Positions 1 to 64,000 of a stretch of DNA of 64,000 nt are shown here, piece by piece. Position 1 is the first letter of the stretch, and the number at the start of each line of letters is the position of its first letter. The position numbers and the translations under genes are program-made. The notes beneath the pieces were generated by a model. That model ran no database searches, was not told where the DNA came from, and saw only the letters and a list, made by a program, of their open reading frames with translations. The stretch lies in NCBI GenBank assembly GCA_001786955.1, contig MFUM01000009.1, forward strand, positions 552-64,551, in the 5' to 3' direction. This stretch comes from Candidatus Nomurabacteria bacterium RIFCSPHIGHO2_12_FULL_42_19 (GTDB taxonomy: Bacteria; Patescibacteriota; Minisyncoccia; Phycocordibacterales; UBA9973).

Positions 1-66
1 TTGGTTAAAAGCGCAGAAGCAAAAATTATTACGCAAAAAAGAATTACTCTGGATCTGAAGAGAAAA

Positions 67-423
67 CTATATTTCATTGTTAGCAAGCTTAAGGCTGCCA
101 AGAGACTTGCGGACCGCAAAAGTTGCCTTAGTTTCTTTGAATCCCATAGAGGACGAGAGAGCCAGATCAATGCTATCAAGAGAAGACAAATAAGAAAGTT
201 CCAGATTTCCGACTTCGGCGGAAAGGGCAAGCACCTCTTTTTCCAAAGCCTTTCTCTGGATAATATCAAAAACCATATTTCCCAAAATAAAAACATATAA
301 AAGAGCCAGCCCGCCCAAAATGGAAAACATCGCATTCAATATGATTTTTTGAACTTCAATATTATTATTCGTAATATCTACATTCCGGATACGTGTTTTT
401 AGTTGTAAAGTCATGTGTCTCAT
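67..423 (-). CDS. FtsL-like cell division membrane protein (single TM plus coiled coil), downstream of rsmH
   Basis: 118 aa with a hydrophobic segment ILNAMFSILGGLALLYVFILGNMVF followed by a heptad-like region. Its start overlaps the rsmH stop by 4 nt (ATGA), which matches the canonical mraZ-rsmH-ftsL order. Confidence 0.45.
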   Translation of the reverse strand: MRHMTLQLKTRIRNVDITNNNIEVQKIILNAMFSILGGLALLYVFILGNMVFDIIQRKALEKEVLALSAEVGNLELSYLSSLDSIDLALSSSMGFKETKATFAVRKSLGSLKLANNEI

Positions 424-1331
424 ATTTTTTCCAAAATTCTTAATTTAGCACTACGGGCTCTTGGGTTATTTTTTAATTCTTCTTCGCTAACCAAAACCGG
501 TTTCTTGTTTATTAAAAATGCTTCTCCCCCGTCTTTTTTCTCTCTAAAAAACTTTTTCACTATCCGGTCTTCCAGGCTGTGAAAGCTTATCACCGACATC
601 CTCCCGCCCGTTTTCAATGCATCAAATCCCTTTTCAAGTCCTGTTTTTAAAACTCCCAGTTCGTCATTGACCGCTATTCGTAATGCCTGAAATGTTCTGG
701 TGGCAAAATGGATTCTTCCTCTGCGGTATCCAGCCGGCACTGCTTCTCTTATTATCTGCACTAAATCAAAAGTGCTTTTGATTTTTCTCTTGTGCCTCGC
801 GTCCACTATTCCTTTGGCTATTCTGCGGCTGTATCGCTCCTCGCCGTAGCCATAAATAATGTCTGCCAGATTTTCTTCTCCCCAGGTGTTCACGACATCA
901 TCGGCCGTGACAAAATATTCGGATGGATTCCCGCCTGCGCCGAGGCTTCGGCGGGCAGGTTCTTTCATCGTCATGAGCAAGGGCTCATCTTTCATAAAAG
1001 AAAATCCTCGTCCGGAATTCTCCAATTGGTCGGAGCTCAAACCTAAGTCAAAAATAATCCCGTCCACACTATCCATTTTTATATCCAAATCACGAAAATT
1101 TTTGTTTATAAAAACGATATCGCAACCCTTGAACTTATCCTTGGCTTTTTCAAAAACACTTTTGTCCTGGTCGAGGGCAATAATTTTTACGCTTGGACAT
1201 CTTTTACAAATCTCCAGACTGTGCCCTCCTCCGCCAAAAGTGGCATCTACTATCACAAGATTCTCATTCCCCGCCTTCTGCGGGGCAAGTAGGCCGTCTA
1301 TTGTTTCATTTAAAAGAACTGTTTTATGCAT
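420..1331 (-). CDS. rsmH: 16S rRNA (cytosine1402-N4)-methyltransferase RsmH (MraW)
   Basis: 303 aa with the N-terminal motif ETIDGL...VDATFGGGGHS that is typical of MraW SAM-dependent methyltransferases. It is followed by mraZ on the same strand. Confidence 0.9.
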   Translation of the reverse strand: MHKTVLLNETIDGLLAPQKAGNENLVIVDATFGGGGHSLEICKRCPSVKIIALDQDKSVFEKAKDKFKGCDIVFINKNFRDLDIKMDSVDGIIFDLGLSSDQLENSGRGFSFMKDEPLLMTMKEPARRSLGAGGNPSEYFVTADDVVNTWGEENLADIIYGYGEERYSRRIAKGIVDARHKRKIKSTFDLVQIIREAVPAGYRRGRIHFATRTFQALRIAVNDELGVLKTGLEKGFDALKTGGRMSVISFHSLEDRIVKKFFREKKDGGEAFLINKKPVLVSEEELKNNPRARSAKLRILEKI

Positions 1332-1761
1332 TTCCCAGTTTCTCCGCCAACTGTTCCGCTTCTTTGGCCACTTTTTCTTTTTGCTGCGACCATGCTTTTT
1401 CGTTCCAAACTTCCACTCTGTCTTTAACTCCGATAATTGCCGCTTTGTCCCGGAGCCGGATGCCTTCCTGTAGAAACTCCGGTATTAGCATTCTCCCGAT
1501 TGAATCAATCTCCACTTCGGCCGCTCGCCCGAACATATATCTGTTAAAATTTCTTTGGTCAGCCTTGAGAAAGGAAAGATCGGAATCCGAATCAGAAAGT
1601 TTTTTGCTTACCTTCGCCCATTCGGCAGTTGTAAAAATAAACAAACATTGACCCAGGCCCGGCGTAATAATAATTTTCTTGCCCATCTCTTTGCGGAATT
1701 TTACCGGCAAGGAAACTCTGTTCTTTTCGTCTATCGTATGTATGTATTCGCCGATTAACAT
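1324..1761 (-). CDS. mraZ: Transcriptional regulator MraZ
   Basis: 145 aa with duplicated MraZ halves (HTIDEKNRVSLPVKFR ... GRMLIPEFL). It overlaps the rsmH start by 8 nt. Confidence 0.9.
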   Translation of the reverse strand: MLIGEYIHTIDEKNRVSLPVKFRKEMGKKIIITPGLGQCLFIFTTAEWAKVSKKLSDSDSDLSFLKADQRNFNRYMFGRAAEVEIDSIGRMLIPEFLQEGIRLRDKAAIIGVKDRVEVWNEKAWSQQKEKVAKEAEQLAEKLGNA

Positions 1762-1996
1762 AAAATTATTTCGCCTGCCCCGTACTCAAAAATTTATGCA
1801 TTCGATTGATTTTTGTAGTATTGGGGTTATTAACACTTTTCCCACCTTTTCCCACTTGATTAACATTATAAACCCCGCCTAAAAATAACACCAAGCCCCA
1901 CCTGTGGATAACTTTAACTTTAACTTTTGTTTTGAATATCACGAAAAATTAGGCAAAAAGGCCTTAAGGTTGTAATCTATTTTTGGAGGCAACCAT

Positions 1997-2236
1997 ATGC
2001 TGATTCGTGTATTGAAGGCCCCCGCAGAGGTACGCTCTGCGGAGGCGGCTTTCTTTAGCCGCCTGGGGATTGCAGTGTCATTCTTGGACATGACAAACTT
2101 TCCCTGGGTTATTGGGGTCAGTGAGTGGTCGGATGACCATATCCAGTTACTCGCCAAATTCGGGGTCGTCGTCGAAGTGGTGGAAACAAGGCTAAGGCCA
2201 AGACCCTGGTTGGCGGGTGTGGATTACGTCGAGTAG
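1997..2236 (+). CDS. Hypothetical protein on a GC-rich islet (about 58 percent GC against about 40 percent around it)
   Basis: 79-aa ORF with a GGAGG Shine-Dalgarno 7 nt upstream of the ATG. An 11-bp GC stem (ccccgccgtgt / acacggcgggg) follows at 2250-2279. The composition is clearly atypical for the window. Confidence 0.3.
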   Translation: MLIRVLKAPAEVRSAEAAFFSRLGIAVSFLDMTNFPWVIGVSEWSDDHIQLLAKFGVVVEVVETRLRPRPWLAGVDYVE

Positions 2237-2384
2237 GCGATTCCCTGCCTGCCCCGCCGTGTGACATTTGACACGGCGGGGCGAAGAAAGTAGTTCTTTT
2301 ATTAAAATAAGTAATCATTAAAAGCGCTCCGACGACCTCTGGTTCTCGGAGTGTTGTTATTTTTTATAGACAAAAAATAGCGAT

Positions 2385-2573
2385 ATGGTGTATACTATTT
2401 ATATGGAAAGCTCATCAATGAATTCAGAAAAATCACGTTGCCAGAGTTGTGGACGCCAAGAAATAAACAAGGACGGCCGTTGTATATGCGGACATTTACA
2501 GTGGCCCGGTAAACCATTTAGAGTAATTACCATTCCTCCGAATCCCGAAAAACCAAAAGAAGATCTAAAATAA
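2385..2573 (+). CDS. Small zinc-ribbon protein (CxxC...CxC)
   Basis: 62 aa (or 56 aa from the Met at 2403) carrying CQSCG and CICGH. A TATACT -10-like hexamer lies upstream and a strong terminator directly downstream. Confidence 0.35.
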   Translation: MVYTIYMESSSMNSEKSRCQSCGRQEINKDGRCICGHLQWPGKPFRVITIPPNPEKPKEDLK

Positions 2574-2596
2574 AAAATCCCTTCAGGGGATTTTTT
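2574..2596. terminator. Bidirectional rho-independent terminator between the zinc-ribbon ORF (+) and lysS (-)
   Basis: aaaatccc-ttcag-gggatttt gives an 8-bp stem with an A-run on the left and a T-run on the right. Confidence 0.7.
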
Positions 2597-2598
2597 AT

Positions 2599-4059
2599 TT
2601 ATTCCTGTTTCGGTCTCATCAGCGGAAAAAGCTGGGTCTCGCGGAGCGGTTTGTCCGCCAATATAGAAAATAATCTTTCTCCGAAACCAAAGCCGCAGGT
2701 TGGCGGCATACCGTATTCCAGCATTTCCACAAATTCATCGTCCTGCATCATCGCTTCAGTGTCCCCTTTTTCAATAAGTTTTTGCTGGGAGATAAATCTT
2801 TCTTCCTGGTCCAAAGGGTCGTTCAATTCCGAATATCCGTTACCAACTTCACTGCCCGCGATAAGAGGTTGAAATCTTTCCGTAGTGAGCGGATTATCAC
2901 GGTTTACTTTGGAAAGCGGGGCAATCAAAATAGGATGATGCACCAGAAAAGCGGGACCTGATATTTGTTTGCGGCAATATTTCCATAACGAGTCCGTCAA
3001 CCTTTCTCGATTGTCGCCGTCGTATTTTACGCCAAGTTTATCCAATTTCTTTTTCATATCTTTTTCGCTGGCAGTAAGCACGTCAATCCCGGTCATTTCT
3101 TTTGTTTTTTCGACATAGTCGATTTTCTCCCATTCATCCGAGAGATCAAAAGATTGCCCGTGGGAAGTAAATTTAGTCGTACCGAAAACCTCTTTGGCAA
3201 TTTTTATATACATCTCCCGGACCAGTTCCATTCCGTCATTATAATTCGCATAAGCCCAATAGAATTCCATATTGGTAAACTCCTGGGTATGCTCCAGGCT
3301 GGTGCCTTCATTCCTGTATGCCCGCCCGATTTCAAAAGTTTTCGGAAAACCGGCAGCCATCAGCCGCTTCTGCCACAGCTCGCCGATAGAGATGCGCAAA
3401 AAAACATCCAAGTCGTAATCGTTGTGATGGGTTTTGAACGGGGTCGCTTCGGCTCCGCCGGTCGTGGTTTCCAAAGTAGGAGTCTCTACTTCCAAAAATC
3501 CTTTCTCTTTCATGAAGTCCCGCGTAACATCCCAGAATTTTGATTTTTTTATTACCAAGTCGCGCAATTCGGGATTCATTAAAATATCCAAGTAGCGTTT
3601 CCTGTACCTTTCTTCCACATCCTGAAGCCCGTGCCATTTCTCCGGCAAGGGACGCAGGCTTTTGGAAAGCATTCTCCAGTCAGCCGCTTCCAGCGTCTTC
3701 TCTCCGCGGTTGGTTTTGAAAAAAGTTCCCTGTATTTCCACAAAGTCGCCAATATCAGCCACTTCGTTCCAAAAATCAAATTTCCCGTCTCCCAAAATGT
3801 CTTTTTTAAGCAATCCCTGAAAAGTCCCCGTGCCGTCATTTAAAGTGATAAAAACAATCGCGCCCTGCCCGCGAATAGACATTATCCGCCCCGCTATCCA
3901 TTTTATCTCTTTGCTTTTTTCCAAATCTTCAAAACTATCTATCGCTTCTTTGAGGGAAATTTCTCTTTTGGATTCAGCTGGATACGGATTCACTCCCTTA
4001 TCTTTAAGGAGTTTGAGTTTTTTTATTCTGGCGTTCCTAATTTCATCGATTGAAGACAT
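2599..4059 (-). CDS. lysS: Lysyl-tRNA synthetase, class II
   Basis: 486 aa with an N-terminal OB anticodon-binding domain and class II catalytic motifs (e.g. FEIGRAYRNEG, GFGFGERL). Confidence 0.93.
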   Translation of the reverse strand: MSSIDEIRNARIKKLKLLKDKGVNPYPAESKREISLKEAIDSFEDLEKSKEIKWIAGRIMSIRGQGAIVFITLNDGTGTFQGLLKKDILGDGKFDFWNEVADIGDFVEIQGTFFKTNRGEKTLEAADWRMLSKSLRPLPEKWHGLQDVEERYRKRYLDILMNPELRDLVIKKSKFWDVTRDFMKEKGFLEVETPTLETTTGGAEATPFKTHHNDYDLDVFLRISIGELWQKRLMAAGFPKTFEIGRAYRNEGTSLEHTQEFTNMEFYWAYANYNDGMELVREMYIKIAKEVFGTTKFTSHGQSFDLSDEWEKIDYVEKTKEMTGIDVLTASEKDMKKKLDKLGVKYDGDNRERLTDSLWKYCRKQISGPAFLVHHPILIAPLSKVNRDNPLTTERFQPLIAGSEVGNGYSELNDPLDQEERFISQQKLIEKGDTEAMMQDDEFVEMLEYGMPPTCGFGFGERLFSILADKPLRETQLFPLMRPKQE

Positions 4060-4079
4060 TTTTAAATTGTAGCATAAAA

Positions 4080-4547
4080 CTAAGATACGTTCACGATTTT
4101 ATAATTTACTACGCCATTTGGAGTTTTAAAGGAAACTTTATCGCCTTTCTTTTTGCCGAACAATGCCTCGCCAAACGGGGACCGGTTGGAAATTTTTCCT
4201 TTTATCATATCCGCTTCCTCAGAGCCTACTATAACATAATTTTTCTCTTCTTTAGTGCCTTCTTTTTGGACGATTACTTTGGAGCCGATTTCAATCACAT
4301 CTCCCCCGCCTCCTTGGACGGTTTCTGAAGACCGTAAAATTTGCTCTATTTTGACAATGCGCGCTTCCAGCTTACCCTGGTCTTCGCGGGTTTGGTGGTA
4401 TTCCGCGTTTTCCGACAAGTCGCCCAAAGATTTGGCGTATTCCAAGGCTTCTAAAATTTCTTTTCTCTTCGGCCCCTTCAGGTCTCTGAGCTCGGCTTCC
4501 AGCATTTTTCTTTTTTCTTCAGTTATATAATCTCCCGCCTGGTTCAT
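4080..4547 (-). CDS. greA: Transcription elongation factor GreA
   Basis: 155 aa with an N-terminal coiled coil (ELRDLKG ... ENAEYHQTREDQGKLEARI) and a C-terminal FKBP-like domain. Confidence 0.9.
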   Translation of the reverse strand: MNQAGDYITEEKRKMLEAELRDLKGPKRKEILEALEYAKSLGDLSENAEYHQTREDQGKLEARIVKIEQILRSSETVQGGGGDVIEIGSKVIVQKEGTKEEKNYVIVGSEEADMIKGKISNRSPFGEALFGKKKGDKVSFKTPNGVVNYKIVNVS

Positions 4548-4602
4548 ATACGCATATTATATTTTTTTACGAAAAAGTCAATGAAAAAAATTACAGAAAC
4601 TT

Positions 4603-4673
4603 GCCCACACACTTATATTTTGATAATTTTAAAAAACACACTTTAAGCGCAATTAAAATATAAGTGTGTGGGC
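4603..4673. repeat. 19-bp perfect inverted repeat in the greA/rpsU divergent region
   Basis: gcccacacacttatatttt (4603-4621) and aaaatataagtgtgtgggc (4655-4673) with a 33-nt spacer. A related 11-bp version (acacttatttt / aaaataagtgt) sits at 47038-47079 upstream of ychF. Confidence 0.6.
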
Positions 4674-4707
4674 TTGCTAAAAAAAATTTTTATGATAATA
4701 TCATGGG

Positions 4708-4935
4708 ATGGCAAGAACGGTAATCGAGGTGAAGAAAAATCCAAATGAAAATAATTCAAGCGTTTTACGCCGTTTTTCGCGCCGGATTCAGGAATCGGGC
4801 ATTATCCGCAAAGTCAAAGGCACCCGTTATAATGTTCGGAAAGAATCAAAGCTCAAAGTGAAAAAAAGCGCTTTAAAGAGAATGGGCCGGAGAAAAGAAA
4901 TAGAAAAACTCCGTAAGCTCGGCAAGATGAAGTAA
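4708..4935 (+). CDS. rpsU: 30S ribosomal protein S21
   Basis: 75 aa, highly basic, with the motif LRRFSRRIQESGI...KRMGRRK typical of bS21. Confidence 0.8.
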   Translation: MARTVIEVKKNPNENNSSVLRRFSRRIQESGIIRKVKGTRYNVRKESKLKVKKSALKRMGRRKEIEKLRKLGKMK

Positions 4936-4937
4936 AC

Positions 4938-5345
4938 ATGGAGGATAATTTTTCAATAATGAAAAACAACATTTTGGGGAAAAAATATTCCCTGTCAATC
5001 GCCTACGTCAGCGAAAAAACATCTAGAGAAATAAATAAGGAATATAAAAATAAAAACAAGCCCGCGAATATTTTGTCTTTTCCGCTCCGTAAAAATAAGG
5101 GCGAAATTGTGCTTTGCCCGACAGTCATAAAGCGGGAGGCTAAAAGTTTTGGAAAAACTTTTAGCCGGTATTTGGGCTTTTTAGTTATCCACGGAATGCT
5201 TCATTTGAAAGGAATGGAACATAGTAGTAGAATGGAAGAAGCGGAGAAAAAATATGATCAGAAATATTTCTGTCGGGATAGACGTAGGGTCGTCCATGAC
5301 GCGGGTCGTGGTCGGGGAGTTTTTAAAGGGAGAAAAAAATCCTAA
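4938..5345 (+). CDS. ybeY: Endoribonuclease YbeY (rRNA maturation factor)
   Basis: Zinc-binding motif HGMLHLKGMEH (HxxxHxxxxxH). The ORF runs about 92 nt into ftsA, and the tail of the reading frame is Arg-rich and probably not conserved. Confidence 0.75.
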   Translation: MEDNFSIMKNNILGKKYSLSIAYVSEKTSREINKEYKNKNKPANILSFPLRKNKGEIVLCPTVIKREAKSFGKTFSRYLGFLVIHGMLHLKGMEHSSRMEEAEKKYDQKYFCRDRRRVVHDAGRGRGVFKGRKKS

Positions 5346-6417
5346 GATTATCGGCGTGGGCGAAAATGCCACTCTCGGTGTCAGGCATGGTTATGTTGTA
5401 AATTCGGCTCTGGCCGCCGTTTCGGTAAAAAATGCCGTCGCTATGGCGGAAAAATTTTCGGGTGTGAAAATAAAGCGCGCTTTTGTTTCGCTGAGCGGCA
5501 CGACTTTGCGTGGAGAAATGAGTTCAGGTTCGACGATTATTTCCAAAGCCGACGGCGAGGTAACCAGCCTGGACGCCAATAAGGCGCTGCAGGATTGTGA
5601 AGACAATTTGAGCCTGGGCAATAAAAAAATCGTTCATATGTATCCCATCGCTTTCCGGCTTGACGGTAAAGAGGTATTGGGCCGGCTGGAAGGCATGCGC
5701 GGAACCAAGCTTGAGGCTAAAGCTCTTTTTGTCACATATTCTATCCAGCATCTGGAAGACCTGCTCGGGGCTATCGCGGAAGCCGGAGTGGAAACGATAG
5801 ACGTGGTTGCGGCGCCGATAGCCATTAATAATATCGCCCTGTCGGAAAAACAAAAAATAGTCGGAGTGGCGCTGGTTGACATCGGAGACCAAACGACTTC
5901 CCTTTCTGTTTTTGAAAACGGATTATTGGTATCAATCTACACTTTCTCCATCGGCTCTTCGGAAATTACCAACGACATTGCCCTTGGTTTTAAAATTTCA
6001 TTAGAAAAAGCGGAAAGCTTAAAACTTGGAAACATCGAGGAAGAATTTTCAAAGAAAAAACTTGACGAAATTATTGAAGCGCGCCTTTGCGACATTTTTG
6101 AATCAATAGAAAACAATTTAAAAAAAATAAAGAGGTCGGAGCTCTTGCCGGCCGGCATAGTTTTCGTGGGCGGCGGTTCAAACATTCCCGGTCTGGCGGA
6201 ATTGTCAAAATCCATCCTGAAACTCCCTTCCAGCCTGGGATCTACGGAAATTTTTGGCAACGCCAAAACCAAACTTCGCGATTCGTCGTGGTTTACGGCT
6301 TTGGGACTCTTGACTTCAGGCAAAGACAACGGAAGCTACTCGGGAAGCTCGCTCAAAAACTTTTTTAAGGACCTAAAAAACACAATGAAATCAAGCATGA
6401 AACAGCTAATGCCGTAG
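5254..6417 (+). CDS. ftsA: Cell division protein FtsA
   Basis: 387 aa with the actin-like N-terminus ISVGIDVGSSMTRVVVGE. It lies directly upstream of ftsZ. Confidence 0.9.
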   Translation: MIRNISVGIDVGSSMTRVVVGEFLKGEKNPKIIGVGENATLGVRHGYVVNSALAAVSVKNAVAMAEKFSGVKIKRAFVSLSGTTLRGEMSSGSTIISKADGEVTSLDANKALQDCEDNLSLGNKKIVHMYPIAFRLDGKEVLGRLEGMRGTKLEAKALFVTYSIQHLEDLLGAIAEAGVETIDVVAAPIAINNIALSEKQKIVGVALVDIGDQTTSLSVFENGLLVSIYTFSIGSSEITNDIALGFKISLEKAESLKLGNIEEEFSKKKLDEIIEARLCDIFESIENNLKKIKRSELLPAGIVFVGGGSNIPGLAELSKSILKLPSSLGSTEIFGNAKTKLRDSSWFTALGLLTSGKDNGSYSGSSLKNFFKDLKNTMKSSMKQLMP

Positions 6418-6471
6418 CGGATATAATTTTTAATTTGTAATTTGCAATTTTCAAAAAAGTAAAAAGCCTGT

Positions 6472-6512
6472 CCCGTACCAAACTTGTTTTGGTTCGGGAT
6501 TTGCTTTTTTTT
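6472..6512 (+). terminator. Putative attenuator/terminator hairpin between ftsA and ftsZ
   Basis: 11-bp stem with one mismatch (cccgtaccaaa / tttggttcggg) followed by atttgc and then eight T. Confidence 0.45.
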
Positions 6513-6526
6513 GCCCTGGTGGTAGT

Positions 6527-7765
6527 ATGTCTCCATATAAGTTAAGCGATTTTTTATTAAAAATAAGCACTAAAATCATGCCAAAAATCAACCAGGAAAT
6601 AGAGAGTTTTGCCCGCATTATGGTCGTTGGAATCGGAGGCTCGGGAAAGAATACTATCAATCACATGATAAATTCCAAAGTCAAAGGAGTCTCTTTCATC
6701 TGCATGAATACCGACACGCAGGACCTGCACCACTCTCTGGCGGAGAAAAAAATCCACATCGGAAAAAATCTGACCAAAGGTCTGGGTTCGGGAATGGATC
6801 CGGAAATCGGCAAGAAGGCGGCTGAAGAAACAAAATCTGAAATCCAGGATGTCATCAAGGGAGGTGATATGATTTTTATTGCCTGCGGAATGGGCGGAGG
6901 CACCGGCACGGGCGCCGCTCCGATTGTCGCCCGCGCAGCCAAAGAACAAGGCATCCTGACAGTAGCGGTTACGACCAAGCCTTTTTTCTTTGAAGGCAGC
7001 CACCGGATGAAAATAGCGGAAAAAGGGATTGAAGATTTGGCCAAAGAGGTAGATGCCATAATCATCATTCCGAATGATAAATTGCTCCAATTGGCCGACA
7101 AAAACACTAATTTTAAAGATGCTTTTGCCAGATGTGACGATGTCCTGCGCCAGGCAGTAGAAGGCATTTCCGACCTGATTACCACTCCGGGTGTTATTAA
7201 TGTGGACTTTGCAGACATTAAAGCGATTATGGCAAATGCCGGCTCGGCTCTTATGGGCATCGGCAGTGCTTCAGGCGAAAAACGAGCCGAAAAGGCGGCT
7301 CTGGCAGCCATCAACTCGCCATTGCTTGAGGTTTCCATTCACGGCGCCAAGGGAGTACTTTTCGCTATTTCCGGCGGAGATGATCTGACAATTCACGAAA
7401 TTCAAGAAGCGGCAAAAATAATCACCGAGTCGATTGACAAAGACGCCAAGGTAATCTTTGGGACGATTCGCGACGAAAAATTAAAAAAAGGTGAAATAAA
7501 AGTTACCGTCATTGCTACCAGTTTCCCTGCCGACACGCCCCGCAAGAGCCTTTTTGGCGGAACCGGCGTGGGTCAGACGCTTCTCAAAGACGAGAACCCA
7601 GCGGTGGCTAAAAAAGAAATACACAATAGCATCCAGAGCGGAAACATCGGCAGCAGCGATTTCATTAAAAAAGGAGACAAGAAAGATGCCAAGGAAGAAA
7701 TCATAGAAGATGACGGCGACGACTGGAGCGCTGTTCCGGCATTTTTGAGGAGAAATAAAAAATAA
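6527..7765 (+). CDS. ftsZ: Cell division GTPase FtsZ
   Basis: Tubulin signature GGGTGTG and MVVGIGGSGKNTIN, with an acidic C-terminal tail. The true start may be the Met at MPKINQ. Confidence 0.93.
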   Translation: MSPYKLSDFLLKISTKIMPKINQEIESFARIMVVGIGGSGKNTINHMINSKVKGVSFICMNTDTQDLHHSLAEKKIHIGKNLTKGLGSGMDPEIGKKAAEETKSEIQDVIKGGDMIFIACGMGGGTGTGAAPIVARAAKEQGILTVAVTTKPFFFEGSHRMKIAEKGIEDLAKEVDAIIIIPNDKLLQLADKNTNFKDAFARCDDVLRQAVEGISDLITTPGVINVDFADIKAIMANAGSALMGIGSASGEKRAEKAALAAINSPLLEVSIHGAKGVLFAISGGDDLTIHEIQEAAKIITESIDKDAKVIFGTIRDEKLKKGEIKVTVIATSFPADTPRKSLFGGTGVGQTLLKDENPAVAKKEIHNSIQSGNIGSSDFIKKGDKKDAKEEIIEDDGDDWSAVPAFLRRNKK

Positions 7766-7787
7766 TTTTTTAAAATAAACTTTTGCA

Positions 7788-7851
7788 GGGGTTTTGAGGC
7801 TGTCGAGCCGAAAACTTCAGGATTTTTTAAGCTTTAAAAAATCCGTACCGG
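7788..7851 (+). repeat. Copy 1 of a roughly 64-nt conserved structured element, with A/T-rich inverted-repeat flanks at 7768-7784 and 7852-7871
   Basis: GGGGTTTTGAG-ggctgtcgagcc-GAAAACTTCAGGATTTTTTAAgctttAAAAAATCCGTACCGG. It is near-identical to 59556-59619 except for compensatory changes in the inner hairpin (ggct/agcc versus gcgc/gcgc). Confidence 0.7.
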
Positions 7852-7897
7852 AAAAAGTTAATTTTTAAAAATTTAACAAGTAGTGTAGAATATAAAG

Positions 7898-8824
7898 ATG
7901 ATTTATGAACTGATCATTATCGGGGGCGGGCCGGCCGGGGCGGCCGCTTCTGTCTACGCCGCCCGCAAAAAACTCAAGACCCTTTTTATAACATCCGAAT
8001 GGGGCGGGCAATCCGTCGTTTCCGAACAGATTTACAACTGGATTGGCACTCCTTCCCTGTCCGGAACGGAATTGGCGGAAAATTTTAAAAAGCATGTTTC
8101 GGCAAATGCCGGAGAAAGCTTGGAGATTAAAGAAGGTGAAAAAGTAATTTCGCTCACAAAGAATGCGGAAGGATTTTTAGTAAAGACGGATGGAAATAAA
8201 GAATTCGGTTCTAAAACAATTTTGATTGCCAGCGGCAGCGGACGCAGGAAACTCGTTGCCAAAAACGCGGACAAGCTTGAACACAAAGGCCTGACTTATT
8301 GCGCGTCTTGCGATGGGCCTCTTTTTGAGGGCATGGATGTTGCTGTCATCGGCGGGGGCAATGCCGGGTTTGAAACGGCCGCCCAGCTCCTGGCCTATTG
8401 CAAATCCGTCACGCTCATTAACCGAAGCGATTCTTTCCGCGCAGACCAGATAACAATAGAAAAAGTTTTAAAAAATCCGAAAATAACAGCAATTAAAAAT
8501 GTGGATATTTTGGAAGTTAGGGGCGATAGATTTGTGGAGGGGTTGATTTATGAAGATAAGGTTACCGGCGAGCAGAAAGAACTCAAAGTTTCGGGCATTT
8601 TCGTGGAAATCGGGCAAATTCCAAATACCGATTTTGCCAAAGGGCTGGTGCCCCTTGATGAAATAGGCAGGATAAAAATCGACGCCTGGTCGCAAAAAAC
8701 CGAAATTCCGGGCATCTGGGCGGCCGGAGACTGCACTAATGTCCTTTATCACCAGAACAACATCGCCGCCGGCGACGCCGTCCGCGCGCTGGAAGATATC
8801 TATCTGGCGATACATGCCCGGTAG
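7898..8824 (+). CDS. trxB: Thioredoxin-disulfide reductase
   Basis: FAD motif IIGGGPAGAAASVYAAR, redox-active CASCDG, and a second Rossmann motif AVIGGGNAG. Confidence 0.85.
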   Translation: MIYELIIIGGGPAGAAASVYAARKKLKTLFITSEWGGQSVVSEQIYNWIGTPSLSGTELAENFKKHVSANAGESLEIKEGEKVISLTKNAEGFLVKTDGNKEFGSKTILIASGSGRRKLVAKNADKLEHKGLTYCASCDGPLFEGMDVAVIGGGNAGFETAAQLLAYCKSVTLINRSDSFRADQITIEKVLKNPKITAIKNVDILEVRGDRFVEGLIYEDKVTGEQKELKVSGIFVEIGQIPNTDFAKGLVPLDEIGRIKIDAWSQKTEIPGIWAAGDCTNVLYHQNNIAAGDAVRALEDIYLAIHAR

Positions 8825-8842
8825 CGGAGCGAAATCAGAGTC

Positions 8843-9520
8843 TTGTTGCCGGATATGCAAAATAATATGATTTCAATCATCATTCCCGTTTATAATGAAG
8901 AAAAAACTATTTTTCGCGTCCTGGAATCCGTCAAAGAAGCATTCAGGGATGTTGAATACGAGATAGTGGTTGTTGATGACGGGTCAAAAGACAATACCCC
9001 GATTATCTGCGCGGCATATAAAAATATCCAATACATACAATTGCCTCAGAATCACGGCAAGGGTTTTGCTTTGCGGACAGGATTTGCGCGCGCCCAAGGT
9101 TCATTTATCGCAATCCAAGATGCCGACTTGGAATATAATCCGTCAGTATTGCGAAAACTTTACAATCAGACGAAAGAGAACATCGTCATATATGGCAAGC
9201 GCGGCAGAAAACAGGGTTATTTATTAAATAGAATCGGCAACATATTCCTGTCATGGGTTTGTAATATTTTATACCGTTCTCGTCTCTCCGATATTTATAC
9301 CTGCTATAAAATCATTCCCGGCAAAATTTTGCGGCTGCTGAGACTTTCCGCCGACGGATTTGAGATAGAAGCGGAAATTACGGCAAAATTGCTGCGCGCG
9401 GGCGTATTGATAGTAGAGATACCCATAATTTATTCTCCGCGCACTTTTAAAGACGGCAAGCACATCCGCGCCCGCGACGGAATCAAGGGAATATGGACAT
9501 TGATAAGAAACAGATTTTAA
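8843..9520 (+). CDS. Family 2 glycosyltransferase (dolichyl/polyprenyl-phosphate sugar synthase-like)
   Basis: ISIIIPVYNEE ... VVVDDGSKDNT ... QDADLEY, which is a GT-A fold with a DXD motif. Confidence 0.8.
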   Translation: MLPDMQNNMISIIIPVYNEEKTIFRVLESVKEAFRDVEYEIVVVDDGSKDNTPIICAAYKNIQYIQLPQNHGKGFALRTGFARAQGSFIAIQDADLEYNPSVLRKLYNQTKENIVIYGKRGRKQGYLLNRIGNIFLSWVCNILYRSRLSDIYTCYKIIPGKILRLLRLSADGFEIEAEITAKLLRAGVLIVEIPIIYSPRTFKDGKHIRARDGIKGIWTLIRNRF

Positions 9521-9524
9521 AAAG

Positions 9525-9606
9525 CGGAGGGTACAGGACTTGAACCTGTAAGGGATTGCTCCCGCTGGTTTTCGAAACCAGTGCCATACCATTAGGCGAA
9601 CCCTCC
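9525..9606 (-). tRNA. tRNA-Ser (anticodon CGA), type II with a long variable arm
   Basis: The reverse complement folds with acceptor GGAGGGT/ACCCTCC, a 3-bp D stem, anticodon stem CTGGT/ACCAG with loop TTCGAAA, variable arm GGGA-GCAA-TCCC and T arm ACAGG-TTCAAGT-CCTGT. No CCA is encoded. Confidence 0.8.
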
Positions 9607-9613
9607 CTGTTTT

Positions 9614-10249
9614 TCAATCTAACACATTCTGTTCCAGTAATTCAATCACTTCTTCGTCGGATACCTGCGGAAAATTTTGATAATAAGACCCGACCGCGCC
9701 GAGATATTTCCGCTCGTCTTTTAAAATTACAACTTTATCCGCTTCAGCGCGAAGAATTTCCACAAGTTCATGCGGGGCAACCGGCACTGCCGCTAAAAGT
9801 TCCTTGGGCTGCTCTTTGCGAAGCGAGTGGAGCGCGGCCCGCAGGGTAAGTCCCGTCGCAACCCCGTCATCCACGACAATTGCGATTTTATTTTTGGGCG
9901 AGTGATGTTCTTGGTTTTTCAGATATGTTTTTCTGCGCCGTTTTGCCTCTTCCCGCTCTTTTTTTATCTCTATTTCCAGCCATGCAGGGTCAAGCATTGC
10001 CCGCGCGGCTTCATCGCAAAACGGTTCTCCTTCTTCGGTGACGGCGCAAACGGCATACTCCGGGTTGTCCGGATGCCCGATTTTTCTGGCAATAACCAAA
10101 TCAAGAGGCAGATGCAGAAAATGCGCTATTTCAAAACCAAGCACTGCTCCCCCGCGCGGCAGCGCATAGACAACCGCATCCGTATCGCGATATTGAATAA
10201 GCTGTTCCGCAAGCAATTCTCCCGCTTCTTTTCTGTCTTTAAACATCAA
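9614..10249 (-). CDS. Putative phosphoribosyltransferase (PRTase family, COG1926-like)
   Basis: 211 aa with the PRPP-binding-like motif IAIVVDDGVATGLT. GC is locally elevated. Confidence 0.65.
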   Translation of the reverse strand: MMFKDRKEAGELLAEQLIQYRDTDAVVYALPRGGAVLGFEIAHFLHLPLDLVIARKIGHPDNPEYAVCAVTEEGEPFCDEAARAMLDPAWLEIEIKKEREEAKRRRKTYLKNQEHHSPKNKIAIVVDDGVATGLTLRAALHSLRKEQPKELLAAVPVAPHELVEILRAEADKVVILKDERKYLGAVGSYYQNFPQVSDEEVIELLEQNVLD

Positions 10250-10260
10250 AATAATCTTTT

Positions 10261-10512
10261 TTACTCCGCCGGATAAATTACCGCTCCTTCTTTTGTTTTC
10301 TGGGAAAGCTGAATCGCTACCTCATCTCCTTTTTTGCCGGAACTGACAGCCAGGTGGTTGACTTGCATTGAACCGACGGTTTCTTCAAATTCCGAATCGC
10401 CTTTTTTGACTTTTATTTTATCCCCAACCTTAAGGCTGCCGCTGAGTTTTACCACTGCCACCTGCGCTTTGTCATACCAGTGATTTACTTTTCCGATTTC
10501 TTTTTGTGCCAT
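10261..10512 (-). CDS. Hypothetical small protein (beta-barrel/KOW-like pattern)
   Basis: 83 aa with repeated KVGDKIKV and KGDEVAI patterns. No recognisable catalytic motif. Confidence 0.35.
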   Translation of the reverse strand: MAQKEIGKVNHWYDKAQVAVVKLSGSLKVGDKIKVKKGDSEFEETVGSMQVNHLAVSSGKKGDEVAIQLSQKTKEGAVIYPAE

Positions 10513-10637
10513 ATATTATATATATTTATCTACATAATAATGTATTCGACCCCCTCCCTTGGAGAGTTTAACCTGCTTTGGTGATGTAATTATACCATTT
10601 TGCGGTTTTTTCAAAAAACAAATAAGGCTCAAAAAAA

Positions 10638-10663
10638 ACAGCCCCCGAGAGGGTTGTTTTTTT
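10638..10663. terminator. Bidirectional terminator-like hairpin
   Basis: acagccc-ccgaga-gggttgt stem with an A-run before it and a T-run after it. Confidence 0.5.
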
Positions 10664-10891
10664 GCAATAATCTCCGAAATTTATTTTCCTATTTACAAGT
10701 GCACGGGTCATTGCCGCAAACAGGGCATTTTGGCTCGTCCATATTCTTTGATAAATAAATAATAATTGTATTGACAGACATGTCGACTAAAACGTGCCTG
10801 TCGTACTTCTATACTATAGCAAAAAAGAAATATTTAATCTAATTTTCGTTTTGTGCGCGTATCGCGTAGTTTTTATTTTATAAGAACGAAG

Positions 10892-10966
10892 TGGTGACCC
10901 TACTGGGAATCGCACCCAGATTACCAGCTTGAAAAGCTGATGTCCTAACTATTAGACGATAGGGCC
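10892..10966 (-). tRNA. tRNA-Glu (anticodon TTC), CCA encoded
   Basis: Reverse complement is GGCCCTATCGTCTAATAGTTAGGACATCAGCTTTTCAAGCTGGTAATCTGGGTGCGATTCCCAGTAGGGTCACCA. The anticodon loop is TTTTCAA and the T loop is TGCGATT. Confidence 0.85.
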
Positions 10967-10989
10967 AATGCAAGATATAATAACATTTT

Positions 10990-11583
10990 ATGGACAAAAC
11001 GCAAAAACTCGAAAATCTGCACAAGAAATGGATAGCGGAATGCCAGTGCGAATTGAAAAAAACCGCGACCCAGGCGGTACCGGGCGTCGGCAATGCCGAG
11101 GCGGAAATAGTTTTTATCGGCGAGGCGCCGGGAAAATCGGAAGATGAAAAAGGCGAACCTTTTGTCGGCGCGGCGGGAAAATTCTTGGACGAAATGCTGG
11201 CGGAAATAAAATTGAGACGAGAAAACATATATATCACGAACATCGTAAAATACCGCCCACCGAACAATCGCGATCCCTTGCCGGAGGAAAAAGCATCGTG
11301 CCGGGAGTGGCTCCTGGAAGAGCTGAAAATAATTTCGCCCAAGCTGATAATATTCCTGGGCCGTCACGCGATGAATAATTTTTTTCCCGACCAGCAAATA
11401 TCCGGAGCTCACGGAAAATTATTAATCAAGCCATTTAAGGGCATGTCTACTAAATACTTCTTCTCTCTTTATCATCCGGCTGCGGCTCTGTATGACGGTT
11501 CAATGCGCGAGACTTTAATGGAAGATTTCAAAAAAATCCCGAAGGTTTTGGAAGAAATCGAAAAACGCCAAAAAAACAAATAA
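10990..11583 (+). CDS. Uracil-DNA glycosylase, family 4
   Basis: GEAPGKSEDEKGEPFVGAAGKFL motif, and a C-terminal HPAA motif (LYHPAAALY). Confidence 0.85.
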   Translation: MDKTQKLENLHKKWIAECQCELKKTATQAVPGVGNAEAEIVFIGEAPGKSEDEKGEPFVGAAGKFLDEMLAEIKLRRENIYITNIVKYRPPNNRDPLPEEKASCREWLLEELKIISPKLIIFLGRHAMNNFFPDQQISGAHGKLLIKPFKGMSTKYFFSLYHPAAALYDGSMRETLMEDFKKIPKVLEEIEKRQKNK

Positions 11584-11593
11584 TCATATTTTT

Positions 11594-12985
11594 ATGGAAA
11601 ATAAAAACACGCATAGGGATATATGGATCGTGGCATTGGCTATAATTTCTTTCGCCTTGTGGAAACTTTCTTCACTGCAATTCAGGTTCGGCGATGAAAA
11701 CGTCTATTTCTATATGTCGGACGCCATTTTGCGTGGATTTATCCCATATAAGGATTTTTTCTTCGCCGACCCTCCGTTTTTCATATATATGATGGCAATT
11801 TTCAAGGCTATTTTCGGTTCGCATATTATTCTCTTCAAAACTCTCCCGATATTATTTGACAGCCTGTCCGCAATTTTAATTTATCTCCTGCTCCGGAAGA
11901 ATAATATTTTTGCGGCGCTCGGCCCCATTTTTTATCTTTTCTCTTTTACCATCCTTTCCACTTCGGATTATGTCACCGGCGCGGAAGTGATGATGTTTTT
12001 CATTCTTCTGGCTCTCTATTCCGACCAAAACAAAAAACATTTCTGGTCCGGAGCATTTTGGGCGCTCGCCTGCCTTTCCAAATTATATGCCGGACCGGCT
12101 TTGCTCGGTTTTTTGTTCTATAAACTCATTTCCAAAGAATTTTTGCCTGCTAGAAATATCATCTTGGGAGGGCTGGCCGCTACTATCGTAATATTGTTGC
12201 CATTTTTTATCTTAGCCCCGCATCAAGTCTTTTATGATTTAATCATTCATCAGTTCAACCGGCCGACCGGCATCAATAAATGGAATATTTTAAGCGTCTT
12301 CGCTCGGTTTGAATGGCTGCTTATAATCTCAAGCCTTCTCGGGATGTTTATCGCCAAAAATAAATCGTGGATTTATCCGTTGATTTTTTCCGCCGTATTT
12401 TTTTTATTATATAAAGACCTTTATTATTTATACCTGCATCTTTTATTGCCGTTTATTATATTTCTGGCGGTTGAATTCGCGGCATTTCTGAATAAAAAAC
12501 GGGAGGAAATTGCCTGGGCATTTATTGTATTTTACATTTTCGTTTCCTTCTATTCAATTTCCGGATATGTGAATACTTACGGGCCGCAGGGAATTTTTAA
12601 CCAGCCGGAAGAAATTGCGGAAGCTTTAAAAACCGCCCCGGAAGATTTCCCGGCCTATGGCGCGCAGGAAATAGCTCCGCTTGTCGCCCTGATGTCCGGC
12701 AGGAAAATTTTCGGCAATGTTATAGACACCAATACGCAAAACTTTGCCGCCGAGACGCAAAATCTTGATTTAATATCCGAAAAAGCGACGAAAAACGGCA
12801 TATACCTTGTTGCGCGCGTGGCAAATTATCCGGAACAAAATATGCAGGACACCGGTTTTGAAGGCTATTTTAATAAAAAAATATTTGACAGCTCGTGCAA
12901 ATTTTATAAATCTTTTGACAGAAATTCCCCGGGCGACCCCTTGAACCAGGTGACAATTTATAAATGTTATAAAACAGCCGACTAA
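11594..12985 (+). CDS. Integral-membrane GT-C glycosyltransferase (PMT/ArnT-like, family 39-like)
   Basis: 463 aa, multi-pass, with a DE motif in the first loop (RFGDENVYFY) and a soluble C-terminal domain. Confidence 0.55.
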   Translation: MENKNTHRDIWIVALAIISFALWKLSSLQFRFGDENVYFYMSDAILRGFIPYKDFFFADPPFFIYMMAIFKAIFGSHIILFKTLPILFDSLSAILIYLLLRKNNIFAALGPIFYLFSFTILSTSDYVTGAEVMMFFILLALYSDQNKKHFWSGAFWALACLSKLYAGPALLGFLFYKLISKEFLPARNIILGGLAATIVILLPFFILAPHQVFYDLIIHQFNRPTGINKWNILSVFARFEWLLIISSLLGMFIAKNKSWIYPLIFSAVFFLLYKDLYYLYLHLLLPFIIFLAVEFAAFLNKKREEIAWAFIVFYIFVSFYSISGYVNTYGPQGIFNQPEEIAEALKTAPEDFPAYGAQEIAPLVALMSGRKIFGNVIDTNTQNFAAETQNLDLISEKATKNGIYLVARVANYPEQNMQDTGFEGYFNKKIFDSSCKFYKSFDRNSPGDPLNQVTIYKCYKTAD

Positions 12986-13023
12986 AAATTGATAATGCCG
13001 CTTTAATTCTATATACTGCAGAC

Positions 13024-13785
13024 ATGATTCAAAAAAATAAAATCAAAATAATAATCCTAGCCGCCGGAAAAAGCGCCAGAATGAAAATGGACGAGCCGAA
13101 AGCGCTCGCAATGCTTAAAAACAAGCCATTTTTGCGGCATATTCTTGATACTATTAAAAAACTGGATTCCGGAATAAAACCAATTATTGTCGTAGGCCAT
13201 AAAAAAGAACGCATCAAAGAAGTGCTGGGAAACGAACATATTTACGCGGAACAGAGCGAACAGCTTGGCACCGGACACGCGGTTATGTCCGCCAGAAAAG
13301 CAATTAATGATAATCCCGAAATAATCCTTGTCATTTCGGCCGACCAGCCGCTAATTTCCAAAGAAACGATTGAAGGCATAATTTCCGTTCACGCGGAAAA
13401 GAATCCAACTATGACGATAGCTACAGTCCTGGTGCCTGACTTTGAAGATTGGAGAACCGGGTTGAATCACTTCGGCAGGATAATTCGCGGAACCGATAAT
13501 CTGGTCAAAAAAATCGTCGAGTTCAAGGATGCGAACGATGAAGAGAAAAAAATCAAAGAGTTGAATCTCGCTTTGTATGCATTCGACGCAGAATGGCTTT
13601 GGGATAATATTAATAAGATTAAAAATAAAAATGCGCAGGCCGAATATTATCTGACAGATCTTATCAAGATGGCATGCGACCAGCAGAAAAAGATTGAAGC
13701 CGTGCCGGTGGTAAATATCATAGAAGCATTGCAGCCAAATTCAAAAGAAGAACTTGAAATATTAGAGAAATTAGCAGTAGAATAG
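13024..13785 (+). CDS. Sugar-1-phosphate nucleotidyltransferase (GlmU N-terminal-like, no acetyltransferase domain)
   Basis: IIILAAGKSARMKMDEPKALAML resembles the GlmU/RmlA G-x-G-T-R-M motif. 253 aa. Confidence 0.7.
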   Translation: MIQKNKIKIIILAAGKSARMKMDEPKALAMLKNKPFLRHILDTIKKLDSGIKPIIVVGHKKERIKEVLGNEHIYAEQSEQLGTGHAVMSARKAINDNPEIILVISADQPLISKETIEGIISVHAEKNPTMTIATVLVPDFEDWRTGLNHFGRIIRGTDNLVKKIVEFKDANDEEKKIKELNLALYAFDAEWLWDNINKIKNKNAQAEYYLTDLIKMACDQQKKIEAVPVVNIIEALQPNSKEELEILEKLAVE

Positions 13786-13786
13786 A

Positions 13787-15010
13787 ATGATGCAAAATCC
13801 CTATCAAAACGCCATGGCGCAGTTGGACAAAGTTGCTAAGATTATAAATTTTGGCGACGAGTTTATCGCCCGCCTCCGCCAACCCGACCGGGACATCAGA
13901 ATTTCAATTCCGGTTAAAATGGACAATGGCTCTCAAAAAATTTTTGAAGGATATAGGGTGGAATATAATAATGCCCTGGGGCCCTATAAAGGCGGAATCA
14001 GATACCATTCCGATACCGAGATAAACGAAGTGAAAGCGTTGGCTTTCTGGATGGCGCTTAAATGCGCGGTCGCCGGCATTCCGATGGGCGGAGGCAAAGG
14101 CGGGATAACCGTTGACCCGAAAGAATTGTCTAAGAATGAACTGGAAAGGCTTTCGCGCGGGTGGGTGCAAAAGCTCGCAGATGTGTTGGGCCCGCATAAA
14201 GATATCCCCGCGCCGGATGTGAATACCACGCCCGAGATAATGGCTTGGATGGCGGATGAATATAAAAAATTAACGGGCGAAGAAAATGGAGCGACCTTTA
14301 CCGGCAAGCCGCTCGACAAGGGCGGTTCGGCGGGCCGAGGCTCGGCTACGGGCCTCGGCGGATTTTATGTTTTTGACTCATTGAGAGCGCAAATCGGGCT
14401 TCCAGAAAAATGCAGAGTCGCAATTCAGGGTTTCGGCAATGTCGGCGGAAATGCCGCGCGTATTTTTGCTGAAAACGGACATACGGTAATGGCCGTTTCT
14501 GATTCAAAAAGCGCGATTGTAAAAGATAGCGGGCTGGATTTGAATGAAGTTGAAGTTCATAAGAAAAAAACCGGAAGCTTGAAAGATTTTCCCGGCGCTG
14601 AAAATATAACAAATGCCGAACTTTTAGAACTTTCCTGCGACCTTCTGGTGCCGGCCGCGTTTGAAAACGTGATAACTGGCATTAATGCGGAAAAAATCAA
14701 AGCTAAGGCCATCCTGGAGCTTGCCAATGGCCCGATAAATCCGGAGGCTGATGAGATTTTATTCAAAAAAGGTGTTCCTGTTGTGCCGGATATTTTGGCA
14801 AATTCCGGAGGCGTAACAGTATCTTATTTTGAATGGGACCAGAATTTAAAGAACGAGCATTGGAGTGAAAAAGAAGTTTTTGACAAATTAAAACCAATGA
14901 TGAATGACGCCGCTCAAAAAATATTTAAAAAATCCCAAGAAACAAAAACATACCTGCGCATGGGCGCTTTCATCCTGGCGCTTGAAAAAATCAAGGAAAA
15001 AATGCAATAG
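13787..15010 (+). CDS. gdhA: Glutamate dehydrogenase (Glu/Leu/Phe/Val dehydrogenase family)
   Basis: GPYKGGIRYH...GIPMGGGKGG catalytic Lys box and the NAD(P) Rossmann motif GFGNVGG. Confidence 0.9.
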   Translation: MMQNPYQNAMAQLDKVAKIINFGDEFIARLRQPDRDIRISIPVKMDNGSQKIFEGYRVEYNNALGPYKGGIRYHSDTEINEVKALAFWMALKCAVAGIPMGGGKGGITVDPKELSKNELERLSRGWVQKLADVLGPHKDIPAPDVNTTPEIMAWMADEYKKLTGEENGATFTGKPLDKGGSAGRGSATGLGGFYVFDSLRAQIGLPEKCRVAIQGFGNVGGNAARIFAENGHTVMAVSDSKSAIVKDSGLDLNEVEVHKKKTGSLKDFPGAENITNAELLELSCDLLVPAAFENVITGINAEKIKAKAILELANGPINPEADEILFKKGVPVVPDILANSGGVTVSYFEWDQNLKNEHWSEKEVFDKLKPMMNDAAQKIFKKSQETKTYLRMGAFILALEKIKEKMQ

Positions 15011-15021
15011 TCAGATATTAA

Positions 15022-15062
15022 ATAGCGAAAATACTAAGAACTCTGCGATAGCAGAAAGTTTA
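15022..15062. repeat. 40-nt palindromic repeat (copy 1) between the gdhA stop and the Cas2-like stop
   Basis: aatactaagaactctgcgatagcagaaagtttagtaatt has an outer stem tactaa/ttagta and an inner stem tctgc/gcaga. A direct-repeat partner lies at 15581-15621. Confidence 0.65.
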
Positions 15063-15076
15063 GTAATTTTCATGGT

Positions 15077-15436
15077 TCACTTTTTAAAATCGTACTCTTT
15101 TGCCAACTTGAAAATCTTGAAACCGTTTTTTATTTTTATCTTTTCAATGTAGTCTAGAAATTCTTTAGGTAACGGAGATGGTCCAACCCATACACTTTTT
15201 TGAATCATAGAATAATTAAATTTTTTCAAATGCCAGCGGAGCCATTCCCTTTCGGCTTTTTTAGTTTCCGGAATATCGAACATCACTATTAGATTTTTGG
15301 GAGCGTTTTGGTCAAATTTGAAATGAAATTGTTTTAAAGAATCTATTTTCTTTTTTATATATTTTTGACCTTTAAGAGTTATCATCAGCCCCGCATCACT
15401 ATGTTCTATAAAACCAGTTTTACGAATGTAGGACAA
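15077..15436 (-). CDS. Orphan Cas2-like protein (Cas2/VapD-fold C-terminal region with a roughly 45-aa N-terminal extension)
   Basis: The C-terminal segment LIVMFDIPETKKAEREWLRWHLKKFNYSMIQKSVWVG matches the Cas2 pattern hydrophobic strand-D-I-...-RR-LRR-L-K-...-G-x-x-Q-SVF. No cas1 or CRISPR array is present in the window. Confidence 0.35.
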   Translation of the reverse strand: MSYIRKTGFIEHSDAGLMITLKGQKYIKKKIDSLKQFHFKFDQNAPKNLIVMFDIPETKKAEREWLRWHLKKFNYSMIQKSVWVGPSPLPKEFLDYIEKIKIKNGFKIFKLAKEYDFKK

Positions 15437-15580
15437 AGTTCCGCTTAAACAATTCTAAGAATAATTTTTGAATTTTGGAATACCAAAAAGATTCACACGG
15501 CTTCCTTTATATCTCAAAGACGTGGCACTTAACTCTTTTAAAATTTCATAAACAAGGCTCACGAGTTATATTATATCACA

Positions 15581-15621
15581 AATACTAATAAATCTGCGAT
15601 AGCAGAGTTATTAGTAAATAA
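15581..15621. repeat. 40-nt palindromic repeat (copy 2) upstream of the Cas2-like gene and of tRNA-Val
   Basis: aatactaataaatctgcgatagcagagttattagtaaat has the same core ctgcgatagcaga and the same tactaa/ttagta arms as copy 1. Confidence 0.65.
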
Positions 15622-15694
15622 TAGTTTGTTAATTAAAACATTATTTTCCTGTACTTATTTGAAAAATTAATGGAAAATGCTATAAATAAACAAT

Positions 15695-15767
15695 GGGCGG
15701 TTAGCTCAGTTGGTAGAGCGTGTCTTTGACGTAGACAAGGCCACAGGTCCGAATCCTGTACCGCCCA
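15695..15767 (+). tRNA. tRNA-Val (anticodon GAC)
   Basis: GGGCGGTTAGCTCAGTTGGTAGAGCG-TGTCT-TTGACGT-AGACA-AGGCC-ACAGG-TCCGAAT-CCTGT-ACCGCCC-A. It ends 1 nt before the tsaD ATG. Confidence 0.85.
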
Positions 15768-15768
15768 C

Positions 15769-16845
15769 ATGAGAATTTTAAGCATTGAAACATCCTGCGA
15801 CGACACGGGGATAAGCATAATGGAGGCAAAAGGGGGCGTTCTAAACGCTTCTTTTAAAATCCTGGCAAATAATTCAAATTCACAAATAAAAATCCACATT
15901 CCTTATGGCGGAGTTTATCCGGCATTGGCCAAAAGAGAACATAATAAAAATTTGCCGATTCTTCTGGAAAAAACATTAAAAGAAGCGAAATTAAAAAATA
16001 GAAAATCTCCCGTGGATTTGATTGTCGTCACTCACGGACCGGGGCTGGAAATCGCGCTTTGGACAGGCATTGTTTTCGCCAAAGAATTGGCAAAAAAATG
16101 GAATGTTCCTTTGATGCCCGTAAATCATATGGAGGGGCATATATTTTCAGTATTTGGAAAACAAAAAGGTGAATTTTTAATACCTAAAATAAAGTTCCCT
16201 GCTCTTTCTTTGCTGGTTTCCGGAGGACATACGGAATTGGTTTTGATGAAAAATTTTATGCAATATAAAATCATAGGCGAAACTCTGGATGATGCTGTCG
16301 GGGAAACATTTGACAAGGTCGCAAGAATGCTCGGCCTTCTCTATCCCGGCGGGCCGGAGATTTCCAAACTGGCCGAATTTCTACGGCGAAAAGAAAAACA
16401 AGCTTCGGAGATTAGTTTTTCGGTAACTCTCCCCCGCCCTATGCTTTATTCTAAAAACTTTGATTTCTCTTTTTCGGGACTTAAAACCGCTGTTCTATAT
16501 TTGATCAGAGACATTGGCAAACCGGATGAAAAGACAAAAGCGCAAATTGCCCTGGAATTTGAAAACGCGGTTATTGAATGTCTCGTTCACAAGACAGCCA
16601 AAGCCGTTGAAAAACACGGGATTAAAACTTTAATTGTTGCCGGCGGAGTTGCCGCCAACAAACATCTAAGAAATGAAGTGAAAAAACTTGAAGATAAAAA
16701 AATAAAATTATTTTTTCCGATTAAAGAACTTTCAACTGACAATTCTATCATGATTGGTATAGCTGGATATTTTAACTATATCAAAAACAAAAAGAAAACT
16801 CTAAAAGCAGGCAACATCAAAGCAACTGGCAATCTAAGGCTTTAA
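15769..16845 (+). CDS. tsaD: tRNA N6-adenosine threonylcarbamoyltransferase TsaD (Kae1/Gcp)
   Basis: N-terminus MRILSIETSCDDTGISIM and an ASKH-fold metal site (HMEGH). Confidence 0.9.
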   Translation: MRILSIETSCDDTGISIMEAKGGVLNASFKILANNSNSQIKIHIPYGGVYPALAKREHNKNLPILLEKTLKEAKLKNRKSPVDLIVVTHGPGLEIALWTGIVFAKELAKKWNVPLMPVNHMEGHIFSVFGKQKGEFLIPKIKFPALSLLVSGGHTELVLMKNFMQYKIIGETLDDAVGETFDKVARMLGLLYPGGPEISKLAEFLRRKEKQASEISFSVTLPRPMLYSKNFDFSFSGLKTAVLYLIRDIGKPDEKTKAQIALEFENAVIECLVHKTAKAVEKHGIKTLIVAGGVAANKHLRNEVKKLEDKKIKLFFPIKELSTDNSIMIGIAGYFNYIKNKKKTLKAGNIKATGNLRL

Positions 16846-16866
16846 TATGATATTATTTGAGGATGG

Positions 16867-16947
16867 ATCCCGTTAGAGATAACGAGATACATGTTTTGAG
16901 GTTTAAAATAATAACTATAATAAAATTATGAAAATCTCTAACGGGAT
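16867..16947 (+). promoter_or_regulatory. valS leader hairpin pairing the 5' UTR with codons 3-7
   Basis: atcccgttagagat (16867-16880) is the exact reverse complement of atctctaacgggat (16934-16947). The GAGG Shine-Dalgarno and the ATG fall in the loop. Confidence 0.45.
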
Positions 16948-19072
16948 GGAAGACAAACTGCTCAAGCCTTATGACCCGAAAACAACCGAAGAAAGAATCT
17001 ATAAGCTTTGGGAAGAAAGTGGTTTTTTTAACCCGGATAATCTGCCCGGCGATAGAAAAAATCCGTTTACTATCATAATGCCTCCGGTAAATGCCAACGG
17101 CTCTCTGCACGCCGGACACGGTCTGGTAATGACTATTGAAGACATAATGGTGCGCTATAAGAGGATGCAGGGGTTTAAAACGCTTTGGCTTCCGGGCTTA
17201 GATCATGCCGGTTTTGAAACTCAAGTGGTCTATGAAAAAAAACTTGAAAAAGAAGGACGCACGAGATTCGAGATGGACCCAAAGGAACTTTACAAAGAAA
17301 TTTTGGATTTCACTCTTGTCAATTCAAAAAATATAAAATCCCAAATAAGAAAAATGGGGGCATCATGCGACTGGTCTCGGGAAAAATTTACTCTGGATGA
17401 AAATGTGGTAAAAGCCGTTTACCAAACATTTAAAAGAATGTATGAAGATGGTTTGGTATACCGGGGAAATAGAATCATCAGCTGGTGTTCAAAACATCAA
17501 ACTTCTTTTTCGGACTTGGAAATCACAGACGAGGAGCGTACGGATAGTTTTTATTATTTAAAATACGGGCCTTTTACTATCGCAACTTCCCGTCCGGAAA
17601 CAAAATTCGGAGACAAATATGTGGTAATGCATCCGGACGACAAGCGTTATCAGAATTATACCGATGGACAAAAAATAAAACTGGAATGGATAAACGGGCC
17701 GATAGAAGCTACGGTGATAAAAGACAAAATGATTGATATGGAATTCGGCACAGGGGTAATGACCATCACTCCCTGGCACGATACAGCTGACTTTGAAATT
17801 GCCGAAAGGCATAAATTAGATAAAGAGCAAATAATTGACGAAAATGGAAAACTTCTTCCGATTGCAGGAGAATTCGCAGGTCAGCATATAAAAAAGGCCA
17901 GACCGTCAATTATTGAAAAACTTCAAAAAAAGGGCTTGGTAGTTAAGATAGATGAAAATTACAAGCATGTTGTCCGAACATGCTATAAATGCGGAACCGT
18001 TATAGAACCCCAAATAAAAAGCCAGTGGTTTGTGAAAATGAAGCCTCTAGCGGAAAAAGCATTAGAGAAAATAAATAATGGGGAGATTAATTATATTCCG
18101 GAACATTATAAAAAAATTACGACATATTGGCTCGATAACATTATGGATTGGAATATTTCCAGACAAATCGTCTGGGGTATTTCTATTCCGGCAAAAATCT
18201 GCATAGAATGCAAGCATGGCATGGTGGATTTGGAAAATAATATTTCAAAATGCACCAAATGCGGTGGAAGAATAATCCAAGACAGCGACACCTTTGACAC
18301 ATGGTTTTCATCCGGACAGTGGCCTTTTATCACTCTTGGCTATCCGGATAATAACGACTTTAAAACATTTTATCCCACAGATGTTATGGAAACCGGAGGT
18401 GATATTATTTTTTTCTGGGTTGCCCGGATGATTATGCTTGGATTTTATATTACAGGGGAAATCCCTTTCAAGACAGTCTATCTGCATGGAATGGTCCTTG
18501 ATGCCAAAAGCCAGAAAATGAGCAAGAGTAAGGGAAATGTAATTGACCCACTCATTCTTACGGAACAATTCGGTACGGATGCTTTCAGGATGGGAGTGGT
18601 CGTCGGTAACACCGTGGGAACATCTTTAGCGCTTTCTCCCGATAAAATCAGAGGATATAAAAACTTTGCGAATAAAATTTGGAATGCCGCCCGTTTTGTT
18701 TTAGACAACACAAAAGATTATACGATTCCCGAAAATCCCAAGTATGATGAAGAAGATGCCAAGTCGAATAAAGAACTGAAGGAGTTAATGAAAGAAATCA
18801 CGAAAGAAATGGACGAATATAAATTCTATCTCGTCGCGGAAAAACTTTATCATTATTTCTGGCACACTTTCGCCGATATTATTATAGAAAGGTCAAAGAA
18901 GAAAATCTTGAAAAACAAAAATGCCGATTCGGCTAAAGCTTTGCTCTTTACACACTTGATTACCCTTCTAAAAGTTCTACATCCATTTATCCCCTTCGTC
19001 ACGGAAGAAATTTGGTCGATGATGCCTGGAAAAAATAAAAACCTATTAATGATTGAAAAATGGCCTTCTTAG
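16928..19072 (+). CDS. valS: Valyl-tRNA synthetase (compact form lacking the C-terminal coiled coil)
   Basis: Class I motifs PPVNANGSLHAGH (HIGH variant) and KMSKSKGN, plus GLDHAGFETQ typical of ValRS. 714 aa. Confidence 0.8.
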   Translation: MKISNGMEDKLLKPYDPKTTEERIYKLWEESGFFNPDNLPGDRKNPFTIIMPPVNANGSLHAGHGLVMTIEDIMVRYKRMQGFKTLWLPGLDHAGFETQVVYEKKLEKEGRTRFEMDPKELYKEILDFTLVNSKNIKSQIRKMGASCDWSREKFTLDENVVKAVYQTFKRMYEDGLVYRGNRIISWCSKHQTSFSDLEITDEERTDSFYYLKYGPFTIATSRPETKFGDKYVVMHPDDKRYQNYTDGQKIKLEWINGPIEATVIKDKMIDMEFGTGVMTITPWHDTADFEIAERHKLDKEQIIDENGKLLPIAGEFAGQHIKKARPSIIEKLQKKGLVVKIDENYKHVVRTCYKCGTVIEPQIKSQWFVKMKPLAEKALEKINNGEINYIPEHYKKITTYWLDNIMDWNISRQIVWGISIPAKICIECKHGMVDLENNISKCTKCGGRIIQDSDTFDTWFSSGQWPFITLGYPDNNDFKTFYPTDVMETGGDIIFFWVARMIMLGFYITGEIPFKTVYLHGMVLDAKSQKMSKSKGNVIDPLILTEQFGTDAFRMGVVVGNTVGTSLALSPDKIRGYKNFANKIWNAARFVLDNTKDYTIPENPKYDEEDAKSNKELKELMKEITKEMDEYKFYLVAEKLYHYFWHTFADIIIERSKKKILKNKNADSAKALLFTHLITLLKVLHPFIPFVTEEIWSMMPGKNKNLLMIEKWPS

Positions 19073-19758
19073 CAAACGATCCAAAAATCCTAGGCTTGGC
19101 GTTTTTGGGCGGAATTATTCCTTCTCTTTTGTGGCTATGGTTTTGGTTAAAAGAAGACGAAGAAAACCCCGAACCGAAAGGATTGCTCGCTTTAGTGTTT
19201 GTGATGGGTATGCTGGCTGTTGTGGTCGTCTTGCCGGTCCAAAAATTCATACAAGCCCATATAGGCTCATCCGAAGGCCAGCTGGTCCTCTGGGCCGGCG
19301 CGGAAGAAATATTGAAATATCTCGCCGTACTAATCATTCTCTTCAAGACAAATCATGCCAATGAACCCATAGATTGGCCGATTTATCTCATTACCGCGGC
19401 TCTAGGTTTTGCCGCATTGGAAAACTCCCTGTTCTTGATTAAGCCGCTTTCAGTAAGCGGGGCAACGGTAGGCCTGCTTACGGGCCAGCTCAGGTTTCTC
19501 GGGTCTACCCTTCTCCATACTGTTTCAAGCGGAACGATAGGCATTACTATAGGAATTTCGTTCTATATGGACGAATTTAGGAGAAAATGGTTTCTTTTTG
19601 TCGGTTTTTTGGTCGCTATTGCCTTGCATAGCGCCTTTAATTTTTTTATAATAAGGAATGACGGAAATGACTTTTTGAAAGTATTCGCGTTTTTGTGGGT
19701 CGTCACGATTATCGTTATGCTGCTTTTTGAAAAAGTGAGAAGGATGAGTACAAATTAA
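19060..19758 (+). CDS. PrsW-family intramembrane protease
   Basis: Multi-pass protein with EExxK (AGAEEILKY) and conserved His pairs (LLHTVSSG, ALHSAFNF). Confidence 0.65.
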   Translation: MAFLANDPKILGLAFLGGIIPSLLWLWFWLKEDEENPEPKGLLALVFVMGMLAVVVVLPVQKFIQAHIGSSEGQLVLWAGAEEILKYLAVLIILFKTNHANEPIDWPIYLITAALGFAALENSLFLIKPLSVSGATVGLLTGQLRFLGSTLLHTVSSGTIGITIGISFYMDEFRRKWFLFVGFLVAIALHSAFNFFIIRNDGNDFLKVFAFLWVVTIIVMLLFEKVRRMSTN

Positions 19759-19784
19759 AAGTTAATCGTTGCTTAAGAAAAATT

Positions 19785-20273
19785 ATGGAAAATAAAAAAA
19801 GAAGTTTTTTTGAAAGATTGACCGGAAGCATGAGTATGGAGGAAGAAAATTTAGAACCGAAAAAGGAGCATCTGATAAAAGGGGTCAAGTCGGAAAACGG
19901 AGATAAGAAAAATGGCAATCATTGGATTGAAGAGGAAAATGATGAGGCAGAATTGTCGGTTGATGTTTATCAGACGCCTACTGATATCATCATTCAGACA
20001 ATGGTTGCCGGAGTCAAGCCGGAGGATTTGGAATTATCGATTGCCCGGGATATGATTACCATTCGCGGACAGCGCGAGGAAAGCAGGACTATCGATGAAG
20101 ATAATTACTTTACAAAAGAGCTTTATTGGGGAAGATTTTCCCGCACTATATCACTCCCGGCGGAAGTGGAGCCGGAAGAAGTTGAAGCGACCGAAAAACA
20201 CGGCCTTCTAACTATCAAGCTTCAAAAAGTGGACAAAGAAAAGAAAAACAGTGTCCGGGTCAGGTCAATCTAG
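19785..20273 (+). CDS. Small heat-shock protein, Hsp20/alpha-crystallin family
   Basis: The alpha-crystallin domain VDVYQT...ITIRGQRE...GRFSRTISLPA and a C-terminal IxI-like motif. Confidence 0.85.
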   Translation: MENKKRSFFERLTGSMSMEEENLEPKKEHLIKGVKSENGDKKNGNHWIEEENDEAELSVDVYQTPTDIIIQTMVAGVKPEDLELSIARDMITIRGQREESRTIDEDNYFTKELYWGRFSRTISLPAEVEPEEVEATEKHGLLTIKLQKVDKEKKNSVRVRSI

Positions 20274-21517
20274 AAAGACCGGTTCGTGTTTTTTATCTCA
20301 ACTTTTTTAAGATAGAATATCCCAACAGTAGTAAAAATAGCCATAAACATTACGGCAATTCTATAACGTATTGGACCAAGGCCAATAAAAAGTGAAGTTA
20401 TCAAGCCCCATGACAACGGCCCGACGAGCGTTGAAATACGCTCGGCCAGAGTGTAAAAACTGAAACCAAAATTTAGTTTTTCTTTCGGACACAATGCCGT
20501 CATTGCTGCTCGTGACACCGTCCAGGTTGCACCAAAGAAAAAGCCCATCATAATAGATAAAATTATAAAAACAACAAAGTTGGAAATTATGCCCATAAGT
20601 GGAAATATTACTACCCAACTTCCAAGAATTATCATGAGAGCTTTTTTAAGACCAATTTTATCCGCCAGCCAACCGGTGAAAAATGCACCAATAGCTGAAG
20701 TAGCTAATATACCTATAAGAAGCATTGCTTTTGTACTATCAGAAACACCAAAAACTCTCTGCATGTATATGGAAAAATTATTTTGAGTTGTTATAATTGC
20801 ATCATTAAAAAAGAAAAAGGAAAGAAGGAATAGTCTTATATTTGGTTCTTTTATAAGTTCTTTAAACTGACCCCAGAAATTCTTATACTCTTCTTTCAAG
20901 CTAATTTTATTATAAGCTACTTCCGGTTTTGGTAATTTGAAAAACAAAAGCATTGGTATTGAGAGAATAAAAAATATAATAGTGGCTGGAAGAAATGTCT
21001 GTGCGCGACCAGCTTCACCAACAAGGTAGACTGCACCACTGGCAAGCGGTAGAGTTATTAAAAGTCCAGTAATTTGCCCTAGCCAATTTCCAGTTTGACC
21101 GATACCCGATATTCTTCCCCACCTTTCCGGTGGAGCAATATGATGTAAAAGCGCATTATAAAAAACAAAAGAAAACTGATAAAGATAGTTTGCGATTATA
21201 AAAAACAGGACTGCTAAAAATACTTGATGGGAAAAAAAGAGAGTTATAAATGACACGCCAAGAAAAGACAGGAAGGTCAAAACCGTAATCCAATTAAGAT
21301 AGTTTTGCTGTTTTCCATTTTTATCGGCAATACTTCCTAGAATTGGAGCGGTCAAAAGAAGCAAAATAGAACCAATTGTAAAAATCATATTATACCAAAA
21401 ATCAGAAACTCCCCTATCCACGACTAACCATTGCGAGAAATATAAAAAAAAGACAATAGTAGTTATTGAATTTGCAAAATCATAGAGAGCCCAAAAGAAA
21501 ATATTTTTCTTATTCAT
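20270..21517 (-). CDS. MFS transporter
   Basis: 415 aa with roughly 12 predicted TM segments and the MFS-like loop motif GSIADKNGK. Confidence 0.7.
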   Translation of the reverse strand: MNKKNIFFWALYDFANSITTIVFFLYFSQWLVVDRGVSDFWYNMIFTIGSILLLLTAPILGSIADKNGKQQNYLNWITVLTFLSFLGVSFITLFFSHQVFLAVLFFIIANYLYQFSFVFYNALLHHIAPPERWGRISGIGQTGNWLGQITGLLITLPLASGAVYLVGEAGRAQTFLPATIIFFILSIPMLLFFKLPKPEVAYNKISLKEEYKNFWGQFKELIKEPNIRLFLLSFFFFNDAIITTQNNFSIYMQRVFGVSDSTKAMLLIGILATSAIGAFFTGWLADKIGLKKALMIILGSWVVIFPLMGIISNFVVFIILSIMMGFFFGATWTVSRAAMTALCPKEKLNFGFSFYTLAERISTLVGPLSWGLITSLFIGLGPIRYRIAVMFMAIFTTVGIFYLKKVEIKNTNRSF

Positions 21518-21522
21518 TTTTG

Positions 21523-21594
21523 TGCCTGGGGGCAGAATCGCACTGCCGACCTATCCCTCTTCAGGGGAGAGCTCTACTACTGAGCTACCCAGGC
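21523..21594 (-). tRNA. tRNA-Phe (anticodon GAA)
   Basis: Reverse complement is GCCTGGG-TA-GCTC-AGTAGTA-GAGC-T-CTCCC-CTGAAGA-GGGAT-AGGTC-GGCAG-TGCGATT-CTGCC-CCCAGGC-A. Confidence 0.85.
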
Positions 21595-21615
21595 ATGGTT
21601 ATTTAATAAACAACT

Positions 21616-21697
21616 ATGCCTGGGTATTTATATACCGAATGAGTCCCGACGCATTTAGGTCGGGAAGCCGACTGAAACGTCGGCTCTACCCAGGCAT
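21616..21697 (+). repeat. Family-1 double-hairpin element copy A, enclosed by an 11-bp inverted repeat that copies the tRNA-Phe 5' end
   Basis: atgcctgggta (21616-21626) and tacccaggcat (21687-21697) flank hairpin 1 tcccgac-gcatttag-gtcggga (21644-21665) and hairpin 2 agccgac-tgaaac-gtcggct (21666-21685). Confidence 0.75.
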
Positions 21698-21957
21698 CAC
21701 GATTTTATCTTGATAAAACCGTCTTTAATTATACTAGCAATATAATCATGTCTTTTCAACTTTTTTAGCTTAAATTCAATACTTCTAGCTTCTTTTAAGG
21801 TTTGATATTTTTGAGAAAAAATTAGTTTTAGTTTCCCTAATCTTTTAGTTGAAGGGGTATAGCCACCTAAATGGTGTTGCATTCTATCGTCCAAATCAAC
21901 AGTGCTACCTATGTAATACTTTCCATCTTCATTTTGTAATATATAAACAAATGCCAT
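21697..21957 (-). CDS. GIY-YIG nuclease, YhbQ/UPF0213-like small protein
   Basis: FVYILQNEDGKYYIGSTVDLDDRMQHH gives the GIY...YIG motif plus the Arg/His catalytic region. 86 aa. Confidence 0.75.
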   Translation of the reverse strand: MAFVYILQNEDGKYYIGSTVDLDDRMQHHLGGYTPSTKRLGKLKLIFSQKYQTLKEARSIEFKLKKLKRHDYIASIIKDGFIKIKS

Positions 21958-21966
21958 AAAACTGAG

Positions 21967-22020
21967 TCCCGACGCCCTTTGGGGTCGGGAGGCCGACCTA
22001 GCGTCGGCCCTACCCAGGCA
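21967..22020 (+). repeat. Family-1 double-hairpin element copy B, ending in a third copy of the tRNA-Phe 5'-end 11-mer
   Basis: tcccgac-gccctttgggg-tcggga, then ggccgac-ctagc-gtcggcc, then ctacccaggca. Outer pairs covary relative to copy A (a-t changed to g-c). Confidence 0.75.
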
Positions 22021-22025
22021 ATTAC

Positions 22026-22271
22026 CTATTGGTTAAGCTGTCTAAAATTATTGAGCATATCGCCTGCCCCGCTATATACGCCTACTAACTGTTCCAAATA
22101 CGGCTGGATAAAATAATATGCGCCGATTGCGGAGCCGATTATAAACGCCCAATACAAGAAACTCATAATGCGCGACAGGCGCATAGAGCGATGCAACGAA
22201 CGCAACATACCGTTATTTTCTTCGGCCAGTTTGAAAGTGGCCTCAAGCAACTTCTTGGATTCAGGATCCAT
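22026..22271 (-). CDS. Hypothetical small membrane protein
   Basis: 81 aa with one hydrophobic helix (IMSFLYWAFIIGSAIGAYYFI). Confidence 0.3.
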   Translation of the reverse strand: MDPESKKLLEATFKLAEENNGMLRSLHRSMRLSRIMSFLYWAFIIGSAIGAYYFIQPYLEQLVGVYSGAGDMLNNFRQLNQ

Positions 22272-22338
22272 GAGTATAATTTAACATAAAATTTTAGAAA
22301 ATAAAAGAGATATTATTGCTCCTGGTGCAGAGTAATTA

Positions 22339-22539
22339 TTATCTTATCCTTTCCATAATCTTATTAAGCCAATATCTATATTCTCCTTGCTCAATCCATT
22401 TATTTTTCAAAGCCTCGGCTAAATTTGGCACATCATAAGTTCCTTTTTCTAATGAATCTAGAAATGCCTCCTTGGCCTGTTCTTCTGGGCTAAGGGTTCT
22501 TTGGTCCGGGCTTGGTTCCATTTGTGATTTCCCATTCAT
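22339..22539 (-). CDS. Hypothetical small protein
   Basis: 66-aa ORF with no recognisable motif. Confidence 0.25.
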   Translation of the reverse strand: MNGKSQMEPSPDQRTLSPEEQAKEAFLDSLEKGTYDVPNLAEALKNKWIEQGEYRYWLNKIMERIR

Positions 22540-22582
22540 GGAAGTATTTTATCACATTTTTTTAAAAAAATCAATAAACGTG

Positions 22583-22654
22583 TGCCCTCGGCAGGAATTG
22601 AACCTACATCTATTCCTTAGGACGGAACTGTTCTATCCGTTGAACTACGAGGGC
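22583..22654 (-). tRNA. tRNA-Arg (anticodon CCT)
   Basis: Reverse complement is GCCCTCG-TA-GTTC-AACGGATA-GAAC-A-GTTCC-GTCCTAA-GGAAT-AGAT-GTAGG-TTCAATT-CCTGC-CGAGGGC-A. Confidence 0.8.
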
Positions 22655-22684
22655 ATATGGGAGCAATAATATATTAAGAATAGA

Positions 22685-22918
22685 TTAAAGTCCAAGCAGT
22701 TTAGCTATTTTCGGCCTGTCAAAACCGACAATAATTTCATTGCCGATGATTATGACCGGTACGCCCATCTGTCCGCTTTTTTCCATCATTTCTTTTCTTT
22801 TCTCAAGATCGCTGGCAACATTATGTTCCGTATAAGCGACATTGTTTGCCTTAAAAAAATCTTTGGCCATGTGACAAAAGTGGCAGGTTGGGGTCGAATA
22901 AATGGTTACGTTTTGCAT
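22685..22918 (-). CDS. Glutaredoxin-like protein (NrdH/YruB-like)
   Basis: 77 aa with a CxxC active site (TCHFCH) and a GVPVIIIGN thioredoxin-fold motif. Confidence 0.7.
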   Translation of the reverse strand: MQNVTIYSTPTCHFCHMAKDFFKANNVAYTEHNVASDLEKRKEMMEKSGQMGVPVIIIGNEIIVGFDRPKIAKLLGL

Positions 22919-22998
22919 AATTTTGAAAAATTAATTATTAATGAGTTTGCATTATAGCATACTTGCCCAAAAGGTAAAATAAAGTTATATTTTTTAGA

Positions 22999-23073
22999 TG
23001 CGAGTATGGTCTAGTGGTAGAATGCGACCTTCCCAAGGTTGAGACGGGGGTTCGATTCCCCCTACTCGCACCA
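22999..23073 (+). tRNA. tRNA-Gly (anticodon CCC), CCA encoded
   Basis: GCGAGTA...anticodon stem CGACC/GGTTG with loop TTCCCAA, T arm GGGGG-TTCGATT-CCCCC, acceptor TACTCGC-A-CCA. The D stem is weak. Confidence 0.7.
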
Positions 23074-23081
23074 GAAATATT

Positions 23082-25508
23082 TTAACCTTTTTGCTCTTTG
23101 TTGCTTAGCGCCATAATGATTTTAATGACCGTATCCGGATTAAGCGACATGCTCTCTATTCCCTCGGATACGAGGAATTGCGCGAATTCCGGATAGTCCG
23201 ACGGCGCTTGGCCACAAATACCGATATATTTATTTTTCTCTCTGCATTTGTGGATAATTTCGGCAATAAATTTCTTGACCGAAGGATTGTTTTCATTCGC
23301 GATATGAGTCACGATGCCGGAATCGCGGTCTAGTCCCAGGGTAAGCTGGGTCAAATCATTAGAGCCAATCGACATGCCGTCAAAAACTTCAAGAAATTCA
23401 TCCGCCAGAAGAATATTTGACGGAATTTCACACATTACGTAAATTTTCAAACTTTTGTCGTTGGCGCGGTCCAATCCATGTTCTTTCATTATTTCCACCA
23501 CTTTTTTCCCCTCTTCGGGCGTCCGGCAAAACGGAATCATCGGGACAACATTTATAAAACCCATATCTTCGCGCACTTTTTTCATCGCCATGCATTCAAG
23601 GCCGAAGGCCATTTTGAATTTCGGGTCATAATAACGGGATGCGCCGCGCCAGCCCAGCATTGGATTTTCTTCGTGCGGTTCATATAAAATACCGCCTAAA
23701 AGCGTGCGGTATTCATTTGTTTTAAAATCCGAAAAACGGATAATCACTTCATTCGGATAAAAGGTAGCCGCAATTTTTGCAATTCCCAAAGCAAGCTCGT
23801 CCACATAAAATTGCGTTTTATCTTCATACAAAGGCGTTAATTTTTCAATTTCTCCAAGTAATTTTCGTATGGCGGGAGTTTTTTTCCCCTCTTTCAATTT
23901 CTTGTAATCAATCAAGGCATTCGGATGAACGCGGATATGCGAAGCAATAATGAATTCCAACCTCCCCAAGCCAACCCCCTGCGCCGGAAGATAGTGATTT
24001 TTAAAAGCCTCGTCCGGAGAGCCGATATTTACCATAATTTTTGTCGCTATTTTGGGTATTTTGTCCAAATGATGCTCCATTATCTCAAACGGAATAATGC
24101 CCTCATAGACATTGCCCACCTGTCCCGGAGAAGCATCGACTGTCACTTCCTGCCCATTTTTCAACACTTTGGTGCTGACGCCGGTGCCAACGATGCAAGG
24201 AATGCCGAGCTCGCGCGATACGATGGCGGCATGAGAAGTGCGCCCTCCTTTATCCGTCACAATGGCTCCAGCAATTTTCATAATTGGTTCCCAGTCCGGA
24301 TCGGTAATTTCGGTTACCAGTACTTCTCCCTTTTTAAACAACGAAATATTTTTGGCATTGCGCAAAACACGGACCTTCCCGCTGCCGATTTTCGCCCCAA
24401 CCGCAATGCCGCTTGCCAATATCTTGCTTGTTTTTTGCAGTTTATATTCTTTCAGCACATTTTTGTCTTCTCCGGAAATAACCGTTTCCGGACGCGCCTG
24501 CACGATAAAAAGTTCGCCGGTTTTCCCGTCTTTGGCCCATTCAATATCCATCGGCTGATAATGTCCGTGCTTTTTTGAAAAATATTTTTCTATCTGGAAA
24601 CACCATTTTGCAAGCCGGACGGTTTCTTCGTCTGTAATGCAAAATTTTTGCTGATCCGGCAATGAAACTTTTTCCTGCTTCGTCCCATCTTTCGCATAAA
24701 CAAGCTTGATATTTTTCTTGCCGATATTTTTGCCAATGATAGGGTTTTGAACGCCATTTTCCAGCATCGGCTTAAAAACTATAAATTCATCGGGAATGAT
24801 TTTGCCCTGCACGATAAACTCGCCAAGACCGTATATGCCATTTATTAAAATAACTTTGTCAAAACCGGTTTCCGTATCAATAGTAAATGCCACACCCGAA
24901 GACGCAAGGTCAGAACGCACCATAAGCTGGATACCGACAGAAAGAGCCGCATCAAAATGGGAAAATCCCTTATCGGCCCGATATGAAATGGCCCGGTCGG
25001 TAAAAAGCGAAGCAATGCATTTTTTTGTCGCAATAAGAATATTTTCAATGCCATGGACATTGAGATAAGTCTCCTGCTGGCCGGCAAAAGAAGCGCCGGG
25101 AAGGTCTTCGGCTGTGGCCGATGAGCGGACGGCTACATCGCTGTTTTTTCCGTATTTTTCCCCTAATTTTTCATATGACCTGGCAACTGCGTCTTGCAGG
25201 TTCTGGGGCAAAACAGCCTCCAAGATTGCTTCACGGACTTTTTTCCCGCGAATTTGAAGATTGTGAATATCCTTCGTATTAATATCGGAAAGAATTTCTT
25301 TTATTTTTTCATCTAAACCTGTTTCTTTAAAAAAATGCCGGTAGGCATCAGCTGTCAGAGCAAAACCATCCGGCACACGGACACCAAGTGGCACAAGATT
25401 GGAATACATTTCCCCCAATGCGGCATTTTTGCCTCCCACGCTCGGAACATCGGCAATCCCCACTTCGCCATACCATTTCACAAAATTCTCTTTTTTTTCT
25501 TCTGCCAT
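23082..25508 (-). CDS. ppsA: Phosphoenolpyruvate synthase (pyruvate, water dikinase)
   Basis: 808 aa with an N-terminal ATP-grasp region, a phosphohistidine domain (GGRTSHAAIVSRELGIPCIVG) and a C-terminal PEP-utilising TIM barrel. Confidence 0.9.
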   Translation of the reverse strand: MAEEKKENFVKWYGEVGIADVPSVGGKNAALGEMYSNLVPLGVRVPDGFALTADAYRHFFKETGLDEKIKEILSDINTKDIHNLQIRGKKVREAILEAVLPQNLQDAVARSYEKLGEKYGKNSDVAVRSSATAEDLPGASFAGQQETYLNVHGIENILIATKKCIASLFTDRAISYRADKGFSHFDAALSVGIQLMVRSDLASSGVAFTIDTETGFDKVILINGIYGLGEFIVQGKIIPDEFIVFKPMLENGVQNPIIGKNIGKKNIKLVYAKDGTKQEKVSLPDQQKFCITDEETVRLAKWCFQIEKYFSKKHGHYQPMDIEWAKDGKTGELFIVQARPETVISGEDKNVLKEYKLQKTSKILASGIAVGAKIGSGKVRVLRNAKNISLFKKGEVLVTEITDPDWEPIMKIAGAIVTDKGGRTSHAAIVSRELGIPCIVGTGVSTKVLKNGQEVTVDASPGQVGNVYEGIIPFEIMEHHLDKIPKIATKIMVNIGSPDEAFKNHYLPAQGVGLGRLEFIIASHIRVHPNALIDYKKLKEGKKTPAIRKLLGEIEKLTPLYEDKTQFYVDELALGIAKIAATFYPNEVIIRFSDFKTNEYRTLLGGILYEPHEENPMLGWRGASRYYDPKFKMAFGLECMAMKKVREDMGFINVVPMIPFCRTPEEGKKVVEIMKEHGLDRANDKSLKIYVMCEIPSNILLADEFLEVFDGMSIGSNDLTQLTLGLDRDSGIVTHIANENNPSVKKFIAEIIHKCREKNKYIGICGQAPSDYPEFAQFLVSEGIESMSLNPDTVIKIIMALSNKEQKG

Positions 25509-25518
25509 AAAAAATACT

Positions 25519-26781
25519 TTAATAATTGGTAATCTGTATTAACCTTTTGTATTTTACCATTCTTTCGGGTTTTGTCGGAGCGCCGGCTTTTAATCCAAAA
25601 CAATTAAAGGCATAAGCCAAATCAGCGATAAAATCATCGTCGGTTTCTTCGCCCCGGTGGCTGATAATTATTTCAATGTTATTTTCCCGGGCCAATCTCA
25701 TTGTTTCAAGGGTTTCGGTCAGTGTGCCGATTTGATTTGGCTTGATGATTACCGCATTTATACTCCCCTTTTCTATCGCTTTTTTAAGAAGCGTCTTATT
25801 TGAAACAGTTAAATCATCCCCCACTATCAATGAGTTCCTGTTTTTCTCCTTCAGTTCCCTGAAACTTTCAAAATCTTCTTCGTCAAACGGATCTTCAATG
25901 GAAAATAAATTAAATTCGTTAATCAGAGATTCATAGAGCTCCATCAGTTCTTTTTTGGAAATATCTTCCCCGCTGATTTTATAAATGCCATTCCCGCTTG
26001 CGCGGACAGGTTCATAAAAAGACGAAGCGGCGGCATCCAGAGCCAGCCGAACTTTATCCTGCAAATTATTTTGCCTGATAGCCTCAGTTAAAAAAACAAG
26101 CGGCTTCCAAACATCCGCGACTTTCAGGGCGAAACCTCCCTCGTCGCCCAATATAAGAGATTCTTCTCCCAAATCCCTGCCAATAATTTTTCTCAGCGTA
26201 TCCTGTATTTTAATTCCAATACCGACAGCTTCGGAAATATTCTCCGTATCGGGCATGATAAGATATTCCTGAAAAGCTAAAACACTGCCGGCGTGCTTGC
26301 CGCCTTCAAGCAGATTCATAAAAAGATATGGTGCTTTGCGCGAGGGTTTTATTTCCGCCAGAGTTTGCAAATATTGATACACTTCTTGGCCGGTAACTTT
26401 GGCCGCTGCTTTTACGCAGGCAATACTGACACCAATCATGGAATTACCGCCTAAATTGTTTTTATTCGGAGTGCCGTCCAGTTCAAGCATAATTTTATCT
26501 ACTTCTTTTTGGTTTAAAATATCTTTGCCGATCAGGGCTTTTGATATTATTTCATTTACGTTAAAAATCGCCTTTCTGTTTTCCATGACTCGCGCCTCAT
26601 GAATGCCCGTGCTTGCTCCGGACGGTACGGAAAAACTATCCGATATATCCCCGGCCCCCGCCTTCGCTAAAGCTTCGGACGGGCAAGCAAACACTGTCAC
26701 TTTTATTGTCGGATTTCCTCGCGAATCTTTAATTTCTTCCGCTTCGATTTTACTAATCGGATAATTAAATTCCGGAATCAT
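25519..26781 (-). CDS. eno: Enolase
   Basis: SVPSGASTGIHEA plus C-terminal barrel motifs (IKPNQIGTLTE). Somewhat divergent. Confidence 0.85.
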   Translation of the reverse strand: MIPEFNYPISKIEAEEIKDSRGNPTIKVTVFACPSEALAKAGAGDISDSFSVPSGASTGIHEARVMENRKAIFNVNEIISKALIGKDILNQKEVDKIMLELDGTPNKNNLGGNSMIGVSIACVKAAAKVTGQEVYQYLQTLAEIKPSRKAPYLFMNLLEGGKHAGSVLAFQEYLIMPDTENISEAVGIGIKIQDTLRKIIGRDLGEESLILGDEGGFALKVADVWKPLVFLTEAIRQNNLQDKVRLALDAAASSFYEPVRASGNGIYKISGEDISKKELMELYESLINEFNLFSIEDPFDEEDFESFRELKEKNRNSLIVGDDLTVSNKTLLKKAIEKGSINAVIIKPNQIGTLTETLETMRLARENNIEIIISHRGEETDDDFIADLAYAFNCFGLKAGAPTKPERMVKYKRLIQITNY

Positions 26782-26820
26782 ATACTTCTAATTTTACCAC
26801 ATTTTTGATACTATTAAAAT

Positions 26821-27960
26821 ATGTTGAACGAACTAATTACTGCCAGAAACTACATAATACACCTAAAATATAAATGGATTTTAAAGCCTATTTTTTTTAA
26901 AATTGACCCGGAGATAATTCACGACTGGATGACTGTTTTCTTGCACTTTTTGGGAAAATACGCCCTAACCAGGAAAATAGCTTATTTCTGCTTCGGTTAT
27001 TCAAACTCAATGCTTGAACAAAATATTCTGGGCATAAATTTCAAAAATCCCGTCGGTCTTTCGGCCGGTTTTGATAAAAACGCGGCATTGATAGATATTG
27101 CCCCCTCTTTAGGTTTTGGCTTTACGGAAGTCGGTTCAATTACCGGCGAACCGTGTCCGGGCAATCCCAAACCGCGCCTTTGGCGGTTAAAAAAATCAAA
27201 ATCTTTGGCTGTTTATTACGGCTTGACAAATAACGGCTGTGAAAATATTTCTGAAAAATTAACCGGAAAAAGTTTTACTATTCCGGTAGGCATTAATATC
27301 GCGAAAACCAACTGCAAAGAAACAGCTGACACCGCTAGAGCTATTGCGGATTATTTCAAAGCCTATAAAATTTTCACCAATATCGGCGGCTACATGACGA
27401 TAAATATCAGTTGCCCGAATGCTTTCGGCGGCCAGCCTTTTACTGATAATGCCAAGCTTAATGCATTGTTGGAAAAAATTATGTCTATTCCCAAAAGGAA
27501 GCCAATTTTTTTAAAAATATCGCCGGATTTAAATAAAAAAGAAGTTGACGATATAATCGATATCGCGTCTAAATTCAAGATTGACGGGTTTATCTGCACC
27601 AACCTGACAAAAAATCGCAACAATAAAAATATTATGGATAAAGTGGTTCCGGAACAAGGCGGGCTAAGCGGGAAAGTTTTAGACAGTTTGTCCGACGATT
27701 TAATTAGATATGTTTATAAAAAAACCAATGACCCGCGCCAGGGCGGGGCAGGCAAATTTATCATTATCGGTTCCGGCGGAGTATTTAATGCAGAAGACGC
27801 TTATAGGAAAATCAAGTTGGGTGCAAGCCTTATAGAACTCATCACAGGGATGATTTTTGAGGGACCTCAGCTAATCAGCGATATAAACTTGGGACTGGTT
27901 AAACTTCTAAAAAAAGACGGCTATAAAAACATTTCCGAAGCAATCGGGAAAAAAAATTAA
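26821..27960 (+). CDS. pyrD: Dihydroorotate dehydrogenase (quinone), class 2
   Basis: GINFKNPVGLSAGFDKN ... FTEVGSIT plus an N-terminal membrane-association extension. Confidence 0.85.
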   Translation: MLNELITARNYIIHLKYKWILKPIFFKIDPEIIHDWMTVFLHFLGKYALTRKIAYFCFGYSNSMLEQNILGINFKNPVGLSAGFDKNAALIDIAPSLGFGFTEVGSITGEPCPGNPKPRLWRLKKSKSLAVYYGLTNNGCENISEKLTGKSFTIPVGINIAKTNCKETADTARAIADYFKAYKIFTNIGGYMTINISCPNAFGGQPFTDNAKLNALLEKIMSIPKRKPIFLKISPDLNKKEVDDIIDIASKFKIDGFICTNLTKNRNNKNIMDKVVPEQGGLSGKVLDSLSDDLIRYVYKKTNDPRQGGAGKFIIIGSGGVFNAEDAYRKIKLGASLIELITGMIFEGPQLISDINLGLVKLLKKDGYKNISEAIGKKN

Positions 27961-28007
27961 AAACAGAAAACAAAATCTAAATTCTTTAATATACAATATA
28001 TGATATA

Positions 28008-28565
28008 TTAAGGAAAAGTTTTATTTATTTTATCATAACCAAGTTCTATTGCACGATTGACGGACTTCCTCAAAAAGTATCTCCAGTGGTCACGGTCTTC
28101 GTTCCTGGTGTGGGACTCCCAATTGGACAAAATTTCTTCCGGAGTCGCCCAAGCCAAGGTAAATTTTTCATGCTCTTCGAGTCTGGTCGGTATTAAATTA
28201 TTGCTTTTAAGTATCACTAGAAAACAGGTGGCATCCGCGATACGGTCTACGTTTTTTAAAGTATTGTGAAAATGACACAAGGCCTCAGCTATTTTTTCAA
28301 CATGCAAAAAATCATGCAAACCGCTCTCTTCGGTAATTTCTCTTAAGACCCCGTTTTTTATATCTTCTTCGGAACTTACACCTCCTCCAAAAAGACCAAA
28401 TTTACCATCATCTTGCTTCTTGCTAACGGCATATTTTTGTGTTTGTGGGTCAAAAATAACCCCGCATCCACCGTCTCTCCGTTCTTCATTTTTTCTCTTA
28501 ATTCCAAATTCCGGAATATTACTCGAATCATTCATATAATGATTTATAGTTTTCTTAATATACAA
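28008..28565 (-). CDS. NUDIX hydrolase
   Basis: Nudix box GGGVSSEEDIKNGVLREITEESG. Confidence 0.7.
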   Translation of the reverse strand: MYIKKTINHYMNDSSNIPEFGIKRKNEERRDGGCGVIFDPQTQKYAVSKKQDDGKFGLFGGGVSSEEDIKNGVLREITEESGLHDFLHVEKIAEALCHFHNTLKNVDRIADATCFLVILKSNNLIPTRLEEHEKFTLAWATPEEILSNWESHTRNEDRDHWRYFLRKSVNRAIELGYDKINKTFP

Positions 28566-28587
28566 TATACTGTATGTTAAAGATTTT

Positions 28588-29925
28588 CTATTTTTTAGTC
28601 AATAAAATCATCAAATCGGAAACGTTGGCACCGGTGGGACCGGTCATAATCATATTCCCGGTTTTTTGGAAAAATGTATAGGAATCAAATCTTTCCAGAT
28701 ATTCCCCCGCATCTAGCCCAAATTTTTCTCCTTTTTCTAATGTTTTTTTATCAACAATTGCCCCGGCAACATCGCTATTATCCATACCGTCGGACGCAAA
28801 TGATATAAAAACAGAGTTTTCATCAACCATTTTCATTTTTATGGCCTGAAGTCCCATATGAAGGCTTCTGCCTCCTTTTCCTTTTTTATCCTTAATTTCA
28901 ATGCTTGGCTCTCCGGCGGCCAAGCTAACGAAGCCAGAAAAGGGTTTTTGAGTGGTCTGGGGATTTTTTCCGAGGACCCGAAAAAATCCTTTTCTGGCTT
29001 CGTTATGAATAGAAAAAATTTTTTTTAATGCTCCGCCAATTTCATCATATAATTCAGTTGAAATTATCTTGGGTTTCAAGCCAAATTCTTCTCCTTTTTT
29101 CGCCATCGCCTCTACCGCCGTTTTATTGGAAACCAAGACAAAATTACGGACTTTTTCAAAATATTTATCTTCTTTCGGTGTTTCTGTCAAATCAAAATGC
29201 CCTAAATCATATTTCCTAATTATCGTTTCCGCATCCGCAACCGTCGTCTCGTCTTTATAGGTCGGCCCGGACGCCACATCGCAAAAACGATCCCCCGGTA
29301 TATCGGAAAAAATAAGGCCGATAACCGTTGCCGGATAAGCAATTTTAGCCAAGCCGCCGCCTTTGAGTAATGAAAGGTGTTTTCTAACCGTATTGATTTC
29401 GGTTATTGTCTTGCCTGTTTTTAAAAATGAATCATAAAGTTTTATCCCCTGCTCGCATTCTTCTTCCGTATAGCAGAGCAAGGCCGAACCCCCGCCCGAA
29501 ACCAAAACAATTACTAAATCTTCTTTGTCGGAATCTTTTATTGTTTCATATATTTTTTCTCCGCCTTCCAGGTTTATTTCGGACGGCCTCGGATGGGTGC
29601 CAGCAAAAATTTCAATATATCTGCTGGGAATTTTTTGAAGGCCGATAACGGCGCCTTCTTTGATTCTGGATCCTAAGATTTTTTCCAATGCGACAGCCGC
29701 ATCGCAGGAAGCTTTGCCAAAACCGACTACTTTTATATTTTTAAATTTAGATAAATCAAAACTTTCCCCCATAACGTTTATAACATTACCTTCCAACTTG
29801 AGAGAACGGGAAATTGCTTCCTTGGTATCAATGGCATCTAGTCCCGCTTCGGCGATTAAAAGCGCCTTCTCCCTATTCGGACTTGTCGCCAGTTCATTAA
29901 AATTTTTTATCCAACGCTTGTCCAT
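28588..29925 (-). CDS. Glycerate kinase, MOFRL family (glycerate 2-kinase)
   Basis: 445 aa. The N-terminal DUF4147-like region and the C-terminal MOFRL region (GGGSALL, GPTGANVSD) are typical. Confidence 0.75.
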   Translation of the reverse strand: MDKRWIKNFNELATSPNREKALLIAEAGLDAIDTKEAISRSLKLEGNVINVMGESFDLSKFKNIKVVGFGKASCDAAVALEKILGSRIKEGAVIGLQKIPSRYIEIFAGTHPRPSEINLEGGEKIYETIKDSDKEDLVIVLVSGGGSALLCYTEEECEQGIKLYDSFLKTGKTITEINTVRKHLSLLKGGGLAKIAYPATVIGLIFSDIPGDRFCDVASGPTYKDETTVADAETIIRKYDLGHFDLTETPKEDKYFEKVRNFVLVSNKTAVEAMAKKGEEFGLKPKIISTELYDEIGGALKKIFSIHNEARKGFFRVLGKNPQTTQKPFSGFVSLAAGEPSIEIKDKKGKGGRSLHMGLQAIKMKMVDENSVFISFASDGMDNSDVAGAIVDKKTLEKGEKFGLDAGEYLERFDSYTFFQKTGNMIMTGPTGANVSDLMILLTKK

Positions 29926-29927
29926 TT

Positions 29928-30947
29928 TTATTTAATTAAATTAATCGGGTTTCCAGAAATAAAGCTTTTTATATTATCTATGGTTGTCTGTTGTATTGAT
30001 GCTATCGCTTCTCGGGTATAAAAGGCCATATGGGGAGACACCATCACATTCGGCATTTTTATCAGTTCGTGGTTCAAGGCAACAATTTTTTTTATTTCTT
30101 CGTTTTCGGCATTTTGGACATTCTGGAGCTGCTTCTCTCCTTCAAGCACATCAAGCCCCGCTCCAGCGATAATTCCCTCTTTAAGACCTCTAATCAAGGC
30201 TTCGGTATCTACAAGTTCCCCGCGGGCAGTATTAATCAGATAAACACCTTTTTTCATCATGGAAATATTTTCTTTGTTTATCAGATGATGATTTTCTTTG
30301 GTATAGGGAATGTGCAGGGTTATAATGTCGGATTGCGAAACCACCTCGGCAAAGCTTTTGTATTCAAAATTGTTTTCTTTGACAAACGCCGCATCCGGAT
30401 ACAAATCAAACGCCAACACATTCATTTCAAATCCTTTTGCAATTTTAATAACGTTCTTGCCAATCTTTCCCGTGCCAATAACGCCCAAAGTTTTGCCTTC
30501 CAAATTAAAACCCTCCATCCATGGCAAGTAATTATAATTAAGCGTTTCCTTGAGGTATGTGTTTGATGTTGCAATCTTCCTGGACAGATTGAGCATCAAA
30601 CCAAATGCAAACTCGGCGACGGTGTGAGAACCGTAAGCCGGCACGCTGGCCACCCTAATTCCTTTACCAAAAGCATATTCGCAATCAATGTGGTTAAATC
30701 CAGTAGAGCGCGTGGTTATAAATTTCAAATTCACCATTTTATCAATAGTGTTTTTGTTTATATCGGAATCTACAAAAACTGAAATAATATCGGCATCTTT
30801 CGCCAAATCAGCATTATTCTCAGTTAATCTTTCCTCATAAAAAACTAGTTCAGAACCGCTCAAGGATTGTGAGAAAACAGATTGTTCCGCTTTCGGCACT
30901 TCAAAAAATATAATTTTCATAACTTTATTATAACCCAATATTACCAC
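29928..30947 (-). CDS. D-isomer-specific 2-hydroxyacid dehydrogenase (D-lactate/hydroxypyruvate reductase-like)
   Basis: NAD motif GVIGTGKIGKNV, and the catalytic Arg/Glu/His region (TARGELVD ... SPHMAFYT). Confidence 0.85.
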   Translation of the reverse strand: MVILGYNKVMKIIFFEVPKAEQSVFSQSLSGSELVFYEERLTENNADLAKDADIISVFVDSDINKNTIDKMVNLKFITTRSTGFNHIDCEYAFGKGIRVASVPAYGSHTVAEFAFGLMLNLSRKIATSNTYLKETLNYNYLPWMEGFNLEGKTLGVIGTGKIGKNVIKIAKGFEMNVLAFDLYPDAAFVKENNFEYKSFAEVVSQSDIITLHIPYTKENHHLINKENISMMKKGVYLINTARGELVDTEALIRGLKEGIIAGAGLDVLEGEKQLQNVQNAENEEIKKIVALNHELIKMPNVMVSPHMAFYTREAIASIQQTTIDNIKSFISGNPINLIK

Positions 30948-31354
30948 TTAAGCCAATTTGCAAAAAAGGAAAAAACTCCTGAAGAAGAATCGGTTTTTGG
31001 GACTATGGGCGGATTTTTATCTTCCACCACCACAATCACACCTTCCCCTTCTTTTGCTAGGCCAAAATTTTCCCGGAAAAATTTTTCTTTCCCCTGGTCT
31101 GTTCCCAGGCTGTTTATATCGGATGAATATTTTTCCTTCTGCTGCTTGAGCGCGGCAACTTTATCTTCGGCAATTTTTTTATTCCTGCCGGTTTCTTCCA
31201 TCTTGCCCCAAAAACCCAGAATATTCCAGGCAAAAATCAGTATTAAAATTCCAAAAAATATCAGGACAGGTTTTGATCGCATTGTATTTGTCCACACTCT
31301 CTTTTGTTGAAAATTTATCATGATGTGATACATTAAGTATATGCTTTTCAACAA
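30941..31354 (-). CDS. Septum formation initiator, FtsB/DivIC-like
   Basis: One TM helix followed by a coiled coil (KIAEDKVAALKQQKEKYSSDINSL). The probable true start is the Met at MRSKPVLIFF. Confidence 0.5.
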   Translation of the reverse strand: MLKSIYLMYHIMINFQQKRVWTNTMRSKPVLIFFGILILIFAWNILGFWGKMEETGRNKKIAEDKVAALKQQKEKYSSDINSLGTDQGKEKFFRENFGLAKEGEGVIVVVEDKNPPIVPKTDSSSGVFSFFANWLKW

Positions 31355-31464
31355 AAAACATCAAAAGAAAATCCAGGTCGTCTGGGCGGTGGTTAGCGTA
31401 TTGATTATTATCAGCATGATATTGCTGTATTCCCCGATATTCGGATAAAAAATTTAATCGGGGT

Positions 31465-33459
31465 TTATTCCCCGGCGCGCATCATCTTCAGAAACACATC
31501 TTGGGGAATGTTTACCCTGCCTCTTTCTTTCATTTTTTTCTTTCCCTTTTTCTGTTTTTCGCGAAGTTTCATTTTGCGGGTAATATCTCCCCCATACATG
31601 TGCTGGGTTACATCTTTTTTCATGCCGGAAAGAGTGCGGGAAGAAATGATGCGCCCGAGCGCCTTGCCTTGAATTTTTAAAGTAAACATCTGCCGGGGCA
31701 GCAGGCTTTCCAGTTTTTCAACCGCTTTTTCGGCTTCTTCGGCCGCTCTTTTTTTAGAAACAACCCGGGAAAAAGCCGGCACGATTTCATCGGCGACTAT
31801 CAGGTCAAGTCTGGTAACATTCGCTTCGCGCATTTCCCCTATTTCATAAGATATGGAGCCATAGCCCGATGAAACGCTTTTTAATTCATCAAAGAAATTT
31901 CTCATAAGTTCACGGAGGGGCATTTCTACAGATATAGTTGAACGGTTATCCCCGAAATTTTCCGTGTTGCCAACCTCCCCTTCGTGGTCAAAAAGCAATT
32001 GCATGATATTGCCGATATATTTTACCGGAGTGATGATTTTCAATCGGACCCAAGGTTCGAATACGGCCTCTATATTGCCGTCATCAGGAAAAAAATACGG
32101 AGAATAAACCCGCACACTTTTTCTCTGGTCGTTTTTCAAACGCGCTTCTGGCGCAACCAGAGAATTAGTGTGCGGGTAAATCTTTTCTTGATTGCTATTT
32201 TTCATTAAAACCTCGTAGGTGATGGATGGAGTAGTGATTACTAAATCCAAATTAAACTCGCGTTTCAGCCTTTCCGTGATGATTTCAAGATGGAGCATTC
32301 CTAAAAATCCGCATCTGAATCCCCGGCCCAGTGAACCGGAAGATTCTTCTTCGTATGAAAAAGCCGAATCGGAAAGCTTTAGTTTCCCCAATGAAAGCTT
32401 TAATTCCGCAAAATCATCCGCATCTTCCGGAAAAACCGAAGCCCAGACAACCGGCAAGGGTTGCATATAGCCCTCAAAAGCCGGCAATGGATTTTTAAAC
32501 ATAGTAATAGTATCTCCCACCGAAGCTATACCCGGTTTCTTTATGCCGGTAACGATATAGCCCGTTTCTCCCGAAGAAAGAAAATCGGCGGGTGTTTCTT
32601 CGGGGGAAAAAGTTCCGACTTCTAGAGCGGTGAATTTTTCGCCCGAAACTGCAAAAAGCAAAGATTCGCCTTTTGTCATCTTGCCGTCAAATACCCGCAC
32701 AAAAACTATTACTCCCCGATGATTTGAATATTTAAAATCAAAAACCAATGCACGGAGCACCCCCTCCGCCTTTGGCACCTCCCCCTTGGCAAGGAGGAGG
32801 GTGGAAGTCGGCTCCGGAACACGTTTTACGACTTCCTGCAGAAGATTCTCCACTCCTTCTCCGGTACGCCCGGAGACCAGCAAAATTTCATTTGGATCGC
32901 AGTTTAAAAGCTTTACAACTTCTTCTTTAACTTCATTTATTCTGGCTAAAGGGGAATCAATTTTAGAGAGCACTGGAATGATTTTAAGGCCATCCAAGCG
33001 CGCCATAGCAAGCGTGGTAAGCGTCTGAGCCTGCACCCCCTGAGTTGAATCTATAAGCAAAATAGAGCCCTCTACGGCCTTTAGGGCGCGGGACACTTCG
33101 TAGGAGAAATCTATATGCCCGGGAGTATCAATTAGATTTAAAATGTAAACCCCATCCTCAGCCTTCCCCGAGGGGGAAGGAATTTGCCCCTCTCCTTTGG
33201 GGAGGGGTTGGGGAGGGGTGTATTTCATGCGGACGGGCTGCATTTTGATGGTAATTCCCCTTTCGCGCTCAAGTTCCATGGAATCCAGAACCTGCTCGCG
33301 CATCTTGCGTGTTTCTATGGTGTGTGTAATTTCAAGCATTCTATCCGCTAAGGTGCTCTTGCCGTGGTCAATATGCGCGATGATAGAAAAATTTCTGATG
33401 TGTTTTATATCCATAAATAAATTTTTTAATCCAAAAATCCGCCGGTTTGGTGGTTCCAT
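31465..33459 (-). CDS. lepA: Elongation factor 4 (LepA), carrying an in-frame 19-aa insertion between G2 and G3
   Basis: IIAHIDHGKST...DTPGH...NKID and the LepA-specific C-terminal domain. TPPQPLPKGEGQIPSPSGK, between RGITIKMQPVRMKY and AEDGVYILNLIDTPGH, is absent from canonical LepA. Confidence 0.9.
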   Translation of the reverse strand: MEPPNRRIFGLKNLFMDIKHIRNFSIIAHIDHGKSTLADRMLEITHTIETRKMREQVLDSMELERERGITIKMQPVRMKYTPPQPLPKGEGQIPSPSGKAEDGVYILNLIDTPGHIDFSYEVSRALKAVEGSILLIDSTQGVQAQTLTTLAMARLDGLKIIPVLSKIDSPLARINEVKEEVVKLLNCDPNEILLVSGRTGEGVENLLQEVVKRVPEPTSTLLLAKGEVPKAEGVLRALVFDFKYSNHRGVIVFVRVFDGKMTKGESLLFAVSGEKFTALEVGTFSPEETPADFLSSGETGYIVTGIKKPGIASVGDTITMFKNPLPAFEGYMQPLPVVWASVFPEDADDFAELKLSLGKLKLSDSAFSYEEESSGSLGRGFRCGFLGMLHLEIITERLKREFNLDLVITTPSITYEVLMKNSNQEKIYPHTNSLVAPEARLKNDQRKSVRVYSPYFFPDDGNIEAVFEPWVRLKIITPVKYIGNIMQLLFDHEGEVGNTENFGDNRSTISVEMPLRELMRNFFDELKSVSSGYGSISYEIGEMREANVTRLDLIVADEIVPAFSRVVSKKRAAEEAEKAVEKLESLLPRQMFTLKIQGKALGRIISSRTLSGMKKDVTQHMYGGDITRKMKLREKQKKGKKKMKERGRVNIPQDVFLKMMRAGE
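33162..33220. repeat. Family-2 GC-rich double-hairpin element copy E, lying inside the lepA CDS in frame
   Basis: ccttcccc-gag-ggggaagg, then aatttg, then cccctctcc-ttt-ggggagggg (one G-U pair), then ttggggagggg. The 57 nt match the 19 extra LepA codons. Confidence 0.7.
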
Positions 33460-35186
33460 AAGTTGGCATACATACCATTTTTTTCCAGCAATTCTTTGTG
33501 TGTTCCTTCCTCTACTATCTGCCCTTTATCTAAGACAATAATTCTATCCATTTTCTGAATAGTAGAAAGTCTGTGCGCTATCACTATCGTCGTCTTGCCT
33601 TTCATCAATTCGTTGAAAGCATCCTGAATATAATGCTCGCTGACGCTATCAAGTGAACTAGTCGCTTCATCCAGCATCAATATCGGAGAATCTTTGAGCA
33701 TGGCGCGGGCTATGGCTACTCTTTGCCTTTCGCCTCCTGAAAGTTTAATCCCCCGCTCTCCAACCAAAGTGTCGTAGCCATGGGGTAATTTAGAAATAAA
33801 TTCATGGGCATGGGCTTTTTTGGCAACGTCAATAATTTCTCCTTCACTTGCATTTGGTTTGCTGTAAGCGATATTATCTCTAATACTTCGGTGAAACAAA
33901 ATCGGCTCTTGGGATATATAAGAGATGTGTTTTCGTAAATTATCCTGAGTTATTTTTCTTATATCCTGACCGTCAATTAGAATTTCACCGCTAGTTATGT
34001 CAACAAATCGCATAAGAAGTTTGGTAATCGTTGATTTACCTCCGCCGGAATGCCCGACAAGTCCGACTTTTTCGCCTTTTTTTATGCTTAAGGAAAAATT
34101 GTGAAAAACTTCCACATTACCTTCATATTGGAAATCAATGTTATTTATTTCAATATTGCCATCTTTTATTCTGCATTTTTCCGGACGAGGCAAATCAAGA
34201 ACATCAGGCGTGCGTTTAAATATGTCAACCATCTCTTTCATGTCCGAGGATGCTTCGGTAAACTTGACTAATGCACGCCCTAAATCCCAAAAATAATTTC
34301 CTATGGTTATGGAATAACTTTGAATCAAAACAAACATTCCGGCCGTTATCTTTCCGGAAATCCAGAGTTCAACAGCCAAGAATAAACAGATAATTTGGAC
34401 TGACACAGTAAGAACGGACTGTACGATTAATTGTCGATTAGAAAAATTCCATGCTCGCAATCGTAGAAAATGTACCTCCTCTGTTGCTTCTCCAAATCTA
34501 TCTATTTCCCTCATCGAAGCGGAGGAAGATTTGGTAGATAGAATGTTGGTTAATGCATCAGCAAGATATCCGGTAATCCGTGAATCTGCGTCAGCTTTTT
34601 CTATATAATATCTGATTTTTCTCTTAGATAGAAAAACCGCAATAAATACGTAAATGGAATAAATGCCAAGAAATACGTATGCTATGGGGGGAGATTGAAT
34701 AAAAAAAACAATAAAAATTGCAACAAAAGCAACCAACGGATTCCAAAAATTATCAATAGCCATATCATGCATAGATTCAAAAGATTTTACGAATTTCTTC
34801 GTTTTGTTTACCAGAGAACCAGAAAAATTATCCGCAAAAAAAAGGTAAGAATGGTTTTGCAACTTACTGAAAGCAAGATTATCCAAATCTCTCATTACAT
34901 TCGATTGAAATTCTGAAAGCATAAATTGACCGAATCTTACTAAAACATTAGCAATAATGAAGGTAAATGCTATAAAGGCAACATAATGAAAAAGGGAGTC
35001 GGCTAATACATGCCTATCTATATTGGTATTTGCGACCAAATCAACAATTTTTTTATAAAAAATTGGTACAACAGTGTTAGACAATAAAGGCCTGGCGGCA
35101 TAAAGAAGAAATATGCCGTAAAACTGCCATTTATATTTAGAAATGGTAGGCCAGATATAGGAAAATGAATCTTTAAAATTAAACAT
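33426..35186 (-). CDS. ABC transporter, fused permease/ATPase exporter (MsbA-like)
   Basis: Six TM helices followed by Walker A GHSGGGKST, signature LSGGERQR and Walker B ILMLDEATS. Confidence 0.85.
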   Translation of the reverse strand: MFNFKDSFSYIWPTISKYKWQFYGIFLLYAARPLLSNTVVPIFYKKIVDLVANTNIDRHVLADSLFHYVAFIAFTFIIANVLVRFGQFMLSEFQSNVMRDLDNLAFSKLQNHSYLFFADNFSGSLVNKTKKFVKSFESMHDMAIDNFWNPLVAFVAIFIVFFIQSPPIAYVFLGIYSIYVFIAVFLSKRKIRYYIEKADADSRITGYLADALTNILSTKSSSASMREIDRFGEATEEVHFLRLRAWNFSNRQLIVQSVLTVSVQIICLFLAVELWISGKITAGMFVLIQSYSITIGNYFWDLGRALVKFTEASSDMKEMVDIFKRTPDVLDLPRPEKCRIKDGNIEINNIDFQYEGNVEVFHNFSLSIKKGEKVGLVGHSGGGKSTITKLLMRFVDITSGEILIDGQDIRKITQDNLRKHISYISQEPILFHRSIRDNIAYSKPNASEGEIIDVAKKAHAHEFISKLPHGYDTLVGERGIKLSGGERQRVAIARAMLKDSPILMLDEATSSLDSVSEHYIQDAFNELMKGKTTIVIAHRLSTIQKMDRIIVLDKGQIVEEGTHKELLEKNGMYANLWNHQTGGFLD

Positions 35187-35242
35187 AAAAATCGGCTTGG
35201 ATAAGCTTTTTCGATTCTAGCAGAAAAAGCCCATATTTCAAA

Positions 35243-35561
35243 CCCCCACACCTTTTGTTTTATGGCTTCAGATCATATAATAGTCATTATGTACTATGTA
35301 TATATTTTGAAGAGCTTGAAAGATGAAAAATTATATATTGGTTCAACCAATGATCTGAAGCGAAGACTTTCGGAACACAATAATGGACTTAATCGTTCAA
35401 CGAAAGCGAGGCGGCCTTTCGAACTGAGATATTATGAAGCTTGTGCCAGTAAATATGATGCAAGAAAAAGAGAATATGCGCTAAAAAAAGACGGTAAAGC
35501 CTTAGGCCAATTAAAAAGAAGAATCTCCGAAAGTCTTCAATAAAAACGAAAGGTGTGGGGG
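35243..35561. mobile_element. GIY-YIG gene cassette bounded by a 19-bp inverted repeat (1 mismatch)
   Basis: cccccacaccttttgtttt (35243-35261) and aaaacgaaaggtgtggggg (35543-35561) flank the 35262-35543 ORF exactly. The left arm ends at the ATG. The right arm begins at the stop and ends 1 nt before the murJ stop. Confidence 0.55.
35262..35543 (+). CDS. GIY-YIG nuclease, YhbQ/UPF0213-like small protein (paralog of 21697-21957)
   Basis: YYVYILKSLKDEKLYIGSTNDLKRRLSEH. 93 aa. Confidence 0.75.
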   Translation: MASDHIIVIMYYVYILKSLKDEKLYIGSTNDLKRRLSEHNNGLNRSTKARRPFELRYYEACASKYDARKREYALKKDGKALGQLKRRISESLQ

Positions 35562-37277
35562 TCAAAGCTCTTCCTGGGACGGCGCGATGACTTCTGCGCG
35601 CCAGAATTTTGTTTTCAGAGTCTTGATGAGGTCATTCAATTCTTCGCTTTTAAGCAGATACAAAACTACAATGGCGGCCATTATGCCTAAAATCCCGGAA
35701 ATGAAGCCTTGTAAAAATACGCCCCAGAATGTTGTCGTGCCAAAAACCGGGGAAAATGCGTTCAGGCTCAAATAAGACACCAATCCTAAAAAAAACGACG
35801 CGCCTAAACTTTGAAAAAAGGTTTTGGTAATAAAAGATTCATCCGGCATAAAATCTCTCTTTATAAAAATCCAGTGCAAAATAAAATTTAAAATAGTTCC
35901 GATGGAATATGCGAGCGGAAGCATCAATACTTCGGTCCCGGCAATGTCGTTCACTTTAAGCAGTGATTCCATAAAATAACGGAACAAGAGCGCGTTTTTA
36001 AAAAAATAAATAAATACATAAGACAAGATTATAATCAGGACAGAACAGGAAAAATTCACCAAGAGTGGGCGCTTGGTATTGCCGGTCGCATAATAAGAGC
36101 GGGACAAAAGAGCAATCATTCCCTGCGCGAGAATTGAAACGGAAAAAATCGCGAGACCGGCCGCCACCAGACGGGTATCGTCCCAAGAAAAAGACCCGGA
36201 ACCGAGAATCACGCGCACAATCTGCGCCCGCAGCACGATGAAGAGAAAGATTACGGGAAGCGACCAAAAGACGATTGCCCGGGCAGTTGACTTTAAATGT
36301 TTTTTAAATTCGTCCTTCCGGCCACCGGAAAAAGATTTTGCCAAAGTGGGAAAGGCCGCCACCGCGTAAGATATGCCGATAATGTTCAGCGGCACCGACT
36401 GAAGATTGAATGAGAAATTAAATATGGAAATGGAGCCGCTTTTTAAAAACGAAGCCAGGGCAATAATGCTGATTAGGGCGATGTTGTTAAAAGCGAGGCC
36501 CAGGGTTCTGGGAAATGAAGCTGCTGCCGCCTGTTTAATATCCTTAAAATTGACTGAAGGCGAAAATTTAAGCGTAAATCCGCAAGAGCGAGACGCATAA
36601 AATTGTATTCCAAGATGCATCAGGGCGCCAAGCACGACGCCTATCGCCAGCCCGTAAATTCCAAAAATCGGATAAAAAAATAAAACACCGGCGATAATTC
36701 CTAAGTTGTAAAAAATCGGGCTTAAAGAATAGATAAAAAACTTGTGAAAAAGCTGGGTTACCGTGCCGAAAAGATTGGAAAGACCCATTAAAATCGGAGA
36801 GAGCAGCATTATCCGTGAAAGTAAAATAAGTTTCTCTTGGAAAAGCGGAGCAAAGCCCGGAGCAATAAGAGGAGCTAAATATGGCATGAGAAAAAAAGCA
36901 GCAAGAGAAACAAATATCATCAAGCTGAAAAAAACGGTAAAAATGTCATTCAAATATTTTTGGGCTTCAGAAGTTGCTTTCCCCCCGTCCCCGCCTACTC
37001 CCGAACCATCGTGAGAGCGGGCAGGCATTTTTGCCGCCATAAAAGGTATGAGCACCGTTACGGAAGCCAACGATGCTATGCAGATAAAAATCAGGTCCGG
37101 CACACGAAAAGCGGCATAATAAGCATCCAGAGAGGAAGAAGGCCCGATAAAATGCGCGATGGAACGGTCGCGGAAAAGGGCCAAAATTTGAGAAAATAAA
37201 GTAAAACAGCCCAAAAGGAGCGCGGCCTGGTTGATATTCCCATATTCTTTGCCGAAAATTCTTAGGATTTTCTCCAT
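35562..37277 (-). CDS. murJ: Lipid II flippase MurJ (MviN)
   Basis: 571 aa with 14 predicted TM segments. The N-terminus LLGCFTLFSQILALFRDRSIAHFIG matches MurJ. Confidence 0.8.
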   Translation of the reverse strand: MEKILRIFGKEYGNINQAALLLGCFTLFSQILALFRDRSIAHFIGPSSSLDAYYAAFRVPDLIFICIASLASVTVLIPFMAAKMPARSHDGSGVGGDGGKATSEAQKYLNDIFTVFFSLMIFVSLAAFFLMPYLAPLIAPGFAPLFQEKLILLSRIMLLSPILMGLSNLFGTVTQLFHKFFIYSLSPIFYNLGIIAGVLFFYPIFGIYGLAIGVVLGALMHLGIQFYASRSCGFTLKFSPSVNFKDIKQAAAASFPRTLGLAFNNIALISIIALASFLKSGSISIFNFSFNLQSVPLNIIGISYAVAAFPTLAKSFSGGRKDEFKKHLKSTARAIVFWSLPVIFLFIVLRAQIVRVILGSGSFSWDDTRLVAAGLAIFSVSILAQGMIALLSRSYYATGNTKRPLLVNFSCSVLIIILSYVFIYFFKNALLFRYFMESLLKVNDIAGTEVLMLPLAYSIGTILNFILHWIFIKRDFMPDESFITKTFFQSLGASFFLGLVSYLSLNAFSPVFGTTTFWGVFLQGFISGILGIMAAIVVLYLLKSEELNDLIKTLKTKFWRAEVIAPSQEEL

Positions 37278-37289
37278 CCTATTATAAAT

Positions 37290-39353
37290 TTATTGTTTAG
37301 CTTTATCGGGTGCGGGTGCGGGTGTAGAATTTTTTAAGGAATCAACATATTGTATTAAATTTTTATCGGCAGGAGCAAGAGACAGGGCAGCCTGCGCATA
37401 AGAAAGCGCTCCGCTGTTATTGCCTTCGCTTTTTGCTATCTGGGAAAGAGTAATCAGAGCATCAATGTAATCTTGTTTAAGGGAAAGAGCTTCTTTTGCA
37501 TAATCTTTAGCCTCTTTAACTTTTCCATCAACAAATGACGCGCCTGCCATAGCAAGCTTGAGGCCCGGATTTAACGGATTTAAGCTGGAAGCGGCCCGGT
37601 AAGCTTCAACGGCTTTGCTATAGGCATCTTTGACCCCCAGCGACCCGACTGACTGATACACGGAGCCAAGCAACTGAAAATTCAGATAATTTGAAGGATC
37701 GTAAGCTGCCGCCAATTGCGCGCTATTTACAACTTGGTCGAAACTTGCCTGTAAATCCGCCTTATCTGTGTCGGACAATTCCGATTTTTTGTTGGCTATA
37801 GTATTTAATTTCACAAGATATATCTGCGAATAAGTGCGCAAATACAAATCATTCGAGTATAAGGAAAGGGCTTTGCCGATAAAATCTTCCGCCGCTGTTT
37901 CCGTTGACGCAAAAACCGCCTTTCCAAAATATGAAATGGAGGCAAAGCGCTCTATATATCTGAATGAAGCGGCGATAGAAAAAATTATCACAAGAATAAG
38001 GGCAAGTATGGAGAAAAAACTTTTTCTATGGTCGTTTAAAAATGACATTGATATTTCTTTATCCGAATTAGAAGCAGCCAGCCCGATGAATACCCCGGTA
38101 AAAGCAAGCGACAATAAAAATATTACCGCTCCCGTGGAATAAAAGAATGAAGAAATAAATAAATAAAGAGACAGCACGAAGAATGCCATCATTTCCCAAT
38201 TTATTCCATTTTTAATGCTGGAAAATACCGATTTTACGCCGATAGCCAAAAATAGGACGAAAAAAACAAGCCAGGCAAGAATGCCAAGATAGCCGGTAGT
38301 AGCGGTCAGGGTAGGCAATGATCCGGAGCCTGAACTAAAAGAAACATCCCAAAACTGGGTATTGTTTATAGCAGCGGGCTTATACATTGACCATGCTTCT
38401 GTAAACCTGTTCGGGCCAATGCCAAAAACAGGATCTTTGGCAAGCACTCCCTTGGTTATTGACATGGTGGCTCCAAAAGAAGGACTGACTTCAGTATTTG
38501 ATATCTGCAAGCGGTTCGGAATGAAGCCCCCGACAAAACCCGCCGACATAAAAAATAATAAAGATATCATCACGACAATAAAGGAAACCATGGGAAAAGG
38601 CTTTTTTTCTTCTTCATTTTCATTTCTTTGGAAAGTAATTGAAACTTTATAAACAAAAATTATAAGGCTGGAAATTCCAAGAAGCAGCCAAACCAGCGGG
38701 AAGTTTACGGAAGCCGCCAACAGTATTGAAAGTAAAATGAATATTTCCAATAAGACTTTTTCCATTTTAGAAATTGGAAAAAATTCAATCACCAAAAGAA
38801 ACATCAGCCCGGAAAATCCGGCAAAAAGCCCCAGCGCGTTCCAGGACCCTAAAACATTGCCAGTTTTGCCTGCCAAGATTCCCAACGACAAAATCGTAGG
38901 CATGAACAAATGGGCGCTTTGGAAAATTAAAACAAAAGCTGAAGATAATATCATTCCAAGCAAGACTATCTTTGCCCGTTTGGGAGTTCTAAAAATAATA
39001 GAAGAAAAGAGCATTAAAACAAAAGCCGAAAGGATAAACCAGAAAGACCCGATATCAAACATGGTGCCAAACAAAGACACTTGCGATGTTCCTGAAAAAA
39101 GAGCTGAAAGCAGGAATACCAAGGTTATGCCAAATCCCGATACTAATAACCAGGATCTTGGAAAAACTATCCGTCCATCTGAAAATCGGGCTATTGCCCA
39201 AAAAACCACGGAAACCGCAAGTCCCAAAACCAAAAGCAGACCTTTTGAAGTTTCAACCGGAATATTGGTAAAAGGTAAACAGAAAATCGGCAACAATACC
39301 ACAACCAAGAATAGTGATAAAAATGAGAGCCTGTCAAATATATTTGAATGCAT
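37290..39353 (-). CDS. Polytopic membrane protein with C-terminal TPR repeats (O-antigen ligase/polymerase-like)
   Basis: 687 aa with more than 10 TM helices followed by TPR-like repeats (AYRAASSLNP..., AKEALSLKQDYIDALITLSQIA...). Confidence 0.45.
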   Translation of the reverse strand: MHSNIFDRLSFLSLFLVVVLLPIFCLPFTNIPVETSKGLLLVLGLAVSVVFWAIARFSDGRIVFPRSWLLVSGFGITLVFLLSALFSGTSQVSLFGTMFDIGSFWFILSAFVLMLFSSIIFRTPKRAKIVLLGMILSSAFVLIFQSAHLFMPTILSLGILAGKTGNVLGSWNALGLFAGFSGLMFLLVIEFFPISKMEKVLLEIFILLSILLAASVNFPLVWLLLGISSLIIFVYKVSITFQRNENEEEKKPFPMVSFIVVMISLLFFMSAGFVGGFIPNRLQISNTEVSPSFGATMSITKGVLAKDPVFGIGPNRFTEAWSMYKPAAINNTQFWDVSFSSGSGSLPTLTATTGYLGILAWLVFFVLFLAIGVKSVFSSIKNGINWEMMAFFVLSLYLFISSFFYSTGAVIFLLSLAFTGVFIGLAASNSDKEISMSFLNDHRKSFFSILALILVIIFSIAASFRYIERFASISYFGKAVFASTETAAEDFIGKALSLYSNDLYLRTYSQIYLVKLNTIANKKSELSDTDKADLQASFDQVVNSAQLAAAYDPSNYLNFQLLGSVYQSVGSLGVKDAYSKAVEAYRAASSLNPLNPGLKLAMAGASFVDGKVKEAKDYAKEALSLKQDYIDALITLSQIAKSEGNNSGALSYAQAALSLAPADKNLIQYVDSLKNSTPAPAPDKAKQ

Positions 39354-39439
39354 AAGCTTTTTTAAAAAAACTAATAAAAATAACGACTATGTTTGATGCT
39401 TAATTATATATAATATAATGCCAAAAGACAAACGCTATA

Positions 39440-42433
39440 CTAAACAACTATGTTGATAAGTTTGTCCTTCACATAAACCACCTTTTTTACGTGTTTCCCG
39501 GCTATTTGTTTCAAAATAGCTTCATTCTCAAGGGTTTTTTTCTTCACTATTTCTTCATTATCATCGGTTTGTATTATAATTTCGGTTCTGACTTTACCAT
39601 TTACTTGCACCACAATTTTTATTTCTTCGTCTTCTATCAAATCAGGAGACCACTCCGGCCAGCTGGAAAGATAAATAGTGTTTTTTTCGCCAAGCATATT
39701 CCACAACTCTTCCGCCACATGCGGCGCAAATGGCGCAAGAATTTGCAGAAATTTCTTGTAATCTTTCAAATCTAAAGTCGGACTTTTTTGAAGATCTAGA
39801 GCAAAGGCAGATTCCATCTTCGTCGCTAAAATCATCATACTGGAAATTGCAGTATTGAAATGCATCTCTTCAATGTCTTCTGAGACTTTTTTGATGGTTT
39901 TATGAAGAATTTTTTTTAATGAAAGAAAATCGGAAGAATTTTGAATGGTCTGGTTGAGACCGCTCTTATTTTGAACACTAGCGCGGGCGACCCGAGGACC
40001 TGAAAAATTTTTCTGATTTTCTGAAATTTTAATACCTAGTCTCCAAACCTTTTCAATAAACCTCCTGGCTCCGATAATGCTTTCTGTCGACCAGGCGACT
40101 GACTGGCTAAATGGCCCCATAAACATTTCATAGACCCGTAGCGTATCCGCGCCGTATGTTTTTACAATTTCGTCCGGATTAATCACATTCCCCAAGCTTT
40201 TGGACATCTTTACTCCCCCTTCACCCAAAATCATGCCATGCGAAGTGCGTTTTTTGTACGGCTCGGTCGTGGGCACTAATCCCAAGTCAAACAAGAATTT
40301 ATGCCAAAAACGTGAATATAAAAGATGGAGTGTTGTGTGTTCATTGCCCCCGTTATACCAATCCACCGGTGTCCAATATTTTAAATTTTTCTTGCTCGCA
40401 AATTCTTTATTGTTTTTCGAATCAGCATAACGAAGATAGTACCAGCTAGAACCTGCCCAGTTCGGCATCGTATCGGTTTCTCTTTTGGCTTTGCCTTTGC
40501 ATTTCGGACATTGGACATTAACCCATTTTGCAATATTGGCAAGCGGTGATTCTCCGCTCTCCGTTGGCTGATAATTTTTTACTTTTGGAAGCTTTACCGG
40601 TAAGTCCTTCTCCGGCACCGGAACCATTCCACAATCTTCACAATGAATTACCGGTATTGGCTCACCCCAGTATCGTTGCCTGGAAAAAACCCAATCGCGA
40701 AGCTTGAAAGTGGTTTTTTCTTTCCCCCCGACAAACTTTATGATTTCCTTTTTTGCTTTTTCAGAATCCATTCTGTCAAATTTACCAGAATTTACGAGCA
40801 ATCCTGACCCTACATATGCAATTTCTTTTATTTTGCCTAGAAAACCATTCCAAATTGAATCCCGTTCCGAAAGACTTAAAAAATCATATACTTCGTTTTT
40901 CTTCTTCCATAAAACATTGTGCTTTGCATTCTCCTCTGGAGAAATAGGTATCTGTTCCCCGTTTTGAAGTTCAAAATATAGATAACGAAACCGAGCGAGT
41001 ACGTTTGTTTTTTTCATCTGATGATAAAAATTAACAAACGAGAAACCGCCAACTTGTCGAATAAATTTTGTATTTGTGTACCCTGATTCTTCCCGAATTT
41101 CTCGTTTCCCTGTTTCAATAAAATCTTCCCCTTTTTCAATTCCGCCAGAAACCATTGAGCGAACGTCAATATGATTTTTCCATTGGATGCACAGATATTC
41201 ATCCTTATCCCAGTGTTTAACAATGCACATCACAGCATCACGGTCTACATACGGCATATCGTTGCGAACTATCTGTCCAGGTATAGGACTTTTAGAGACA
41301 GGCGCAACTACTTGGCGAATCGGCAAATCGTATTTTTTCGCAAATTCAAAATCTCTTTCGTCGTGCGCCGGCACAGCCATAATCGCTCCTGTGCCGTAAG
41401 ATGCAAGCACATAATCCGCTACCCAAACAGGAATCTCCTCCTTAGTCGCCGGGTTAACTGCTTTTACTCCCTTTAATTCAATACCTGTTTTTATTTTATC
41501 GGGAGCTGTCCTTTCGATTTCCGTCTTTTTTTTATTTGCTCCGATATATTGCAACACTTCGGCCCAATTTGAAATTCTAGATTTAACTTTGGAAATCAGT
41601 GTATGTTCAGGAGAAAGCACTAAATAAGTTGCTCCGAAGATAGTATCTGGACGAGTGGTAAAAACCTTAATTTTTTCAAGATTTGGTATATTTTCTTTCG
41701 CGCACGGGCAAAAACTGAATTCTATTTCCGCCCCCTCGCTCTTTCCTATCCAATTCCTCTGCGCGAGCTTTATTTGCGGCAGATAGTCTACGTCGTCTAA
41801 ATCTTTATCCAGCCTCTCGGCATATTTTGTAATCGCGAGCATCCATTGTTCTTTTTCCCTTTTCACGACCGGCGTCCCGCAGCGTTCGCAGTTTCCGCCG
41901 ACTACTTCTTCATTCGCCAGGCCAATTTTGCATGATGGACACCAATTAATAGCCATCTTGGCTTTATACGCCAGGCCTTTTTTAAAAAACTGCAAAAATA
42001 TCCATTGCGTCCATTTATAATATTTGGGGTCAGTGGTATTCACTTCCCGAGACCAATCAAAGGAGATACCAAGCGATTTTATTTGCTGGCGGAAATTATC
42101 GCTATTTTTTTTTGTGACAAAATGCGGGTCCTTGCCTGTTTTTATTGCGTAATTTTCCGTCGGTAAACCAAATGCATCCCAGCCGATTGGATAAAGCACA
42201 TTATAACCCTCCAATCTCCTTTTTCTAGATATTATATCCATGCCGATATACGGCCGCGGATGCCCGACGTGCAGCCCGTCGCCCGAAGGATACGGAAATT
42301 CAATCAGACTGTAATATTTAGGTTTCTTAGAAAAATCTTCGGCATGATAAATTCCGATCTTTTCCCATTCTCTCTGCCATTTTGTTTCCAGTTTTTTATG
42401 GTCGTATTCTTTCATGGTGGATTTATAATACAC
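39440..42433 (-). CDS. leuS: Leucyl-tRNA synthetase with an embedded Nudix-hydrolase domain
   Basis: HVGHP (HIGH), KMSKS, both zinc knuckles (CPSCK...CERCG and CEDCG...CPKCKG) and the editing-domain motifs TTRPDT and GTGAIMAVPAHD. About 155 extra residues sit between KYDLPIRQVV and GSGLLVNSGKFD and contain the Nudix box GGIEKGEDFIETGKREIREESGY. Confidence 0.9.
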   Translation of the reverse strand: MYYKSTMKEYDHKKLETKWQREWEKIGIYHAEDFSKKPKYYSLIEFPYPSGDGLHVGHPRPYIGMDIISRKRRLEGYNVLYPIGWDAFGLPTENYAIKTGKDPHFVTKKNSDNFRQQIKSLGISFDWSREVNTTDPKYYKWTQWIFLQFFKKGLAYKAKMAINWCPSCKIGLANEEVVGGNCERCGTPVVKREKEQWMLAITKYAERLDKDLDDVDYLPQIKLAQRNWIGKSEGAEIEFSFCPCAKENIPNLEKIKVFTTRPDTIFGATYLVLSPEHTLISKVKSRISNWAEVLQYIGANKKKTEIERTAPDKIKTGIELKGVKAVNPATKEEIPVWVADYVLASYGTGAIMAVPAHDERDFEFAKKYDLPIRQVVAPVSKSPIPGQIVRNDMPYVDRDAVMCIVKHWDKDEYLCIQWKNHIDVRSMVSGGIEKGEDFIETGKREIREESGYTNTKFIRQVGGFSFVNFYHQMKKTNVLARFRYLYFELQNGEQIPISPEENAKHNVLWKKKNEVYDFLSLSERDSIWNGFLGKIKEIAYVGSGLLVNSGKFDRMDSEKAKKEIIKFVGGKEKTTFKLRDWVFSRQRYWGEPIPVIHCEDCGMVPVPEKDLPVKLPKVKNYQPTESGESPLANIAKWVNVQCPKCKGKAKRETDTMPNWAGSSWYYLRYADSKNNKEFASKKNLKYWTPVDWYNGGNEHTTLHLLYSRFWHKFLFDLGLVPTTEPYKKRTSHGMILGEGGVKMSKSLGNVINPDEIVKTYGADTLRVYEMFMGPFSQSVAWSTESIIGARRFIEKVWRLGIKISENQKNFSGPRVARASVQNKSGLNQTIQNSSDFLSLKKILHKTIKKVSEDIEEMHFNTAISSMMILATKMESAFALDLQKSPTLDLKDYKKFLQILAPFAPHVAEELWNMLGEKNTIYLSSWPEWSPDLIEDEEIKIVVQVNGKVRTEIIIQTDDNEEIVKKKTLENEAILKQIAGKHVKKVVYVKDKLINIVV

Positions 42434-42482
42434 AAAAAACCGCCTTTTTGCAAAAGCTGTTTTTTGTTATTTTTTGAATCAA

Positions 42483-43457
42483 TTAGGCTTTAATATATTT
42501 CTTATTGATTGTAATTGACACATATCCAAGACCGATAAATATAAAGCCGAGAAGAATAAGAGCTACTGGCCAGCCGACTGAATCTGCAAAATATTCACTT
42601 GTGATATAAGAAACATGCGCAATAAGGAAAAGAGTGCTAACCACCAATACAGCGCGACTCTTTATGTAAGCTGACAAGAAAAGGCCTCCAATCACGATAA
42701 TAAAATAGAGCATTTGCCATGGCACTGAACCGAAAACCTGTGAGAACGCAGCCCCAAGAAAGCCGGCGATGCCAAAGAAATACAAAACTTCCACCAATTT
42801 ATCATTCCATCCGCCTCGAAAAGAATATGCAAGCAAAAGATAACTGGCTCCCACTACCATCGTCAAATATGCGTATAAATCCCCGTGCATATAGAATGAA
42901 CCGTCAGTAATCGATTCAACGACAAGATAAATGAAAGCCGTGCCGTTTGCTATCGTAAAAAAAGTCAGAATAGCACTTTTATGGATAGAATTTATTAATA
43001 AATAAAAGACAAAAATAGCCCCGAAGGTTAGAGCAACGGGCCACAAAGAAACAAAGTCCAAACCGAGCTCCGAAAGAGTTACCATCGCTCCCCCGGGAAC
43101 GAGTAAACCTCCCATGAAATGGAAAACCGACCCAATATGATCCTCCGGCTTTTGTTTAAGTAAGAATGACCCGATAGCGGTAAGAAGAAAACCGAGGCCC
43201 AATGTAACTGATATGCGTCCAAGAGACCCTATATCATTCCAAATCTGAAAAACAAAAATAATAATCCCGATAACCACAATAGCCGCGCCTAAAACATACA
43301 ACATCTTGGTCACAGAAAAATGCGTCTCCCCTTTAGCATCTGCCACCCTCTTTTGCGCTCCCGGAGGAAAATTTAGCTGACTTAGAACGTACTCACGGCT
43401 TATCTCACCCGTGGCTACTTTAGCCAAAAGTTCCTTTATTAATTCTTCTTTATTCAT
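42483..43457 (-). CDS. Hypothetical polytopic membrane protein
   Basis: 324 aa with a soluble N-terminal region followed by about 8 TM helices. Confidence 0.35.
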   Translation of the reverse strand: MNKEELIKELLAKVATGEISREYVLSQLNFPPGAQKRVADAKGETHFSVTKMLYVLGAAIVVIGIIIFVFQIWNDIGSLGRISVTLGLGFLLTAIGSFLLKQKPEDHIGSVFHFMGGLLVPGGAMVTLSELGLDFVSLWPVALTFGAIFVFYLLINSIHKSAILTFFTIANGTAFIYLVVESITDGSFYMHGDLYAYLTMVVGASYLLLAYSFRGGWNDKLVEVLYFFGIAGFLGAAFSQVFGSVPWQMLYFIIVIGGLFLSAYIKSRAVLVVSTLFLIAHVSYITSEYFADSVGWPVALILLGFIFIGLGYVSITINKKYIKA

Positions 43458-43489
43458 AAAATTTAATAGCTAATAATAATTAATTCCGC

Positions 43490-44116
43490 TTAATTTCTCC
43501 CGGGCAATACCCATCCTATAAATTGAAAATTATTTTGGTAATAATATCGATCACTGCTATTTATAAGATTCAGTTTGCTTTTACTTCTTCCTTTCATAAG
43601 ATAATAACCATATGAGGAAGAATTCCCCCCGAAAGGAAAGAAGAAATCACCTCCATTGTTGTAGTTGCTGGAAACTGTAACGCTGTCAGGCGATGTTAAA
43701 AGACTGTTCAGCATCAATGCTTCTGCTTCCGCAAGAGTTATTTCTCTACTCTCATTCTTCTTGGTGTCGTGCAAGAAGATACGAGCGGCATAGTTTTCTT
43801 TAATATCCGGTATCTTGTCTTTATCTGAATCTTGAACCGGATCAACGGTATTGACAGTAAATTTATTATTTACAACTGAATAGCGTTTCTGTAGATAGTT
43901 ATCACAATTGTATGAATAGTAGTAGTTTGTACCGTCAGTACATGATGTATAAACAAAATTATAATCAGTAGAAAGAAAAAGTGACGGAAGATAAGTACTC
44001 AAGGCAACAACAATTATTAATACTATCGGCAGTATAAAAGCAAACAATATGGCAAAATTTCTCTTTATAAATTCTTTCATACTGATATTATACACTCCAA
44101 ACAGCCGTATTGGCAA
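43490..44116 (-). CDS. Hypothetical membrane-anchored protein (Tyr/Asn-rich ectodomain)
   Basis: N-terminal TM helix followed by a low-complexity ectodomain (YYYSYNCDNY). The probable true start is the Met at MKEFIKRNF. Confidence 0.3.
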   Translation of the reverse strand: MPIRLFGVYNISMKEFIKRNFAILFAFILPIVLIIVVALSTYLPSLFLSTDYNFVYTSCTDGTNYYYSYNCDNYLQKRYSVVNNKFTVNTVDPVQDSDKDKIPDIKENYAARIFLHDTKKNESREITLAEAEALMLNSLLTSPDSVTVSSNYNNGGDFFFPFGGNSSSYGYYLMKGRSKSKLNLINSSDRYYYQNNFQFIGWVLPGRN

Positions 44117-45077
44117 GGGGAATTATACGCTTATTTGATTTTTCCAGAACGCAAAGCTCGCCGGCTTCAACGCTACCTCCGAAATTCTTCATAGTATCTT
44201 CTAGTGCATAACAGAGAGCAAGAGAAGAAGAGTCAATCGCATAAGAAGTCAGAATAACAAAAAGTGGTTTATCGCTTAAAACTTTTTTCACTTGAGAAAG
44301 AAGCTTCGGCAACATTTCTTCTATTTTCCAAATCTCTCCTTTGGGTCCGCGGCCAAACTTCGGCGGATCCATAATGACAGCGTCGTATTTATTGCCTCTT
44401 TTCTCTTCTCTTTCTAAGAATTTAATGGCATCATCTTCTATCACTCGCATCGATGCTTCGGCTAGCCCAGTATTCAATTTTTGATTTTCTTTGGCCCAAT
44501 TTAAAACTTGCTTGGAAGCGTCCAAATGTGTTACCTCCGCTCCGGCCCGGAGCGCAAACAGGCTCGCCACTCCGGTATAACCGAAAAGATTTAGAAACTT
44601 AAGCCTTGAAGCAGAGGAAAATTTCTTTGTCGCGTAAGTCCCACCCGGTACTCCGGGAAGGGTAAAGCGCGAAGAAATTTTCTTCTGCGAAATGGCTGAA
44701 CTAATTTTCTTCTCAATAAAATCCCAATGCGCCGCCTGCTCCGGGAAAAATCCCAAATGCCGGAAAGGCGTGGGCGAAGCAAAAAATTTAATTCCTCTGT
44801 ATTCCATTTCCCACTTTTTGTCAAAGTCCGCCTTTGACATTTTCCAACCCGCTTTCGCACCTACTTTGGAACTCCAAAATTTACCATCCGATTTTTGCCA
44901 TTCATTTTTTAGCGTCTTTGGCCAAACCGCTTCTTCATAAGGCCGCACAAAAGTGTATGGACCGAATCTTTCCAGCTTCTCTCCTCCGCCCGTATCCAAA
45001 AGCTCGTAATCGGTTTTACCCGCCATAGCACCAGCGGAGGAGGGCCAATTTTCTGAATAAAAAATTTTGATTTCCAT
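44088..45077 (-). CDS. Class I SAM-dependent RNA methyltransferase (RlmI/RlmK-like)
   Basis: SAM-binding motif LNLFGYTGVASLFA and the catalytic motif DPPKF. Confidence 0.7.
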   Translation of the reverse strand: MEIKIFYSENWPSSAGAMAGKTDYELLDTGGGEKLERFGPYTFVRPYEEAVWPKTLKNEWQKSDGKFWSSKVGAKAGWKMSKADFDKKWEMEYRGIKFFASPTPFRHLGFFPEQAAHWDFIEKKISSAISQKKISSRFTLPGVPGGTYATKKFSSASRLKFLNLFGYTGVASLFALRAGAEVTHLDASKQVLNWAKENQKLNTGLAEASMRVIEDDAIKFLEREEKRGNKYDAVIMDPPKFGRGPKGEIWKIEEMLPKLLSQVKKVLSDKPLFVILTSYAIDSSSLALCYALEDTMKNFGGSVEAGELCVLEKSNKRIIPLANTAVWSV

Positions 45078-45078
45078 A

Positions 45079-46185
45079 TTATTTTTTTACATAAACACCT
45101 TGTAAATAAGAAACAACGGGAAGAAACAAGCATATCGCTGAAACTGTTATCAGGCTCACCTTGGGAGAAGTTGTAAAATAAAAGACCAACAAGCCAATCA
45201 TAAGCGTTGCAAAATAACCTATGTTTAAAAATAATTCTCTTAAAGCCATCGTTCTTTCAATTCCGATATCTTTGTAATAATCAATATTAAAAGTAAGCCA
45301 AAAGGGACTGGCAAGCGATATAGACAAGCTGCCTATGCCGGCGAAAATGTGCCAATAATAAGAATTTTCCGCAAAACCGAGAGGTAGGAAACTTGCAACC
45401 GCCAAAACACTGAATACATAGAAAAATATTTTTCTGTCTTTCATTTTATCCGATATATGGCCATTAATTATGGAAGCAATTGCTGTCATTAAGGCCAAAT
45501 ATCCGAAAAAGTTGCCAAATTGCCTCGGAGTCTTTATAAAAAATAACGTAAATATGGGAATAAAAGAATAATTTATTCTTAACATTATCCCCTGAAAAAA
45601 AGTTGACCAGTTGAACTTATTTTCAAAAAAATAATTTCTAACGTTTATTGTATAGTCAAAAGAGGGCAAAAATCTAAGCAGCATGATTGGAACAACGTAC
45701 ATGGCGGCTCCTGTCAAAAATACGGTTTCAAAACCAAATTTTTCAGCTACGATGCCGGTAAGTGGCTGGAGGGTTATACCTAATATCGGTGTAATCAAAT
45801 AATACATTCCGCTATGGAGCCCCCGGCTGTCTTCGTGGCTGAACTTAAAATGCATTGCGTTGTAAGGAATCCAAAAAAAAATTATATTCAATCCTGAAAA
45901 AAGTCCGGATAAATAAAGTTGATAACTGCCGAATATTTTTATCAAAACAAAAGCCTGTAGAATGCTGAATAATATGCCCCCAAAAATAGAATATTTGGCA
46001 TTTATTTTTATTTTTGGGAAAAAGAATATGCCCGCCAAGGCAACAAGACAAGCAACCATGTAATAGATAAGCAATTCGGCAAAACCAAAACCATTCCTAG
46101 ATAGCCAAAATACGATTAGCGTCTGGGCAAAAAACATTGACGCCATATAGGTAAAAAAGAAAATATAAATTCGTCTTAATATCAT
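45079..46185 (-). CDS. MFS-like transporter
   Basis: 368 aa with about 12 TM helices. Confidence 0.5.
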   Translation of the reverse strand: MILRRIYIFFFTYMASMFFAQTLIVFWLSRNGFGFAELLIYYMVACLVALAGIFFFPKIKINAKYSIFGGILFSILQAFVLIKIFGSYQLYLSGLFSGLNIIFFWIPYNAMHFKFSHEDSRGLHSGMYYLITPILGITLQPLTGIVAEKFGFETVFLTGAAMYVVPIMLLRFLPSFDYTINVRNYFFENKFNWSTFFQGIMLRINYSFIPIFTLFFIKTPRQFGNFFGYLALMTAIASIINGHISDKMKDRKIFFYVFSVLAVASFLPLGFAENSYYWHIFAGIGSLSISLASPFWLTFNIDYYKDIGIERTMALRELFLNIGYFATLMIGLLVFYFTTSPKVSLITVSAICLFLPVVSYLQGVYVKK

Positions 46186-46188
46186 AAA

Positions 46189-47028
46189 TTAAATTAAAAA
46201 CTCTATTACGTCACCGTCTTTGACTATATACTCTTTGCCTTCAGTGCGGACCCAGCCGTGCTCACGCGCCTTGGCAAAAGAACCGGCTTCCACCAGCTTG
46301 TCATAGGCCACGACCTCCGCCCGGATAAACTTATCCCGGAAATCCGTATGGATTGATTTGCCGGCAAATGGCGCGGTCGCTCCGCGGACTGTCGTCCAGG
46401 CCCTTGATTCATCTTCTCCGGTGGTAAAAAAAGTAATCAGATTGAGTAAGTCATAACTCGCTTTAATCAAGTTATCCAGACCAGTGCCGAAAATAGGGTC
46501 AACTTCTATATACGGGCCCGGAAGTTTTGAAATAAAATCCCGTTTCACATTTTCTGCAGCCTCCGATGTGTTCAATACATACAAAGTCGGCTTTTTAATC
46601 CCTGCCTGCTCCAATTCAAAATTAATAACTTCTATATCAAAAAGCGGGTCAATAGCCTCATGCACATGAATCATCGCCTTATCTTCAAAAATTCGCACCA
46701 CTTCAATAATCGCGTCCACTTCACGAATGTGGGAGAGAAATTTATTGCCAAGCCCGGCGCCGGTACTCGCGCCTTTGACCAGACCGGCGATATCTACAAA
46801 TTCTACTATCGCGGGAATAGTTTTTTTGGACTTGGAAATTGCCGAGAGTTTGGTCAGGCGCTCATCCGGCACCGGCACGATGCCGACCGACGGATCAATC
46901 GTGCAGAACGGATAATTTTCCGCCGGCACACCTTTTTTCGTCAGCGCGTTAAAAAGCGTGGACTTCCCCACGTTTGGCAGACCGACAATCCCTATACTTA
47001 ATGACATATAGAAAATATACCTCAACAC
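46189..47028 (-). CDS. ychF: Ribosome-binding ATPase YchF (compact form)
   Basis: G1 GIVGLPNVGKSTLFNA and a C-terminal TGS domain. Only 279 aa against a typical 360, so the helical insert is missing. The probable start is the Met at MSLSIG (47010). Confidence 0.85.
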   Translation of the reverse strand: MLRYIFYMSLSIGIVGLPNVGKSTLFNALTKKGVPAENYPFCTIDPSVGIVPVPDERLTKLSAISKSKKTIPAIVEFVDIAGLVKGASTGAGLGNKFLSHIREVDAIIEVVRIFEDKAMIHVHEAIDPLFDIEVINFELEQAGIKKPTLYVLNTSEAAENVKRDFISKLPGPYIEVDPIFGTGLDNLIKASYDLLNLITFFTTGEDESRAWTTVRGATAPFAGKSIHTDFRDKFIRAEVVAYDKLVEAGSFAKAREHGWVRTEGKEYIVKDGDVIEFLI

Positions 47029-47346
47029 TTATTTTTTTCCAAGCCCTAAAACCCTAAAATAAGTGTATAGATATAGCAAAAATAAGCGCCAAAAACAAAG
47101 CAGGTCCCGTACTGAGCCCTGCCTGTCGACAGACAGGTTTGCTCTTATGAAGTTATCCCCATAGTCTTAATATTATAAAGAATGAAAAGTGTTATAATTG
47201 AGAGTTGGAAAGAGGAGAGGATTAACGCTCTTGCTCTAGGTTCATAAAAAGGTCGACTACACTAACCAATTCGAAGGAATTGGGATTTCGAAAAAATCCT
47301 TCAAAATTATAAACTTCTCTAATTTAATAACTAAAATAAAAAAATT

Positions 47347-48864
47347 ATGAAAAAATTCAACAAAGCTTCAATTATTTTTGTTTCTCTGGCTCTCGGCTTA
47401 GTTTTGCCGGTTTCCGCATTGGCGGCTACGACGCCTTCTCTCGGAGCAGCGGCAACCTATGGCATTCTCAGCAGTACCTACACCAACACAGTGGCAGGAA
47501 CTACAGTCAACGGAGACGTCGGGTTTACCACCGGACCGGCCGTTGCCCCCGCTGGCACGCATACAAACTACGGAAGTGGCGCCCCATATTCTACGGCGGG
47601 CTCGGCTCAGGGTAGCGCTTTATCCGCTTTGGCTTCTCAGGCATGCACCTTCACTTTTGCGCCTGGAGCGATTAATCTTTCTACCGACACGACTCACGGC
47701 CCTATCGGCGTATACACCCCTGGGGTGTATTGCAGTACGGGGGCGATGAATGTGGGGGGGCCGCTCACTCTCAGCGGCAGTGGAACATATGTTTTTAGGC
47801 CTGTGGGCGCGCTTGATTCAACCGCCGGGGCAATTGTCTCATTGTCCGGCGCATCAGCTTGTGATGTTTTTTGGACGCCGAGCGCGGCTACGACGCTGGC
47901 TGCTAATACAACTTTTGTGGGAACGGTAATTGACAATTCCGGTATTACGGTGGGCGCTAACACCACCTGGAATGGAAGGGCTTTGGCCTTCGGTGGAACA
48001 GTCACGACAGCTACTGATACCATTACCGCGCCAACTTGTTCTACTCCAACTCCAACTCCAACACCGACCCCAACACCAGTTCTAGTTCCACCCTTAATCA
48101 GCATTACCAAAGTCCCATCTTTGCTGGCACTACTGGCTGCTGGAGGCGGATCGGTTGCGTTTGATTATGCAGTTTCGAACATTGGAACCGTTGCAATGAG
48201 CAACGTCACGGTTGCCGATAATAAATGTTCTCCTGTAACCTTTCTTTCCGGCGATACTAATGGTAATTTAACGCTTGAAGTCACTGAAACATGGAATTAC
48301 CGCTGCACCGCGAATGTCTCGCAAACCACTACCAATACGGTAACTGCGACCGGTCAGGCCAATGGTTTTACCGCTACTGATACCGCCGAGGCAACGGTTG
48401 TTGTCGGCGCTGCGCTTCCGCCGCCATTAATTCATCTGGTAAAAAAGCCAAGCGTATTACTTCTTCCCGCTTCCGGCGGAGCGGTTACCTACACATATAC
48501 GGTAACTAATCCGGGCACAGTCGCTCTGAATGATGTCAGTGTTGCTGATAATAAATGCAGTCCGGTTTCCGGCCGTTCCGGCGATGTTAATAGCAACAAT
48601 ATGCTTGATGTCTCGGAGACGTGGGTTTATTCCTGTCAAATGAATTTGACCCAAACGACAACCAACACTGGGACAGCGCAAGGAAGCGCTAATGGCTTTA
48701 CCGTTACCGATCTATCGCTGGCTACAGTTGTGGTATCTGCTCCCGCTCTTCCTAAAACCGGATTTCCTCCGGAAGAAAATACTCTTTGGAATATCATTCT
48801 TCCAGCCGGAATTCTTGGCGCTCTATTCTCATTCTACTTGGCTCGAAAAAAAGAACTAATCTAG
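47347..48864 (+). CDS. Sortase-substrate surface protein: signal peptide, ice-binding-like (DUF3494) beta-helix, TP linker, 2 x DUF11 and LPKTG anchor
   Basis: N-terminal LGAAATYGILSSTYTNTVAGTTVNGDVGFTTGPA matches the IBP/DUF3494 start. The (TP)5 linker is followed by two VTNxGTVAL...VADNKCSP...ETW.Y.C repeats. The C-terminus is LPKTG, then a hydrophobic stretch, then RKKELI. Confidence 0.7.
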   Translation: MKKFNKASIIFVSLALGLVLPVSALAATTPSLGAAATYGILSSTYTNTVAGTTVNGDVGFTTGPAVAPAGTHTNYGSGAPYSTAGSAQGSALSALASQACTFTFAPGAINLSTDTTHGPIGVYTPGVYCSTGAMNVGGPLTLSGSGTYVFRPVGALDSTAGAIVSLSGASACDVFWTPSAATTLAANTTFVGTVIDNSGITVGANTTWNGRALAFGGTVTTATDTITAPTCSTPTPTPTPTPTPVLVPPLISITKVPSLLALLAAGGGSVAFDYAVSNIGTVAMSNVTVADNKCSPVTFLSGDTNGNLTLEVTETWNYRCTANVSQTTTNTVTATGQANGFTATDTAEATVVVGAALPPPLIHLVKKPSVLLLPASGGAVTYTYTVTNPGTVALNDVSVADNKCSPVSGRSGDVNSNNMLDVSETWVYSCQMNLTQTTTNTGTAQGSANGFTVTDLSLATVVVSAPALPKTGFPPEENTLWNIILPAGILGALFSFYLARKKELI

Positions 48865-48877
48865 TCCAAGCATAAAT

Positions 48878-50830
48878 ATGAATCTATATATAAAAAAATT
48901 GAATAAAAATTCAATAATAATAATATTCGCGCTTTTCTTGGTTTTTACCGGATACAATAATATTGTGCGAGCCGCAACCGGGGGAGGTACAGCCACGATT
49001 GCGGTAGATGGCGGTGCTCAGGGCGCGGGTGTGACCGTTGTACAATCCACCTCACATACTTTTACCGCTGTTTTGACGATTAATGTAAGCGGAATGACTC
49101 TCGGTGCGGCAAGCCCAACTTTTACCATTCCGACCGGTTTTACCGCGCCGAATGCTAGTCCTGTCGCTGTCGCAGGTGATGTAAATGCCGATGGAAAATG
49201 GTCTGTTGTGTCAGGCACGGGTTCTTGTGTTGTGGACTCCGCTCCCGGTTCTCCCAATACCACCGCTACAGGACAAGTAATTACTGTTGACATAACAGCA
49301 GATTGCGCAAATGGCGATACAATTACTCTTACCTATAAAGGAACATCTAATGTGGCAATGGGGGCGACAGCTCTGACTGTTAGTACGGCTGATGCCGGGG
49401 ACCCAGGCCCGGTTACGCCGCTTCTTGCCGGTTCGCCGACAATTACTGTTACTGCCGCCGATGTCACTGCTCCGACTGTTGCCGTTACCATGGACGATGA
49501 CGCTTTGAATATCGGCGATACATCTTTGGTCACCTTCACCTTTTCGGAAACTCCGGTAGAATTTGCTACGGCCGATGTTACCGTTGCTAATGGTTCAATC
49601 GGAGCGATAGACACTAGCAACCCGCTCGTGCAGACCGCGACTTATACCCCGACGAATGGCATCACGGACGCAACAAATGTCATTACTGTCGGCACCGCTT
49701 GGACGGACGCGGCTTTAAATGCTGGTGTTGGCGATGATTCGCCGAATTACACGATTGATACTACCGCGGCAACCGAAACTATTACTGTCATTAAATTAGT
49801 GGTCGGAGGAACAAAAGTTGTTGCTGATTTTCCTTTGTTTGTAAATGCTTCGGGAGTTACCTCTGGTGTTGCCAATAGCTTTCCCGTGCCTGCCACCTAT
49901 ACTGTAACAGAAACCTCTAACACAAATTATACCGCCAGTTTTTCCGGTTTTTGTCCGGGCGGTGTCATAAGCCTTACCCTGGGTACTCCCAAAATTTGCA
50001 CTATCACTAATACTTATGCCATACCCCCCGTATCTGGAAGTGTAAGTTTGTCTTCGGCGCCAGTCCCGCCTTTAATCGACGTGTTAAAAGTGCCCAGCCC
50101 TTTGGCCTTGCCAAGTGGTCCCGGTCCAGTGACATACACCTATACGCTTCGCAATATCGGAACGGTTCCGGTAACCAATATAACTATGGCGGGCGATAGT
50201 TGCAGCCCTATAATCTTTGTCTCCGGCGATGCTAATGCCAATGCCAAACTCGAGGTGAACGAAAGATGGGTCTATCGCTGCACGACAACACTCTCACAAA
50301 CTCATACAAATGTCGTCACCACAACCGGATGGGCTAATGGAATAAGCGCGGTTGACATCGCAACCGCCACAGTTGTTGTCGGAGCGTCAATCGTGCCACC
50401 CTTGATCCACGTAACAAAAGTCCCGAACACATTTTTGCTTTCTTCTCCCGGTGGAGCGGTTACTTACACATATACCGTGACCAATCCCGGCACAGTGCCA
50501 TTAAGCAATGTCAGCGTTACCGATGATAAATGCACCGGCTTGCCAGGCCGTGTTCTGGGACATCCGGGAGACCTTAATAAAAATAACCTGTTGGAAACCA
50601 ATGAGACCTGGAGTTTTGTCTGCCAAACAAATCTTACGCAAACAACGACAAATACCGTCACGGCCAGCGGCGATGCCAATGGCCTCACGGCCAGAGATTT
50701 CGCAATTGCGACCGTCGTTGTATCTGCCCCCGGTTTTCCGAAAACGGGATTTCCTTCTGAAGAAAAAAAAGGTTTGTGGAATTATGCTATGAACCTTCTG
50801 GAGAATCTATGGAATTTAAGTTTTCATTAA
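48878..50830 (+). CDS. Surface protein: signal peptide, Ig-like region, 2 x DUF11 and an FPKTG motif with an atypical tail
   Basis: Two repeats homologous to those in the preceding protein. The C-terminus is FPKTGFPSEEKK followed by a non-hydrophobic tail that overlaps the sortase start. Confidence 0.6.
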   Translation: MNLYIKKLNKNSIIIIFALFLVFTGYNNIVRAATGGGTATIAVDGGAQGAGVTVVQSTSHTFTAVLTINVSGMTLGAASPTFTIPTGFTAPNASPVAVAGDVNADGKWSVVSGTGSCVVDSAPGSPNTTATGQVITVDITADCANGDTITLTYKGTSNVAMGATALTVSTADAGDPGPVTPLLAGSPTITVTAADVTAPTVAVTMDDDALNIGDTSLVTFTFSETPVEFATADVTVANGSIGAIDTSNPLVQTATYTPTNGITDATNVITVGTAWTDAALNAGVGDDSPNYTIDTTAATETITVIKLVVGGTKVVADFPLFVNASGVTSGVANSFPVPATYTVTETSNTNYTASFSGFCPGGVISLTLGTPKICTITNTYAIPPVSGSVSLSSAPVPPLIDVLKVPSPLALPSGPGPVTYTYTLRNIGTVPVTNITMAGDSCSPIIFVSGDANANAKLEVNERWVYRCTTTLSQTHTNVVTTTGWANGISAVDIATATVVVGASIVPPLIHVTKVPNTFLLSSPGGAVTYTYTVTNPGTVPLSNVSVTDDKCTGLPGRVLGHPGDLNKNNLLETNETWSFVCQTNLTQTTTNTVTASGDANGLTARDFAIATVVVSAPGFPKTGFPSEEKKGLWNYAMNLLENLWNLSFH

Positions 50831-51399
50831 AATGGTCATTGCTTATTATTGGTATTGCGGGAATTGCATTCTCCGCAATAATTGTTTCATTCCCGGCTTC
50901 GGATTTGTCAGCCCGTAATCTTTCCCAGAGCATCTCTTTTGAAATGCAGACCAGTCCGGGACTTCCAGCCCGTCTTAAAATTCCAAAAATTAATGTTAAT
51001 ACTGTTGTTGAATATGTAGGTCTCACGCCAGAAGGGGCAATGGGCGTGCCCAAAGGGCCTGCCGGTGTAGCTTGGTATAAGCTCGGGCCGCGCCCCGGGG
51101 AAAAAGGCAGTGCTGTTATAGCCGGACATTCCGGCTATAAAGATAAAAAACCGGCAGTCTTTGATAACTTACATAAATTGGTTAAGGGGGATAAAATATA
51201 TGTTGAAGATGAATTTGGGATAATTGCCACTTTCGTGGTACGTGAAAAACGACTATACGATCCAAATGTAGACGCTTCAGACGTGTTTGGTTCAAGCGAC
51301 GGAAAAGCACACCTTAATCTTGTTACCTGCGAAGGGGTCTGGGATGAAGTTACTAAAAGTCGTTCCAAGCGGCTGGTAGTCTTTGCGGATAAAGAATAA
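50809..51399 (+). CDS. Sortase (transpeptidase)
   Basis: N-terminal signal-anchor, catalytic His (VIAGHSG), the TLxTC motif NLVTCEG and a conserved Arg. The ORF track starts at GTG 50776, but ATG 50809 is preferred. Confidence 0.8.
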   Translation: MEFKFSLKWSLLIIGIAGIAFSAIIVSFPASDLSARNLSQSISFEMQTSPGLPARLKIPKINVNTVVEYVGLTPEGAMGVPKGPAGVAWYKLGPRPGEKGSAVIAGHSGYKDKKPAVFDNLHKLVKGDKIYVEDEFGIIATFVVREKRLYDPNVDASDVFGSSDGKAHLNLVTCEGVWDEVTKSRSKRLVVFADKE

Positions 51400-51409
51400 A
51401 TTACAAAAA

Positions 51410-51793
51410 CTAATTCCCAAAATTAATCTGGAAACTATACATTCCCATTCCGCATATTCCCTGCAATGGTTCCCCCGCTTTTGGAATTCCGAGATCAATT
51501 TCCGTTTCTCCCGTTTGGGGTAAAATCTTCTGAAAATTGACAGAACGAATCACAAGCGCCGCCGAGCAATCATATGTGCTTTCCGTTTTGACAATAAGTT
51601 TTGTCGGTATCCCCGCTTTTGCGGCAGAGATTCCCGGAGAATAACCGCCCTTGGCATTTATCGTGATGTATTGAATGCCATTTCTTATTTCAATATTGTT
51701 CTGTGCCGATTCGGAATCCGATTCGCCGGTAAAAATAATGCCCATGACAACAATTAGGCCGAGCGTAATAATAATCAAAACTGTTTTATTCAT
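51410..51793 (-). CDS. Secreted hypothetical protein with Cys/Met motifs (DCSAAL, ICGMGMY)
   Basis: 127 aa with a signal peptide. It sits in the copper/thiol gene cluster and contains no His. Confidence 0.3.
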   Translation of the reverse strand: MNKTVLIIITLGLIVVMGIIFTGESDSESAQNNIEIRNGIQYITINAKGGYSPGISAAKAGIPTKLIVKTESTYDCSAALVIRSVNFQKILPQTGETEIDLGIPKAGEPLQGICGMGMYSFQINFGN

Positions 51794-51843
51794 TGATTTT
51801 GCAAATCACGTCGCGCAAGTTCGATTAAAGCGCGACGCTTAAA

Positions 51844-52893
51844 TTATACATTAAACAGCGGATTAATAATTCCCAATCCGGCAAGTCCCGCAAGCAATGC
51901 AAACAAGCCAAGCCCGACTACCACCACTCCCGCGGATTTGAAAAATAATGGCGCGTGTTTTGAATGCGCAAAAGATGCCGGCCCGAATGATAACAGCAGG
52001 AGCATTGGCAATGTCCCCAGGGCAAACGCAAACATAATCAAAAATCCCGATAGAAGCGAACCGCTTCCCAATGCGGCAACCTGCATTGACTGGGTAAATC
52101 CGCAGGGCAGGAAAAACGTGCCGAAACCGACTAAAAGAGGTGTGAAAGTTTTGTGTTCTATTTTTCTAAAAACAGAAAAAACTTTTTGAAAAATTCCGGA
52201 AGGAAATGTAACTTTGTTTTTTGCAAATAACCCCAGTAAATTAAAACCAAGCAACAACATAACTAGAGACGCGGCGATTCCCAGTATCGCCGTAAACGTG
52301 AAGTTGATGCCTATCGCATTGCCGGCCAATCCGAGAGTTCCGCCCAAAATCGCAAAGCTGAAAAGCCGGCCTAAATGAAAAAGAATAAAATTCTTTTTAT
52401 CGCTGACATTATCCTGCGATACTTTCGCCGAGAGAGATAAAACCAAACCCCCGACGATAGCCAGGCAGCTGGAAACCGAAGCAATGAGCCCGATAATAAA
52501 GCTTGTTGCCGGTGTAGTTTTGCCCCCAATACCGAGATTGAGAATTCCCGATTTCTGTAATAGAAAAAAGAGCGCTAAAAATACAAGCCCAATCGGTATA
52601 GCTTTCCAAATCACATCATCTGCCTGCGCAGACAGGTCATTTTCTTTTTCTATCAATCTTTTCTCTACTGAAAGAATGTAGTTATTTGGCTTTAATTTAT
52701 TTGTTAAAAAAGTAGCCACTTCTTCAGCATCCTGATTGTTGTCAGTTTCAATTTCAACAATTTCTTTTTTTAAATCAACTCGCGCGTTTTTTACAAAATC
52801 CTGCTCTTTCAAAATATCTTCAATTAGGATTTTGCATGACGCGCAGTGAGTGCCAGTGACGTGAAATGTATATTTTTTCAACATTGAACACAC
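51844..52893 (-). CDS. HMA-domain protein fused to a DsbD_2/CcdA-like membrane domain
   Basis: N-terminal GTHCASCK (the MxCxxC heavy-metal-associated fold) followed by 6-8 TM helices with conserved Cys (SSCLAIVGG, FLPCGFTQ). Confidence 0.55.
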   Translation of the reverse strand: MCSMLKKYTFHVTGTHCASCKILIEDILKEQDFVKNARVDLKKEIVEIETDNNQDAEEVATFLTNKLKPNNYILSVEKRLIEKENDLSAQADDVIWKAIPIGLVFLALFFLLQKSGILNLGIGGKTTPATSFIIGLIASVSSCLAIVGGLVLSLSAKVSQDNVSDKKNFILFHLGRLFSFAILGGTLGLAGNAIGINFTFTAILGIAASLVMLLLGFNLLGLFAKNKVTFPSGIFQKVFSVFRKIEHKTFTPLLVGFGTFFLPCGFTQSMQVAALGSGSLLSGFLIMFAFALGTLPMLLLLSFGPASFAHSKHAPLFFKSAGVVVVGLGLFALLAGLAGLGIINPLFNV

Positions 52894-52909
52894 AGTTTAT
52901 CACGAAGAA

Positions 52910-53854
52910 TTATGCGCCGCAACTTCCGCCTCCTTTTTGTTCTTGTGGTTGTATTTGCGACAAGACTCCCTGATATCCCGACGCGCTGGAAAATTCGGCT
53001 GAGAGGATTTTCTTCGGGTCAGCGGTGTTCCAATCCATATTTTTGGATTTAAAAAAAACCGCGACGGCTTTATATTGGCCCGGGAACCAAAGAGTATTTA
53101 CCTGCAGCGCAACTTTATACATATCCGTTTCGGAAACTCCCTGTGAAGCCATAAGTTCCAACAATCCGAGCATCGCCATGCCGTGGTTGCAGTCCGGAAA
53201 ATAGGTGGAATTATCGCAGCAGGGCCTATATATATCCTTAGAAACTTTTTCAATCAGCATCTGCTGTTCCGGCGTAAGCGTTATAAATGAATGCATGCCG
53301 TAATGCGCCATTGCATTTCCTTTTGCCAGTGTCCAGCCGCCGGTAGATGCGAAATTCCCCGCCTTCGCCAAGGCTTCCGCCGTCACTGAAGTTTTGGCGG
53401 ACAAGTCGGCGGGCAAGCCCGCATCGCCATATGTTACCATTGGTCCTTCTGTAAGAATCGGATTTTTGTTTCCCAATCCAAGAGCCCAAAGCATATTCAG
53501 CATTACGCCGGAATTTTCGGAATTAATTACGAGATTCCCGTTATCAGAATTGTAAAGTAATTTTTTGTCCGACTCGGAAAGCCCGCCGCGTCCGCTGTAA
53601 AGATTTTCAAATTTTTCCTTGTCAATCACTCCAGCTTCCGTCATTTTTACTCCCATATCCCCCCATCGGACCGGCAGCTCTGTTCCATTTTTGAGGGAAA
53701 TTTCATCTTGCGGATTCAGCCGCGCCGGATGCCATAAAATTTCCTGGCTCTTTAATCGCGCCGTATAAATCCAAGCTCCGGAAATCAAAGCCGCCACGAT
53801 AATAATGCTCACTATCGGGGGTAGATTTTTTTCTTTTTTTGTTTCATTTTCCAT
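52910..53854 (-). CDS. Hypothetical membrane-anchored periplasmic protein with a Cys cluster (PCCDNSTYFPDCNHG)
   Basis: 314 aa with an N-terminal TM helix and a C-terminal GGGSCGA. No family was recognised. Confidence 0.3.
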   Translation of the reverse strand: MENETKKEKNLPPIVSIIIVAALISGAWIYTARLKSQEILWHPARLNPQDEISLKNGTELPVRWGDMGVKMTEAGVIDKEKFENLYSGRGGLSESDKKLLYNSDNGNLVINSENSGVMLNMLWALGLGNKNPILTEGPMVTYGDAGLPADLSAKTSVTAEALAKAGNFASTGGWTLAKGNAMAHYGMHSFITLTPEQQMLIEKVSKDIYRPCCDNSTYFPDCNHGMAMLGLLELMASQGVSETDMYKVALQVNTLWFPGQYKAVAVFFKSKNMDWNTADPKKILSAEFSSASGYQGVLSQIQPQEQKGGGSCGA

Positions 53855-53872
53855 GTTTTTCTTGTAATTTAA

Positions 53873-53913
53873 CCCCGACGCCTTTGGGTCGGGGTCCCGA
53901 CTTTTCGTCGGGA
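53873..53913. repeat. Family-1 double-hairpin element copy C (intergenic)
   Basis: ccccgac-gcctttgg-gtcgggg followed by tcccgac-ttttc-gtcggga. Confidence 0.75.
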
Positions 53914-53923
53914 TTAGTAATTT

Positions 53924-54226
53924 TTAACAGCAGTTATCCAACCGTTTTTTAATTTCTTCGGCTTTTGGACTTTCTGTCCTATTTTTACGCTTTAAGAATA
54001 ATTTTTTCAGCTCTGTTACGATGCCGCCTATTGACATACCCATCAAAATTGCGGTAATAAATTCATAGCGGGGCACGGACAAAAGTCCAAACCACATGCC
54101 AGAGAGCATCCATGCCCAGGTTAGAGTTACTCCGGCGCAAATTGAACATACTTGTATGGGCAATTTTTTATTAAGAACCCATATGACACACGTAAGAATG
54201 AGAACTGACAATAATGCGATAATCAT
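53924..54226 (-). CDS. Small membrane protein with Cys motifs (CSICAG, C-terminal DNCC)
   Basis: 100 aa with two TM helices. Confidence 0.3.
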   Translation of the reverse strand: MIIALLSVLILTCVIWVLNKKLPIQVCSICAGVTLTWAWMLSGMWFGLLSVPRYEFITAILMGMSIGGIVTELKKLFLKRKNRTESPKAEEIKKRLDNCC

Positions 54227-54227
54227 A

Positions 54228-55007
54228 TTAGATGAAGAAAATTAAGATGCCGATAATAATCATGACAATTCCCGCCCAGAGCCTGAGCCCGTTCATATTG
54301 TCGCGCTTCCATACCTGCATTTTATCAACCAATAATTTATCTGCCGATATAAACAACACGGCTACCAGCGGCAGAATTAGAATCAGATTGTAGAGCAATA
54401 GATAATTAAATCCGCTCACATAAGTCATCTGGTCGCGCAGGAGCCCGATGACCATCAAATATGGCCCGCCCATGCATGGGAACTGGCAGATGCCAACCAA
54501 AAACCCCAGCCCGAATACTGCCGGAAAGGAAGCTTTGTCCATTAATTTTCCCATGCCAGCGTGAGCAATTCCTGGAATCTTGAGTTTGATGGGGAATGTC
54601 GGGAAGAAACGATTGAGAAGATTGAGCACACCGAAGATAATGAGAAGCGTTGCTCCCAATTTTCCCATAAAATGCGGAGTGTTGAACAGATGTAGCACTT
54701 TCAGTATTCCCAGGCCAATAAGAAAATACGCGGCGAATATTCCGGCAATGTATGTTCCGCCTAGTCTGAGAATTTTTCCCCGGCTCATTTGGATTCCGAA
54801 GAGAAATGCAATAGTGATGAGGAGAATTGAGAATGAACAGGGATGCACGCTATCCAGGACGGCAGCCACCAAAACAAGCGGCAAAAGCCAGGTCCCCTGC
54901 TTGCTCAAACTCCAGATGATTGAGGAAGTTGCCGGAGCGTTTTTGAGAATAACTATGCCGACGATGACGGCAAGTATAATGCAGATTGTAATAATGATTC
55001 TTTTCAT
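54228..55007 (-). CDS. ccdA: Cytochrome c-type biogenesis/thiol-disulfide transporter CcdA (DsbD family)
   Basis: Conserved Cys in TM1 (HPCSF) and in TM4 (CQFPCMGGPY). Confidence 0.65.
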   Translation of the reverse strand: MKRIIITICIILAVIVGIVILKNAPATSSIIWSLSKQGTWLLPLVLVAAVLDSVHPCSFSILLITIAFLFGIQMSRGKILRLGGTYIAGIFAAYFLIGLGILKVLHLFNTPHFMGKLGATLLIIFGVLNLLNRFFPTFPIKLKIPGIAHAGMGKLMDKASFPAVFGLGFLVGICQFPCMGGPYLMVIGLLRDQMTYVSGFNYLLLYNLILILPLVAVLFISADKLLVDKMQVWKRDNMNGLRLWAGIVMIIIGILIFFI

Positions 55008-55009
55008 AA

Positions 55010-55543
55010 TTAAGGAGTTACATTTGCCTTGATTTCGAATTGAAGCTTGTTGCCATTATCGTCTTCAAGGTAGACAAAACGGTCAATCCTCCCGACACCG
55101 GCCGGACCGTGAGCATTCGGGTCATAGACAACCTCAATGTCCGTCGATTGTCCGGCTTTTATCGTCTCGTTCAGCTTTGGAACAAACCCCATGCCTGGCA
55201 TGCCAAAAGGCCCGTTTTTATTTCCGTCCGAACGGACAAAATACGCCACCGTGCACATGCAGGAGGTTGTTAAACTTGGAAAGTTGACATCTTTGTCCGT
55301 TCCGTTAGTCACTTTAAACATTTTGCTGACATTCCCATTTTTCATGGAAATCGTGCCAAAATCATAGAGCGTTTCGGGTGCAATCAGTTGATTTTCCCCG
55401 CCCGCGGCATTTTGCGCAGCGCTGTCGGCAAGTATTTTGATTGGTTCATTTTTATTGGAAGCTTTGCTTCTTCCGGTCAGCCACAAGAAACCGAACAAAC
55501 CTACCACAATAAATGTCCACACGATAACCTGTTTAGTTTTCAT
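55010..55543 (-). CDS. DUF1573-domain protein
   Basis: FKVTNGTDKDVNFPSLTTSCMCT matches the DUF1573 signature (…SCGCT). Confidence 0.55.
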   Translation of the reverse strand: MKTKQVIVWTFIVVGLFGFLWLTGRSKASNKNEPIKILADSAAQNAAGGENQLIAPETLYDFGTISMKNGNVSKMFKVTNGTDKDVNFPSLTTSCMCTVAYFVRSDGNKNGPFGMPGMGFVPKLNETIKAGQSTDIEVVYDPNAHGPAGVGRIDRFVYLEDDNGNKLQFEIKANVTP

Positions 55544-55574
55544 AGAATTTATTTAATTAACGCTGTTAAAGAGA

Positions 55575-55979
55575 TTACACAGCGTAAACAGACGGACTAT
55601 TTTCAAAAAGCGAGAGCCATTTGATTATTTTATCTAAGTGGTTATATGATGTTTTATTATAGAAAAAAAGTTTCCACTTATAAAAAAGGAAGGGTTTTTG
55701 ATTGGAAAATACTTGTCCGCCCAAAAAATATAAAATCATCCCAAAAATCAGAAACGAAAAAAGAAACAGCGATGGGAAAATTGCGCTTGAGAATTGGCGC
55801 CAATTGTTGATATGGTCAAAGCTGTTTTCACATATTGAATAGCCGTTTTGAGCGTAGGGGCAATCTACCATAGGCGCTTCGGCTATATGGCTGAACTTGA
55901 ACAAGCCGAAAATTCCTATGCTTATATAAATAAGCAAAACAAAAGCGCCGATGAATAATTTTATATTGCGCAAACTCAT
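55575..55979 (-). CDS. Hypothetical membrane protein with a periplasmic Cys pair (DCPYAQNGYSIC)
   Basis: 134 aa with three TM helices. Confidence 0.3.
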   Translation of the reverse strand: MSLRNIKLFIGAFVLLIYISIGIFGLFKFSHIAEAPMVDCPYAQNGYSICENSFDHINNWRQFSSAIFPSLFLFSFLIFGMILYFLGGQVFSNQKPFLFYKWKLFFYNKTSYNHLDKIIKWLSLFENSPSVYAV

Positions 55980-55984
55980 ATTTA

Positions 55985-56110
55985 TTATTTATTAATTTGT
56001 TTATACAGCCAGATACCGAGCAGAATCAGGTCTATTATCACTATCCAAGCAACGACAGAACCAAATCCCCCGCCCATCATCCCGCTATACCCATATCCAT
56101 ATCCCATCAT
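55985..56110 (-). CDS. Possible 41-aa Gly/Tyr-rich membrane peptide (MMGYGYGYSGMMGGGFGSVVAWIVIIDLILLGIWLYKQINK)
   Basis: An unannotated ORF shorter than 60 aa, in the same orientation as the flanking operon genes, with a single TM helix. Confidence 0.2.
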   Translation of the reverse strand: MMGYGYGYSGMMGGGFGSVVAWIVIIDLILLGIWLYKQINK

Positions 56111-56158
56111 ACAGAGATTATATCATATTATTTGTAATAAATCGACCTCCAAGAAATA

Positions 56159-56362
56159 CTACTGGTTTTTATTATCAATACCGAATGCGGTATGAAGCCA
56201 GCACCAGCCCAAAAAGCTTTCAATAAGGGCAATCAAGGCCACAATAAAGATAAGCATATTATAAGCGCTGTTGTCGAATTGCGGGGCAAGCGGACTGAGC
56301 CAGACTATTCCCAGAACAAACCTAAATATTCTGTCTAATTTTCCCAAGTTGTGATTTGTCAT
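56159..56362 (-). CDS. DUF2892 (YgaP-like) small membrane protein
   Basis: LGKLDRIFRFVLG motif with two TM helices. Confidence 0.5.
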   Translation of the reverse strand: MTNHNLGKLDRIFRFVLGIVWLSPLAPQFDNSAYNMLIFIVALIALIESFLGWCWLHTAFGIDNKNQ

Positions 56363-56407
56363 AAAATTCTAAAATTAATAACAATTTTCGACCTTTTGTA
56401 TTTTAAC

Positions 56408-56791
56408 CTATTTTGCGTTATCAATAATATTCCGAATAATTTGGTCAATCTCTTTCGGCCTCTCTCCAAAATTGGCTTGCGGGAAAAAATGAGGGAGAAT
56501 AATCGGGCGCATGCCGGAAATGAAAGTTTGACCGTCTTTGACATACACATTTATCTTGCAGGGCAGACAAAGCCCGATTTTAATGTCAATGTTCAAAAAT
56601 TCATCGGCAAATTTCGCGCTGCAAAATTCAACTATCTTAAAAGGTTCTCTGACAAAACCTTTCTCACCCAAGGTTTTTTGTACATCATGAACATACAAAA
56701 CCCGCATACCAGCTTTAGCGATTTCATCTTGCACATCTTGAACTGCTTCATCAAAAGTTTTTGTTGTAATTAGAGTATAATCAAATTCCAT
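56408..56791 (-). CDS. DUF302-domain protein
   Basis: 127 aa with the DUF302 pattern. These are frequently encoded in copper/heavy-metal operons. Confidence 0.6.
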   Translation of the reverse strand: MEFDYTLITTKTFDEAVQDVQDEIAKAGMRVLYVHDVQKTLGEKGFVREPFKIVEFCSAKFADEFLNIDIKIGLCLPCKINVYVKDGQTFISGMRPIILPHFFPQANFGERPKEIDQIIRNIIDNAK

Positions 56792-56809
56792 ATGTTTATT
56801 TTATTAATT

Positions 56810-59137
56810 TTATAATTTCTTACTTTTAATACGCAAAGAATTCCCGACCACCGATACACTGGACATTGCCATGGCAAATCCTGCAAAGACCGGTGAAAGA
56901 AGCCAGCCGAATATTGGATAAAATAATCCGGCTGCCAAAGGGATACCTACTATATTATATATGAAAGCCCAGAAAAGATTTTGCTTGATTCCCCGCATTG
57001 TTATTTTTGAAAGTTTTATCGCTTTTACAAGTTTTGAAATATCTCCGCCGAGAAGCGTAATGCCGGCTGACTCAATGGCCACATCGGTTCCCGTGCCCAT
57101 GGCAATACCCACGTCGGCCTGCGCCAGAGCCGGAGCATCATTCACGCCATCGCCAGCCATAGCGACAATATGTCCTTTTTCTTGTAATTCTTTAATCTTC
57201 AGCAGCTTGTCCGCCGGCAGGACATGAGCGACAATATCGTCAATGCCGACCAGCGACGCCATATATTTTGCCGCTTTTTTGTCGTCTCCGGTAAGCATAA
57301 TTATTTTGATACCGAGCTTATGAAGGTCGAGAACAGCTTGTTTTGATTCAGTTTTTATTTCATCTGCCACCATTACAAAACCGAGAACTTTTTCTTTAGT
57401 TGCAAGAATAATCGGGGTTTTACCCTGCGCCGTATATTGTTCCAATTTTAAATTATCAAAAGGAAGCTTTAAGTCTTCTATAAGTTTTGCATTTCCGGCA
57501 AAATATTCTTTCCCATCTATTGTTCCTTTTATGCCTTTTCCTTGTATACTCTCAAAATTAAAAACATTTTTTAGTGGAATATTTTTTCTTGCCCCGGAGG
57601 AAGTACCCTTTCCTTCGGGGTCTTGCGCATAATTGACAATCGCATGGGCAATCGGATGTTCTGATTTTTTCTCAAGCGACGCAAGGATTGATATGATTTC
57701 TTCGTTTTTAGTGTTGATAGAAAGACTAACAAGGTCAACGAGAGTCGGCTTGCCGATAGTAATCGTCCCGGTTTTATCAACAATAACTGTATCGACTTTA
57801 TGAAGCTTCTCAAGCGTCGCCGCGTCTTTAATTAAAATACCTTCTCTGGCGCCTTTGCCGACCCCCACAATGATTGCCGTGGGTGTCGCTAAGCCCAATG
57901 CGCAGGGACAAGCAATAACGAGCACTCCCACAAAAGAGACAAGACCGTATGATAATGCCTGCGAAAATCCGAGCGGGCCGGTTCCAAAAAGAAGCCAGGC
58001 GCCAAGAGCAATGAACGAGACAATAAGCACGATTGGCACAAAGATGCTTGATATTTTATCGGCCAGGGCCTGAATCGGCGCTTTGCTACCCTGGGCCTCC
58101 TCCACCATTTTTATTATATGCGCGAGCAGTGTTTCTGAGCCGACTTTTGTTGCCTTGAATGTGAACGACCCGGTTGTGTTTATGGTAGCGGCAACCACAT
58201 TATCTCCGACTTTTTTTTGAGCCGGCATCGGTTCTCCGGTAACCATTGATTCGTCAATAAACGAGCCTCCTTCGGTAATTACTCCATCAACAGGAATTTT
58301 TGCTCCCGGTTTTACGATAATCAAATCACCGTGTTTTACCTCATTTACGGGTATTTCCATTTCTTTTCCGTTTTGAATGACTAAGGCGGTTTTCGCCTGG
58401 AGATTCAAAAGTTTTTCTATGGCATCACCGGTTTTTAATTTTGATTTGGCTTCCAAATATTTACCAAGCGCAATAAAGGTAATAACGATAATCGTTACAT
58501 CATAATAAGTTGCATCAACATTTATGAATTGTCTGAGCGGTTCTTCAAATGCGGCAACTGCAAAACTGTACAGATATGCGGTCAATGTGCCGATACCGAT
58601 AAGTGTATCCATATTCGCTTTGCCGTAACGGAGAAAACGGTAAAAACCGAGAAGATACGGTTTGCCCACGACAAAAAGAATATATGTGGCCATTAAAGGC
58701 AGAAGATGGTGGAAAAATTCCTTAATCACATAGCTCATTGCGGGAACCATATTGTATTGCGCCAAAATGTCCCAGCCTAAAATTAAGGCGCTGATTATCG
58801 CAAGCGGGATTGCAGAGATGACTTTTATTTTCATATCTTTGATTTCCGCCAGCTTTTCAGCTTTGGATTGATTAAATCCGAGATGCGCTGCATGTTCGTC
58901 AGCGGACATATTCATAGATTCTGCGGTTGGAATTATTAAAGAGTAGCCAAGCGGTTCTATTTTTTTAGAAAGGGCTTCCGGGTTGGTTTTTGATTCGTTA
59001 AAAGATATTTTCGCCATTTCTGTCCCATAATTTACCTCAACAGAATCAACGCCGTCAATTTTCTTTATATCTTTTTCAATGATAGCGGCACATGAGGCGC
59101 AGTGCATTCCTTTAATTTTATATGTTTCTTTTTTCAT
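56810..59137 (-). CDS. copA: Copper-translocating P1B-type ATPase
   Basis: N-terminal HMA ([12 protein letters not shown]), CPC in TM6 ([11 protein letters not shown]), DKTGTIT, HP motif, and GDGVNDAP. Confidence 0.9.
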
Positions 59138-59156
59138 AATTTTTACCCCCTCCTCG

Positions 59157-59220
59157 CCTCCCCCAAAGGGAGAGGTCTTGAATTCTTTCCCTCTCCTTTG
59201 AGGAGGGTCAGGGAGGGGTT
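59157..59220. repeat. Family-2 GC-rich double-hairpin element copy F, in the csoR-copA intergenic region
   Basis: cctcccc-caaa-gggagagg, then a spacer, then ccctctcc-ttt-gaggaggg, then tca-gggagggg. The architecture is the same as the lepA copy. Confidence 0.7.
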
Positions 59221-59483
59221 TATTTTCTCTTTAGCTTGTAAACTTTCAATATTTCTTTTGTTGCTTCTCCGGTCCGGCCTTTTTGGATTTGATTGACCAG
59301 GCAAGTCCCCAAATGGCTTGCCATAAGTTCATCTTCAATATTAGAAAGCCCCTGCTTCACAGCTGAAGTCTGGGTAATAATATCAATGCAATATACTCCT
59401 TCATTTATCATTTTCTGCAGGCCGCGAACCTGACCTTCAATAATCTTAAGCCGGCGGACCAGTTTTGATTTATTATCATGCAT
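59220..59483 (-). CDS. csoR: CsoR/RcnR-family metal-sensing repressor (copper-sensitive operon repressor)
   Basis: 87 aa with the DUF156 pattern and the Cys/His ligands YCIDII...SHLGTC. Confidence 0.8.
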
Positions 59484-59492
59484 ATTCAGAGT

Positions 59493-59513
59493 ATATACCC
59501 CCTGGGGGTATAT
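59493..59513. promoter_or_regulatory. Putative CsoR operator
   Basis: Perfect 21-bp palindrome atatacccccTgggggtatat centred 20 nt upstream of the csoR ATG. It matches the known CsoR operator architecture (GC-run pseudo-palindrome TACCC-N-GGGTA). Confidence 0.6.
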
Positions 59514-59555
59514 GTCAAGACAGATGCTTGTTGAAAACTAAAAAAAGGTTTTTAA

Positions 59556-59619
59556 GGGGTTTTGAGCGCGGCGGCGCGAAAACTTCAGGATTTTTTAAAC
59601 TTCAAAAAATCCGTACCGG
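59556..59619 (+). repeat. Copy 2 of the roughly 64-nt conserved structured element, inside a 15-17-bp inverted-repeat shell (59530-59546 / 59629-59645)
   Basis: GGGGTTTTGAG-cgcggcggcgc-GAAAACTTCAGGATTTTTTAAacttcAAAAAATCCGTACCGG. Outer inverted repeat is gttgaaaactaaaaa / tttttagttttcaac. Confidence 0.7.
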
Positions 59620-59648
59620 CAAAAATCTTGTTTTTAGTTTTCAACTTA

Positions 59649-60875
59649 TTAGATTACCCCCATTTCTCTGCCCACCTCGGACAAAATTTTAAGCGCCTGG
59701 TCAATCTGTTCGCGGGTATGCGCAGCGGAAATTTGGAAACGCAATCGCGCGGTGCCTTCCGGCACGACCGGAAACCACAACCCCACTACAAAAAGTCCAT
59801 TCGCCAAAAGTTTTTTGCTCATTTCCTGCGTCTTGGCGGCATCCCCCAGCATTACCGGCACGATTGGATGAATGCCGTCCAATACTTCAAAACCCAATTT
59901 TTTCGCCCCATTTCTGAAATATTCCGAGTTTTCTTTTACCTTAATTAAAAGCTCCGGCTTTTCTTTTAATAAATCCAAAGCCCTGATGGAAGCCATAACC
60001 ACCGATGGCGGCACGGAATTCGAAAAAAGATAAGTGCGGGATTTCTGGCGGAGCAATTCTATGATTTCTTTTTTGCCGGCAATGTATCCGCCGACCGCCC
60101 CGCCCAGCGCCTTGCCAAAAGTTCCGGAAAGAACGTCAATCTTCCCGTGCAGGCCGAAATGCTCCGGCGTGCCGGCGCCGCTCTTGCCCAAAACTCCGAT
60201 GGCGTGCGCATCATCCACGAATAAAAGCGCTTCGTATTTTTCCGCCAGTTCTTTCAGTTTCGGCAATTGTGCCAGATATCCTTCCATGGAAAAAACTCCG
60301 TCCGACACGATAATTTTAAAACGATATCCTTTGCCTTGGTCTTCCACAAGCATTTTCTCTAGGGCGACCAAGTCTCCGTGCGAATAAATTCTTTTAACCA
60401 TATTTTCCTTTTTACAAAGTTTAAAAGCGTCAATGATGCTGGCATGGTTAAGTTCGTCGCTGTAAATAGCATCCATATGCTCCCCTTCTGCCCCAAAAGC
60501 TTCATTGGTAAGAGTCGCGAAAAAACCCAGATTCGCCATAAAATTGGTGGAATATAAGATGCTGTCATTCACTTCCAGAAATTCGGCTAATTTTTTTTCC
60601 AAAGTTTTATGGATAGTTTCCGTGCCGGAAATAAAGCGCACCGATGACAAGCCGAAGCCATATTTATCTATCGCGTCTTTGCCGGCTTTTGTAATTTCCG
60701 GATGATTCGCCAATCCCAGATAATTATTTGCGGCGAACATCAAGACCTTCTTGCCGGCAATTTCCACTTCCGCTCCCTGAGTTCCCTCCAGTTCTCTTTC
60801 CATCTTGAATTTCCCGGCTTTTTTCAACGTCTCCAGTTCTTTTTCTATATCTTCCGCAAGTTTCTTAGAATACAT
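59649..60875 (-). CDS. kbl: 2-amino-3-ketobutyrate CoA ligase (glycine C-acetyltransferase)
   Basis: PLP-dependent aminotransferase class II. The pattern GxxFSMEG resembles the PLP-lysine region, and the N-terminus is Kbl/BioF-like. Confidence 0.8.
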   Translation of the reverse strand: MYSKKLAEDIEKELETLKKAGKFKMERELEGTQGAEVEIAGKKVLMFAANNYLGLANHPEITKAGKDAIDKYGFGLSSVRFISGTETIHKTLEKKLAEFLEVNDSILYSTNFMANLGFFATLTNEAFGAEGEHMDAIYSDELNHASIIDAFKLCKKENMVKRIYSHGDLVALEKMLVEDQGKGYRFKIIVSDGVFSMEGYLAQLPKLKELAEKYEALLFVDDAHAIGVLGKSGAGTPEHFGLHGKIDVLSGTFGKALGGAVGGYIAGKKEIIELLRQKSRTYLFSNSVPPSVVMASIRALDLLKEKPELLIKVKENSEYFRNGAKKLGFEVLDGIHPIVPVMLGDAAKTQEMSKKLLANGLFVVGLWFPVVPEGTARLRFQISAAHTREQIDQALKILSEVGREMGVI

Positions 60876-60888
60876 ATTCTTGATTATA

Positions 60889-61875
60889 TCATTTTAATTT
60901 ATCTTTTAAATTTTTCAGCATTTCCGCAGTCATTTTTTCCAGATTAAATTCGGGCTTCCAGCCCCAGTCTGCGCGGGCCGCGCTGTCATCAATGCTTTTC
61001 GGCCAGGAATCGGCAATCTTTTGGCGGAGATCCGGCATATAGTTTATTTCAAAAGAAGGAATATGTTTTTTGATTTCTTCGGCAATTTCCCGCGGCGAGA
61101 AACTCATGGCGGACAAATTATACGCCATGCGGGATTGCACTTTCTCAACCGGAACCTCCATTATTTCTATCGTGGCGCGGATTGCATCATCCATATACAT
61201 CATCGGGAGATAAGTATTCTCTGAAAGAAAACATGTATATTTTCCCTGTTTCAATGCTTCGTAATATATTTCCACGGCATAGTCGGTAGTGCCCCCTCCC
61301 GGTTCGCTCTTCCAGCTGATAAGCCCCGGATAACGCACGCTACGGACATCAAGACCAAAGCGCCTATTGTAATATTGGCACAATAATTCTCCGGTATATT
61401 TCGTAATTCCATACATAGTAGTCGGTTCAATAATTGTTTTTTGCGGAGTATTTTCTCTGGGAGCTGTCACGCCAAAGACGGCGATAGAACTCGGCCAGAA
61501 TAATTTAATTTTTTCATCCACGCTCAAGTCAAGAATTTGCCGCAGGCTTCCCATATTAAGTTCCCAGGCAAGTTTTGGATTTTTCTCGCCGGTTGCCGAC
61601 AGCAACGCCGCTAGCAAATAGATTGTTGTTATTTTTTTCCCGACGCTTTCGGTCGGGACCCCGACCCCAGAGGGCGTCGGGGCTTTCACTAGAGCACGAA
61701 CAGCCTCCGCATCCATTGCATCTAATATCGCAAAAGGGCCGGTACCTAAGAGTAGCGGATGTTCTTCTTTAATGTCGGTGGCCAAAACATTCTCATTGCC
61801 GTATTTTTTCCGCAACGCCAAAGTTAGCTCTACCCCTATTTGCCCGCATGCTCCGATGACTAAAATCTTTTCCAT
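60889..61875 (-). CDS. tdh: L-threonine 3-dehydrogenase (NAD-dependent epimerase/dehydratase-type), carrying an in-frame repeat insertion
   Basis: Rossmann motif ILVIGACGQIG and catalytic YxxxK (YGITKYTGE). It is adjacent to kbl. The 16-aa segment APTPSGVGVPTESVGK between LVK and KITTIYLLAALLSA is absent from homologs. Confidence 0.8.
   Translation of the reverse strand: MEKILVIGACGQIGVELTLALRKKYGNENVLATDIKEEHPLLLGTGPFAILDAMDAEAVRALVKAPTPSGVGVPTESVGKKITTIYLLAALLSATGEKNPKLAWELNMGSLRQILDLSVDEKIKLFWPSSIAVFGVTAPRENTPQKTIIEPTTMYGITKYTGELLCQYYNRRFGLDVRSVRYPGLISWKSEPGGGTTDYAVEIYYEALKQGKYTCFLSENTYLPMMYMDDAIRATIEIMEVPVEKVQSRMAYNLSAMSFSPREIAEEIKKHIPSFEINYMPDLRQKIADSWPKSIDDSAARADWGWKPEFNLEKMTAEMLKNLKDKLK
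61638..61682. repeat. Family-1 double-hairpin element copy D, inside the tdh CDS in frame
   Basis: tcccgac-gctttcg-gtcggga followed by ccccgac-cccagagggc-gtcgggg. The reverse complement translates as PTPSGVGVPTESVG in the tdh frame. Confidence 0.75.
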
Positions 61876-61891
61876 AATTTTATATTATACA

Positions 61892-62470
61892 TCATTTGGT
61901 CATAACCAAAGAAAACTCATCCGAAGCTTCTTCCAGAACTTGAAAACCGAGAGCTGAAGCAAGTTTAAAGCTGCCAGGATTGCCTCTTTTAACGGCAATC
62001 CAAAGCTTGATTTCGGAACCGGTATTCTTGACGTTTTGCGTATAAATATTCATCACAAAATCGGTAAAATTTTTCATAAGCCCTTTGCCCCGGAAAGGGT
62101 TGTAGGACCGCCATGCGGCGGTGTGCCAATTTGCTTTATTTGAAAGTAGGGGTTCCGGCCCGAACCAGGCTATCGCGGCCAAAATATCGGTCTGCTTGTG
62201 AACAAGAGCAAACGGTGTGCGGTTTTTTTTATACCAATCTTCATATAATCCCTCGCCGAAACGCTTCTTGTCTCCGGTATTTTTTTGCAAATCAACATCT
62301 TTTTTGTCCAGAGAAAGCTGTTTCAGTTGCTCCGCGTATTTTTTATCCAATCCGATGAAAACGCCGAATTCTTCGCCGTCTCTCCCGATAGCGTCGGCAA
62401 TATGAATAGAATTATAAATAGGTAATGGCAGGGAGAAACCAGGTATGTTGTTTTGAGGGGTGATTTTCAT
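61892..62470 (-). CDS. GNAT-family N-acetyltransferase
   Basis: C-terminal motif WIAVKRGNPGSFKLASALGF resembles the acetyl-CoA binding motif A region. Confidence 0.5.
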   Translation of the reverse strand: MKITPQNNIPGFSLPLPIYNSIHIADAIGRDGEEFGVFIGLDKKYAEQLKQLSLDKKDVDLQKNTGDKKRFGEGLYEDWYKKNRTPFALVHKQTDILAAIAWFGPEPLLSNKANWHTAAWRSYNPFRGKGLMKNFTDFVMNIYTQNVKNTGSEIKLWIAVKRGNPGSFKLASALGFQVLEEASDEFSLVMTK

Positions 62471-62532
62471 TTGATTTGATTTTATGATTTGATTTTACGA
62501 AAGATGCCGCGCAACCGTCCATTTTAGCGTGG

Positions 62533-64000
62533 CTACTCTACTGTTACGCTCTTGGCTAGATTGCGGGGCTTGTCTATCCCGCACCCGCGCAAAGACGCAA
62601 TATGGTAAGCCAATAATTGCAGCGGAATGGAAGCGGTAAACGCCAGCATTATATCGGAAGTTTCCGGGATTTCTATGGAGTAATCGGCGATTTTTTTGGC
62701 ACGAGTATCGCCTTTGGTAATTATAGCGATAATTGTCCCGTTGCGCGCCTTGACTTCCATCATATTGCTGATTATCTTCTCATAAGAAGAGCCCTTGTTG
62801 GCGATAAAAAGAACCGGCATATTGTCATCCACCAGGGCTATCGGGCCATGTTTCATTTCTCCGGAAGCGTAGCCTTCCGCATGAATATAAGAAATTTCTT
62901 TTAATTTTAGCGCCCCTTCCAAAGCCAGTGGAAAACCGTATCCCCGCCCCAGATAAATAAAATTTTCCGTATTCTTGAATTTTTTCGCAACTTTTTTTAT
63001 AGCGGCTTCCGCCAAAAATGCCTGCTCGACTTTCTTGGGAATATTTTCCAATTCCGTCAGGATTGCAATCATCTTTTTCTTGTTCAATAATTTTTTCTCG
63101 GACGCGATAAAGAGGCACATCAGCATCAGCACGGCAATTTGCGCGGTAAAAGCCTTGGTGGAAGCCACTCCGATTTCCGGACCCGCATGAGTATACAAGC
63201 CGGCATGCGCAATACGGGAAATAGATGAGCCGACAACATTACAGATGCCAAAAATCGTCGCGCCTTTTTCTTTGGCCAGTTTTACGGCCGCCAAGGTATC
63301 AGCTGTTTCGCCCGACTGCGAAATGGCAATAACCAGGTCATTTTCATAAATTACCGGATTGCGATAACGGAATTCCGAAGCATATTCCACCACCGTCGGC
63401 ACTTTGGTTAATTCTTCAAAAAAATACTTCGCTTCAAGGCCAGCGTGGAATGATGTCCCGCAGGCGAGAATTATTATGCGTTTGGCGTCAAGCAGTTTTT
63501 CTTTGTCCTTTTCTATGCCACCCAATTTGACCGTCCCTTCGTTCGCATTAATCCTCCCGCGCATGCTGTCCCCAATGGAGCGGGGCTGTTCAAAAATTTC
63601 CTTGAGCATAAAGTGTGGAAAACCGCCTTTTTCCAGCTCCTCAATTTTCATCTTCGTTTTCTGGATGTAAGGATTTCTGGTTTCATTATCTATGGTTTTT
63701 ATTACAAGCGCTCCGCCTTTAATCATTGCCATCTCCCTGTCTTCCAGATAAATAACTTTATCGGTATATTCAATAATCGGAGTCGCGTCCGAAGCGACAA
63801 AAAATTCATTGTCTCCCACGCCGATGACGGCCGGACTTCCTATTTTTGCCACGACGATAGTATCGGGCTCATCTTTGGATAAAACTAAAATCGCGTAAGC
63901 GCCCACCACTTCCAGCAATGCCAGACGCACCGCTTCGTCAATGGAGACTTTAGCGTTTTTTTTTATATCTTCAATCAAATTCGCCAGAACTTCCGTGTCG
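62533..64000 (-). CDS. glmS: Glutamine--fructose-6-phosphate aminotransferase (isomerising), 5'-partial (N-terminus lies beyond the window)
   Basis: Two SIS domains and the C-terminal KPRNLAKSVTVE. The frame stays open to the window edge. Confidence 0.85.
   Translation of the reverse strand, partial: DTEVLANLIEDIKKNAKVSIDEAVRLALLEVVGAYAILVLSKDEPDTIVVAKIGSPAVIGVGDNEFFVASDATPIIEYTDKVIYLEDREMAMIKGGALVIKTIDNETRNPYIQKTKMKIEELEKGGFPHFMLKEIFEQPRSIGDSMRGRINANEGTVKLGGIEKDKEKLLDAKRIIILACGTSFHAGLEAKYFFEELTKVPTVVEYASEFRYRNPVIYENDLVIAISQSGETADTLAAVKLAKEKGATIFGICNVVGSSISRIAHAGLYTHAGPEIGVASTKAFTAQIAVLMLMCLFIASEKKLLNKKKMIAILTELENIPKKVEQAFLAEAAIKKVAKKFKNTENFIYLGRGYGFPLALEGALKLKEISYIHAEGYASGEMKHGPIALVDDNMPVLFIANKGSSYEKIISNMMEVKARNGTIIAIITKGDTRAKKIADYSIEIPETSDIMLAFTASIPLQLLAYHIASLRGCGIDKPRNLAKSVTVE

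Follow-up and report, generated by a model that had tools for sequence, protein, structure and literature searches.

A G-rich inverted hairpin repeat read in frame in lepA and inserted between csoR and copA shares its ends with DUF559 nuclease cassettes

The 64-kb stretch of Candidatus Nomurabacteria DNA analyzed here (the window) contains two copies of a G-rich inverted repeat, one in frame in lepA and the other between csoR and copA. The best explanation, to which we assign a probability of roughly 0.65, is that both are nuclease-less, nonautonomous, MITE-like doublets of a small mobile unit that is tied to a DUF559 nuclease cassette. The existence of the repeat family, its in-frame reading, its presence or absence among relatives at both loci, and the ends that it has in common with DUF559 cassettes are observations, which are described below.

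The unit is about 31 nt long and consists of a hairpin (CCCTCTCC-TTTG-GGGAGGG) followed after 2 to 3 nt by the tract GGGGAGGGG, and each window copy is an inverted doublet of it, with a length of 71 nt in lepA and 75 nt at copA. The two copies represent one repeat: the lepA copy aligns to the copA copy end to end, the window contains the core CCCTCTCCTTTGRGGAGGG at exactly two positions (33188 and 59189), where shuffled sequences lead to an expectation of 0.06, and the similarity extends past the core into GGGAGGGGTKTATTT. This bears out the central claim of an earlier note on this DNA, namely, that a GC-rich double-hairpin repeat lies in frame in LepA and has a paralog between csoR and copA. 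The note would have given up this claim had the genome held no further copies; the core was found at 120 or more further genome loci, which are a sample as far as the taxonomic picture is concerned. Two smaller claims did not survive: the degenerate copy proposed at 10536 to 10556 did not appear among profile hits with E values of ≤50, and the motif CCTTTGG, on which kinship with another repeat family of the window had been based, occurs 16 times in the window and is no evidence for such kinship.

Among the matches listed for the 120 genome loci, 105 of 139 core instances carry the G-tract tail, which begins 2 to 3 nt after the hairpin in 92 of the 105, a pattern found at only 0.5% of random positions. 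The unit is present, among the matches listed, in Bacteroidota, Ignavibacteria, Cloacimonadota, and Patescibacteria; this cross-phylum distribution and the DUF559 link were missed in the earlier note. Long open frames enclose 54 of the 144 instances listed from other genomes, and the same holds for two of the three copies in the window. All six frames of the consensus unit are free of stop codons. A GAATTC doublet center is common to the window copA copy and to L028 and L097, which are sited in different genes. Only four loci with the core were found in viral contigs, giving no sign of phages as the main carrier. The window holds two doublets and one single unit, a low number that counts against the best reading, and a profile search that covered the window and roughly 75 kb surrounding the lepA gene of four relatives recovered only the known copies. 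With Rfam at gathering thresholds, six tRNAs were the only hits in the window, with no intron ribozyme at threshold, and permissive scans of both copies returned only subthreshold hairpin look-alikes, mostly miRNA precursors. The element thus belongs to no described RNA family, and no prior description of it was found in the literature searched by sequence, by peptide, by DUF559, and by element type.

The host gene lepA (EF4; 31465 to 33414, minus strand) has its ATG at 33414 and encodes 649 aa; the baseline in relatives is 600 aa. The doublet in it, at what is called here site 1 (33149 to 33219, minus strand), lies in the β2-β3 loop of the G domain; codons 33148 to 33219 encode TPPQPLPKGEGQIPSPSGKAEDGV, and the in-frame translation, TPPQPLPKGEGQIPSPSGK(AEDGV), is flanked by RGITIK and DTPGH. 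The better-preserved of its two units (33187 to 33219, plus strand; nhmmer E value of 4.5e-8 with a profile of 131 units) is composed of the hairpin CCCCTCTCC-TTT-GGGGAGGGG at 33187 to 33207, TT, and GGGGAGGGG-T, the direct-repeat tail GGGGAGGGG being at 33210 to 33218. The other, inverted unit has a variant hairpin, CCTTCCCC-GAG-GGGGAAGG (33162 to 33180, plus strand), with an 8-nt inverted repeat of 100% complementarity, and 3' of this hairpin, GGAATTTG is a degenerate GAATTC center, as judged from alignment with the doublets in L127 and L028. The mRNA structure of the insert is strong (-37.5 kcal/mol, sense strand). The segment GGGGAGGGGTTGGGGAGGGG (33199 to 33218) is a canonical four-tract G-quadruplex motif.

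The extent of 57 nt and 19 aa given in the earlier note needs correction, as the element measures 71 nt and the net gain over an empty ortholog is 54 nt, or 18 aa, with approximately 6 loop residues replaced. About 18 nt of the host loop were therefore swapped out, so this is not a simple insertion, which counts against the best reading. Nor is a universally conserved G2-G3 segment interrupted, as had been stated; the insert replaces a loop that varies in length among relatives. Because the AlphaFold2 model of the window LepA is poor (82 close homologs; mean pLDDT of 48.6), the inserts were mapped instead by aligning the sequence with that of a solved EF4 structure, 5imq, which has an 18-residue gap at site 1. 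All that the model shows is a position of the insert between two strands (61 to 65 and 90 to 94).

Alignment of 120 close LepA orthologs, an analysis proposed in the earlier note, revealed that about half of them carry unrelated palindromic inserts at site 1 and that insert families are interspersed with empty sites on the tree. All of the site 1 inserts, whatever their family, are open and a multiple of three in length. The distance from GITIK to DTPGH is 90 nt in the empty L125 and 144 to 147 nt in the window, L126, L127, and L028. The latter three relatives keep palindromic DNA, and the same insert in nonpalindromic form, which would have refuted the earlier claim, was not encountered in them. 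Identity between lineages is 82 to 88% for the insert and 71 to 79% for the flanking lepA, with third-codon positions at 34 to 46% (saturated); the insert is conserved beyond neutral expectation. One LepA (P0196) carries, in frame at the same site 1, another PD-(D/E)XK nuclease domain, PDDEXK_3 (E value of 4.5e-32). A search for chimeric proteins combining LepA and DUF559 found no LepA with DUF559, and this is counted against the best reading.

Two further palindromic inserts are read in frame in the window lepA. The first, at site 2, is a single unit (32758 to 32802, minus strand) located where the G domain meets domain II, and it encodes TLLLAKGEVPKAEGV. It is laid out as a hairpin, CCTCCTCCTTG-CC-AAGGGGGAGG, a mini-spacer, and GGAGGGGGT, and 5imq shows a gap of some 10 residues here. 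The in-frame remnant suspected earlier in domain II is real, and the unit is common to many relatives, as LPLAKGEVPKAEGV. The second (32107 to 32178, minus strand), which had been overlooked in the earlier note, belongs to a different family with terminal inverted repeats ACCCGCACACT...AGTGTGCGGGT and encodes YPHTNSLVAPEARLKNDQRKSVRV. Its 22-nt arms are 91% complementary, about 20 of its residues are unmatched in 5imq, and its terminal repeats recur in the lepA of L128 and at the csoR-copA junction of L150.

The intergenic doublet (59145 to 59219, no strand assigned) is an inverted unit pair around GAATTC (59180 to 59185), with 29-nt arms of 72% complementarity and a profile match at an E value of 6e-9. 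Upstream is the gene for a csoR-type metal-sensing repressor (59220 to 59483, minus strand; Pfam PF02583, E value of 1.3e-24), and downstream is that for a copA-type P1B ATPase (56810 to 59137, minus strand; Pfam HMA, E1-E2_ATPase, and Hydrolase). The copy occupies the entire spacer from the csoR stop (59220 to 59222) to a point 7 nt short of the copA ATG (59135 to 59137), where its terminal GGAGGGGGT ends. Of 35 related loci, 27 have the copA ATG no more than 12 nt from the csoR stop, and the window carries an additional 75 nt at precisely this point; the copy is a clean insertion, and relatives lack the doublet at their csoR-copA junction. The flanks are A rich (aaaataa and aaaaatt), so a short target site duplication cannot be called. 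The copy folds stably (-43 kcal/mol, z = -3.9), and its terminal GGAGG, 11 nt upstream of the ATG, is paired with CCTCC in the predicted fold. In-frame inserts related to the element were sought in CopA relatives, and none were found.

The link to a nuclease comes from longer elements whose ends match those of the window copies. A DUF559 domain lies in frame between inverted units in the LeuRS of Paceibacterota (L046), Ca. Nomurabacteria (L104), and Flavobacterium (L049), as well as in IleRS (L053) and Tgt (L084); in L119, the domain has an upstream unit only, and the open frame ends with the domain. The DUF559 assignment (Pfam PF04480) has E values of 1e-30 to 1e-34 (L046, L053, and L104), and a Pfam scan of three cassettes with their flanks detected only DUF559 and MTES_1575, with no Hint/intein domain. 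A full series exists at one LeuRS site preceding TTRPDT, which is empty in the window and L128, holds a solo unit in L055, and holds a cassette in L046, L049, and L104. GAATTC immediately follows the left unit in L046 and is not found beside the left unit in L104 and L053. The cassettes, about 130 aa in length, are open in many host genes, where their units are read in fixed frames (..LPKGEG.. on the left and ..ALP[LF]GEG[LW]GG.. on the right). In addition, about 59 of the best 150 DUF559 relatives of P0121 have 300 aa or more, and in nearly all of these, the domain is located in midprotein, within diverse hosts. Unit-derived peptides occur at the edges of DUF559 in 46% (N side) and 43% (C side) of 56 tested proteins, compared with 0.5% and 2% of controls. 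Among the matches listed, 9 of 120 loci hold a DUF559 domain, single units being far commoner than cassettes. No DUF559 gene was found in the window or in about 75 kb around lepA of four relatives, which again counts against the best reading. DUF559 comprises 21,341 cluster representatives at E values of ≤0.001; its nearest solved structure, 3HRL, has no assigned function, and there is no characterized DUF559 protein of the cassette type.

These observations suggest a mechanism in which the mobile unit would be a hairpin with purine/pyrimidine asymmetry, 2 to 3 nt, and a G4-N-G4 tract, and the full-length relative would be two inverted units around an open reading frame for a DUF559 (Vsr-like, PD-(D/E)XK-type) nuclease. 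Such a cassette would be open in the host frame and would add a domain to the host protein, there being no intron or intein through which it could be removed. Both window copies show the two ends and the short GAATTC center without the nuclease. As the unit is stop free in six frames, only its length need be a multiple of three, and the lepA doublet is read through as a Pro/Gly/Ser/Glu loop of 18 to 24 residues at a surface position that is permissive; the status of the LepA inserts as neutral passengers is inferred. The other doublet would have landed in the near-zero-length csoR-copA spacer and may now form a stable hairpin in the operon mRNA. Spread through nuclease breaks and repair, in a homing-like manner, is an inference that has not been demonstrated. 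Descent of the doublet from a DUF559 cassette, or its mobilization in trans by one, is likewise inferred. The direction of the relationship is unresolved, which counts against the best reading, as the cassette may instead have homed into a preexisting doublet.

The latter order of events is the basis of a rival, unlikely but to be kept in mind, in which units and doublets constitute a REP-like repeat in their own right, DUF559 genes invade the palindromic center of the doublet, and the window copies are uninvaded targets rather than decayed cassettes. A near-palindromic doublet centered on GAATTC would suit a dimeric PD-(D/E)XK-type enzyme, the center is constant between loci, and the excess of single units over cassettes is in agreement with it. 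However, this leaves the movement of the units themselves unexplained, GAATTC is missing beside the left unit of two cassettes (L104 and L053), and the fixed cassette frames in many hosts suggest that the ends and the open reading frame travel together. Movement of a REP/REPIN-type repeat by a Y1 (RAYT or IS200-like) transposase, with DUF559 as a bystander, is very improbable. Although units with a hairpin and a conserved tail, along with inverted doublets, resemble REPs and REPINs, and L127 has a Y1_Tnp-like gene at a distance of 3.5 kb from lepA, that gene has unrelated hairpins of its own (GGTGAGAGC...GCTCTCACC) and no homolog in the window. No Y1 gene was seen beside any unit, whereas DUF559 is directly bracketed in several independent loci, and REPs are extragenic, whereas the present units are often coding.

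In the AT-rich mitochondrial genomes of Magnusiomyces, the ribosome bypasses mobile GC-rich hairpins in coding regions. A similar lack of translation of the lepA insert, through bypass or removal from the RNA, is hardly credible in spite of its strong mRNA structure, because the site 1 inserts in the 120 orthologs and the DUF559 cassettes are without exception open and a multiple of three, which is expected only if they are read through. The least credible alternative is that both copies are local inventions, the LepA loop having arisen by slippage or template switching and the csoR-copA hairpin being a convergent, selected regulatory structure (an attenuator, a stem sequestering the Shine-Dalgarno sequence, or a G-quadruplex switch). 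The stable copA fold with its paired GGAGG and the four-tract motif GGGGAGGGGTTGGGGAGGGG are compatible with this, but it does not account for an exact 19-nt core with its tail at two unrelated window loci and at 120 or more loci in several phyla, for identical doublet centers in different genes, or for clean presence and absence at lepA and copA. A regulatory role acquired later by the copA copy is not excluded and would be secondary.

Several known systems resemble the element in part. Rickettsia palindromic elements (RPEs; Ogata et al. 2000, PMC3184786), along with other repeats joined in frame with genes, likewise occur both between genes and in frame within genes, including essential ones, of a reduced genome and are tolerated as extra peptide segments; the length of RPEs is about 105 to 146 nt (PMC3184786). 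The present unit of about 31 nt (doublet, about 75 nt) differs from them in base composition and host taxon, being G rich, cross-phylum, and nuclease linked. RPEs are not known outside Rickettsiales, nor is any enzyme known to be associated with them. The element shares with MITEs its terminal inverted repeats, small size, lack of an open reading frame, several copies, presence/absence pattern, and longer relatives that have matching ends and encode a protein. In contrast to MITEs, those relatives (L046, L104, L049, L053, and L084) encode a DUF559/Vsr-like nuclease, for which transposase activity has not been demonstrated, and the cassette itself is in frame in host genes. No target site duplication is recognizable, but the copA flanks are too A rich for a short one to be called, and 18 nt of host sequence are replaced at lepA. 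In REP/REPIN systems, the RAYT enzyme gene is flanked by two inverted units (PMC3184786), and their hairpin units also occur as singlets and inverted doublets. There, the enzyme is an HUH Y1 transposase, whereas here it is of the PD-(D/E)XK-type DUF559, and unlike the extragenic, species-specific REPs, the present units are nearly identical from phylum to phylum and frequently lie in coding sequence.

The Vsr-like I-Bth0305I homing endonuclease family has been grouped with DUF559 (PMC3424549; see also PMC2677866). Like homing endonuclease genes, inteins, and introns, the cassettes place a nuclease beside conserved motifs of essential genes (LepA G2-G3, LeuRS TTRPDT, and IleRS), and like homing endonuclease genes, they are patchy, with filled, decayed, and empty sites. 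They differ from inteins and introns in that the insert appears to be kept in the protein. The endonuclease open reading frame is confined to the full-length relatives and is absent from the window copies. Terminal inverted hairpins are typical of the cassettes, whereas they are not a feature of homing endonuclease genes. In fungal mitochondria, GC clusters and double-hairpin elements are GC-rich hairpin repeats of AT-rich genomes that reportedly enter coding regions, often beside mobile endonuclease genes. These are organellar and unrelated in sequence to the present element, and in Magnusiomyces they are bypassed and not translated.

Such inserts skew alignments and trees built from marker proteins (LepA, LeuRS, and IleRS) and yield spurious Pro/Gly-rich open reading frames in annotation, and their filled, decayed, and empty sites could mark recent ancestry in uncultured lineages. 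If the nuclease link holds, it provides a concrete origin for the many lineage-specific inserts that swell conserved proteins of Patescibacteria and Bacteroidota and a likely role as selfish nucleases for one branch of the large family of unknown function DUF559, and it means that a nuclease gene can persist in essential genes without splicing, by means of ends that translate to flexible linkers in every frame. A broader proposal is tentative, with the odds somewhat against it: DUF559 and, in parallel, PDDEXK_3 nuclease genes with stop-free, G-rich hairpin ends may constitute undescribed, cross-phylum selfish elements that integrate in frame at surface loops by the most conserved motifs of essential genes, are kept in the mature protein rather than spliced out, and decay to coding scars such as the three inserts of the window LepA. 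If true, such elements would follow a third strategy, in addition to those of introns and inteins.

The lepA (EF4) gene of the window (31465..33414, minus strand), which encodes the five Pfam domains expected of EF4, carries a doublet at 33149-33219, in the β2-β3 loop of the G domain (site 1). Read on the plus strand, this pair of inverted hairpin units is ACCCCATCCTCAG-CCTTCCCCGAGGGGGAAGG-AATTTG-CCCCTCTCCTTTGGGGAGGGG-TT-GGGGAGGGG-T, with 100% complementarity between the 8-nt arms of hairpin 1, 89% between the 9-nt arms of hairpin 2, and a tail repeating the 3' arm of hairpin 2. In the lepA frame, it encodes TPPQPLPKGEGQIPSPSGKAEDGV between RGITIK (G2) and DTPGH (G3). The stretch GGGGAGGGGTTGGGGAGGGG (33199-33218) is a canonical four-tract G-quadruplex motif on the lepA template strand; its tracts 1 and 2 double as the 3' arm of hairpin 2, and hairpin and quadruplex would thus compete. 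A second doublet (59145-59219) extends from the stop codon of a CsoR-type repressor gene to a point 7 nt short of the ATG that starts a CopA-type ATPase gene and consists of an inverted unit pair around GAATTC, with 29-nt arms that are 72% complementary. For the 19-nt core CCCTCTCCTTTGRGGAGGG, the window has two occurrences (33188 and 59189), against 0.06 expected from shuffles, and the match between the two copies continues into GGGAGGGGTKTATTT.

Comparison of filled and empty loci among relatives, observed for both genes, indicates that the two copies are insertions. The GITIK-to-DTPGH distance is 90 nt in an empty orthologue (L125), 144 nt in the window and the related locus L126, and 147 nt in L127 and L028; all four filled lepA sites hold recognizable doublets, and the lepA gene of L026 has one unit only. 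At site 1, the net gain is 54 to 57 nt, with replacement of about six residues of the host loop; therefore, this was no plain cut-and-paste event. Among 80 related copA loci fetched, the region upstream of copA was read in the 35 closest, 27 of which have the copA ATG within 12 nt of the csoR stop (e.g., agagaaaataattt-ATG); the window junction reads aaaataa-[75 nt]-aaaaatt-ATG. The stem of this copy has a predicted energy of -43 kcal/mol, and 11 nt separate a GGAGG from the copA ATG downstream; judged from sequence and predicted fold alone, a secondary influence on copA expression is possible.

Between the window and L126, L127, and L028, the flanking lepA DNA is 71 to 79% identical and third-codon positions are 34 to 46% identical, near saturation, while the insert is 82 to 88% identical. 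Silent sites should not be less conserved than a neutral loop that goes back to a common ancestor; the copies are thus younger than the lineages, or their DNA or RNA sequence is constrained.

An alignment of the 120 closest LepA proteins (78 to 100% identical, mostly from Paceibacteria and Nomurabacteria) shows that LepA is an insertion hot spot. Lengths rise from a baseline of 600 aa to 664 aa, and at site 1, 62 of the 120 contain additional residues, which belong to unrelated families (e.g., TPPQPLPKGEG.., HPALKGTPPQQGGEDSSPPKLGGVPEGGG, TSPPAPLLSGEGG, and PLLSEEGV). Further hot spots follow core columns 188, 380-386, and 437-439. In a neighbor-joining tree of insert-free columns, insert families are interleaved with empty sites, which suggests that gain or loss occurred repeatedly. 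Three inserts are present in the window LepA (residues 67-84, 203-213, and 412-431), at the positions where its alignment to Thermus thermophilus EF4 (5imq) has two gaps and one stretch without a match. The site 2 insert (32758-32802), at the junction of the G domain and domain II, is a single unit of the site 1 family. The third palindromic insert (site 3, 32107-32178, minus strand) belongs to another family, with ends ACCCGCACACT / AGTGTGCGGGT and 22-nt arms that are 91% complementary. The lepA gene of L128 carries the same insert (11269-11336), and in L150 an element of about 100 nt with the same ends (2412-2510) lies at the csoR-copA junction, where it appears to provide the CopA N terminus.

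Other small repeats are also present. Family 1, the other hairpin family of the earlier note, has CCCGAC / GTCGGG stems (21644-21665, 21962-22021, 53870-53903, and 61637-61690), and site 2 peptides of relatives, such as SDVGRLDFGR and SGVGHLNSGC, look translated from family-1-like hairpins. A GC-rich repeat, CCCCGCCTTCGCCAAGGCTTCGGCGG, has three copies (929-954, 26656-26681, and 53357-53382); inserts such as LPGRQAG and LSGRPAG in relatives' LepA (columns 437-439) may represent this repeat in coding form.

The unit of the two doublets is widespread. Scanning one genome per species recovered at least 120 loci with the exact core, and those listed include isolates of Pedobacter, Mucilaginibacter, Flavobacterium, Hymenobacter, and other Bacteroidota, as well as Ignavibacteria, Cloacimonadota, and several Patescibacteria MAGs, two of them "Ca. 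Nomurabacteria." Among the matches listed, a G3-5-N-G3-5 tract follows the hairpin in 105 of 139 core instances, starting 2 to 3 nt past it in 92 of the 105; of random positions, 0.5% show this pattern. Also among the matches listed, long open frames enclose 54 of 144 instances, including those at LepA site 1 in L026 and L028, and the consensus unit lacks stop codons in all six frames. Three loci (L029, with 12 copies in 8 kb, L060, and L014) represent a tandem array on one Prolixibacteraceae contig, with repeats of about 240 nt, each containing one complete unit.

Inverted units also bracket in-frame DUF559 nuclease domains of about 115 to 130 aa (Pfam E values of 1e-30 to 1e-34) in LeuRS (L046, Paceibacterota; L104, "Ca. 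Nomurabacteria"; and L049, Flavobacterium), IleRS (L053), and Tgt (L084). In L119 (Hymenobacter), only the upstream unit is present, and the open frame stops with the domain. The L046 cassette is arranged as AACCCCACCCC..ACCCCTCCCCGAAGGAGAGGGG-GAATTC-[ORF]-CCCTCTCCTTTGGGGAGGG-TT-GGGGAGGGGTT, and its GAATTC center recurs in nuclease-less doublets (window copA, L028 lepA, and L097); the center in the ksgA-like gene of L054 is GGATTC. Since the GAATTC center is common to doublets in different genes, the doublet itself seems to have spread. A single LeuRS site is found empty (window and L128), with a solo unit (L055), or with a full cassette (L046, L049, and L104). In the window LeuRS, the region of this empty site (41642-41761, minus strand) is 7 residues longer than in L128 (..FSFCPCAKENIPNLEKIKVFTTRPDT). 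In L104, the nuclease ORF (..LRRNNPSLDLPKGEVKNSKGFHFRRQH..) itself contains an in-frame single unit followed by GAATTC, so that a unit is nested in a nuclease gene whose cassette is nested in LeuRS.

Among the best 150 DUF559 representatives, about 59 are at least 300 aa long, and in nearly all of these the domain is in the middle of the protein; among the hosts are LeuRS, IleRS, Tgt, RsmI, RecJ, TatD, PP2C-type phosphatases, glycosyltransferases, and MetH. Unit-derived peptides occur at the domain edges (56 tested) in 46% on the N side (control, 0.5%) and 43% on the C side (control, 2%). Neither the window nor the flanking DNA fetched for its relatives contains a DUF559 gene. In a parallel case, the LepA fragment P0196 has an in-frame domain of a different PD-(D/E)XK nuclease, PDDEXK_3 (PF13366), at site 1 (residues 90-203), flanked by peptides that look derived from palindromes (..LTQTDTQKSA.. 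/ ..LRQSAFSQRGSA..); a version of it without the nuclease may be represented by the AT-richer inserts of the proteins P0042 and P0050 (..RQLINADRNTDKDRSISDNQ..).

Repeats inserted in frame are already known (RPE and BRE, reviewed in PMC3184786), as are Vsr-like homing endonucleases, grouped with DUF559 in PMC3424549. In the literature searched, we found no description of the unit and no account of hairpin-ended DUF559 cassettes lying in frame without splicing; subscription journals were outside this coverage, and novelty is therefore claimed cautiously.

The data demonstrate the repeat family, its presence and absence at both loci, the in-frame reading, and the ends that it has in common with DUF559 cassettes. 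The derivation of the doublet from the cassette, the mobilizing enzyme, and the mechanism are inferred, and the main rival reverses the direction, with the units being independent repeats and DUF559 genes homing into doublets. Mobilization of a RAYT type is unlikely because the sole nearby Y1 gene, an IS200/RAYT-like gene in the close relative L127 (15376-16041), has different hairpins of its own on either side (GGTGAGAGC-TTTAG-GCTCTCACC) and looks like part of a separate REP-type system. Ribosomes might instead bypass the insert, which is unlikely since all inserts, whatever their family, preserve the reading frame. On the best interpretation, the window copies are MITE-like, nuclease-less doublets of the DUF559 cassette family, with the lepA doublet being translated through and the other occupying the csoR-copA spacer.

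Follow-up and report, generated by a model that had tools for sequence, protein, structure and literature searches.

The leucyl-tRNA synthetase (LeuRS) of Candidatus Nomurabacteria bacterium RIFCSPHIGHO2_12_FULL_42_19, one of the tiny-genome Patescibacteria, carries an intact Nudix domain inside its CP1 editing domain, a reading that we hold with a probability of about 95%. The gene lies in a 64,000-nt stretch of contig MFUM01000009.1, referred to here as the window. Few enzymes have been studied as thoroughly as aminoacyl-tRNA synthetases (aaRSs), and CP1 is seen as an editing module that was itself inserted rather than one that accommodates further domains; a conserved and seemingly catalytically intact Nudix hydrolase within it is unusual. 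In a 2026 survey of ECOD insertions (PMC13114784), the PF13603 editing domain is listed among the inserts only, never among the hosts, whereas PF13603 of the window LeuRS hosts a further domain. The initial annotation knew of no description of the fusion in LeuRS, and full-text literature searches on LeuRS or aaRSs with Nudix, CPR or insertions likewise found none of a Nudix domain nested in LeuRS.

The host synthetase and its inserted domain

The gene and its parts, in the order of the protein, are the following:

39440..42433, (-): leuS, bacterial-type leucyl-tRNA synthetase; 997 codons from GTG, uninterrupted ORF
42260..42271, (-): HIGH signature HVGH of the aminoacylation site, aa 55-58, read from the sequence
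41288..41758, (-): CP1 editing domain, part 1, aa 226-382, PF13603 profile positions 1-146
41642-41659, (-): threonine-rich motif TTRPDT, aa 259-264, in CP1 part 1
41351-41368, (-): AHDERD motif, aa 356-361, in CP1 part 1
40805..41308, (-): inserted Nudix module, aa 376-543, limits from the subfamily profile
40922..41236, (-): Pfam NUDIX match (PF00293), aa 400-504
41078..41146, (-): Nudix box GGIEKGEDFIETGKREIREESGY, aa 430-452, exact GX5EX7REUXEEXGU match
40679..40804, (-): CP1 editing domain, part 2, aa 544-585 (GLLVNSGKFD... to RDWVFSRQRYWG), second PF13603/TIGR00396 stretch
40196..40210, (-): KMSKS signature, aa 742-746, read from the sequence

Judged by its sequence, the ORF is a bona fide bacterial LeuRS, as it passes the TIGR00396 (leuS_bact) equivalog model with 990 bits against a cut-off of 548 and contains both the HIGH and KMSKS signatures. 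The length of 997 aa first given for the protein corresponds to an existing ORF of 997 codons, but translation likely starts from the ATG at 42415 (aa 7, MKEYDHKK), the first residue of the orthologue consensus, and the protein would then have 991 aa. Among 98 orthologues, H55, G57 and H58 show no variation, K742, S744, K745 and S746 are invariant and M743 nearly so, and the same invariance holds for the editing-site residues T259, T260, R261, T264, G347, T348 and G349 as well as H357, D358, R360 and D361. The post-transfer editing site of CP1 is intact, with TTRPDT, GTG and the conserved Asp of AHDxRD all present. Since all aminoacylation and editing signatures are retained, the protein appears to be a normal LeuRS bearing a tethered third hydrolytic module. 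It shares with canonical LeuRSs (Thermus thermophilus 1H3N/2BYT, Escherichia coli 4AQ7/4ARC) the domain order, HIGH and KMSKS, the zinc-binding cysteine motifs and the threonine-rich and AHDxRD editing motifs.

The module interrupts a hairpin of CP1 between the positions of T. thermophilus residues 371 and 374. Its flanks align with residues 302-371 and 374-439 of that enzyme, which has two residues (372-373) where the window LeuRS has about 160 (aa ~383-543), and Pfam splits PF13603 at profile position 146 of 185. The CP1 stretch before the insert, AHDERDFEFAKKYDLPI, occupies aa 356-372 and the one after it, LLVNSGKFDRMD..., aa 545-565. The initial annotation had thus located the insertion well: it counted roughly 155 extra residues, the motifs that it quoted fall at aa 356-372, 430-452 and 545-565, and its interval of 40816-41281 agrees within two bases with residues 385-540 (41281-40814).

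Its identification of a complete Nudix domain also holds. PF00293, with a gathering score of 21.1, matches at 33.6 bits (E 4.4e-8) in the whole LeuRS and at 37.4 bits (E 3e-9) in the excised segment, and the box fits the Nudix pattern without a deviation. The segment is a real, autonomously folding domain, confidently predicted to adopt the alpha/beta/alpha sandwich of Nudix enzymes (pLDDT 94.9 for the domain in the AF2 model), and it is probably catalytically active as a pyrophosphohydrolase.

A Nudix subfamily repeatedly associated with synthetases

The Nudix-in-LeuRS architecture is widespread among Patescibacteria and not peculiar to the window genome. The insert is present in 116 of the 120 closest LeuRS clusters, its profile is matched by 170 clusters (50% identity) at E<=1e-30, and the survey of CPR LeuRSs suggested by the initial annotation yielded more than 200 clusters with the insert across Patescibacteria. 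When GTDB species loci were retrieved with a narrow 7-sequence alignment of the insert, the domain lay inside leuS in 76 of 80. The catalytic glutamates align as expected of a Nudix enzyme: across 203 LeuRS site-B domains, E445 is retained in 202, E448 in 198 and E449 in 203, and the box arginine R444 in 180. R398, K474, N477, E501, H505 and W509, which are specific to the subfamily, are kept in 97-100% of these copies. The box is weakened to Gx5Q without the Arg in about 11% of LeuRS copies, and at position 478 the window copy has Val instead of the Arg typical of the subfamily (R478, 90% of copies). A single LeuRS can carry up to three copies of the subfamily.

Profile comparison places the insert in a Nudix subfamily of its own, outside every curated family. 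With about 6,400 family hits, this subfamily was seen in Patescibacteria and in one clade of prolyl-tRNA synthetases (ProRSs) with DPANN-archaeal nearest relatives. The ProRS is of archaeal type; its Nudix domains score 137-193 bits against the LeuRS-insert profile and are 39% identical to the window insert (E 2.8e-30), and their insertion is independent of that in LeuRS.

Members of the subfamily also occur as stand-alone genes sharing the conserved residues of the inserts. In three contigs, one of them with an insert-less LeuRS, such a gene precedes leuS by 2-11 bp; others lie 12 bp after argS, 49 bp before thrS, immediately after pth with hisS nearby, two genes from a ProRS-Nudix gene, and 4 bp after fpg/mutM; several have no aaRS neighbour. 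Direct aaRS adjacency was found in 5 of the 14 stand-alone contexts examined, compared with about 5% expected by chance on a rough estimate. The nesting in CP1, the presence of up to three copies, the ProRS insertion and these neighbours together suggest an unrecognised partnership between synthetases and nucleotide-polyphosphate hydrolysis in minimal genomes.

The partnership is not obligatory. Close LeuRS relatives (68-74% identical) have neither the insert nor an adjacent Nudix gene, indicating that LeuRS does not need the insert. A Rosetta-stone rule by which an insert-less leuS always adjoins a Nudix gene held in L011/L012 and failed in two of three cases (P0082, P0097); P0082 has a loop of 8 residues. 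In L007, where leuS also has no insert, the Nudix gene immediately before it is of a different, MutT-like subfamily.

Synthetases paired with a second enzyme are known: the LysRS-Ap4A-NUDT2 axis is established in animals, where LysRS is likewise paired with NUDT2/HINT, and some IleRSs have a GNAT domain (NCBIfam NF040702). In both of these, however, the partner is an appended domain or a separate protein, whereas the Nudix domain is nested in an editing domain. One LeuRS can bear as many as three copies, and ProRS has the subfamily as well.

Candidate substrates and competing explanations

The analysis establishes the identity, fold, conservation, distribution and genomic linkage of the domain; its catalytic activity, its substrate and any kinetic coupling to LeuRS are inferred. 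In structure and sequence, the neighbours of the insert tend to be ApnA hydrolases, RppH and decapping Nudix enzymes, which makes hydrolysis of Ap4A-type compounds the leading hypothesis; aaRSs are a main source of Ap4A. Located at the tip of a hairpin on the CP1 surface, the domain would serve as a third, tethered hydrolytic unit and use E445, E448 and E449 to drive Mg2+-dependent cleavage of a nucleoside-polyphosphate by-product of adenylation. Dinucleoside polyphosphates of the Ap4A/Ap3A/Ap4N type would be the leading candidates, and would be removed near where the synthetase makes them. We consider this ApnA-type mechanism tentative, at somewhat less than an even chance. In its favour, members of the subfamily recur as fusions with aaRSs or beside aaRS genes, and ApnA hydrolases are among the characterised enzymes nearest to them. 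Against it stand the position of the insert outside the curated Ap4A-hydrolase and RppH families, the close relatives that dispense with the insert, the weakened boxes, V478 of the window copy and the stand-alone members without an aaRS neighbour.

The comparison with individual enzymes brings out both sides. PDB Ap4A hydrolases match the insert at E values of 1e-2 to 1e-7, mostly across the Nudix box; by sequence, the PDB entries nearest to the insert are those of AvrM14 and lupin Ap4A hydrolase. Relative to the (di)nucleoside polyphosphate hydrolases compared (Aquifex aq_158, 3I7U; lupin Ap4A hydrolase, 1F3Y; T. thermophilus Ndx1, 1VC8; Mycobacterium tuberculosis Rv2985, 9CXX; E. coli RppH/NudH), the insert is 13-20% identical and misses the RppH cut-offs by about 90 bits. 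Unlike these free enzymes, it is embedded in another enzyme, has motifs of its own (R398, WK, K474-x2-N-R and E501-x3-H-x3-W) and begins with an N-terminal extension of about 20 residues. A tyrosine in the loop downstream of the box that stacks on adenine marks ApnA hydrolases (PMC5389931). Y470, 18 residues past the box and aromatic in 95% of the 203 copies (117 with Tyr, 76 with Phe), may be a counterpart of this residue, which is Tyr87 in human NUDT2. The best structural match, 2AZW, is a MutT/nudix protein of Enterococcus faecalis (17% identity) whose function is uncharacterised, so that it tells nothing about the substrate.

The initial annotation had proposed cis hydrolysis of Ap4A/Ap3A or of mis-activated adenylates, and both remain hypothetical. 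We rank Leu-AMP low as a substrate: this mixed carboxylic-phosphoric anhydride is chemically atypical for Nudix enzymes, and the enzymes known to hydrolyse such adenylates are those of the HIT family. A role in anti-phage defence was also considered and dropped, as PADLOC returned no hits.

A broader reading is that a dedicated, synthetase-associated Nudix family has co-evolved with aaRSs in ultra-small Patescibacteria and DPANN-like archaea, providing LeuRS with a third cis site that would destroy, at the enzyme, a by-product of adenylation or an aberrant nucleotide or RNA end, such as ApnN, a cap or an adenylate analogue. We regard it as possible, with the odds leaning against it. If true, synthetases would have a further, new level of housekeeping or quality control, and the domain would be the first natural one nested within CP1. 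Were the substrate an Ap4A-type alarmone, the protein would be the first enzyme to make and destroy such molecules in one polypeptide, and the reason why cells control the ApnA made by synthetases could be probed directly by experiment.

The serious rival to the ApnA proposal, although on balance unlikely, is that the domain is a general nucleotide-pool pyrophosphatase (MutT-, NudI- or NudB-like, acting on oxidised or non-canonical NTPs) that is chemically unlinked to leucylation and sits as a passenger in a permissive loop of CP1, small genomes letting minor enzymes ride on essential proteins that are large and constitutively expressed. General nucleotide house-cleaning owes its standing to a related LeuRS with a Ham1/ITPase domain in the same scaffold. 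CP1 and nearby loops of related LeuRSs also host an alpha/beta or Ser hydrolase, a DUF559 endonuclease and extra Nudix copies, and a His_Phos_1 insert was found in an IleRS. The stand-alone gene adjoining fpg would suggest a MutT-like role, JGI automatic annotation calls several stand-alone members 'MutT', and weak NCBIfam matches extend to NudB, NudI and MutT; the loss of the insert in close relatives, with no adjacent replacement, is also consistent with a passenger. On the other hand, the two independent insertions into aaRSs that are unrelated to each other (LeuRS of class I, ProRS of class II) and the apparent excess of aaRS genes beside stand-alone members argue for a link to synthetases. 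The curated MutT models (TIGR00586, PRK10776) match only 6-12 of 30 inserts, weakly (best E ~1e-4) and short of family membership, and do not match the window copy. If the domain is a mere passenger, Patescibacterial synthetases would be scaffolds that gather Nudix, Ham1, alpha/beta hydrolase, endonuclease-like and histidine phosphatase domains, with a bearing on protein evolution in reduced genomes and on the engineering of permissive insertion sites.

An RppH-, NudC- or AvrM14-like enzyme acting on the 5' end of tRNA or another synthetase-bound RNA, from which it would strip a 5'-triphosphate or an Np4A/NAD-type cap, is improbable. The flax-rust effectors AvrM14-A/B (8DP8/8DP9), which decap mRNA, are the best full-length PDB profile-to-sequence match (E 6e-8, profile positions 21-156) and share with the insert a K-x-x-x-R strand motif and a downstream E...W; they are, however, eukaryotic secreted effectors acting on capped mRNA, of low identity and from another biological setting. 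Among the weak NCBIfam matches, RppH/NudH comes up most often (28 of 30 inserts); the top Foldseek matches include RppH, NudC and oomycete decapping Nudix enzymes, one stand-alone member adjoins pth, and all host proteins bind tRNA. Yet every match is far under its family cut-off (22-24 bits for the best RppH models, compared with 116-118), no RNA-binding extension was found in the insert, and mature tRNA normally has a 5' monophosphate.

Even less probable is a non-catalytic appendage of CP1 with a structural, regulatory or nucleotide-sensing role, in which hydrolysis has been lost. Nudix domains without enzymatic function exist (PMC5389931), and the minority of copies with Gx5Q and no box arginine, as well as the Val that replaces the subfamily Arg in the window copy, would fit such a role; the box of the window copy is nevertheless perfect, the metal-binding glutamates are kept in 97-100% of the 203 copies, and the same residues recur in stand-alone members. 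The chance that the extra length is an assembly chimera or frame error, raised in the initial annotation, is negligible: the reading frame is unbroken, pLDDT is 78-95 at the modelled junctions, and an independent contig from ENA encodes a nearly identical protein of 997 aa (100% identity as listed). A chimera is ruled out by the recurrence of the architecture in hundreds of assemblies made independently, with over 200 clusters of NCBI, JGI, ENA and Logan origin; we found nothing in support of an artefact.

The window contains a second Nudix gene, which the initial annotation had also reported:

28008..28565, (-): free-standing Nudix gene, 185 aa, PF00293 at 31.6 bits

Its product is a distant relative of the inserted subfamily, matching the insert profile with an hhalign probability of 97.3 (E 1.7e-11, 138 columns) and with 58.5 bits in hmmsearch.

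A Nudix module in the editing domain of LeuRS

The leuS gene codes for an otherwise canonical leucyl-tRNA synthetase (LeuRS) that carries an intact Nudix domain in the hairpin of its CP1 editing domain; the catalytic residues of the Nudix domain are conserved and the architecture is widely distributed. The ORF scored 990 bits against TIGR00396 (cut-off 548), the match being split into two stretches, and the protein shows every testable feature that defines a bacterial LeuRS and a member of the Nudix superfamily. Residues are numbered from the listed start.

Features of leuS and of the free-standing Nudix gene
39440-42433, reverse strand: leuS ORF, 997 codons, bacterial leucyl-tRNA synthetase
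42433, reverse strand: listed GTG start
42415, reverse strand: alternative ATG start, six codons downstream (aa 7, MKEYDHKK)
aa 356-372: AHDERDFEFAKKYDLPI, CP1 flank motif
aa 385-540 (41281-40814): Nudix insert
aa 430-452: GGIEKGEDFIETGKREIREESGY, Nudix box
From aa 545: LLVNSGKFDRMD..., second flank motif
28008-28565, reverse strand: free-standing Nudix gene, 185 aa

Since the orthologue consensus opens at MKEYDHKK, the ATG at 42415 is probably the real start. Pfam analysis revealed that the editing domain (PF13603) is interrupted after profile position 146 of 185 by a NUDIX domain (PF00293) at aa 400-504 (33.6 bits, E 4.4e-8, gathering score 21.1), after which the remaining synthetase resumes; the excised insert segment reached 37.4 bits. 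The initial annotation had placed a Nudix insertion in the editing domain at 40816-41281, which these matches bear out to within two bases, and the three motifs and the free-standing gene that it quoted lie where it had put them. On alignment to solved LeuRS structures, the flanks of the insert correspond to residues 302-371 and 374-439 of the Thermus thermophilus enzyme, so the whole module sits at the turn of a CP1 surface hairpin, past the editing-aspartate (AHDxRD) helix and ahead of the strand returning to the catalytic core. AlphaFold2 modelled the full LeuRS with a mean pLDDT of 82.4 (93-97 in the insert, 78-95 at the junctions) and the Nudix domain alone with 94.9.

Across 98 LeuRS orthologues, HIGH (H55, G57, H58) and KMSKS (aa 742-746) are invariant, M743 nearly so, as are the editing motifs: the threonine-rich TTRPDT (T259, T260, R261, T264), GTG (aa 347-349), H357, D358, R360 and D361. 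Because all functional signatures are thus retained, the insert-bearing host appears to be a LeuRS with full function. Between its catalytic core and anticodon-binding domain lie about 30 residues, NQKNFSGPRVARASVQNKSGLNQTIQNSSDF (aa ~804-833, 39935-40024), with pLDDT <50 and no conservation among orthologues; they probably form a disordered linker. Six tRNA genes (Ser-CGA, Glu-TTC, Val-GAC, Phe-GAA, Arg-CCT and Gly-CCC) lie upstream at 9524-23073; no tRNA-Leu gene was found near leuS in the window.

Conservation and distribution of the insert

The Nudix box of the window copy is an exact GX5EX7REUXEEXGU, as the initial annotation had described, and its glutamates E445, E448 and E449 are nearly invariant at the 372/545 insertion site.

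Residue conservation in the insert (203 LeuRS copies at the 372/545 site)
E445: 202/203
E448: 198/203
E449: 203/203
R444: 180/203
E436 (Gx5E glutamate): 176/203; Gln in 21
Outside the box, subfamily-specific: R398, 198/203; K474, 200/203; N477, 195/203; E501, 189/203; H505, 182/203; W509, 199/203

About one-ninth of the insert copies have a weakened box (GQT...A/M-E..EE), and the window insert has Val at a position (K-x-x-N-R) that is Arg in 90% of copies. Mean column identity was 43% in the insert alignment versus 55% for the whole LeuRS, so the module evolves faster than the LeuRS core, yet purifying selection on the catalytic motif is clear. We infer that the insert would be an active Mg2+-dependent pyrophosphohydrolase working beside the synthetase.

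An insert of 159-181 residues occupies the same place in 116 of the 120 best LeuRS clusters (55-74% identity; NCBI, JGI, ENA and Logan), whose sources are labelled Candidatus Nomurabacteria, Paceibacterota and Patescibacteria group. A profile built from 30 LeuRS inserts and run against 1.84 billion cluster representatives retrieved 170 clusters at E<=1e-30, mostly LeuRS or LeuRS fragments. When GTDB species representatives were scanned for two narrow peptide patterns, 221 loci were confirmed, and in 76 of the best 80 the match lay inside a leuS ORF. Record titles of these loci include Paceibacterota, Parcubacteria, Nomura-, Kaiser-, Jorgensen-, Colwell-, Taylor- and Magasanikbacteria and Gracilibacteria, while some automated TPA labels (Saccharibacteria, Gammaproteobacteria, Clostridia, Woesearchaeota) call for caution; the insert is also present in one Absconditicoccaceae LeuRS. 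This recurrence in independent assemblies rules out an assembly chimera, the alternative initially raised. The full-length search also matched a 997-aa protein, nearly identical (100% as listed), from an independent ENA contig. The otherwise near-identical database protein P0001 has Cys at aa 535 (40829-40831) where the window has Phe (NGCLGKIK versus NGFLGKIK); this difference, close to the C-terminal end of the insert, is one between strains and not an error of architecture.

The other four of the 120 clusters have only an 8-35-residue loop at the insertion site, with 68-74% identity to the window LeuRS by BLASTP and 77-79% over aligned columns. Two of their contigs were read: both show the window synteny (membrane-protein gene, leuS, ~690-aa gene), and neither has a Nudix gene adjacent to leuS. 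On this comparison the insert is dispensable for LeuRS, which weakens the case for a LeuRS-specific role.

Related Nudix domains and genes

The inserts form a distinct Nudix subfamily and belong to no curated family, including the Ap4A-hydrolase, RppH and MutT families; their commonest weak NCBIfam matches, RppH/NudH (28 of 30 inserts), NudB, NudE, NudI and YtkD, fall ~90 bits short of cut-offs. In the PDB, the top sequence match is the decapping effector AvrM14 (E 6e-8), followed by lupin Ap4A hydrolase. The subfamily is recurrently fused or adjacent to aminoacyl-tRNA synthetase (aaRS) genes. Two or three copies occur in some LeuRSs; the extras lie singly or in tandem in a second CP1 loop, after window aa 246, and are 55-65% identical to the 372/545 copies of other LeuRSs. 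Four have two tandem copies after aa 246 and one at 372/545 (P0121, P0122, L027, L052), and in P0285 all three stand in tandem after aa 246; the longest ORFs reach ~1559 aa. Most of these multi-copy enzymes combine one canonical box with a Gx5Q variant that lacks the box arginine. The same subfamily lies between the anticodon-binding and C-terminal domains in a small clade of archaeal-type ProRS comprising five clusters (P0252, P0291-P0294; L013:2762-4693), whose insert-less relatives are named Nanoarchaeota or Woesearchaeota. These domains scored 137-193 bits against the LeuRS insert profile, one being 39% identical to the window insert over 145 residues (E 2.8e-30), and the ProRS insertion is independent of that in LeuRS.

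Other enzymes are inserted in frame in related LeuRSs (P0040, P0053, P0102, P0079; L027:1648-6324, L082:1231-5904), either in CP1 itself or in loops close to it (after window aa 246, 551 and 601), and bring these ORFs to as much as ~1559 aa. They comprise alpha/beta or Ser hydrolases (PF06821/PF12697), an endonuclease-like domain (DUF559/MTES_1575) and, in one case, Ham1/ITPase (PF01725). CP1 and its neighbouring loops are evidently permissive landing sites in these lineages. A patescibacterial IleRS of 1167 aa (L001:6386-9889) has an inserted histidine phosphatase domain (His_Phos_1); 1 bp after the IleRS gene, a 141-aa Nudix gene (L001:9891-10316) has a box region, WSFPKGHKEGEE..., resembling NUDT2-type Ap4A hydrolases.

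Stand-alone proteins of 154-206 aa share the subfamily motifs.

Contexts of stand-alone Nudix genes
2 bp before an insert-bearing leuS
3 bp before a leuS without insert
11 bp before another leuS
12 bp after argS, IleRS gene nearby
49 bp before thrS
Two genes upstream of the ProRS-Nudix gene (L013), P-loop kinase gene also just upstream
Immediately after pth, hisS nearby
In a locus with metS and leuS
Immediately after fpg
In contexts without translation genes

An aaRS gene is directly adjacent in 5 of 14 contexts, which are few and not phylogenetically independent; chance expectation, roughly estimated from 20 aaRS genes among 800-1000 genes, is ~5%. Searched with the insert profile, the free-standing Nudix protein of the window scored 58.5 bits (hhalign probability 97.3); it has the K..(N/D)R and EE..x..W motifs in common with the inserted subfamily. 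It is a distant relative of that subfamily, so the genome encodes the module both fused to LeuRS and in a divergent free form.

Predicted role of the insert

Four roles were ranked. The first, with a probability of about 0.4, is ApnA hydrolysis: the module would hydrolyse dinucleoside polyphosphates of the Ap4A type arising from the adenylate side reaction, which would account for its association with several different aaRSs. Among characterised enzymes, those nearest to the insert are of the ApnA, RppH and DIPP types, and an aromatic residue lies within the region of the marker tyrosine of ApnA hydrolases (PMC5389931). The initial proposal of Ap4A hydrolysis in cis is plausible and strengthened by the fusions and adjacencies to aaRS genes, and it has a serious rival. 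Hydrolysis of Leu-AMP by the Nudix insert is unlikely on chemical grounds.

Ranked second, and possible rather than probable, is a house-cleaning Nudix of general type riding on an essential protein; the Ham1 domain of a related LeuRS and the fpg neighbour fit such a nucleotide house-cleaning theme. Third, and unlikely, is action on the 5' end of RNA or tRNA, as a pyrophosphohydrolase or a decapping enzyme. A non-catalytic appendage comes last and is the most improbable.

Full-text literature searches that paired LeuRS or aaRS with Nudix, with CPR/Patescibacteria, with insertion, or with fusion and Ap4A gave no account of the architecture. tRNA and synthetases are absent from a 2017 survey of the Nudix clan (PMC5389931), and in a 2026 survey of domain insertions the LeuRS editing domain is always the insert, never the host (PMC13114784). 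Insert-bearing LeuRS sequences are already public with automatic Pfam labels; what is new here is the recognition and interpretation of the architecture, not the data. It is one kind of synthetase with an accessory catalytic domain.

Follow-up and report, generated by a model that had tools for sequence, protein, structure and literature searches.

What is a pair of adjacent hairpins doing inside the reading frame of a metabolic enzyme, and what put it there? We addressed this question in a 64,000-nt stretch of DNA (the window) from Candidatus Nomurabacteria bacterium RIFCSPHIGHO2_12_FULL_42_19. A preliminary description had reported four copies of a double hairpin (DH) in this window, one of them within the gene for L-threonine dehydrogenase (TDH), and had likened their behaviour to that of Rickettsia palindromic elements (RPEs).

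Four double hairpins in a 64-kb window

We found all four copies at the coordinates claimed for them, and no strand was assigned to any of them:

21644..21685, copy A, DH, 42 nt; directly 3' of the stop codon of a GIY-YIG gene
21967..22009, copy B, DH, 43 nt; 9 nt upstream of the GIY-YIG start codon
53873..53913, copy C, solitary DH, 41 nt; in a 69-nt spacer with two minus-strand genes of unknown function on either side
61638..61682, copy D, DH, 45 nt; in frame within the TDH gene

Folded as single-stranded DNA, each copy formed the two adjacent hairpins that had been proposed, each of 7 bp, with energies of -14 to -19 kcal/mol and fold z-scores of -3.7 to -5.3. The pattern CCGAC-N3-14-GTCGG occurred eight times in the window, always within the four adjacent pairs. 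Shuffling the window gave an expectation of 0.18 matches and none of 100 shuffles attained eight, so these hairpins are indeed commoner than chance, and they recur across loci of the Candidate Phyla Radiation (CPR).

Three details of the preliminary description held in part. The hairpins are paired as stated, but the CCCGAC/GTCGGG core given for them was too long: hairpin 2 of copies A and B reads GCCGAC/GTCGGC, and the invariant part is CCGAC/GTCGG. The loop of hairpin 1, given as gc-N-ttt-N-g, fits the four window copies but not the wider DH family. Finally, copies A, B and C had been called intergenic, which is true of copy C, whose flanks (TTAA-DH-TTAG) agree with the flank consensus of the family. 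Copies A and B instead flank the GIY-YIG gene and split copies of a tRNA-Phe sequence.

Copy D is an insertion in the TDH gene

The region around copy D holds two genes:

60889..61875, minus strand, L-threonine 3-dehydrogenase gene, SDR type, 328 aa, host of copy D (PDB, Pfam Epimerase, orthologs)
59649-60875, kbl gene, next after the TDH gene

Copy D was in frame and free of stop codons, as claimed, and is read through as KAPTPSGVGVPTESVGKK in the ORF at 60889-61875(-); the minus-strand translation of the copy itself is APTPSGVGVPTESVG. The gene product matched Pfam Epimerase and the solved structures 5z76 (E 3.5e-139) and 2yy7 (E 8.8e-125), and the alignment leaves a gap of 14 aa where the insert lies. 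Orthologs had been suggested as the means of deciding whether the segment is ancestral. In our alignment, the 14-aa segment was missing from 17 orthologs at 75-85% identity, as it was from all solved TDH structures, and ortholog tdh DNA held no hairpin. Exact excision of the 45 nt leaves GTG AAA G/AA AAA ATA (slash, point of excision), which encodes V-K-E-K-I and matches the VK(K)EKI of the orthologs. The boundaries of the element are thereby fixed, and copy D is a true insertion in TDH rather than an ancestral segment, in agreement with the original claim.

The proposed surface-loop check placed the insert between helix 58-64 and strand 84-87, in a coil modelled with low confidence, and we predict that it sits in a surface loop. 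Within the species-level TDH cluster (90%), the insert was present in 7/7 alleles at 98-100% identity. No strain-level presence/absence polymorphism was seen among these 7 alleles and none of the closest alleles had an empty site; the nearest empty sites occur at ≤85% identity.

A double hairpin family across the CPR

A pattern scan recovered at least 120 loci. About 100 of the listed loci belong to the CPR and represent more than 15 candidate phyla, with listed hosts ranging from Saccharibacteria to Parcubacteria, Kerfeld-, Berkel- and Doudnabacteria. Six listed matches from high-G+C actinomycetes (L004, L008, L046, L050, L115, L118) were excluded as coding sequence or chance. The element measures 39-46 nt and consists of two adjacent 7-bp hairpins with the core CCGAC/GTCGG. 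This core is invariant by construction in the set found by DNA pattern; independent support for it comes from a set of loci selected by protein similarity (see below).

Among 121 distinct copies, stem pairs 6 and 7, which the search pattern does not cover, are of Watson-Crick type in 94-98%, compared to ~50% after shuffling. All of CG, TA, GC and AT occur as outer pairs, G-T pairs account for 0-5 of the 121 copies, and pair 8 showed no pairing among them. These counts bear out the compensatory covariation read from the four window copies. The accompanying statement that structure and not sequence is conserved holds for structure; sequence is conserved as well, since the 5-bp core is invariant across phyla. 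Also constant throughout the family are a G(C) right after CGAC in hairpin 1 and a C right before GTCG in hairpin 2, which makes hairpin 2 an inverted hairpin 1. In many copies the search pattern is found on either strand.

Solitary copies share the flank consensus TAR/YTRA (slash, insertion point), which resembles the tRNA site. Direct repeats at the flanks were about as frequent as in shuffles (n = 4: 2 observed vs 1.2 expected), giving no sign of a target-site duplication, and the outer flanks paired no better than shuffles in a search for a closing third helix. Orientation relative to the host gene was random (9 same, 8 opposite). Copies are sparse: this 64 kb has 4, and the remaining 8-kb loci add about one per 100 kb. 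Some loci hold nested copies and hairpin-riddled pseudo-tRNAs.

Could the window copies be chance palindromes or intrinsic terminators, and the TDH segment an ancestral lineage-specific loop? Three of the copies are intergenic and G+C-rich in an A+T-rich genome, as this reading would have it. It is refuted by the shuffled windows, by the presence of the same element, with covarying stems, at more than 100 CPR loci and by the orthologs and solved structures of TDH, and we give it virtually no weight. For an intrinsic terminator in particular, the 3' flank Y-T-R-A lacks a T run, two hairpins are present, many copies lie in ORFs and their orientation is random.

Other identities were considered and rejected. 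A MITE does not fit with direct repeats at shuffle level and an exact excision that restores the target sequence. No known RNA family matched, either at the gathering threshold of Rfam (window) or at E≤1 (around copies A and B). A search of 2.9 million viral contigs for a phage origin returned one G+C-rich chance match.

In-frame copies in protein genes

The TDH insertion is one case of a general habit of the family. DH copies form an uninterrupted part of ORFs of 120 aa or more in 50/132 cases, and about a quarter to a third of all copies are intragenic. Length was a multiple of three in 28/33 copies within ORFs of at least 200 aa, compared to a distribution of 39/32/22 for residues 0/1/2 outside such ORFs. 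Host proteins include SecA (twice), EF-G, LeuRS, HisRS, UvrB, ClpB, GatB and NusA; in EF-G and UvrB the DH peptides appear as alignment gaps against solved structures. Insertions in conserved proteins occupy non-homologous positions. The RPE-like behaviour originally suggested applies to in-frame ORF insertion but not to size or host, and the resemblance is functional only.

These genic copies also bear on a second reading, in which the DH is a motif under selection in the service of its host (a binding site for a protein conserved in the CPR, a DNA-uptake signal, or an RNA structure that would stabilise transcripts or govern their processing) and the genic copies are exaptations. Its attractions are a core that has been kept in very deep CPR lineages with few copies present, the general dependence of CPR bacteria on DNA uptake, and the fact that some copies belong to the 5' leader of the GIY-YIG mRNA, so that their stable folding might protect the transcript. 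However, uptake signals originate by point substitution and not by insertion, and what we observed are clean 39-46-nt insertions within conserved proteins. Random orientation to transcription and the near-absence of G-U/G-T pairs argue against a function at the RNA level, the missing T run in the 3' flank against terminators, and no Rfam family matched. Nested copies and hairpin-riddled pseudo-tRNAs look like repeated insertion. We regard a host-serving motif as a poor prospect.

A GIY-YIG/tRNA cassette carries the hairpin

Copies A and B lie on either side of a small gene that, like its tRNA link, the preliminary description had overlooked. The features of this region are:

21697..21957, minus strand, GIY-YIG nuclease gene, 86 aa, catalytic domain alone (Pfam PF01541, E 2.7e-14)
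21522..21594, minus strand, intact tRNA-Phe (GAA), its 5' part duplicated around copies A and B (ARAGORN; Rfam tRNA 61.2 bits)
22010..22020, minus strand, tRNA-Phe nt 0-10, first copy (TGCCTGGGTAG), 5' of copy B, identical to the tRNA-Phe 5' end
21686..21696, minus strand, second copy of tRNA-Phe nt 0-10 (TGCCTGGGTAG), 5' of copy A, abutting the GIY-YIG stop codon
21617..21626, plus strand, inverted copy of the tRNA-Phe 5' end (TGCCTGGGTA) between copy A and the intact tRNA (direct sequence reading)

Read on the minus strand, copy B stands in the order TGCCTGGGTAG-DH-CTCAG-tttt-ATG and splits a copy of tRNA-Phe nt 1-15, and copy A stands in the order TGA-TGCCTGGGTAG-DH-CTCAT and splits a second copy of nt 1-14. 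Both of these 14-15-nt copies are broken between G10 and C11. Residues Y5, Y15, G17, R25 and E61 of the GIY-YIG protein are invariant in 7 relatives, the catalytic motifs are intact, and among solved structures the protein is closest to the UPF0213 hypothetical proteins 1zg2 and 1ywl. The link to a GIY-YIG gene and a tRNA is the most informative part of the DH finding.

We then assembled metagenome loci by similarity to the GIY-YIG protein alone, blind to hairpins, with a 3-sequence alignment (a 7-sequence alignment was too diverse). A CCGAC hairpin lay ≤125 nt upstream of the GIY-YIG ORF in 68/71 distinct loci, compared to 3/711 background windows, and its place was fixed at 5-25 nt upstream of the start codon. 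An intact tRNA began between -10 and +40 nt from the end of the ORF in 65/73 loci. The fragment preceding the DH was identical to tRNA nt 1-10 or 1-15 in 36/47 loci, and the fragment following it matches the tRNA type specifically. Protein similarity also followed tRNA type, with the nearest neighbour found at the same type in 30/63 cases vs 8.1 on permutation (maximum 20). The tRNA loci show many variants. At L121 and L146, the upstream fragment matches the tRNA allele of a relative and differs from the resident tRNA, which fits both co-conversion and a fragment borne by the element. L044 has the DH, the fragment and tRNA-Phe with no ORF, and represents an ORF-less unit at the same tRNA. A second GIY-YIG clade, located at tRNA-Ser (L052, L063), has the core CCGCC/GGCGG in the same position, and this looks like a pairing of enzyme and hairpin.

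The cassette proteins are 86-90 aa long, with the Pfam match covering residues 2-70. No separate DNA-binding domain was found in them, and NCBIfam and PHROGs returned sub-threshold N-terminal motif matches only. The N-terminal extensions of many GIY-YIG database entries are translated hairpins. A tRNA intron or split tRNA was rejected: in-silico excision with 25 trim combinations and ARAGORN gave a junction-spanning tRNA in 0/132 cases, and an intact tRNA stands beside the fragment.

What might move the element

The cassette raises the question of whether its nuclease moves the hairpin. Alternatively, the DH could be mobile but moved by another agent, for example a RAYT-like Y1 transposase or the host's own replication and repair machinery at work on hairpins. 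In that case the GIY-YIG cassette would be a separate homing element with, by coincidence, a shared target (the tRNA D-arm, TAG/CTCA) or is stabilised by a DH that disrupts the leftover target copy. Hairpin ends without target-site duplication are typical of IS200/IS605 and REP systems, the inverted hairpin doublet resembles a REPIN, and the 5' flank of many tRNA-linked copies ends in GTAG, a REP hallmark. Most DH copies have no GIY-YIG gene nearby, a Y1_Tnp gene lies between tdh and kbl in a related Nomurabacterium, and the likeness of the TAR/YTRA flanks of solitary copies to the tRNA site makes a shared target preference possible. That Y1_Tnp gene (L201), the sole one seen, is however flanked by a different hairpin, TTGGRAGC-TAA-GCTYCCAA, with no CCGAC hairpin at the locus, and we rejected it as a RAYT partner. 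The association of DH and GIY-YIG gene (68/71 vs 3/711) is far tighter than a shared target predicts, the DH keeps its fixed site before the start codon, and the tRNA-Ser clade has its own core at the same position. We consider another mover possible but unlikely.

We favour, with a probability of roughly 60%, the explanation that the DH is a mobile insertion element that behaves like an RPE and has the GIY-YIG/tRNA cassette as its most likely autonomous partner. It would enter DNA without target-site duplication and without loss of target bases, and would act at the DNA level, defined by both sequence and hairpin structure. Genic copies would persist only if their length is a multiple of three and they are stop-free and located in a surface loop that tolerates them; copy D in TDH would be one surviving insertion of this kind. 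The cassette would consist of a stand-alone GIY-YIG gene directly before a tRNA gene, preceded by the first 15-25 nt of the same tRNA, split by the DH after nt 10 or 15, and the window would hold one example.

The mobilising role of the GIY-YIG protein is inferred, as is any route to the partial tRNA duplication. The nuclease probably belongs to the structure-specific Slx1/UPF0213 branch, lacks a DNA-binding domain and may recognise and cut extruded hairpins or the D-arm of tRNA genes. The resulting breaks would drive copying of the cassette into tRNA genes in a homing-like manner, and elsewhere the insertion of solitary DHs and recombination between DH copies. Since a GIY-YIG gene is next door to only ~6/126 copies in the DNA-pattern set, action in trans must be assumed. 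To our knowledge, GIY-YIG enzymes are nucleases with no transposases among them, and a hairpin-specific mobilising role has not been described for the superfamily. We put forward this specific role tentatively, at somewhat less than even odds. A more elaborate version, in which the DH and its two tRNA-derived arms form scaffold and guide for programmable homing, is a long shot. Here the left arm (nt 1-10/15) and right arm (the next 5-12 nt) would steer the 86-aa nuclease to the matching tRNA gene, and solitary DHs would be off-target or trans products.

Comparison with known systems

RPEs are ~100-150 bp long and restricted to Rickettsia, and we know of no enzyme associated with them. Like RPEs, DHs insert in frame and stop-free into protein genes; in both, protein surfaces accommodate the inserted peptides, and the bacteria that harbour the elements have reduced genomes and depend on hosts of their own. 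A review covers RPEs and MITEs (PMC10969869). The DH differs from RPEs in its 39-46 nt, two separate 7-bp hairpins, fixed 5-bp core and CPR hosts, in spanning a whole superphylum at few copies per genome, and in its tie to a GIY-YIG gene and tRNA genes.

REPs are short imperfect palindromes, often inverted doublets, without target-site duplication. They are extragenic by definition and number hundreds per genome. A dedicated enzyme, a Y1 transposase encoded by a single-copy gene that the repeats flank, probably recognises them in the form of folded single strands. The DH shares the short inverted hairpin doublet and, in tRNA-linked copies, the GTAG preceding the hairpin. In contrast, it is often intragenic (the 50/132 above), low in copy number and linked to a GIY-YIG gene, and the sole Y1_Tnp at the examined loci goes with another hairpin.

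The passages on fungal mitochondrial DHEs in two studies describe G+C-rich two-hairpin units in intergenic regions and rRNA genes that are potentially mobile, with Allomyces and Schizosaccharomyces octosporus as hosts and yeast mitochondrial GC clusters grouped alongside (PMC10085805, PMC2800124). Their anatomy is almost identical to that of the DH, with adjacent G+C-rich hairpins dispersed in an A+T-rich genome. DHEs are mitochondrial and not bacterial, and those passages report neither routine in-frame copies in housekeeping genes nor a nuclease cassette at tRNA genes; with unrelated hosts on the two sides, we treat the likeness as an analogy only.

Phage T4 SegB is encoded by a GIY-YIG gene in a tRNA gene cluster, cuts tRNA-gene DNA and is co-inherited with its flanks (PMC2330249). 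The GIY-YIG gene of the window is likewise lodged beside a tRNA gene. Free-standing endonuclease genes of fungal mitochondria carry a replacement gene end, and the cassette similarly has a duplicated gene end beside the nuclease and one intact copy. As with homing endonucleases, the cassette shows presence and absence at a conserved target (L044) and protein similarity that tracks tRNA type. In homing enzymes the GIY-YIG domain is joined to a DNA-binding domain, whereas the cassette proteins, at 86-90 aa, are the catalytic domain only. We know of no homing system with a conserved double hairpin at the breakpoint or with solitary hairpin copies elsewhere.

CPR rRNA genes contain many insertions at the tips or bases of stem-loops; some encode non-intronic GIY-YIG proteins, and many are <200 bp, ORF-less and uncharacterised (PMC11270868). 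That work on rRNA genes is without the DH hairpin, tRNA genes or in-frame protein insertions. We rejected rRNA insertions as an identity for the DH, with no rRNA signature among the 120 listed loci. In the literature that we searched on palindromic, mobile and in-frame elements in CPR, on GIY-YIG genes with tRNAs and on UPF0213/YhbQ, we found no description of the DH, which is consistent with the novelty claimed for CPR-type genomes.

Implications for CPR genomes

The CPR (Patescibacteria) account for a substantial fraction of bacterial diversity, and little is known of the dynamics of their genomes. An element of 40 nt whose core is the same radiation-wide offers a new way to approach gene flow and genome plasticity in these bacteria. 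The DH writes peptides of 13-15 residues into SecA, EF-G, aminoacyl-tRNA synthetases, UvrB and metabolic enzymes, and repeatedly gives rise to apparent 'CPR-specific insertions' when proteins are aligned and to gene calls that extend too far. That the hairpin is almost obligately paired with a minimal GIY-YIG protein at tRNA 5' ends suggests a selfish element of unusual design. Saccharibacteria are now genetically tractable (PMC10633639), which makes the DH question directly testable. If the nuclease recognises hairpins or tRNA-gene structure, this would constitute a new mechanism of GIY-YIG mobility and a compact structure-specific nuclease.

A conserved double hairpin in the window and across CPR genomes

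We observed four copies of a double hairpin (DH), a 39-46-nt element of two adjacent hairpins, at exactly the positions reported in the preliminary description. By its protein matches, the window comes from a Candidatus Nomurabacteria genome belonging to the Rifle aquifer series.

Main features of the window
21522-21594, minus strand: tRNA-Phe
21644-21685: DH copy A
21697-21957, minus strand: GIY-YIG gene
21967-22009: DH copy B
53873-53913: DH copy C
60889-61875, minus strand: TDH gene (SDR-type L-threonine 3-dehydrogenase; solved matches 5z76, 2yy7)
61638-61682: DH copy D, inside tdh

The pattern CCGAC-N3-14-GTCGG matched eight times in the 64-kb window, each time within one of the four adjacent pairs, against an expectation of 0.18; none of 100 dinucleotide shuffles reached eight, and the motif is thus well beyond chance here. 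Folded as ssDNA, each copy formed two abutting 7-bp hairpins (-14 to -19 kcal/mol, z -3.7 to -5.3). The proposed core CCCGAC/GTCGGG proved too long: only CCGAC/GTCGG is invariant, and hairpin 2 of copies A and B reads GCCGAC/GTCGGC. Since a G(C) directly follows CGAC in hairpin 1 and a C directly precedes GTCG in hairpin 2, the DH amounts to a single asymmetric hairpin present twice, in inverted orientation.

A scan for the double-hairpin pattern in one genome per species returned at least 120 loci, ~100 of them in CPR/Patescibacteria of many candidate phyla. Among the matches listed were Saccharibacteria, Nomura-, Taylor-, Kaiser-, Adler-, Yanofsky-, Wolfe-, Zambryski-, Lipton-, Nealson-, Jorgensen-, Kerfeld-, Berkel- and Doudnabacteria and Minisyncoccia. 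A few others came from MAGs labelled Chitinophagaceae, Bdellovibrionales/Bacteriovoracaceae, Gammaproteobacteria or Methylomirabilis; MAG contig labels can be in error, and some of these may be mis-binned. Six high-G+C actinomycete matches were left out as coding matches. Among 2.9 million viral contigs there was a single match, put down to chance, and the DH corresponds to no family in Rfam.

In this set the core is fixed by construction, while two outer pairs per stem lie outside the search pattern. Across 121 distinct copies among the matches listed, these outer pairs were Watson-Crick in 94-98% of cases, compared to 45-50% in shuffles, and occurred as CG, TA, GC and AT, which upholds the compensatory covariation first noticed in the window. 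Pairing ends before position eight, which sets stem length at exactly 7 bp; G-T pairs occurred in 0-5 of the 121. Among the matches listed, DNA-pattern copies had neither pairing between their outer flanks nor a target-site duplication at them. The flanks do show a preference, T-Y-A-R before the element and Y-T-R-A after it.

Candidatus Taylorbacteria RIFCSPLOWO2_12_FULL_43_20 contains at least seven near-identical copies (loci L027, L061, L077, L083, L109 twice, L114) with longer conserved flanks in common, CCCATTCGTATYCATCC before and AGTCGTAYATTSGTAT after. To judge from these flanks, the DH in this lineage is the core of a longer, amplified repeat. The window also holds a second G+C-rich palindromic family in two copies (33188-33226 and 59189-59227; 74% identity), CCCTCTCC-TTTG-GGGAGGGG-TTGGGGAGGGG..., which has no sequence relation to the CCGAC element.

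Insertion into L-threonine dehydrogenase and other genes

The window TDH is best matched among solved structures by 5z76 (E 3.5e-139) and 2yy7 (E 8.8e-125), and its gene adjoins kbl. The suggestion that copy D is an insertion held: 14 residues exactly at copy D are missing in 17 TDH orthologs (75-85% identity) and in all solved TDHs, and no CCGAC hairpin was found in the DNA of three orthologs. When exactly the 45 nt that make up the two 7-bp hairpins are excised, GTG AAA G[45 nt]AA AAA ATA reads V-K-E-K-I, as in the orthologs but for one Lys within an A run. What was inserted is therefore just the hairpin pair, and the target was neither duplicated nor shortened. Together, excision and covariation show, as far as sequence goes, a discrete insertion with exact boundaries whose stems are maintained.

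The insert lies in the Rossmann fold between helix 58-64 and strand 84-87, which in SDR folds generally is the side facing away from the cofactor cleft. In an AlphaFold model of modest confidence (shallow alignment, mean pLDDT 68.6), residues 68-78 are coil with pLDDT <50. An identical insert is present in all seven TDH alleles of the 90% cluster (98-100% identity), so it is fixed in the species-level population and not a recent event. The Nomurabacteria-type ortholog P0067 (locus L203, 1501-2490) has a different in-frame palindrome near residue 280, CCCGCCCGA-aaga-TCGGAC-tcg-TCCGG-TCGGGCGGG, encoding PPERSDSSGRAGV; such insertions are thus recurrent in tdh. In a related Nomurabacterium (L201, 2820-3470), a Y1_Tnp gene (IS200/IS605 or RAYT-like) separates tdh from kbl and has a hairpin distinct from the DH, TTGGRAGC-TAA-GCTYCCAA, on either side. 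A 107-nt direct repeat (7771-7877 and 59539-59645; 77% identity, 52 kb apart) has its second copy just downstream of kbl.

Among the matches listed, 50 of 132 copies are read through by ORFs of at least 120 aa. Within ORFs of at least 200 aa, DH length is a multiple of 3 in 28/33 copies, versus length residues 0/1/2 of 39/32/22 for copies elsewhere. These counts show that coding contexts tolerate the element only in frame. Recognisable host genes encode SecA (two different sites), EF-G, LeuRS, HisRS, UvrB, ClpB, GatB, NusA, Pth, class II aldolase, thioredoxin reductase, leucyl aminopeptidase, DNA polymerase III delta' subunit and a PilB-type ATPase; in EF-G and UvrB the DH-encoded peptide falls on a gap in the alignment to solved structures. 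All three frames are used, the commonest giving PTPxGVGxPTxSVG. The DH is oriented at random with respect to its host gene (9 vs 8); this and the virtual lack of G-T pairs speak for an element acting as DNA, not RNA.

Association with a GIY-YIG gene at tRNA 5' ends

On the minus strand, the window cassette reads TGCCTGGGTAG, copy B, CTCAG, tttt, the GIY-YIG ORF (86 aa) and TGA; then TGCCTGGGTAG, copy A, CTCAT, 12 nt, an inverted TACCCAGGCA, 22 nt and tRNA-Phe (GCCTGGGTAGCTCAG...). In this layout copies A and B each sit between G10 and C11 of a tRNA-Phe nt 1-15 duplicate, which they split. The description of all copies other than D as intergenic thus needs amending for A and B, which interrupt tRNA 5' duplicates on either side of the ORF.

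Cassette layouts recurred among the DNA-pattern loci with an ORF (L069, L085, L088, L117) and without one (L044, L048, L092, L073, L104, L028). As an independent test, we used 80 metagenome loci picked by GIY-YIG protein similarity alone. A CCGAC hairpin lay at most 125 nt upstream of the ORF at 68/71 distinct loci, compared to 3/711 background windows, and the start of an intact tRNA fell at -10 to +40 nt relative to the ORF end at 65/73; the stop codon TAG is often tRNA nt 8-10. The tRNAs were Phe, Lys, Met, Thr, Asn, Val, Arg and Ile. At 34 loci the DH follows nt 10 of a tRNA fragment, and at 12 loci nt 15; the fragment in front of the DH is identical to the resident tRNA in 36/47 loci, and the 5-12 nt behind it are characteristic of the tRNA type. 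Nearest protein neighbours had the tRNA type in common in 30/63 cases, versus 8.1 by permutation (maximum 20). By these counts the DH is tied almost obligatorily to one GIY-YIG clade (111 clusters at 50% identity, E<=1e-10) at the tRNA gene 5' end.

Many database entries of this clade (P0121-P0265) carry 20-60 surplus N-terminal residues, which are translated upstream hairpins (e.g. APTPYGVGIPTKTSG) or a translated tRNA gene (e.g. GSSPVSST, VGSNPTPAT); read this way, the extension is a systematic gene-calling artefact. The window has a second GIY-YIG gene (35289-35543, plus strand, 84 aa) of a different, YhbQ/UPF0213-like clade, with no CCGAC hairpin or tRNA nearby. It is enclosed by a 13-bp inverted repeat, CCCCCACACCTTT ... 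AAAGGTGTGGGGG (arms 35243-35255 and 35549-35561), as if inserted in a hairpin loop.

Further hairpin units lie downstream of the intact tRNA at 14/60 loci, typically as 5-25 nt, (x)TAG, DH, CTCA and the remainder (nt 11-76) of a second tRNA copy. At L136 and L158, downstream pseudo-tRNA copies have extra hairpins hitting the D arm, anticodon loop and T loop; at L135 and L128, a unit of one CCGAC hairpin and a tRNA 3' fragment is repeated in tandem downstream. L174 has one unit upstream and one downstream, as might be expected if a circle had integrated into a DH-split tRNA through recombination between two DHs. Hairpins are nested within loops of other hairpins at ~16 of 80 loci. Outside CPR, a Chitinophagaceae MAG (L029, 6380-6700) has a mirror image without an ORF: intact tRNA-Glu and terminator, GGG, DH, TTCGAATCC / TTCGAATCCCGTACGGGCTACA, the tRNA 3' end and a second terminator copy; the DH here occupies the T loop in the second copy of the tRNA-Glu 3' part. 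The intact tRNA is kept in every case. A second GIY-YIG clade lies directly upstream of tRNA-Ser (L052, ~1915-2300; L063, ~560-1010), with a tRNA-Ser 5' fragment (GGAGACGTGTCAGA) in front of it that is split after nt 14 by CCGCC/GGCGG hairpins. This shared layout with a different hairpin family hints at enzyme-specific hairpins.

Relation to known elements and possible mechanism

The DH resembles Rickettsia palindromic elements (RPE) in behaviour, mitochondrial double-hairpin elements in anatomy, REPINs and IS200/IS605 ends in doublet form and absence of target duplication, and T4 SegB in gene neighbourhood, but it misses defining features of each. The RPE parallel drawn in the preliminary description accordingly stands for in-frame insertion and fails for some defining RPE features. 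We found no description of the DH in the literature searched, whose coverage is incomplete. We place the DH among mobile palindromic insertion elements, and we know of no described counterpart to its partner cassette.

We favour a mobile DH insertion driven by the GIY-YIG protein, with a probability of roughly 0.6. That the DH is a mobile insertion is very probable, while the nuclease as its driver is about an even bet. The stem-loop junctions contain CGACG and CGTCG, which would fit CNNNG, the motif cleaved by I-TevI. The nearest solved relatives of the nuclease are UPF0213 hypothetical proteins; it appears to consist of the catalytic domain only and probably belongs to the bacterial GIY-YIG branch related to structure-specific Slx1 (Dunin-Horkawicz et al., PMC1564403). 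The protein may cut the DH hairpins or the D-arm of the tRNA gene, and repair of the break would then spread the cassette and solitary hairpins and reshuffle DNA between DH copies.
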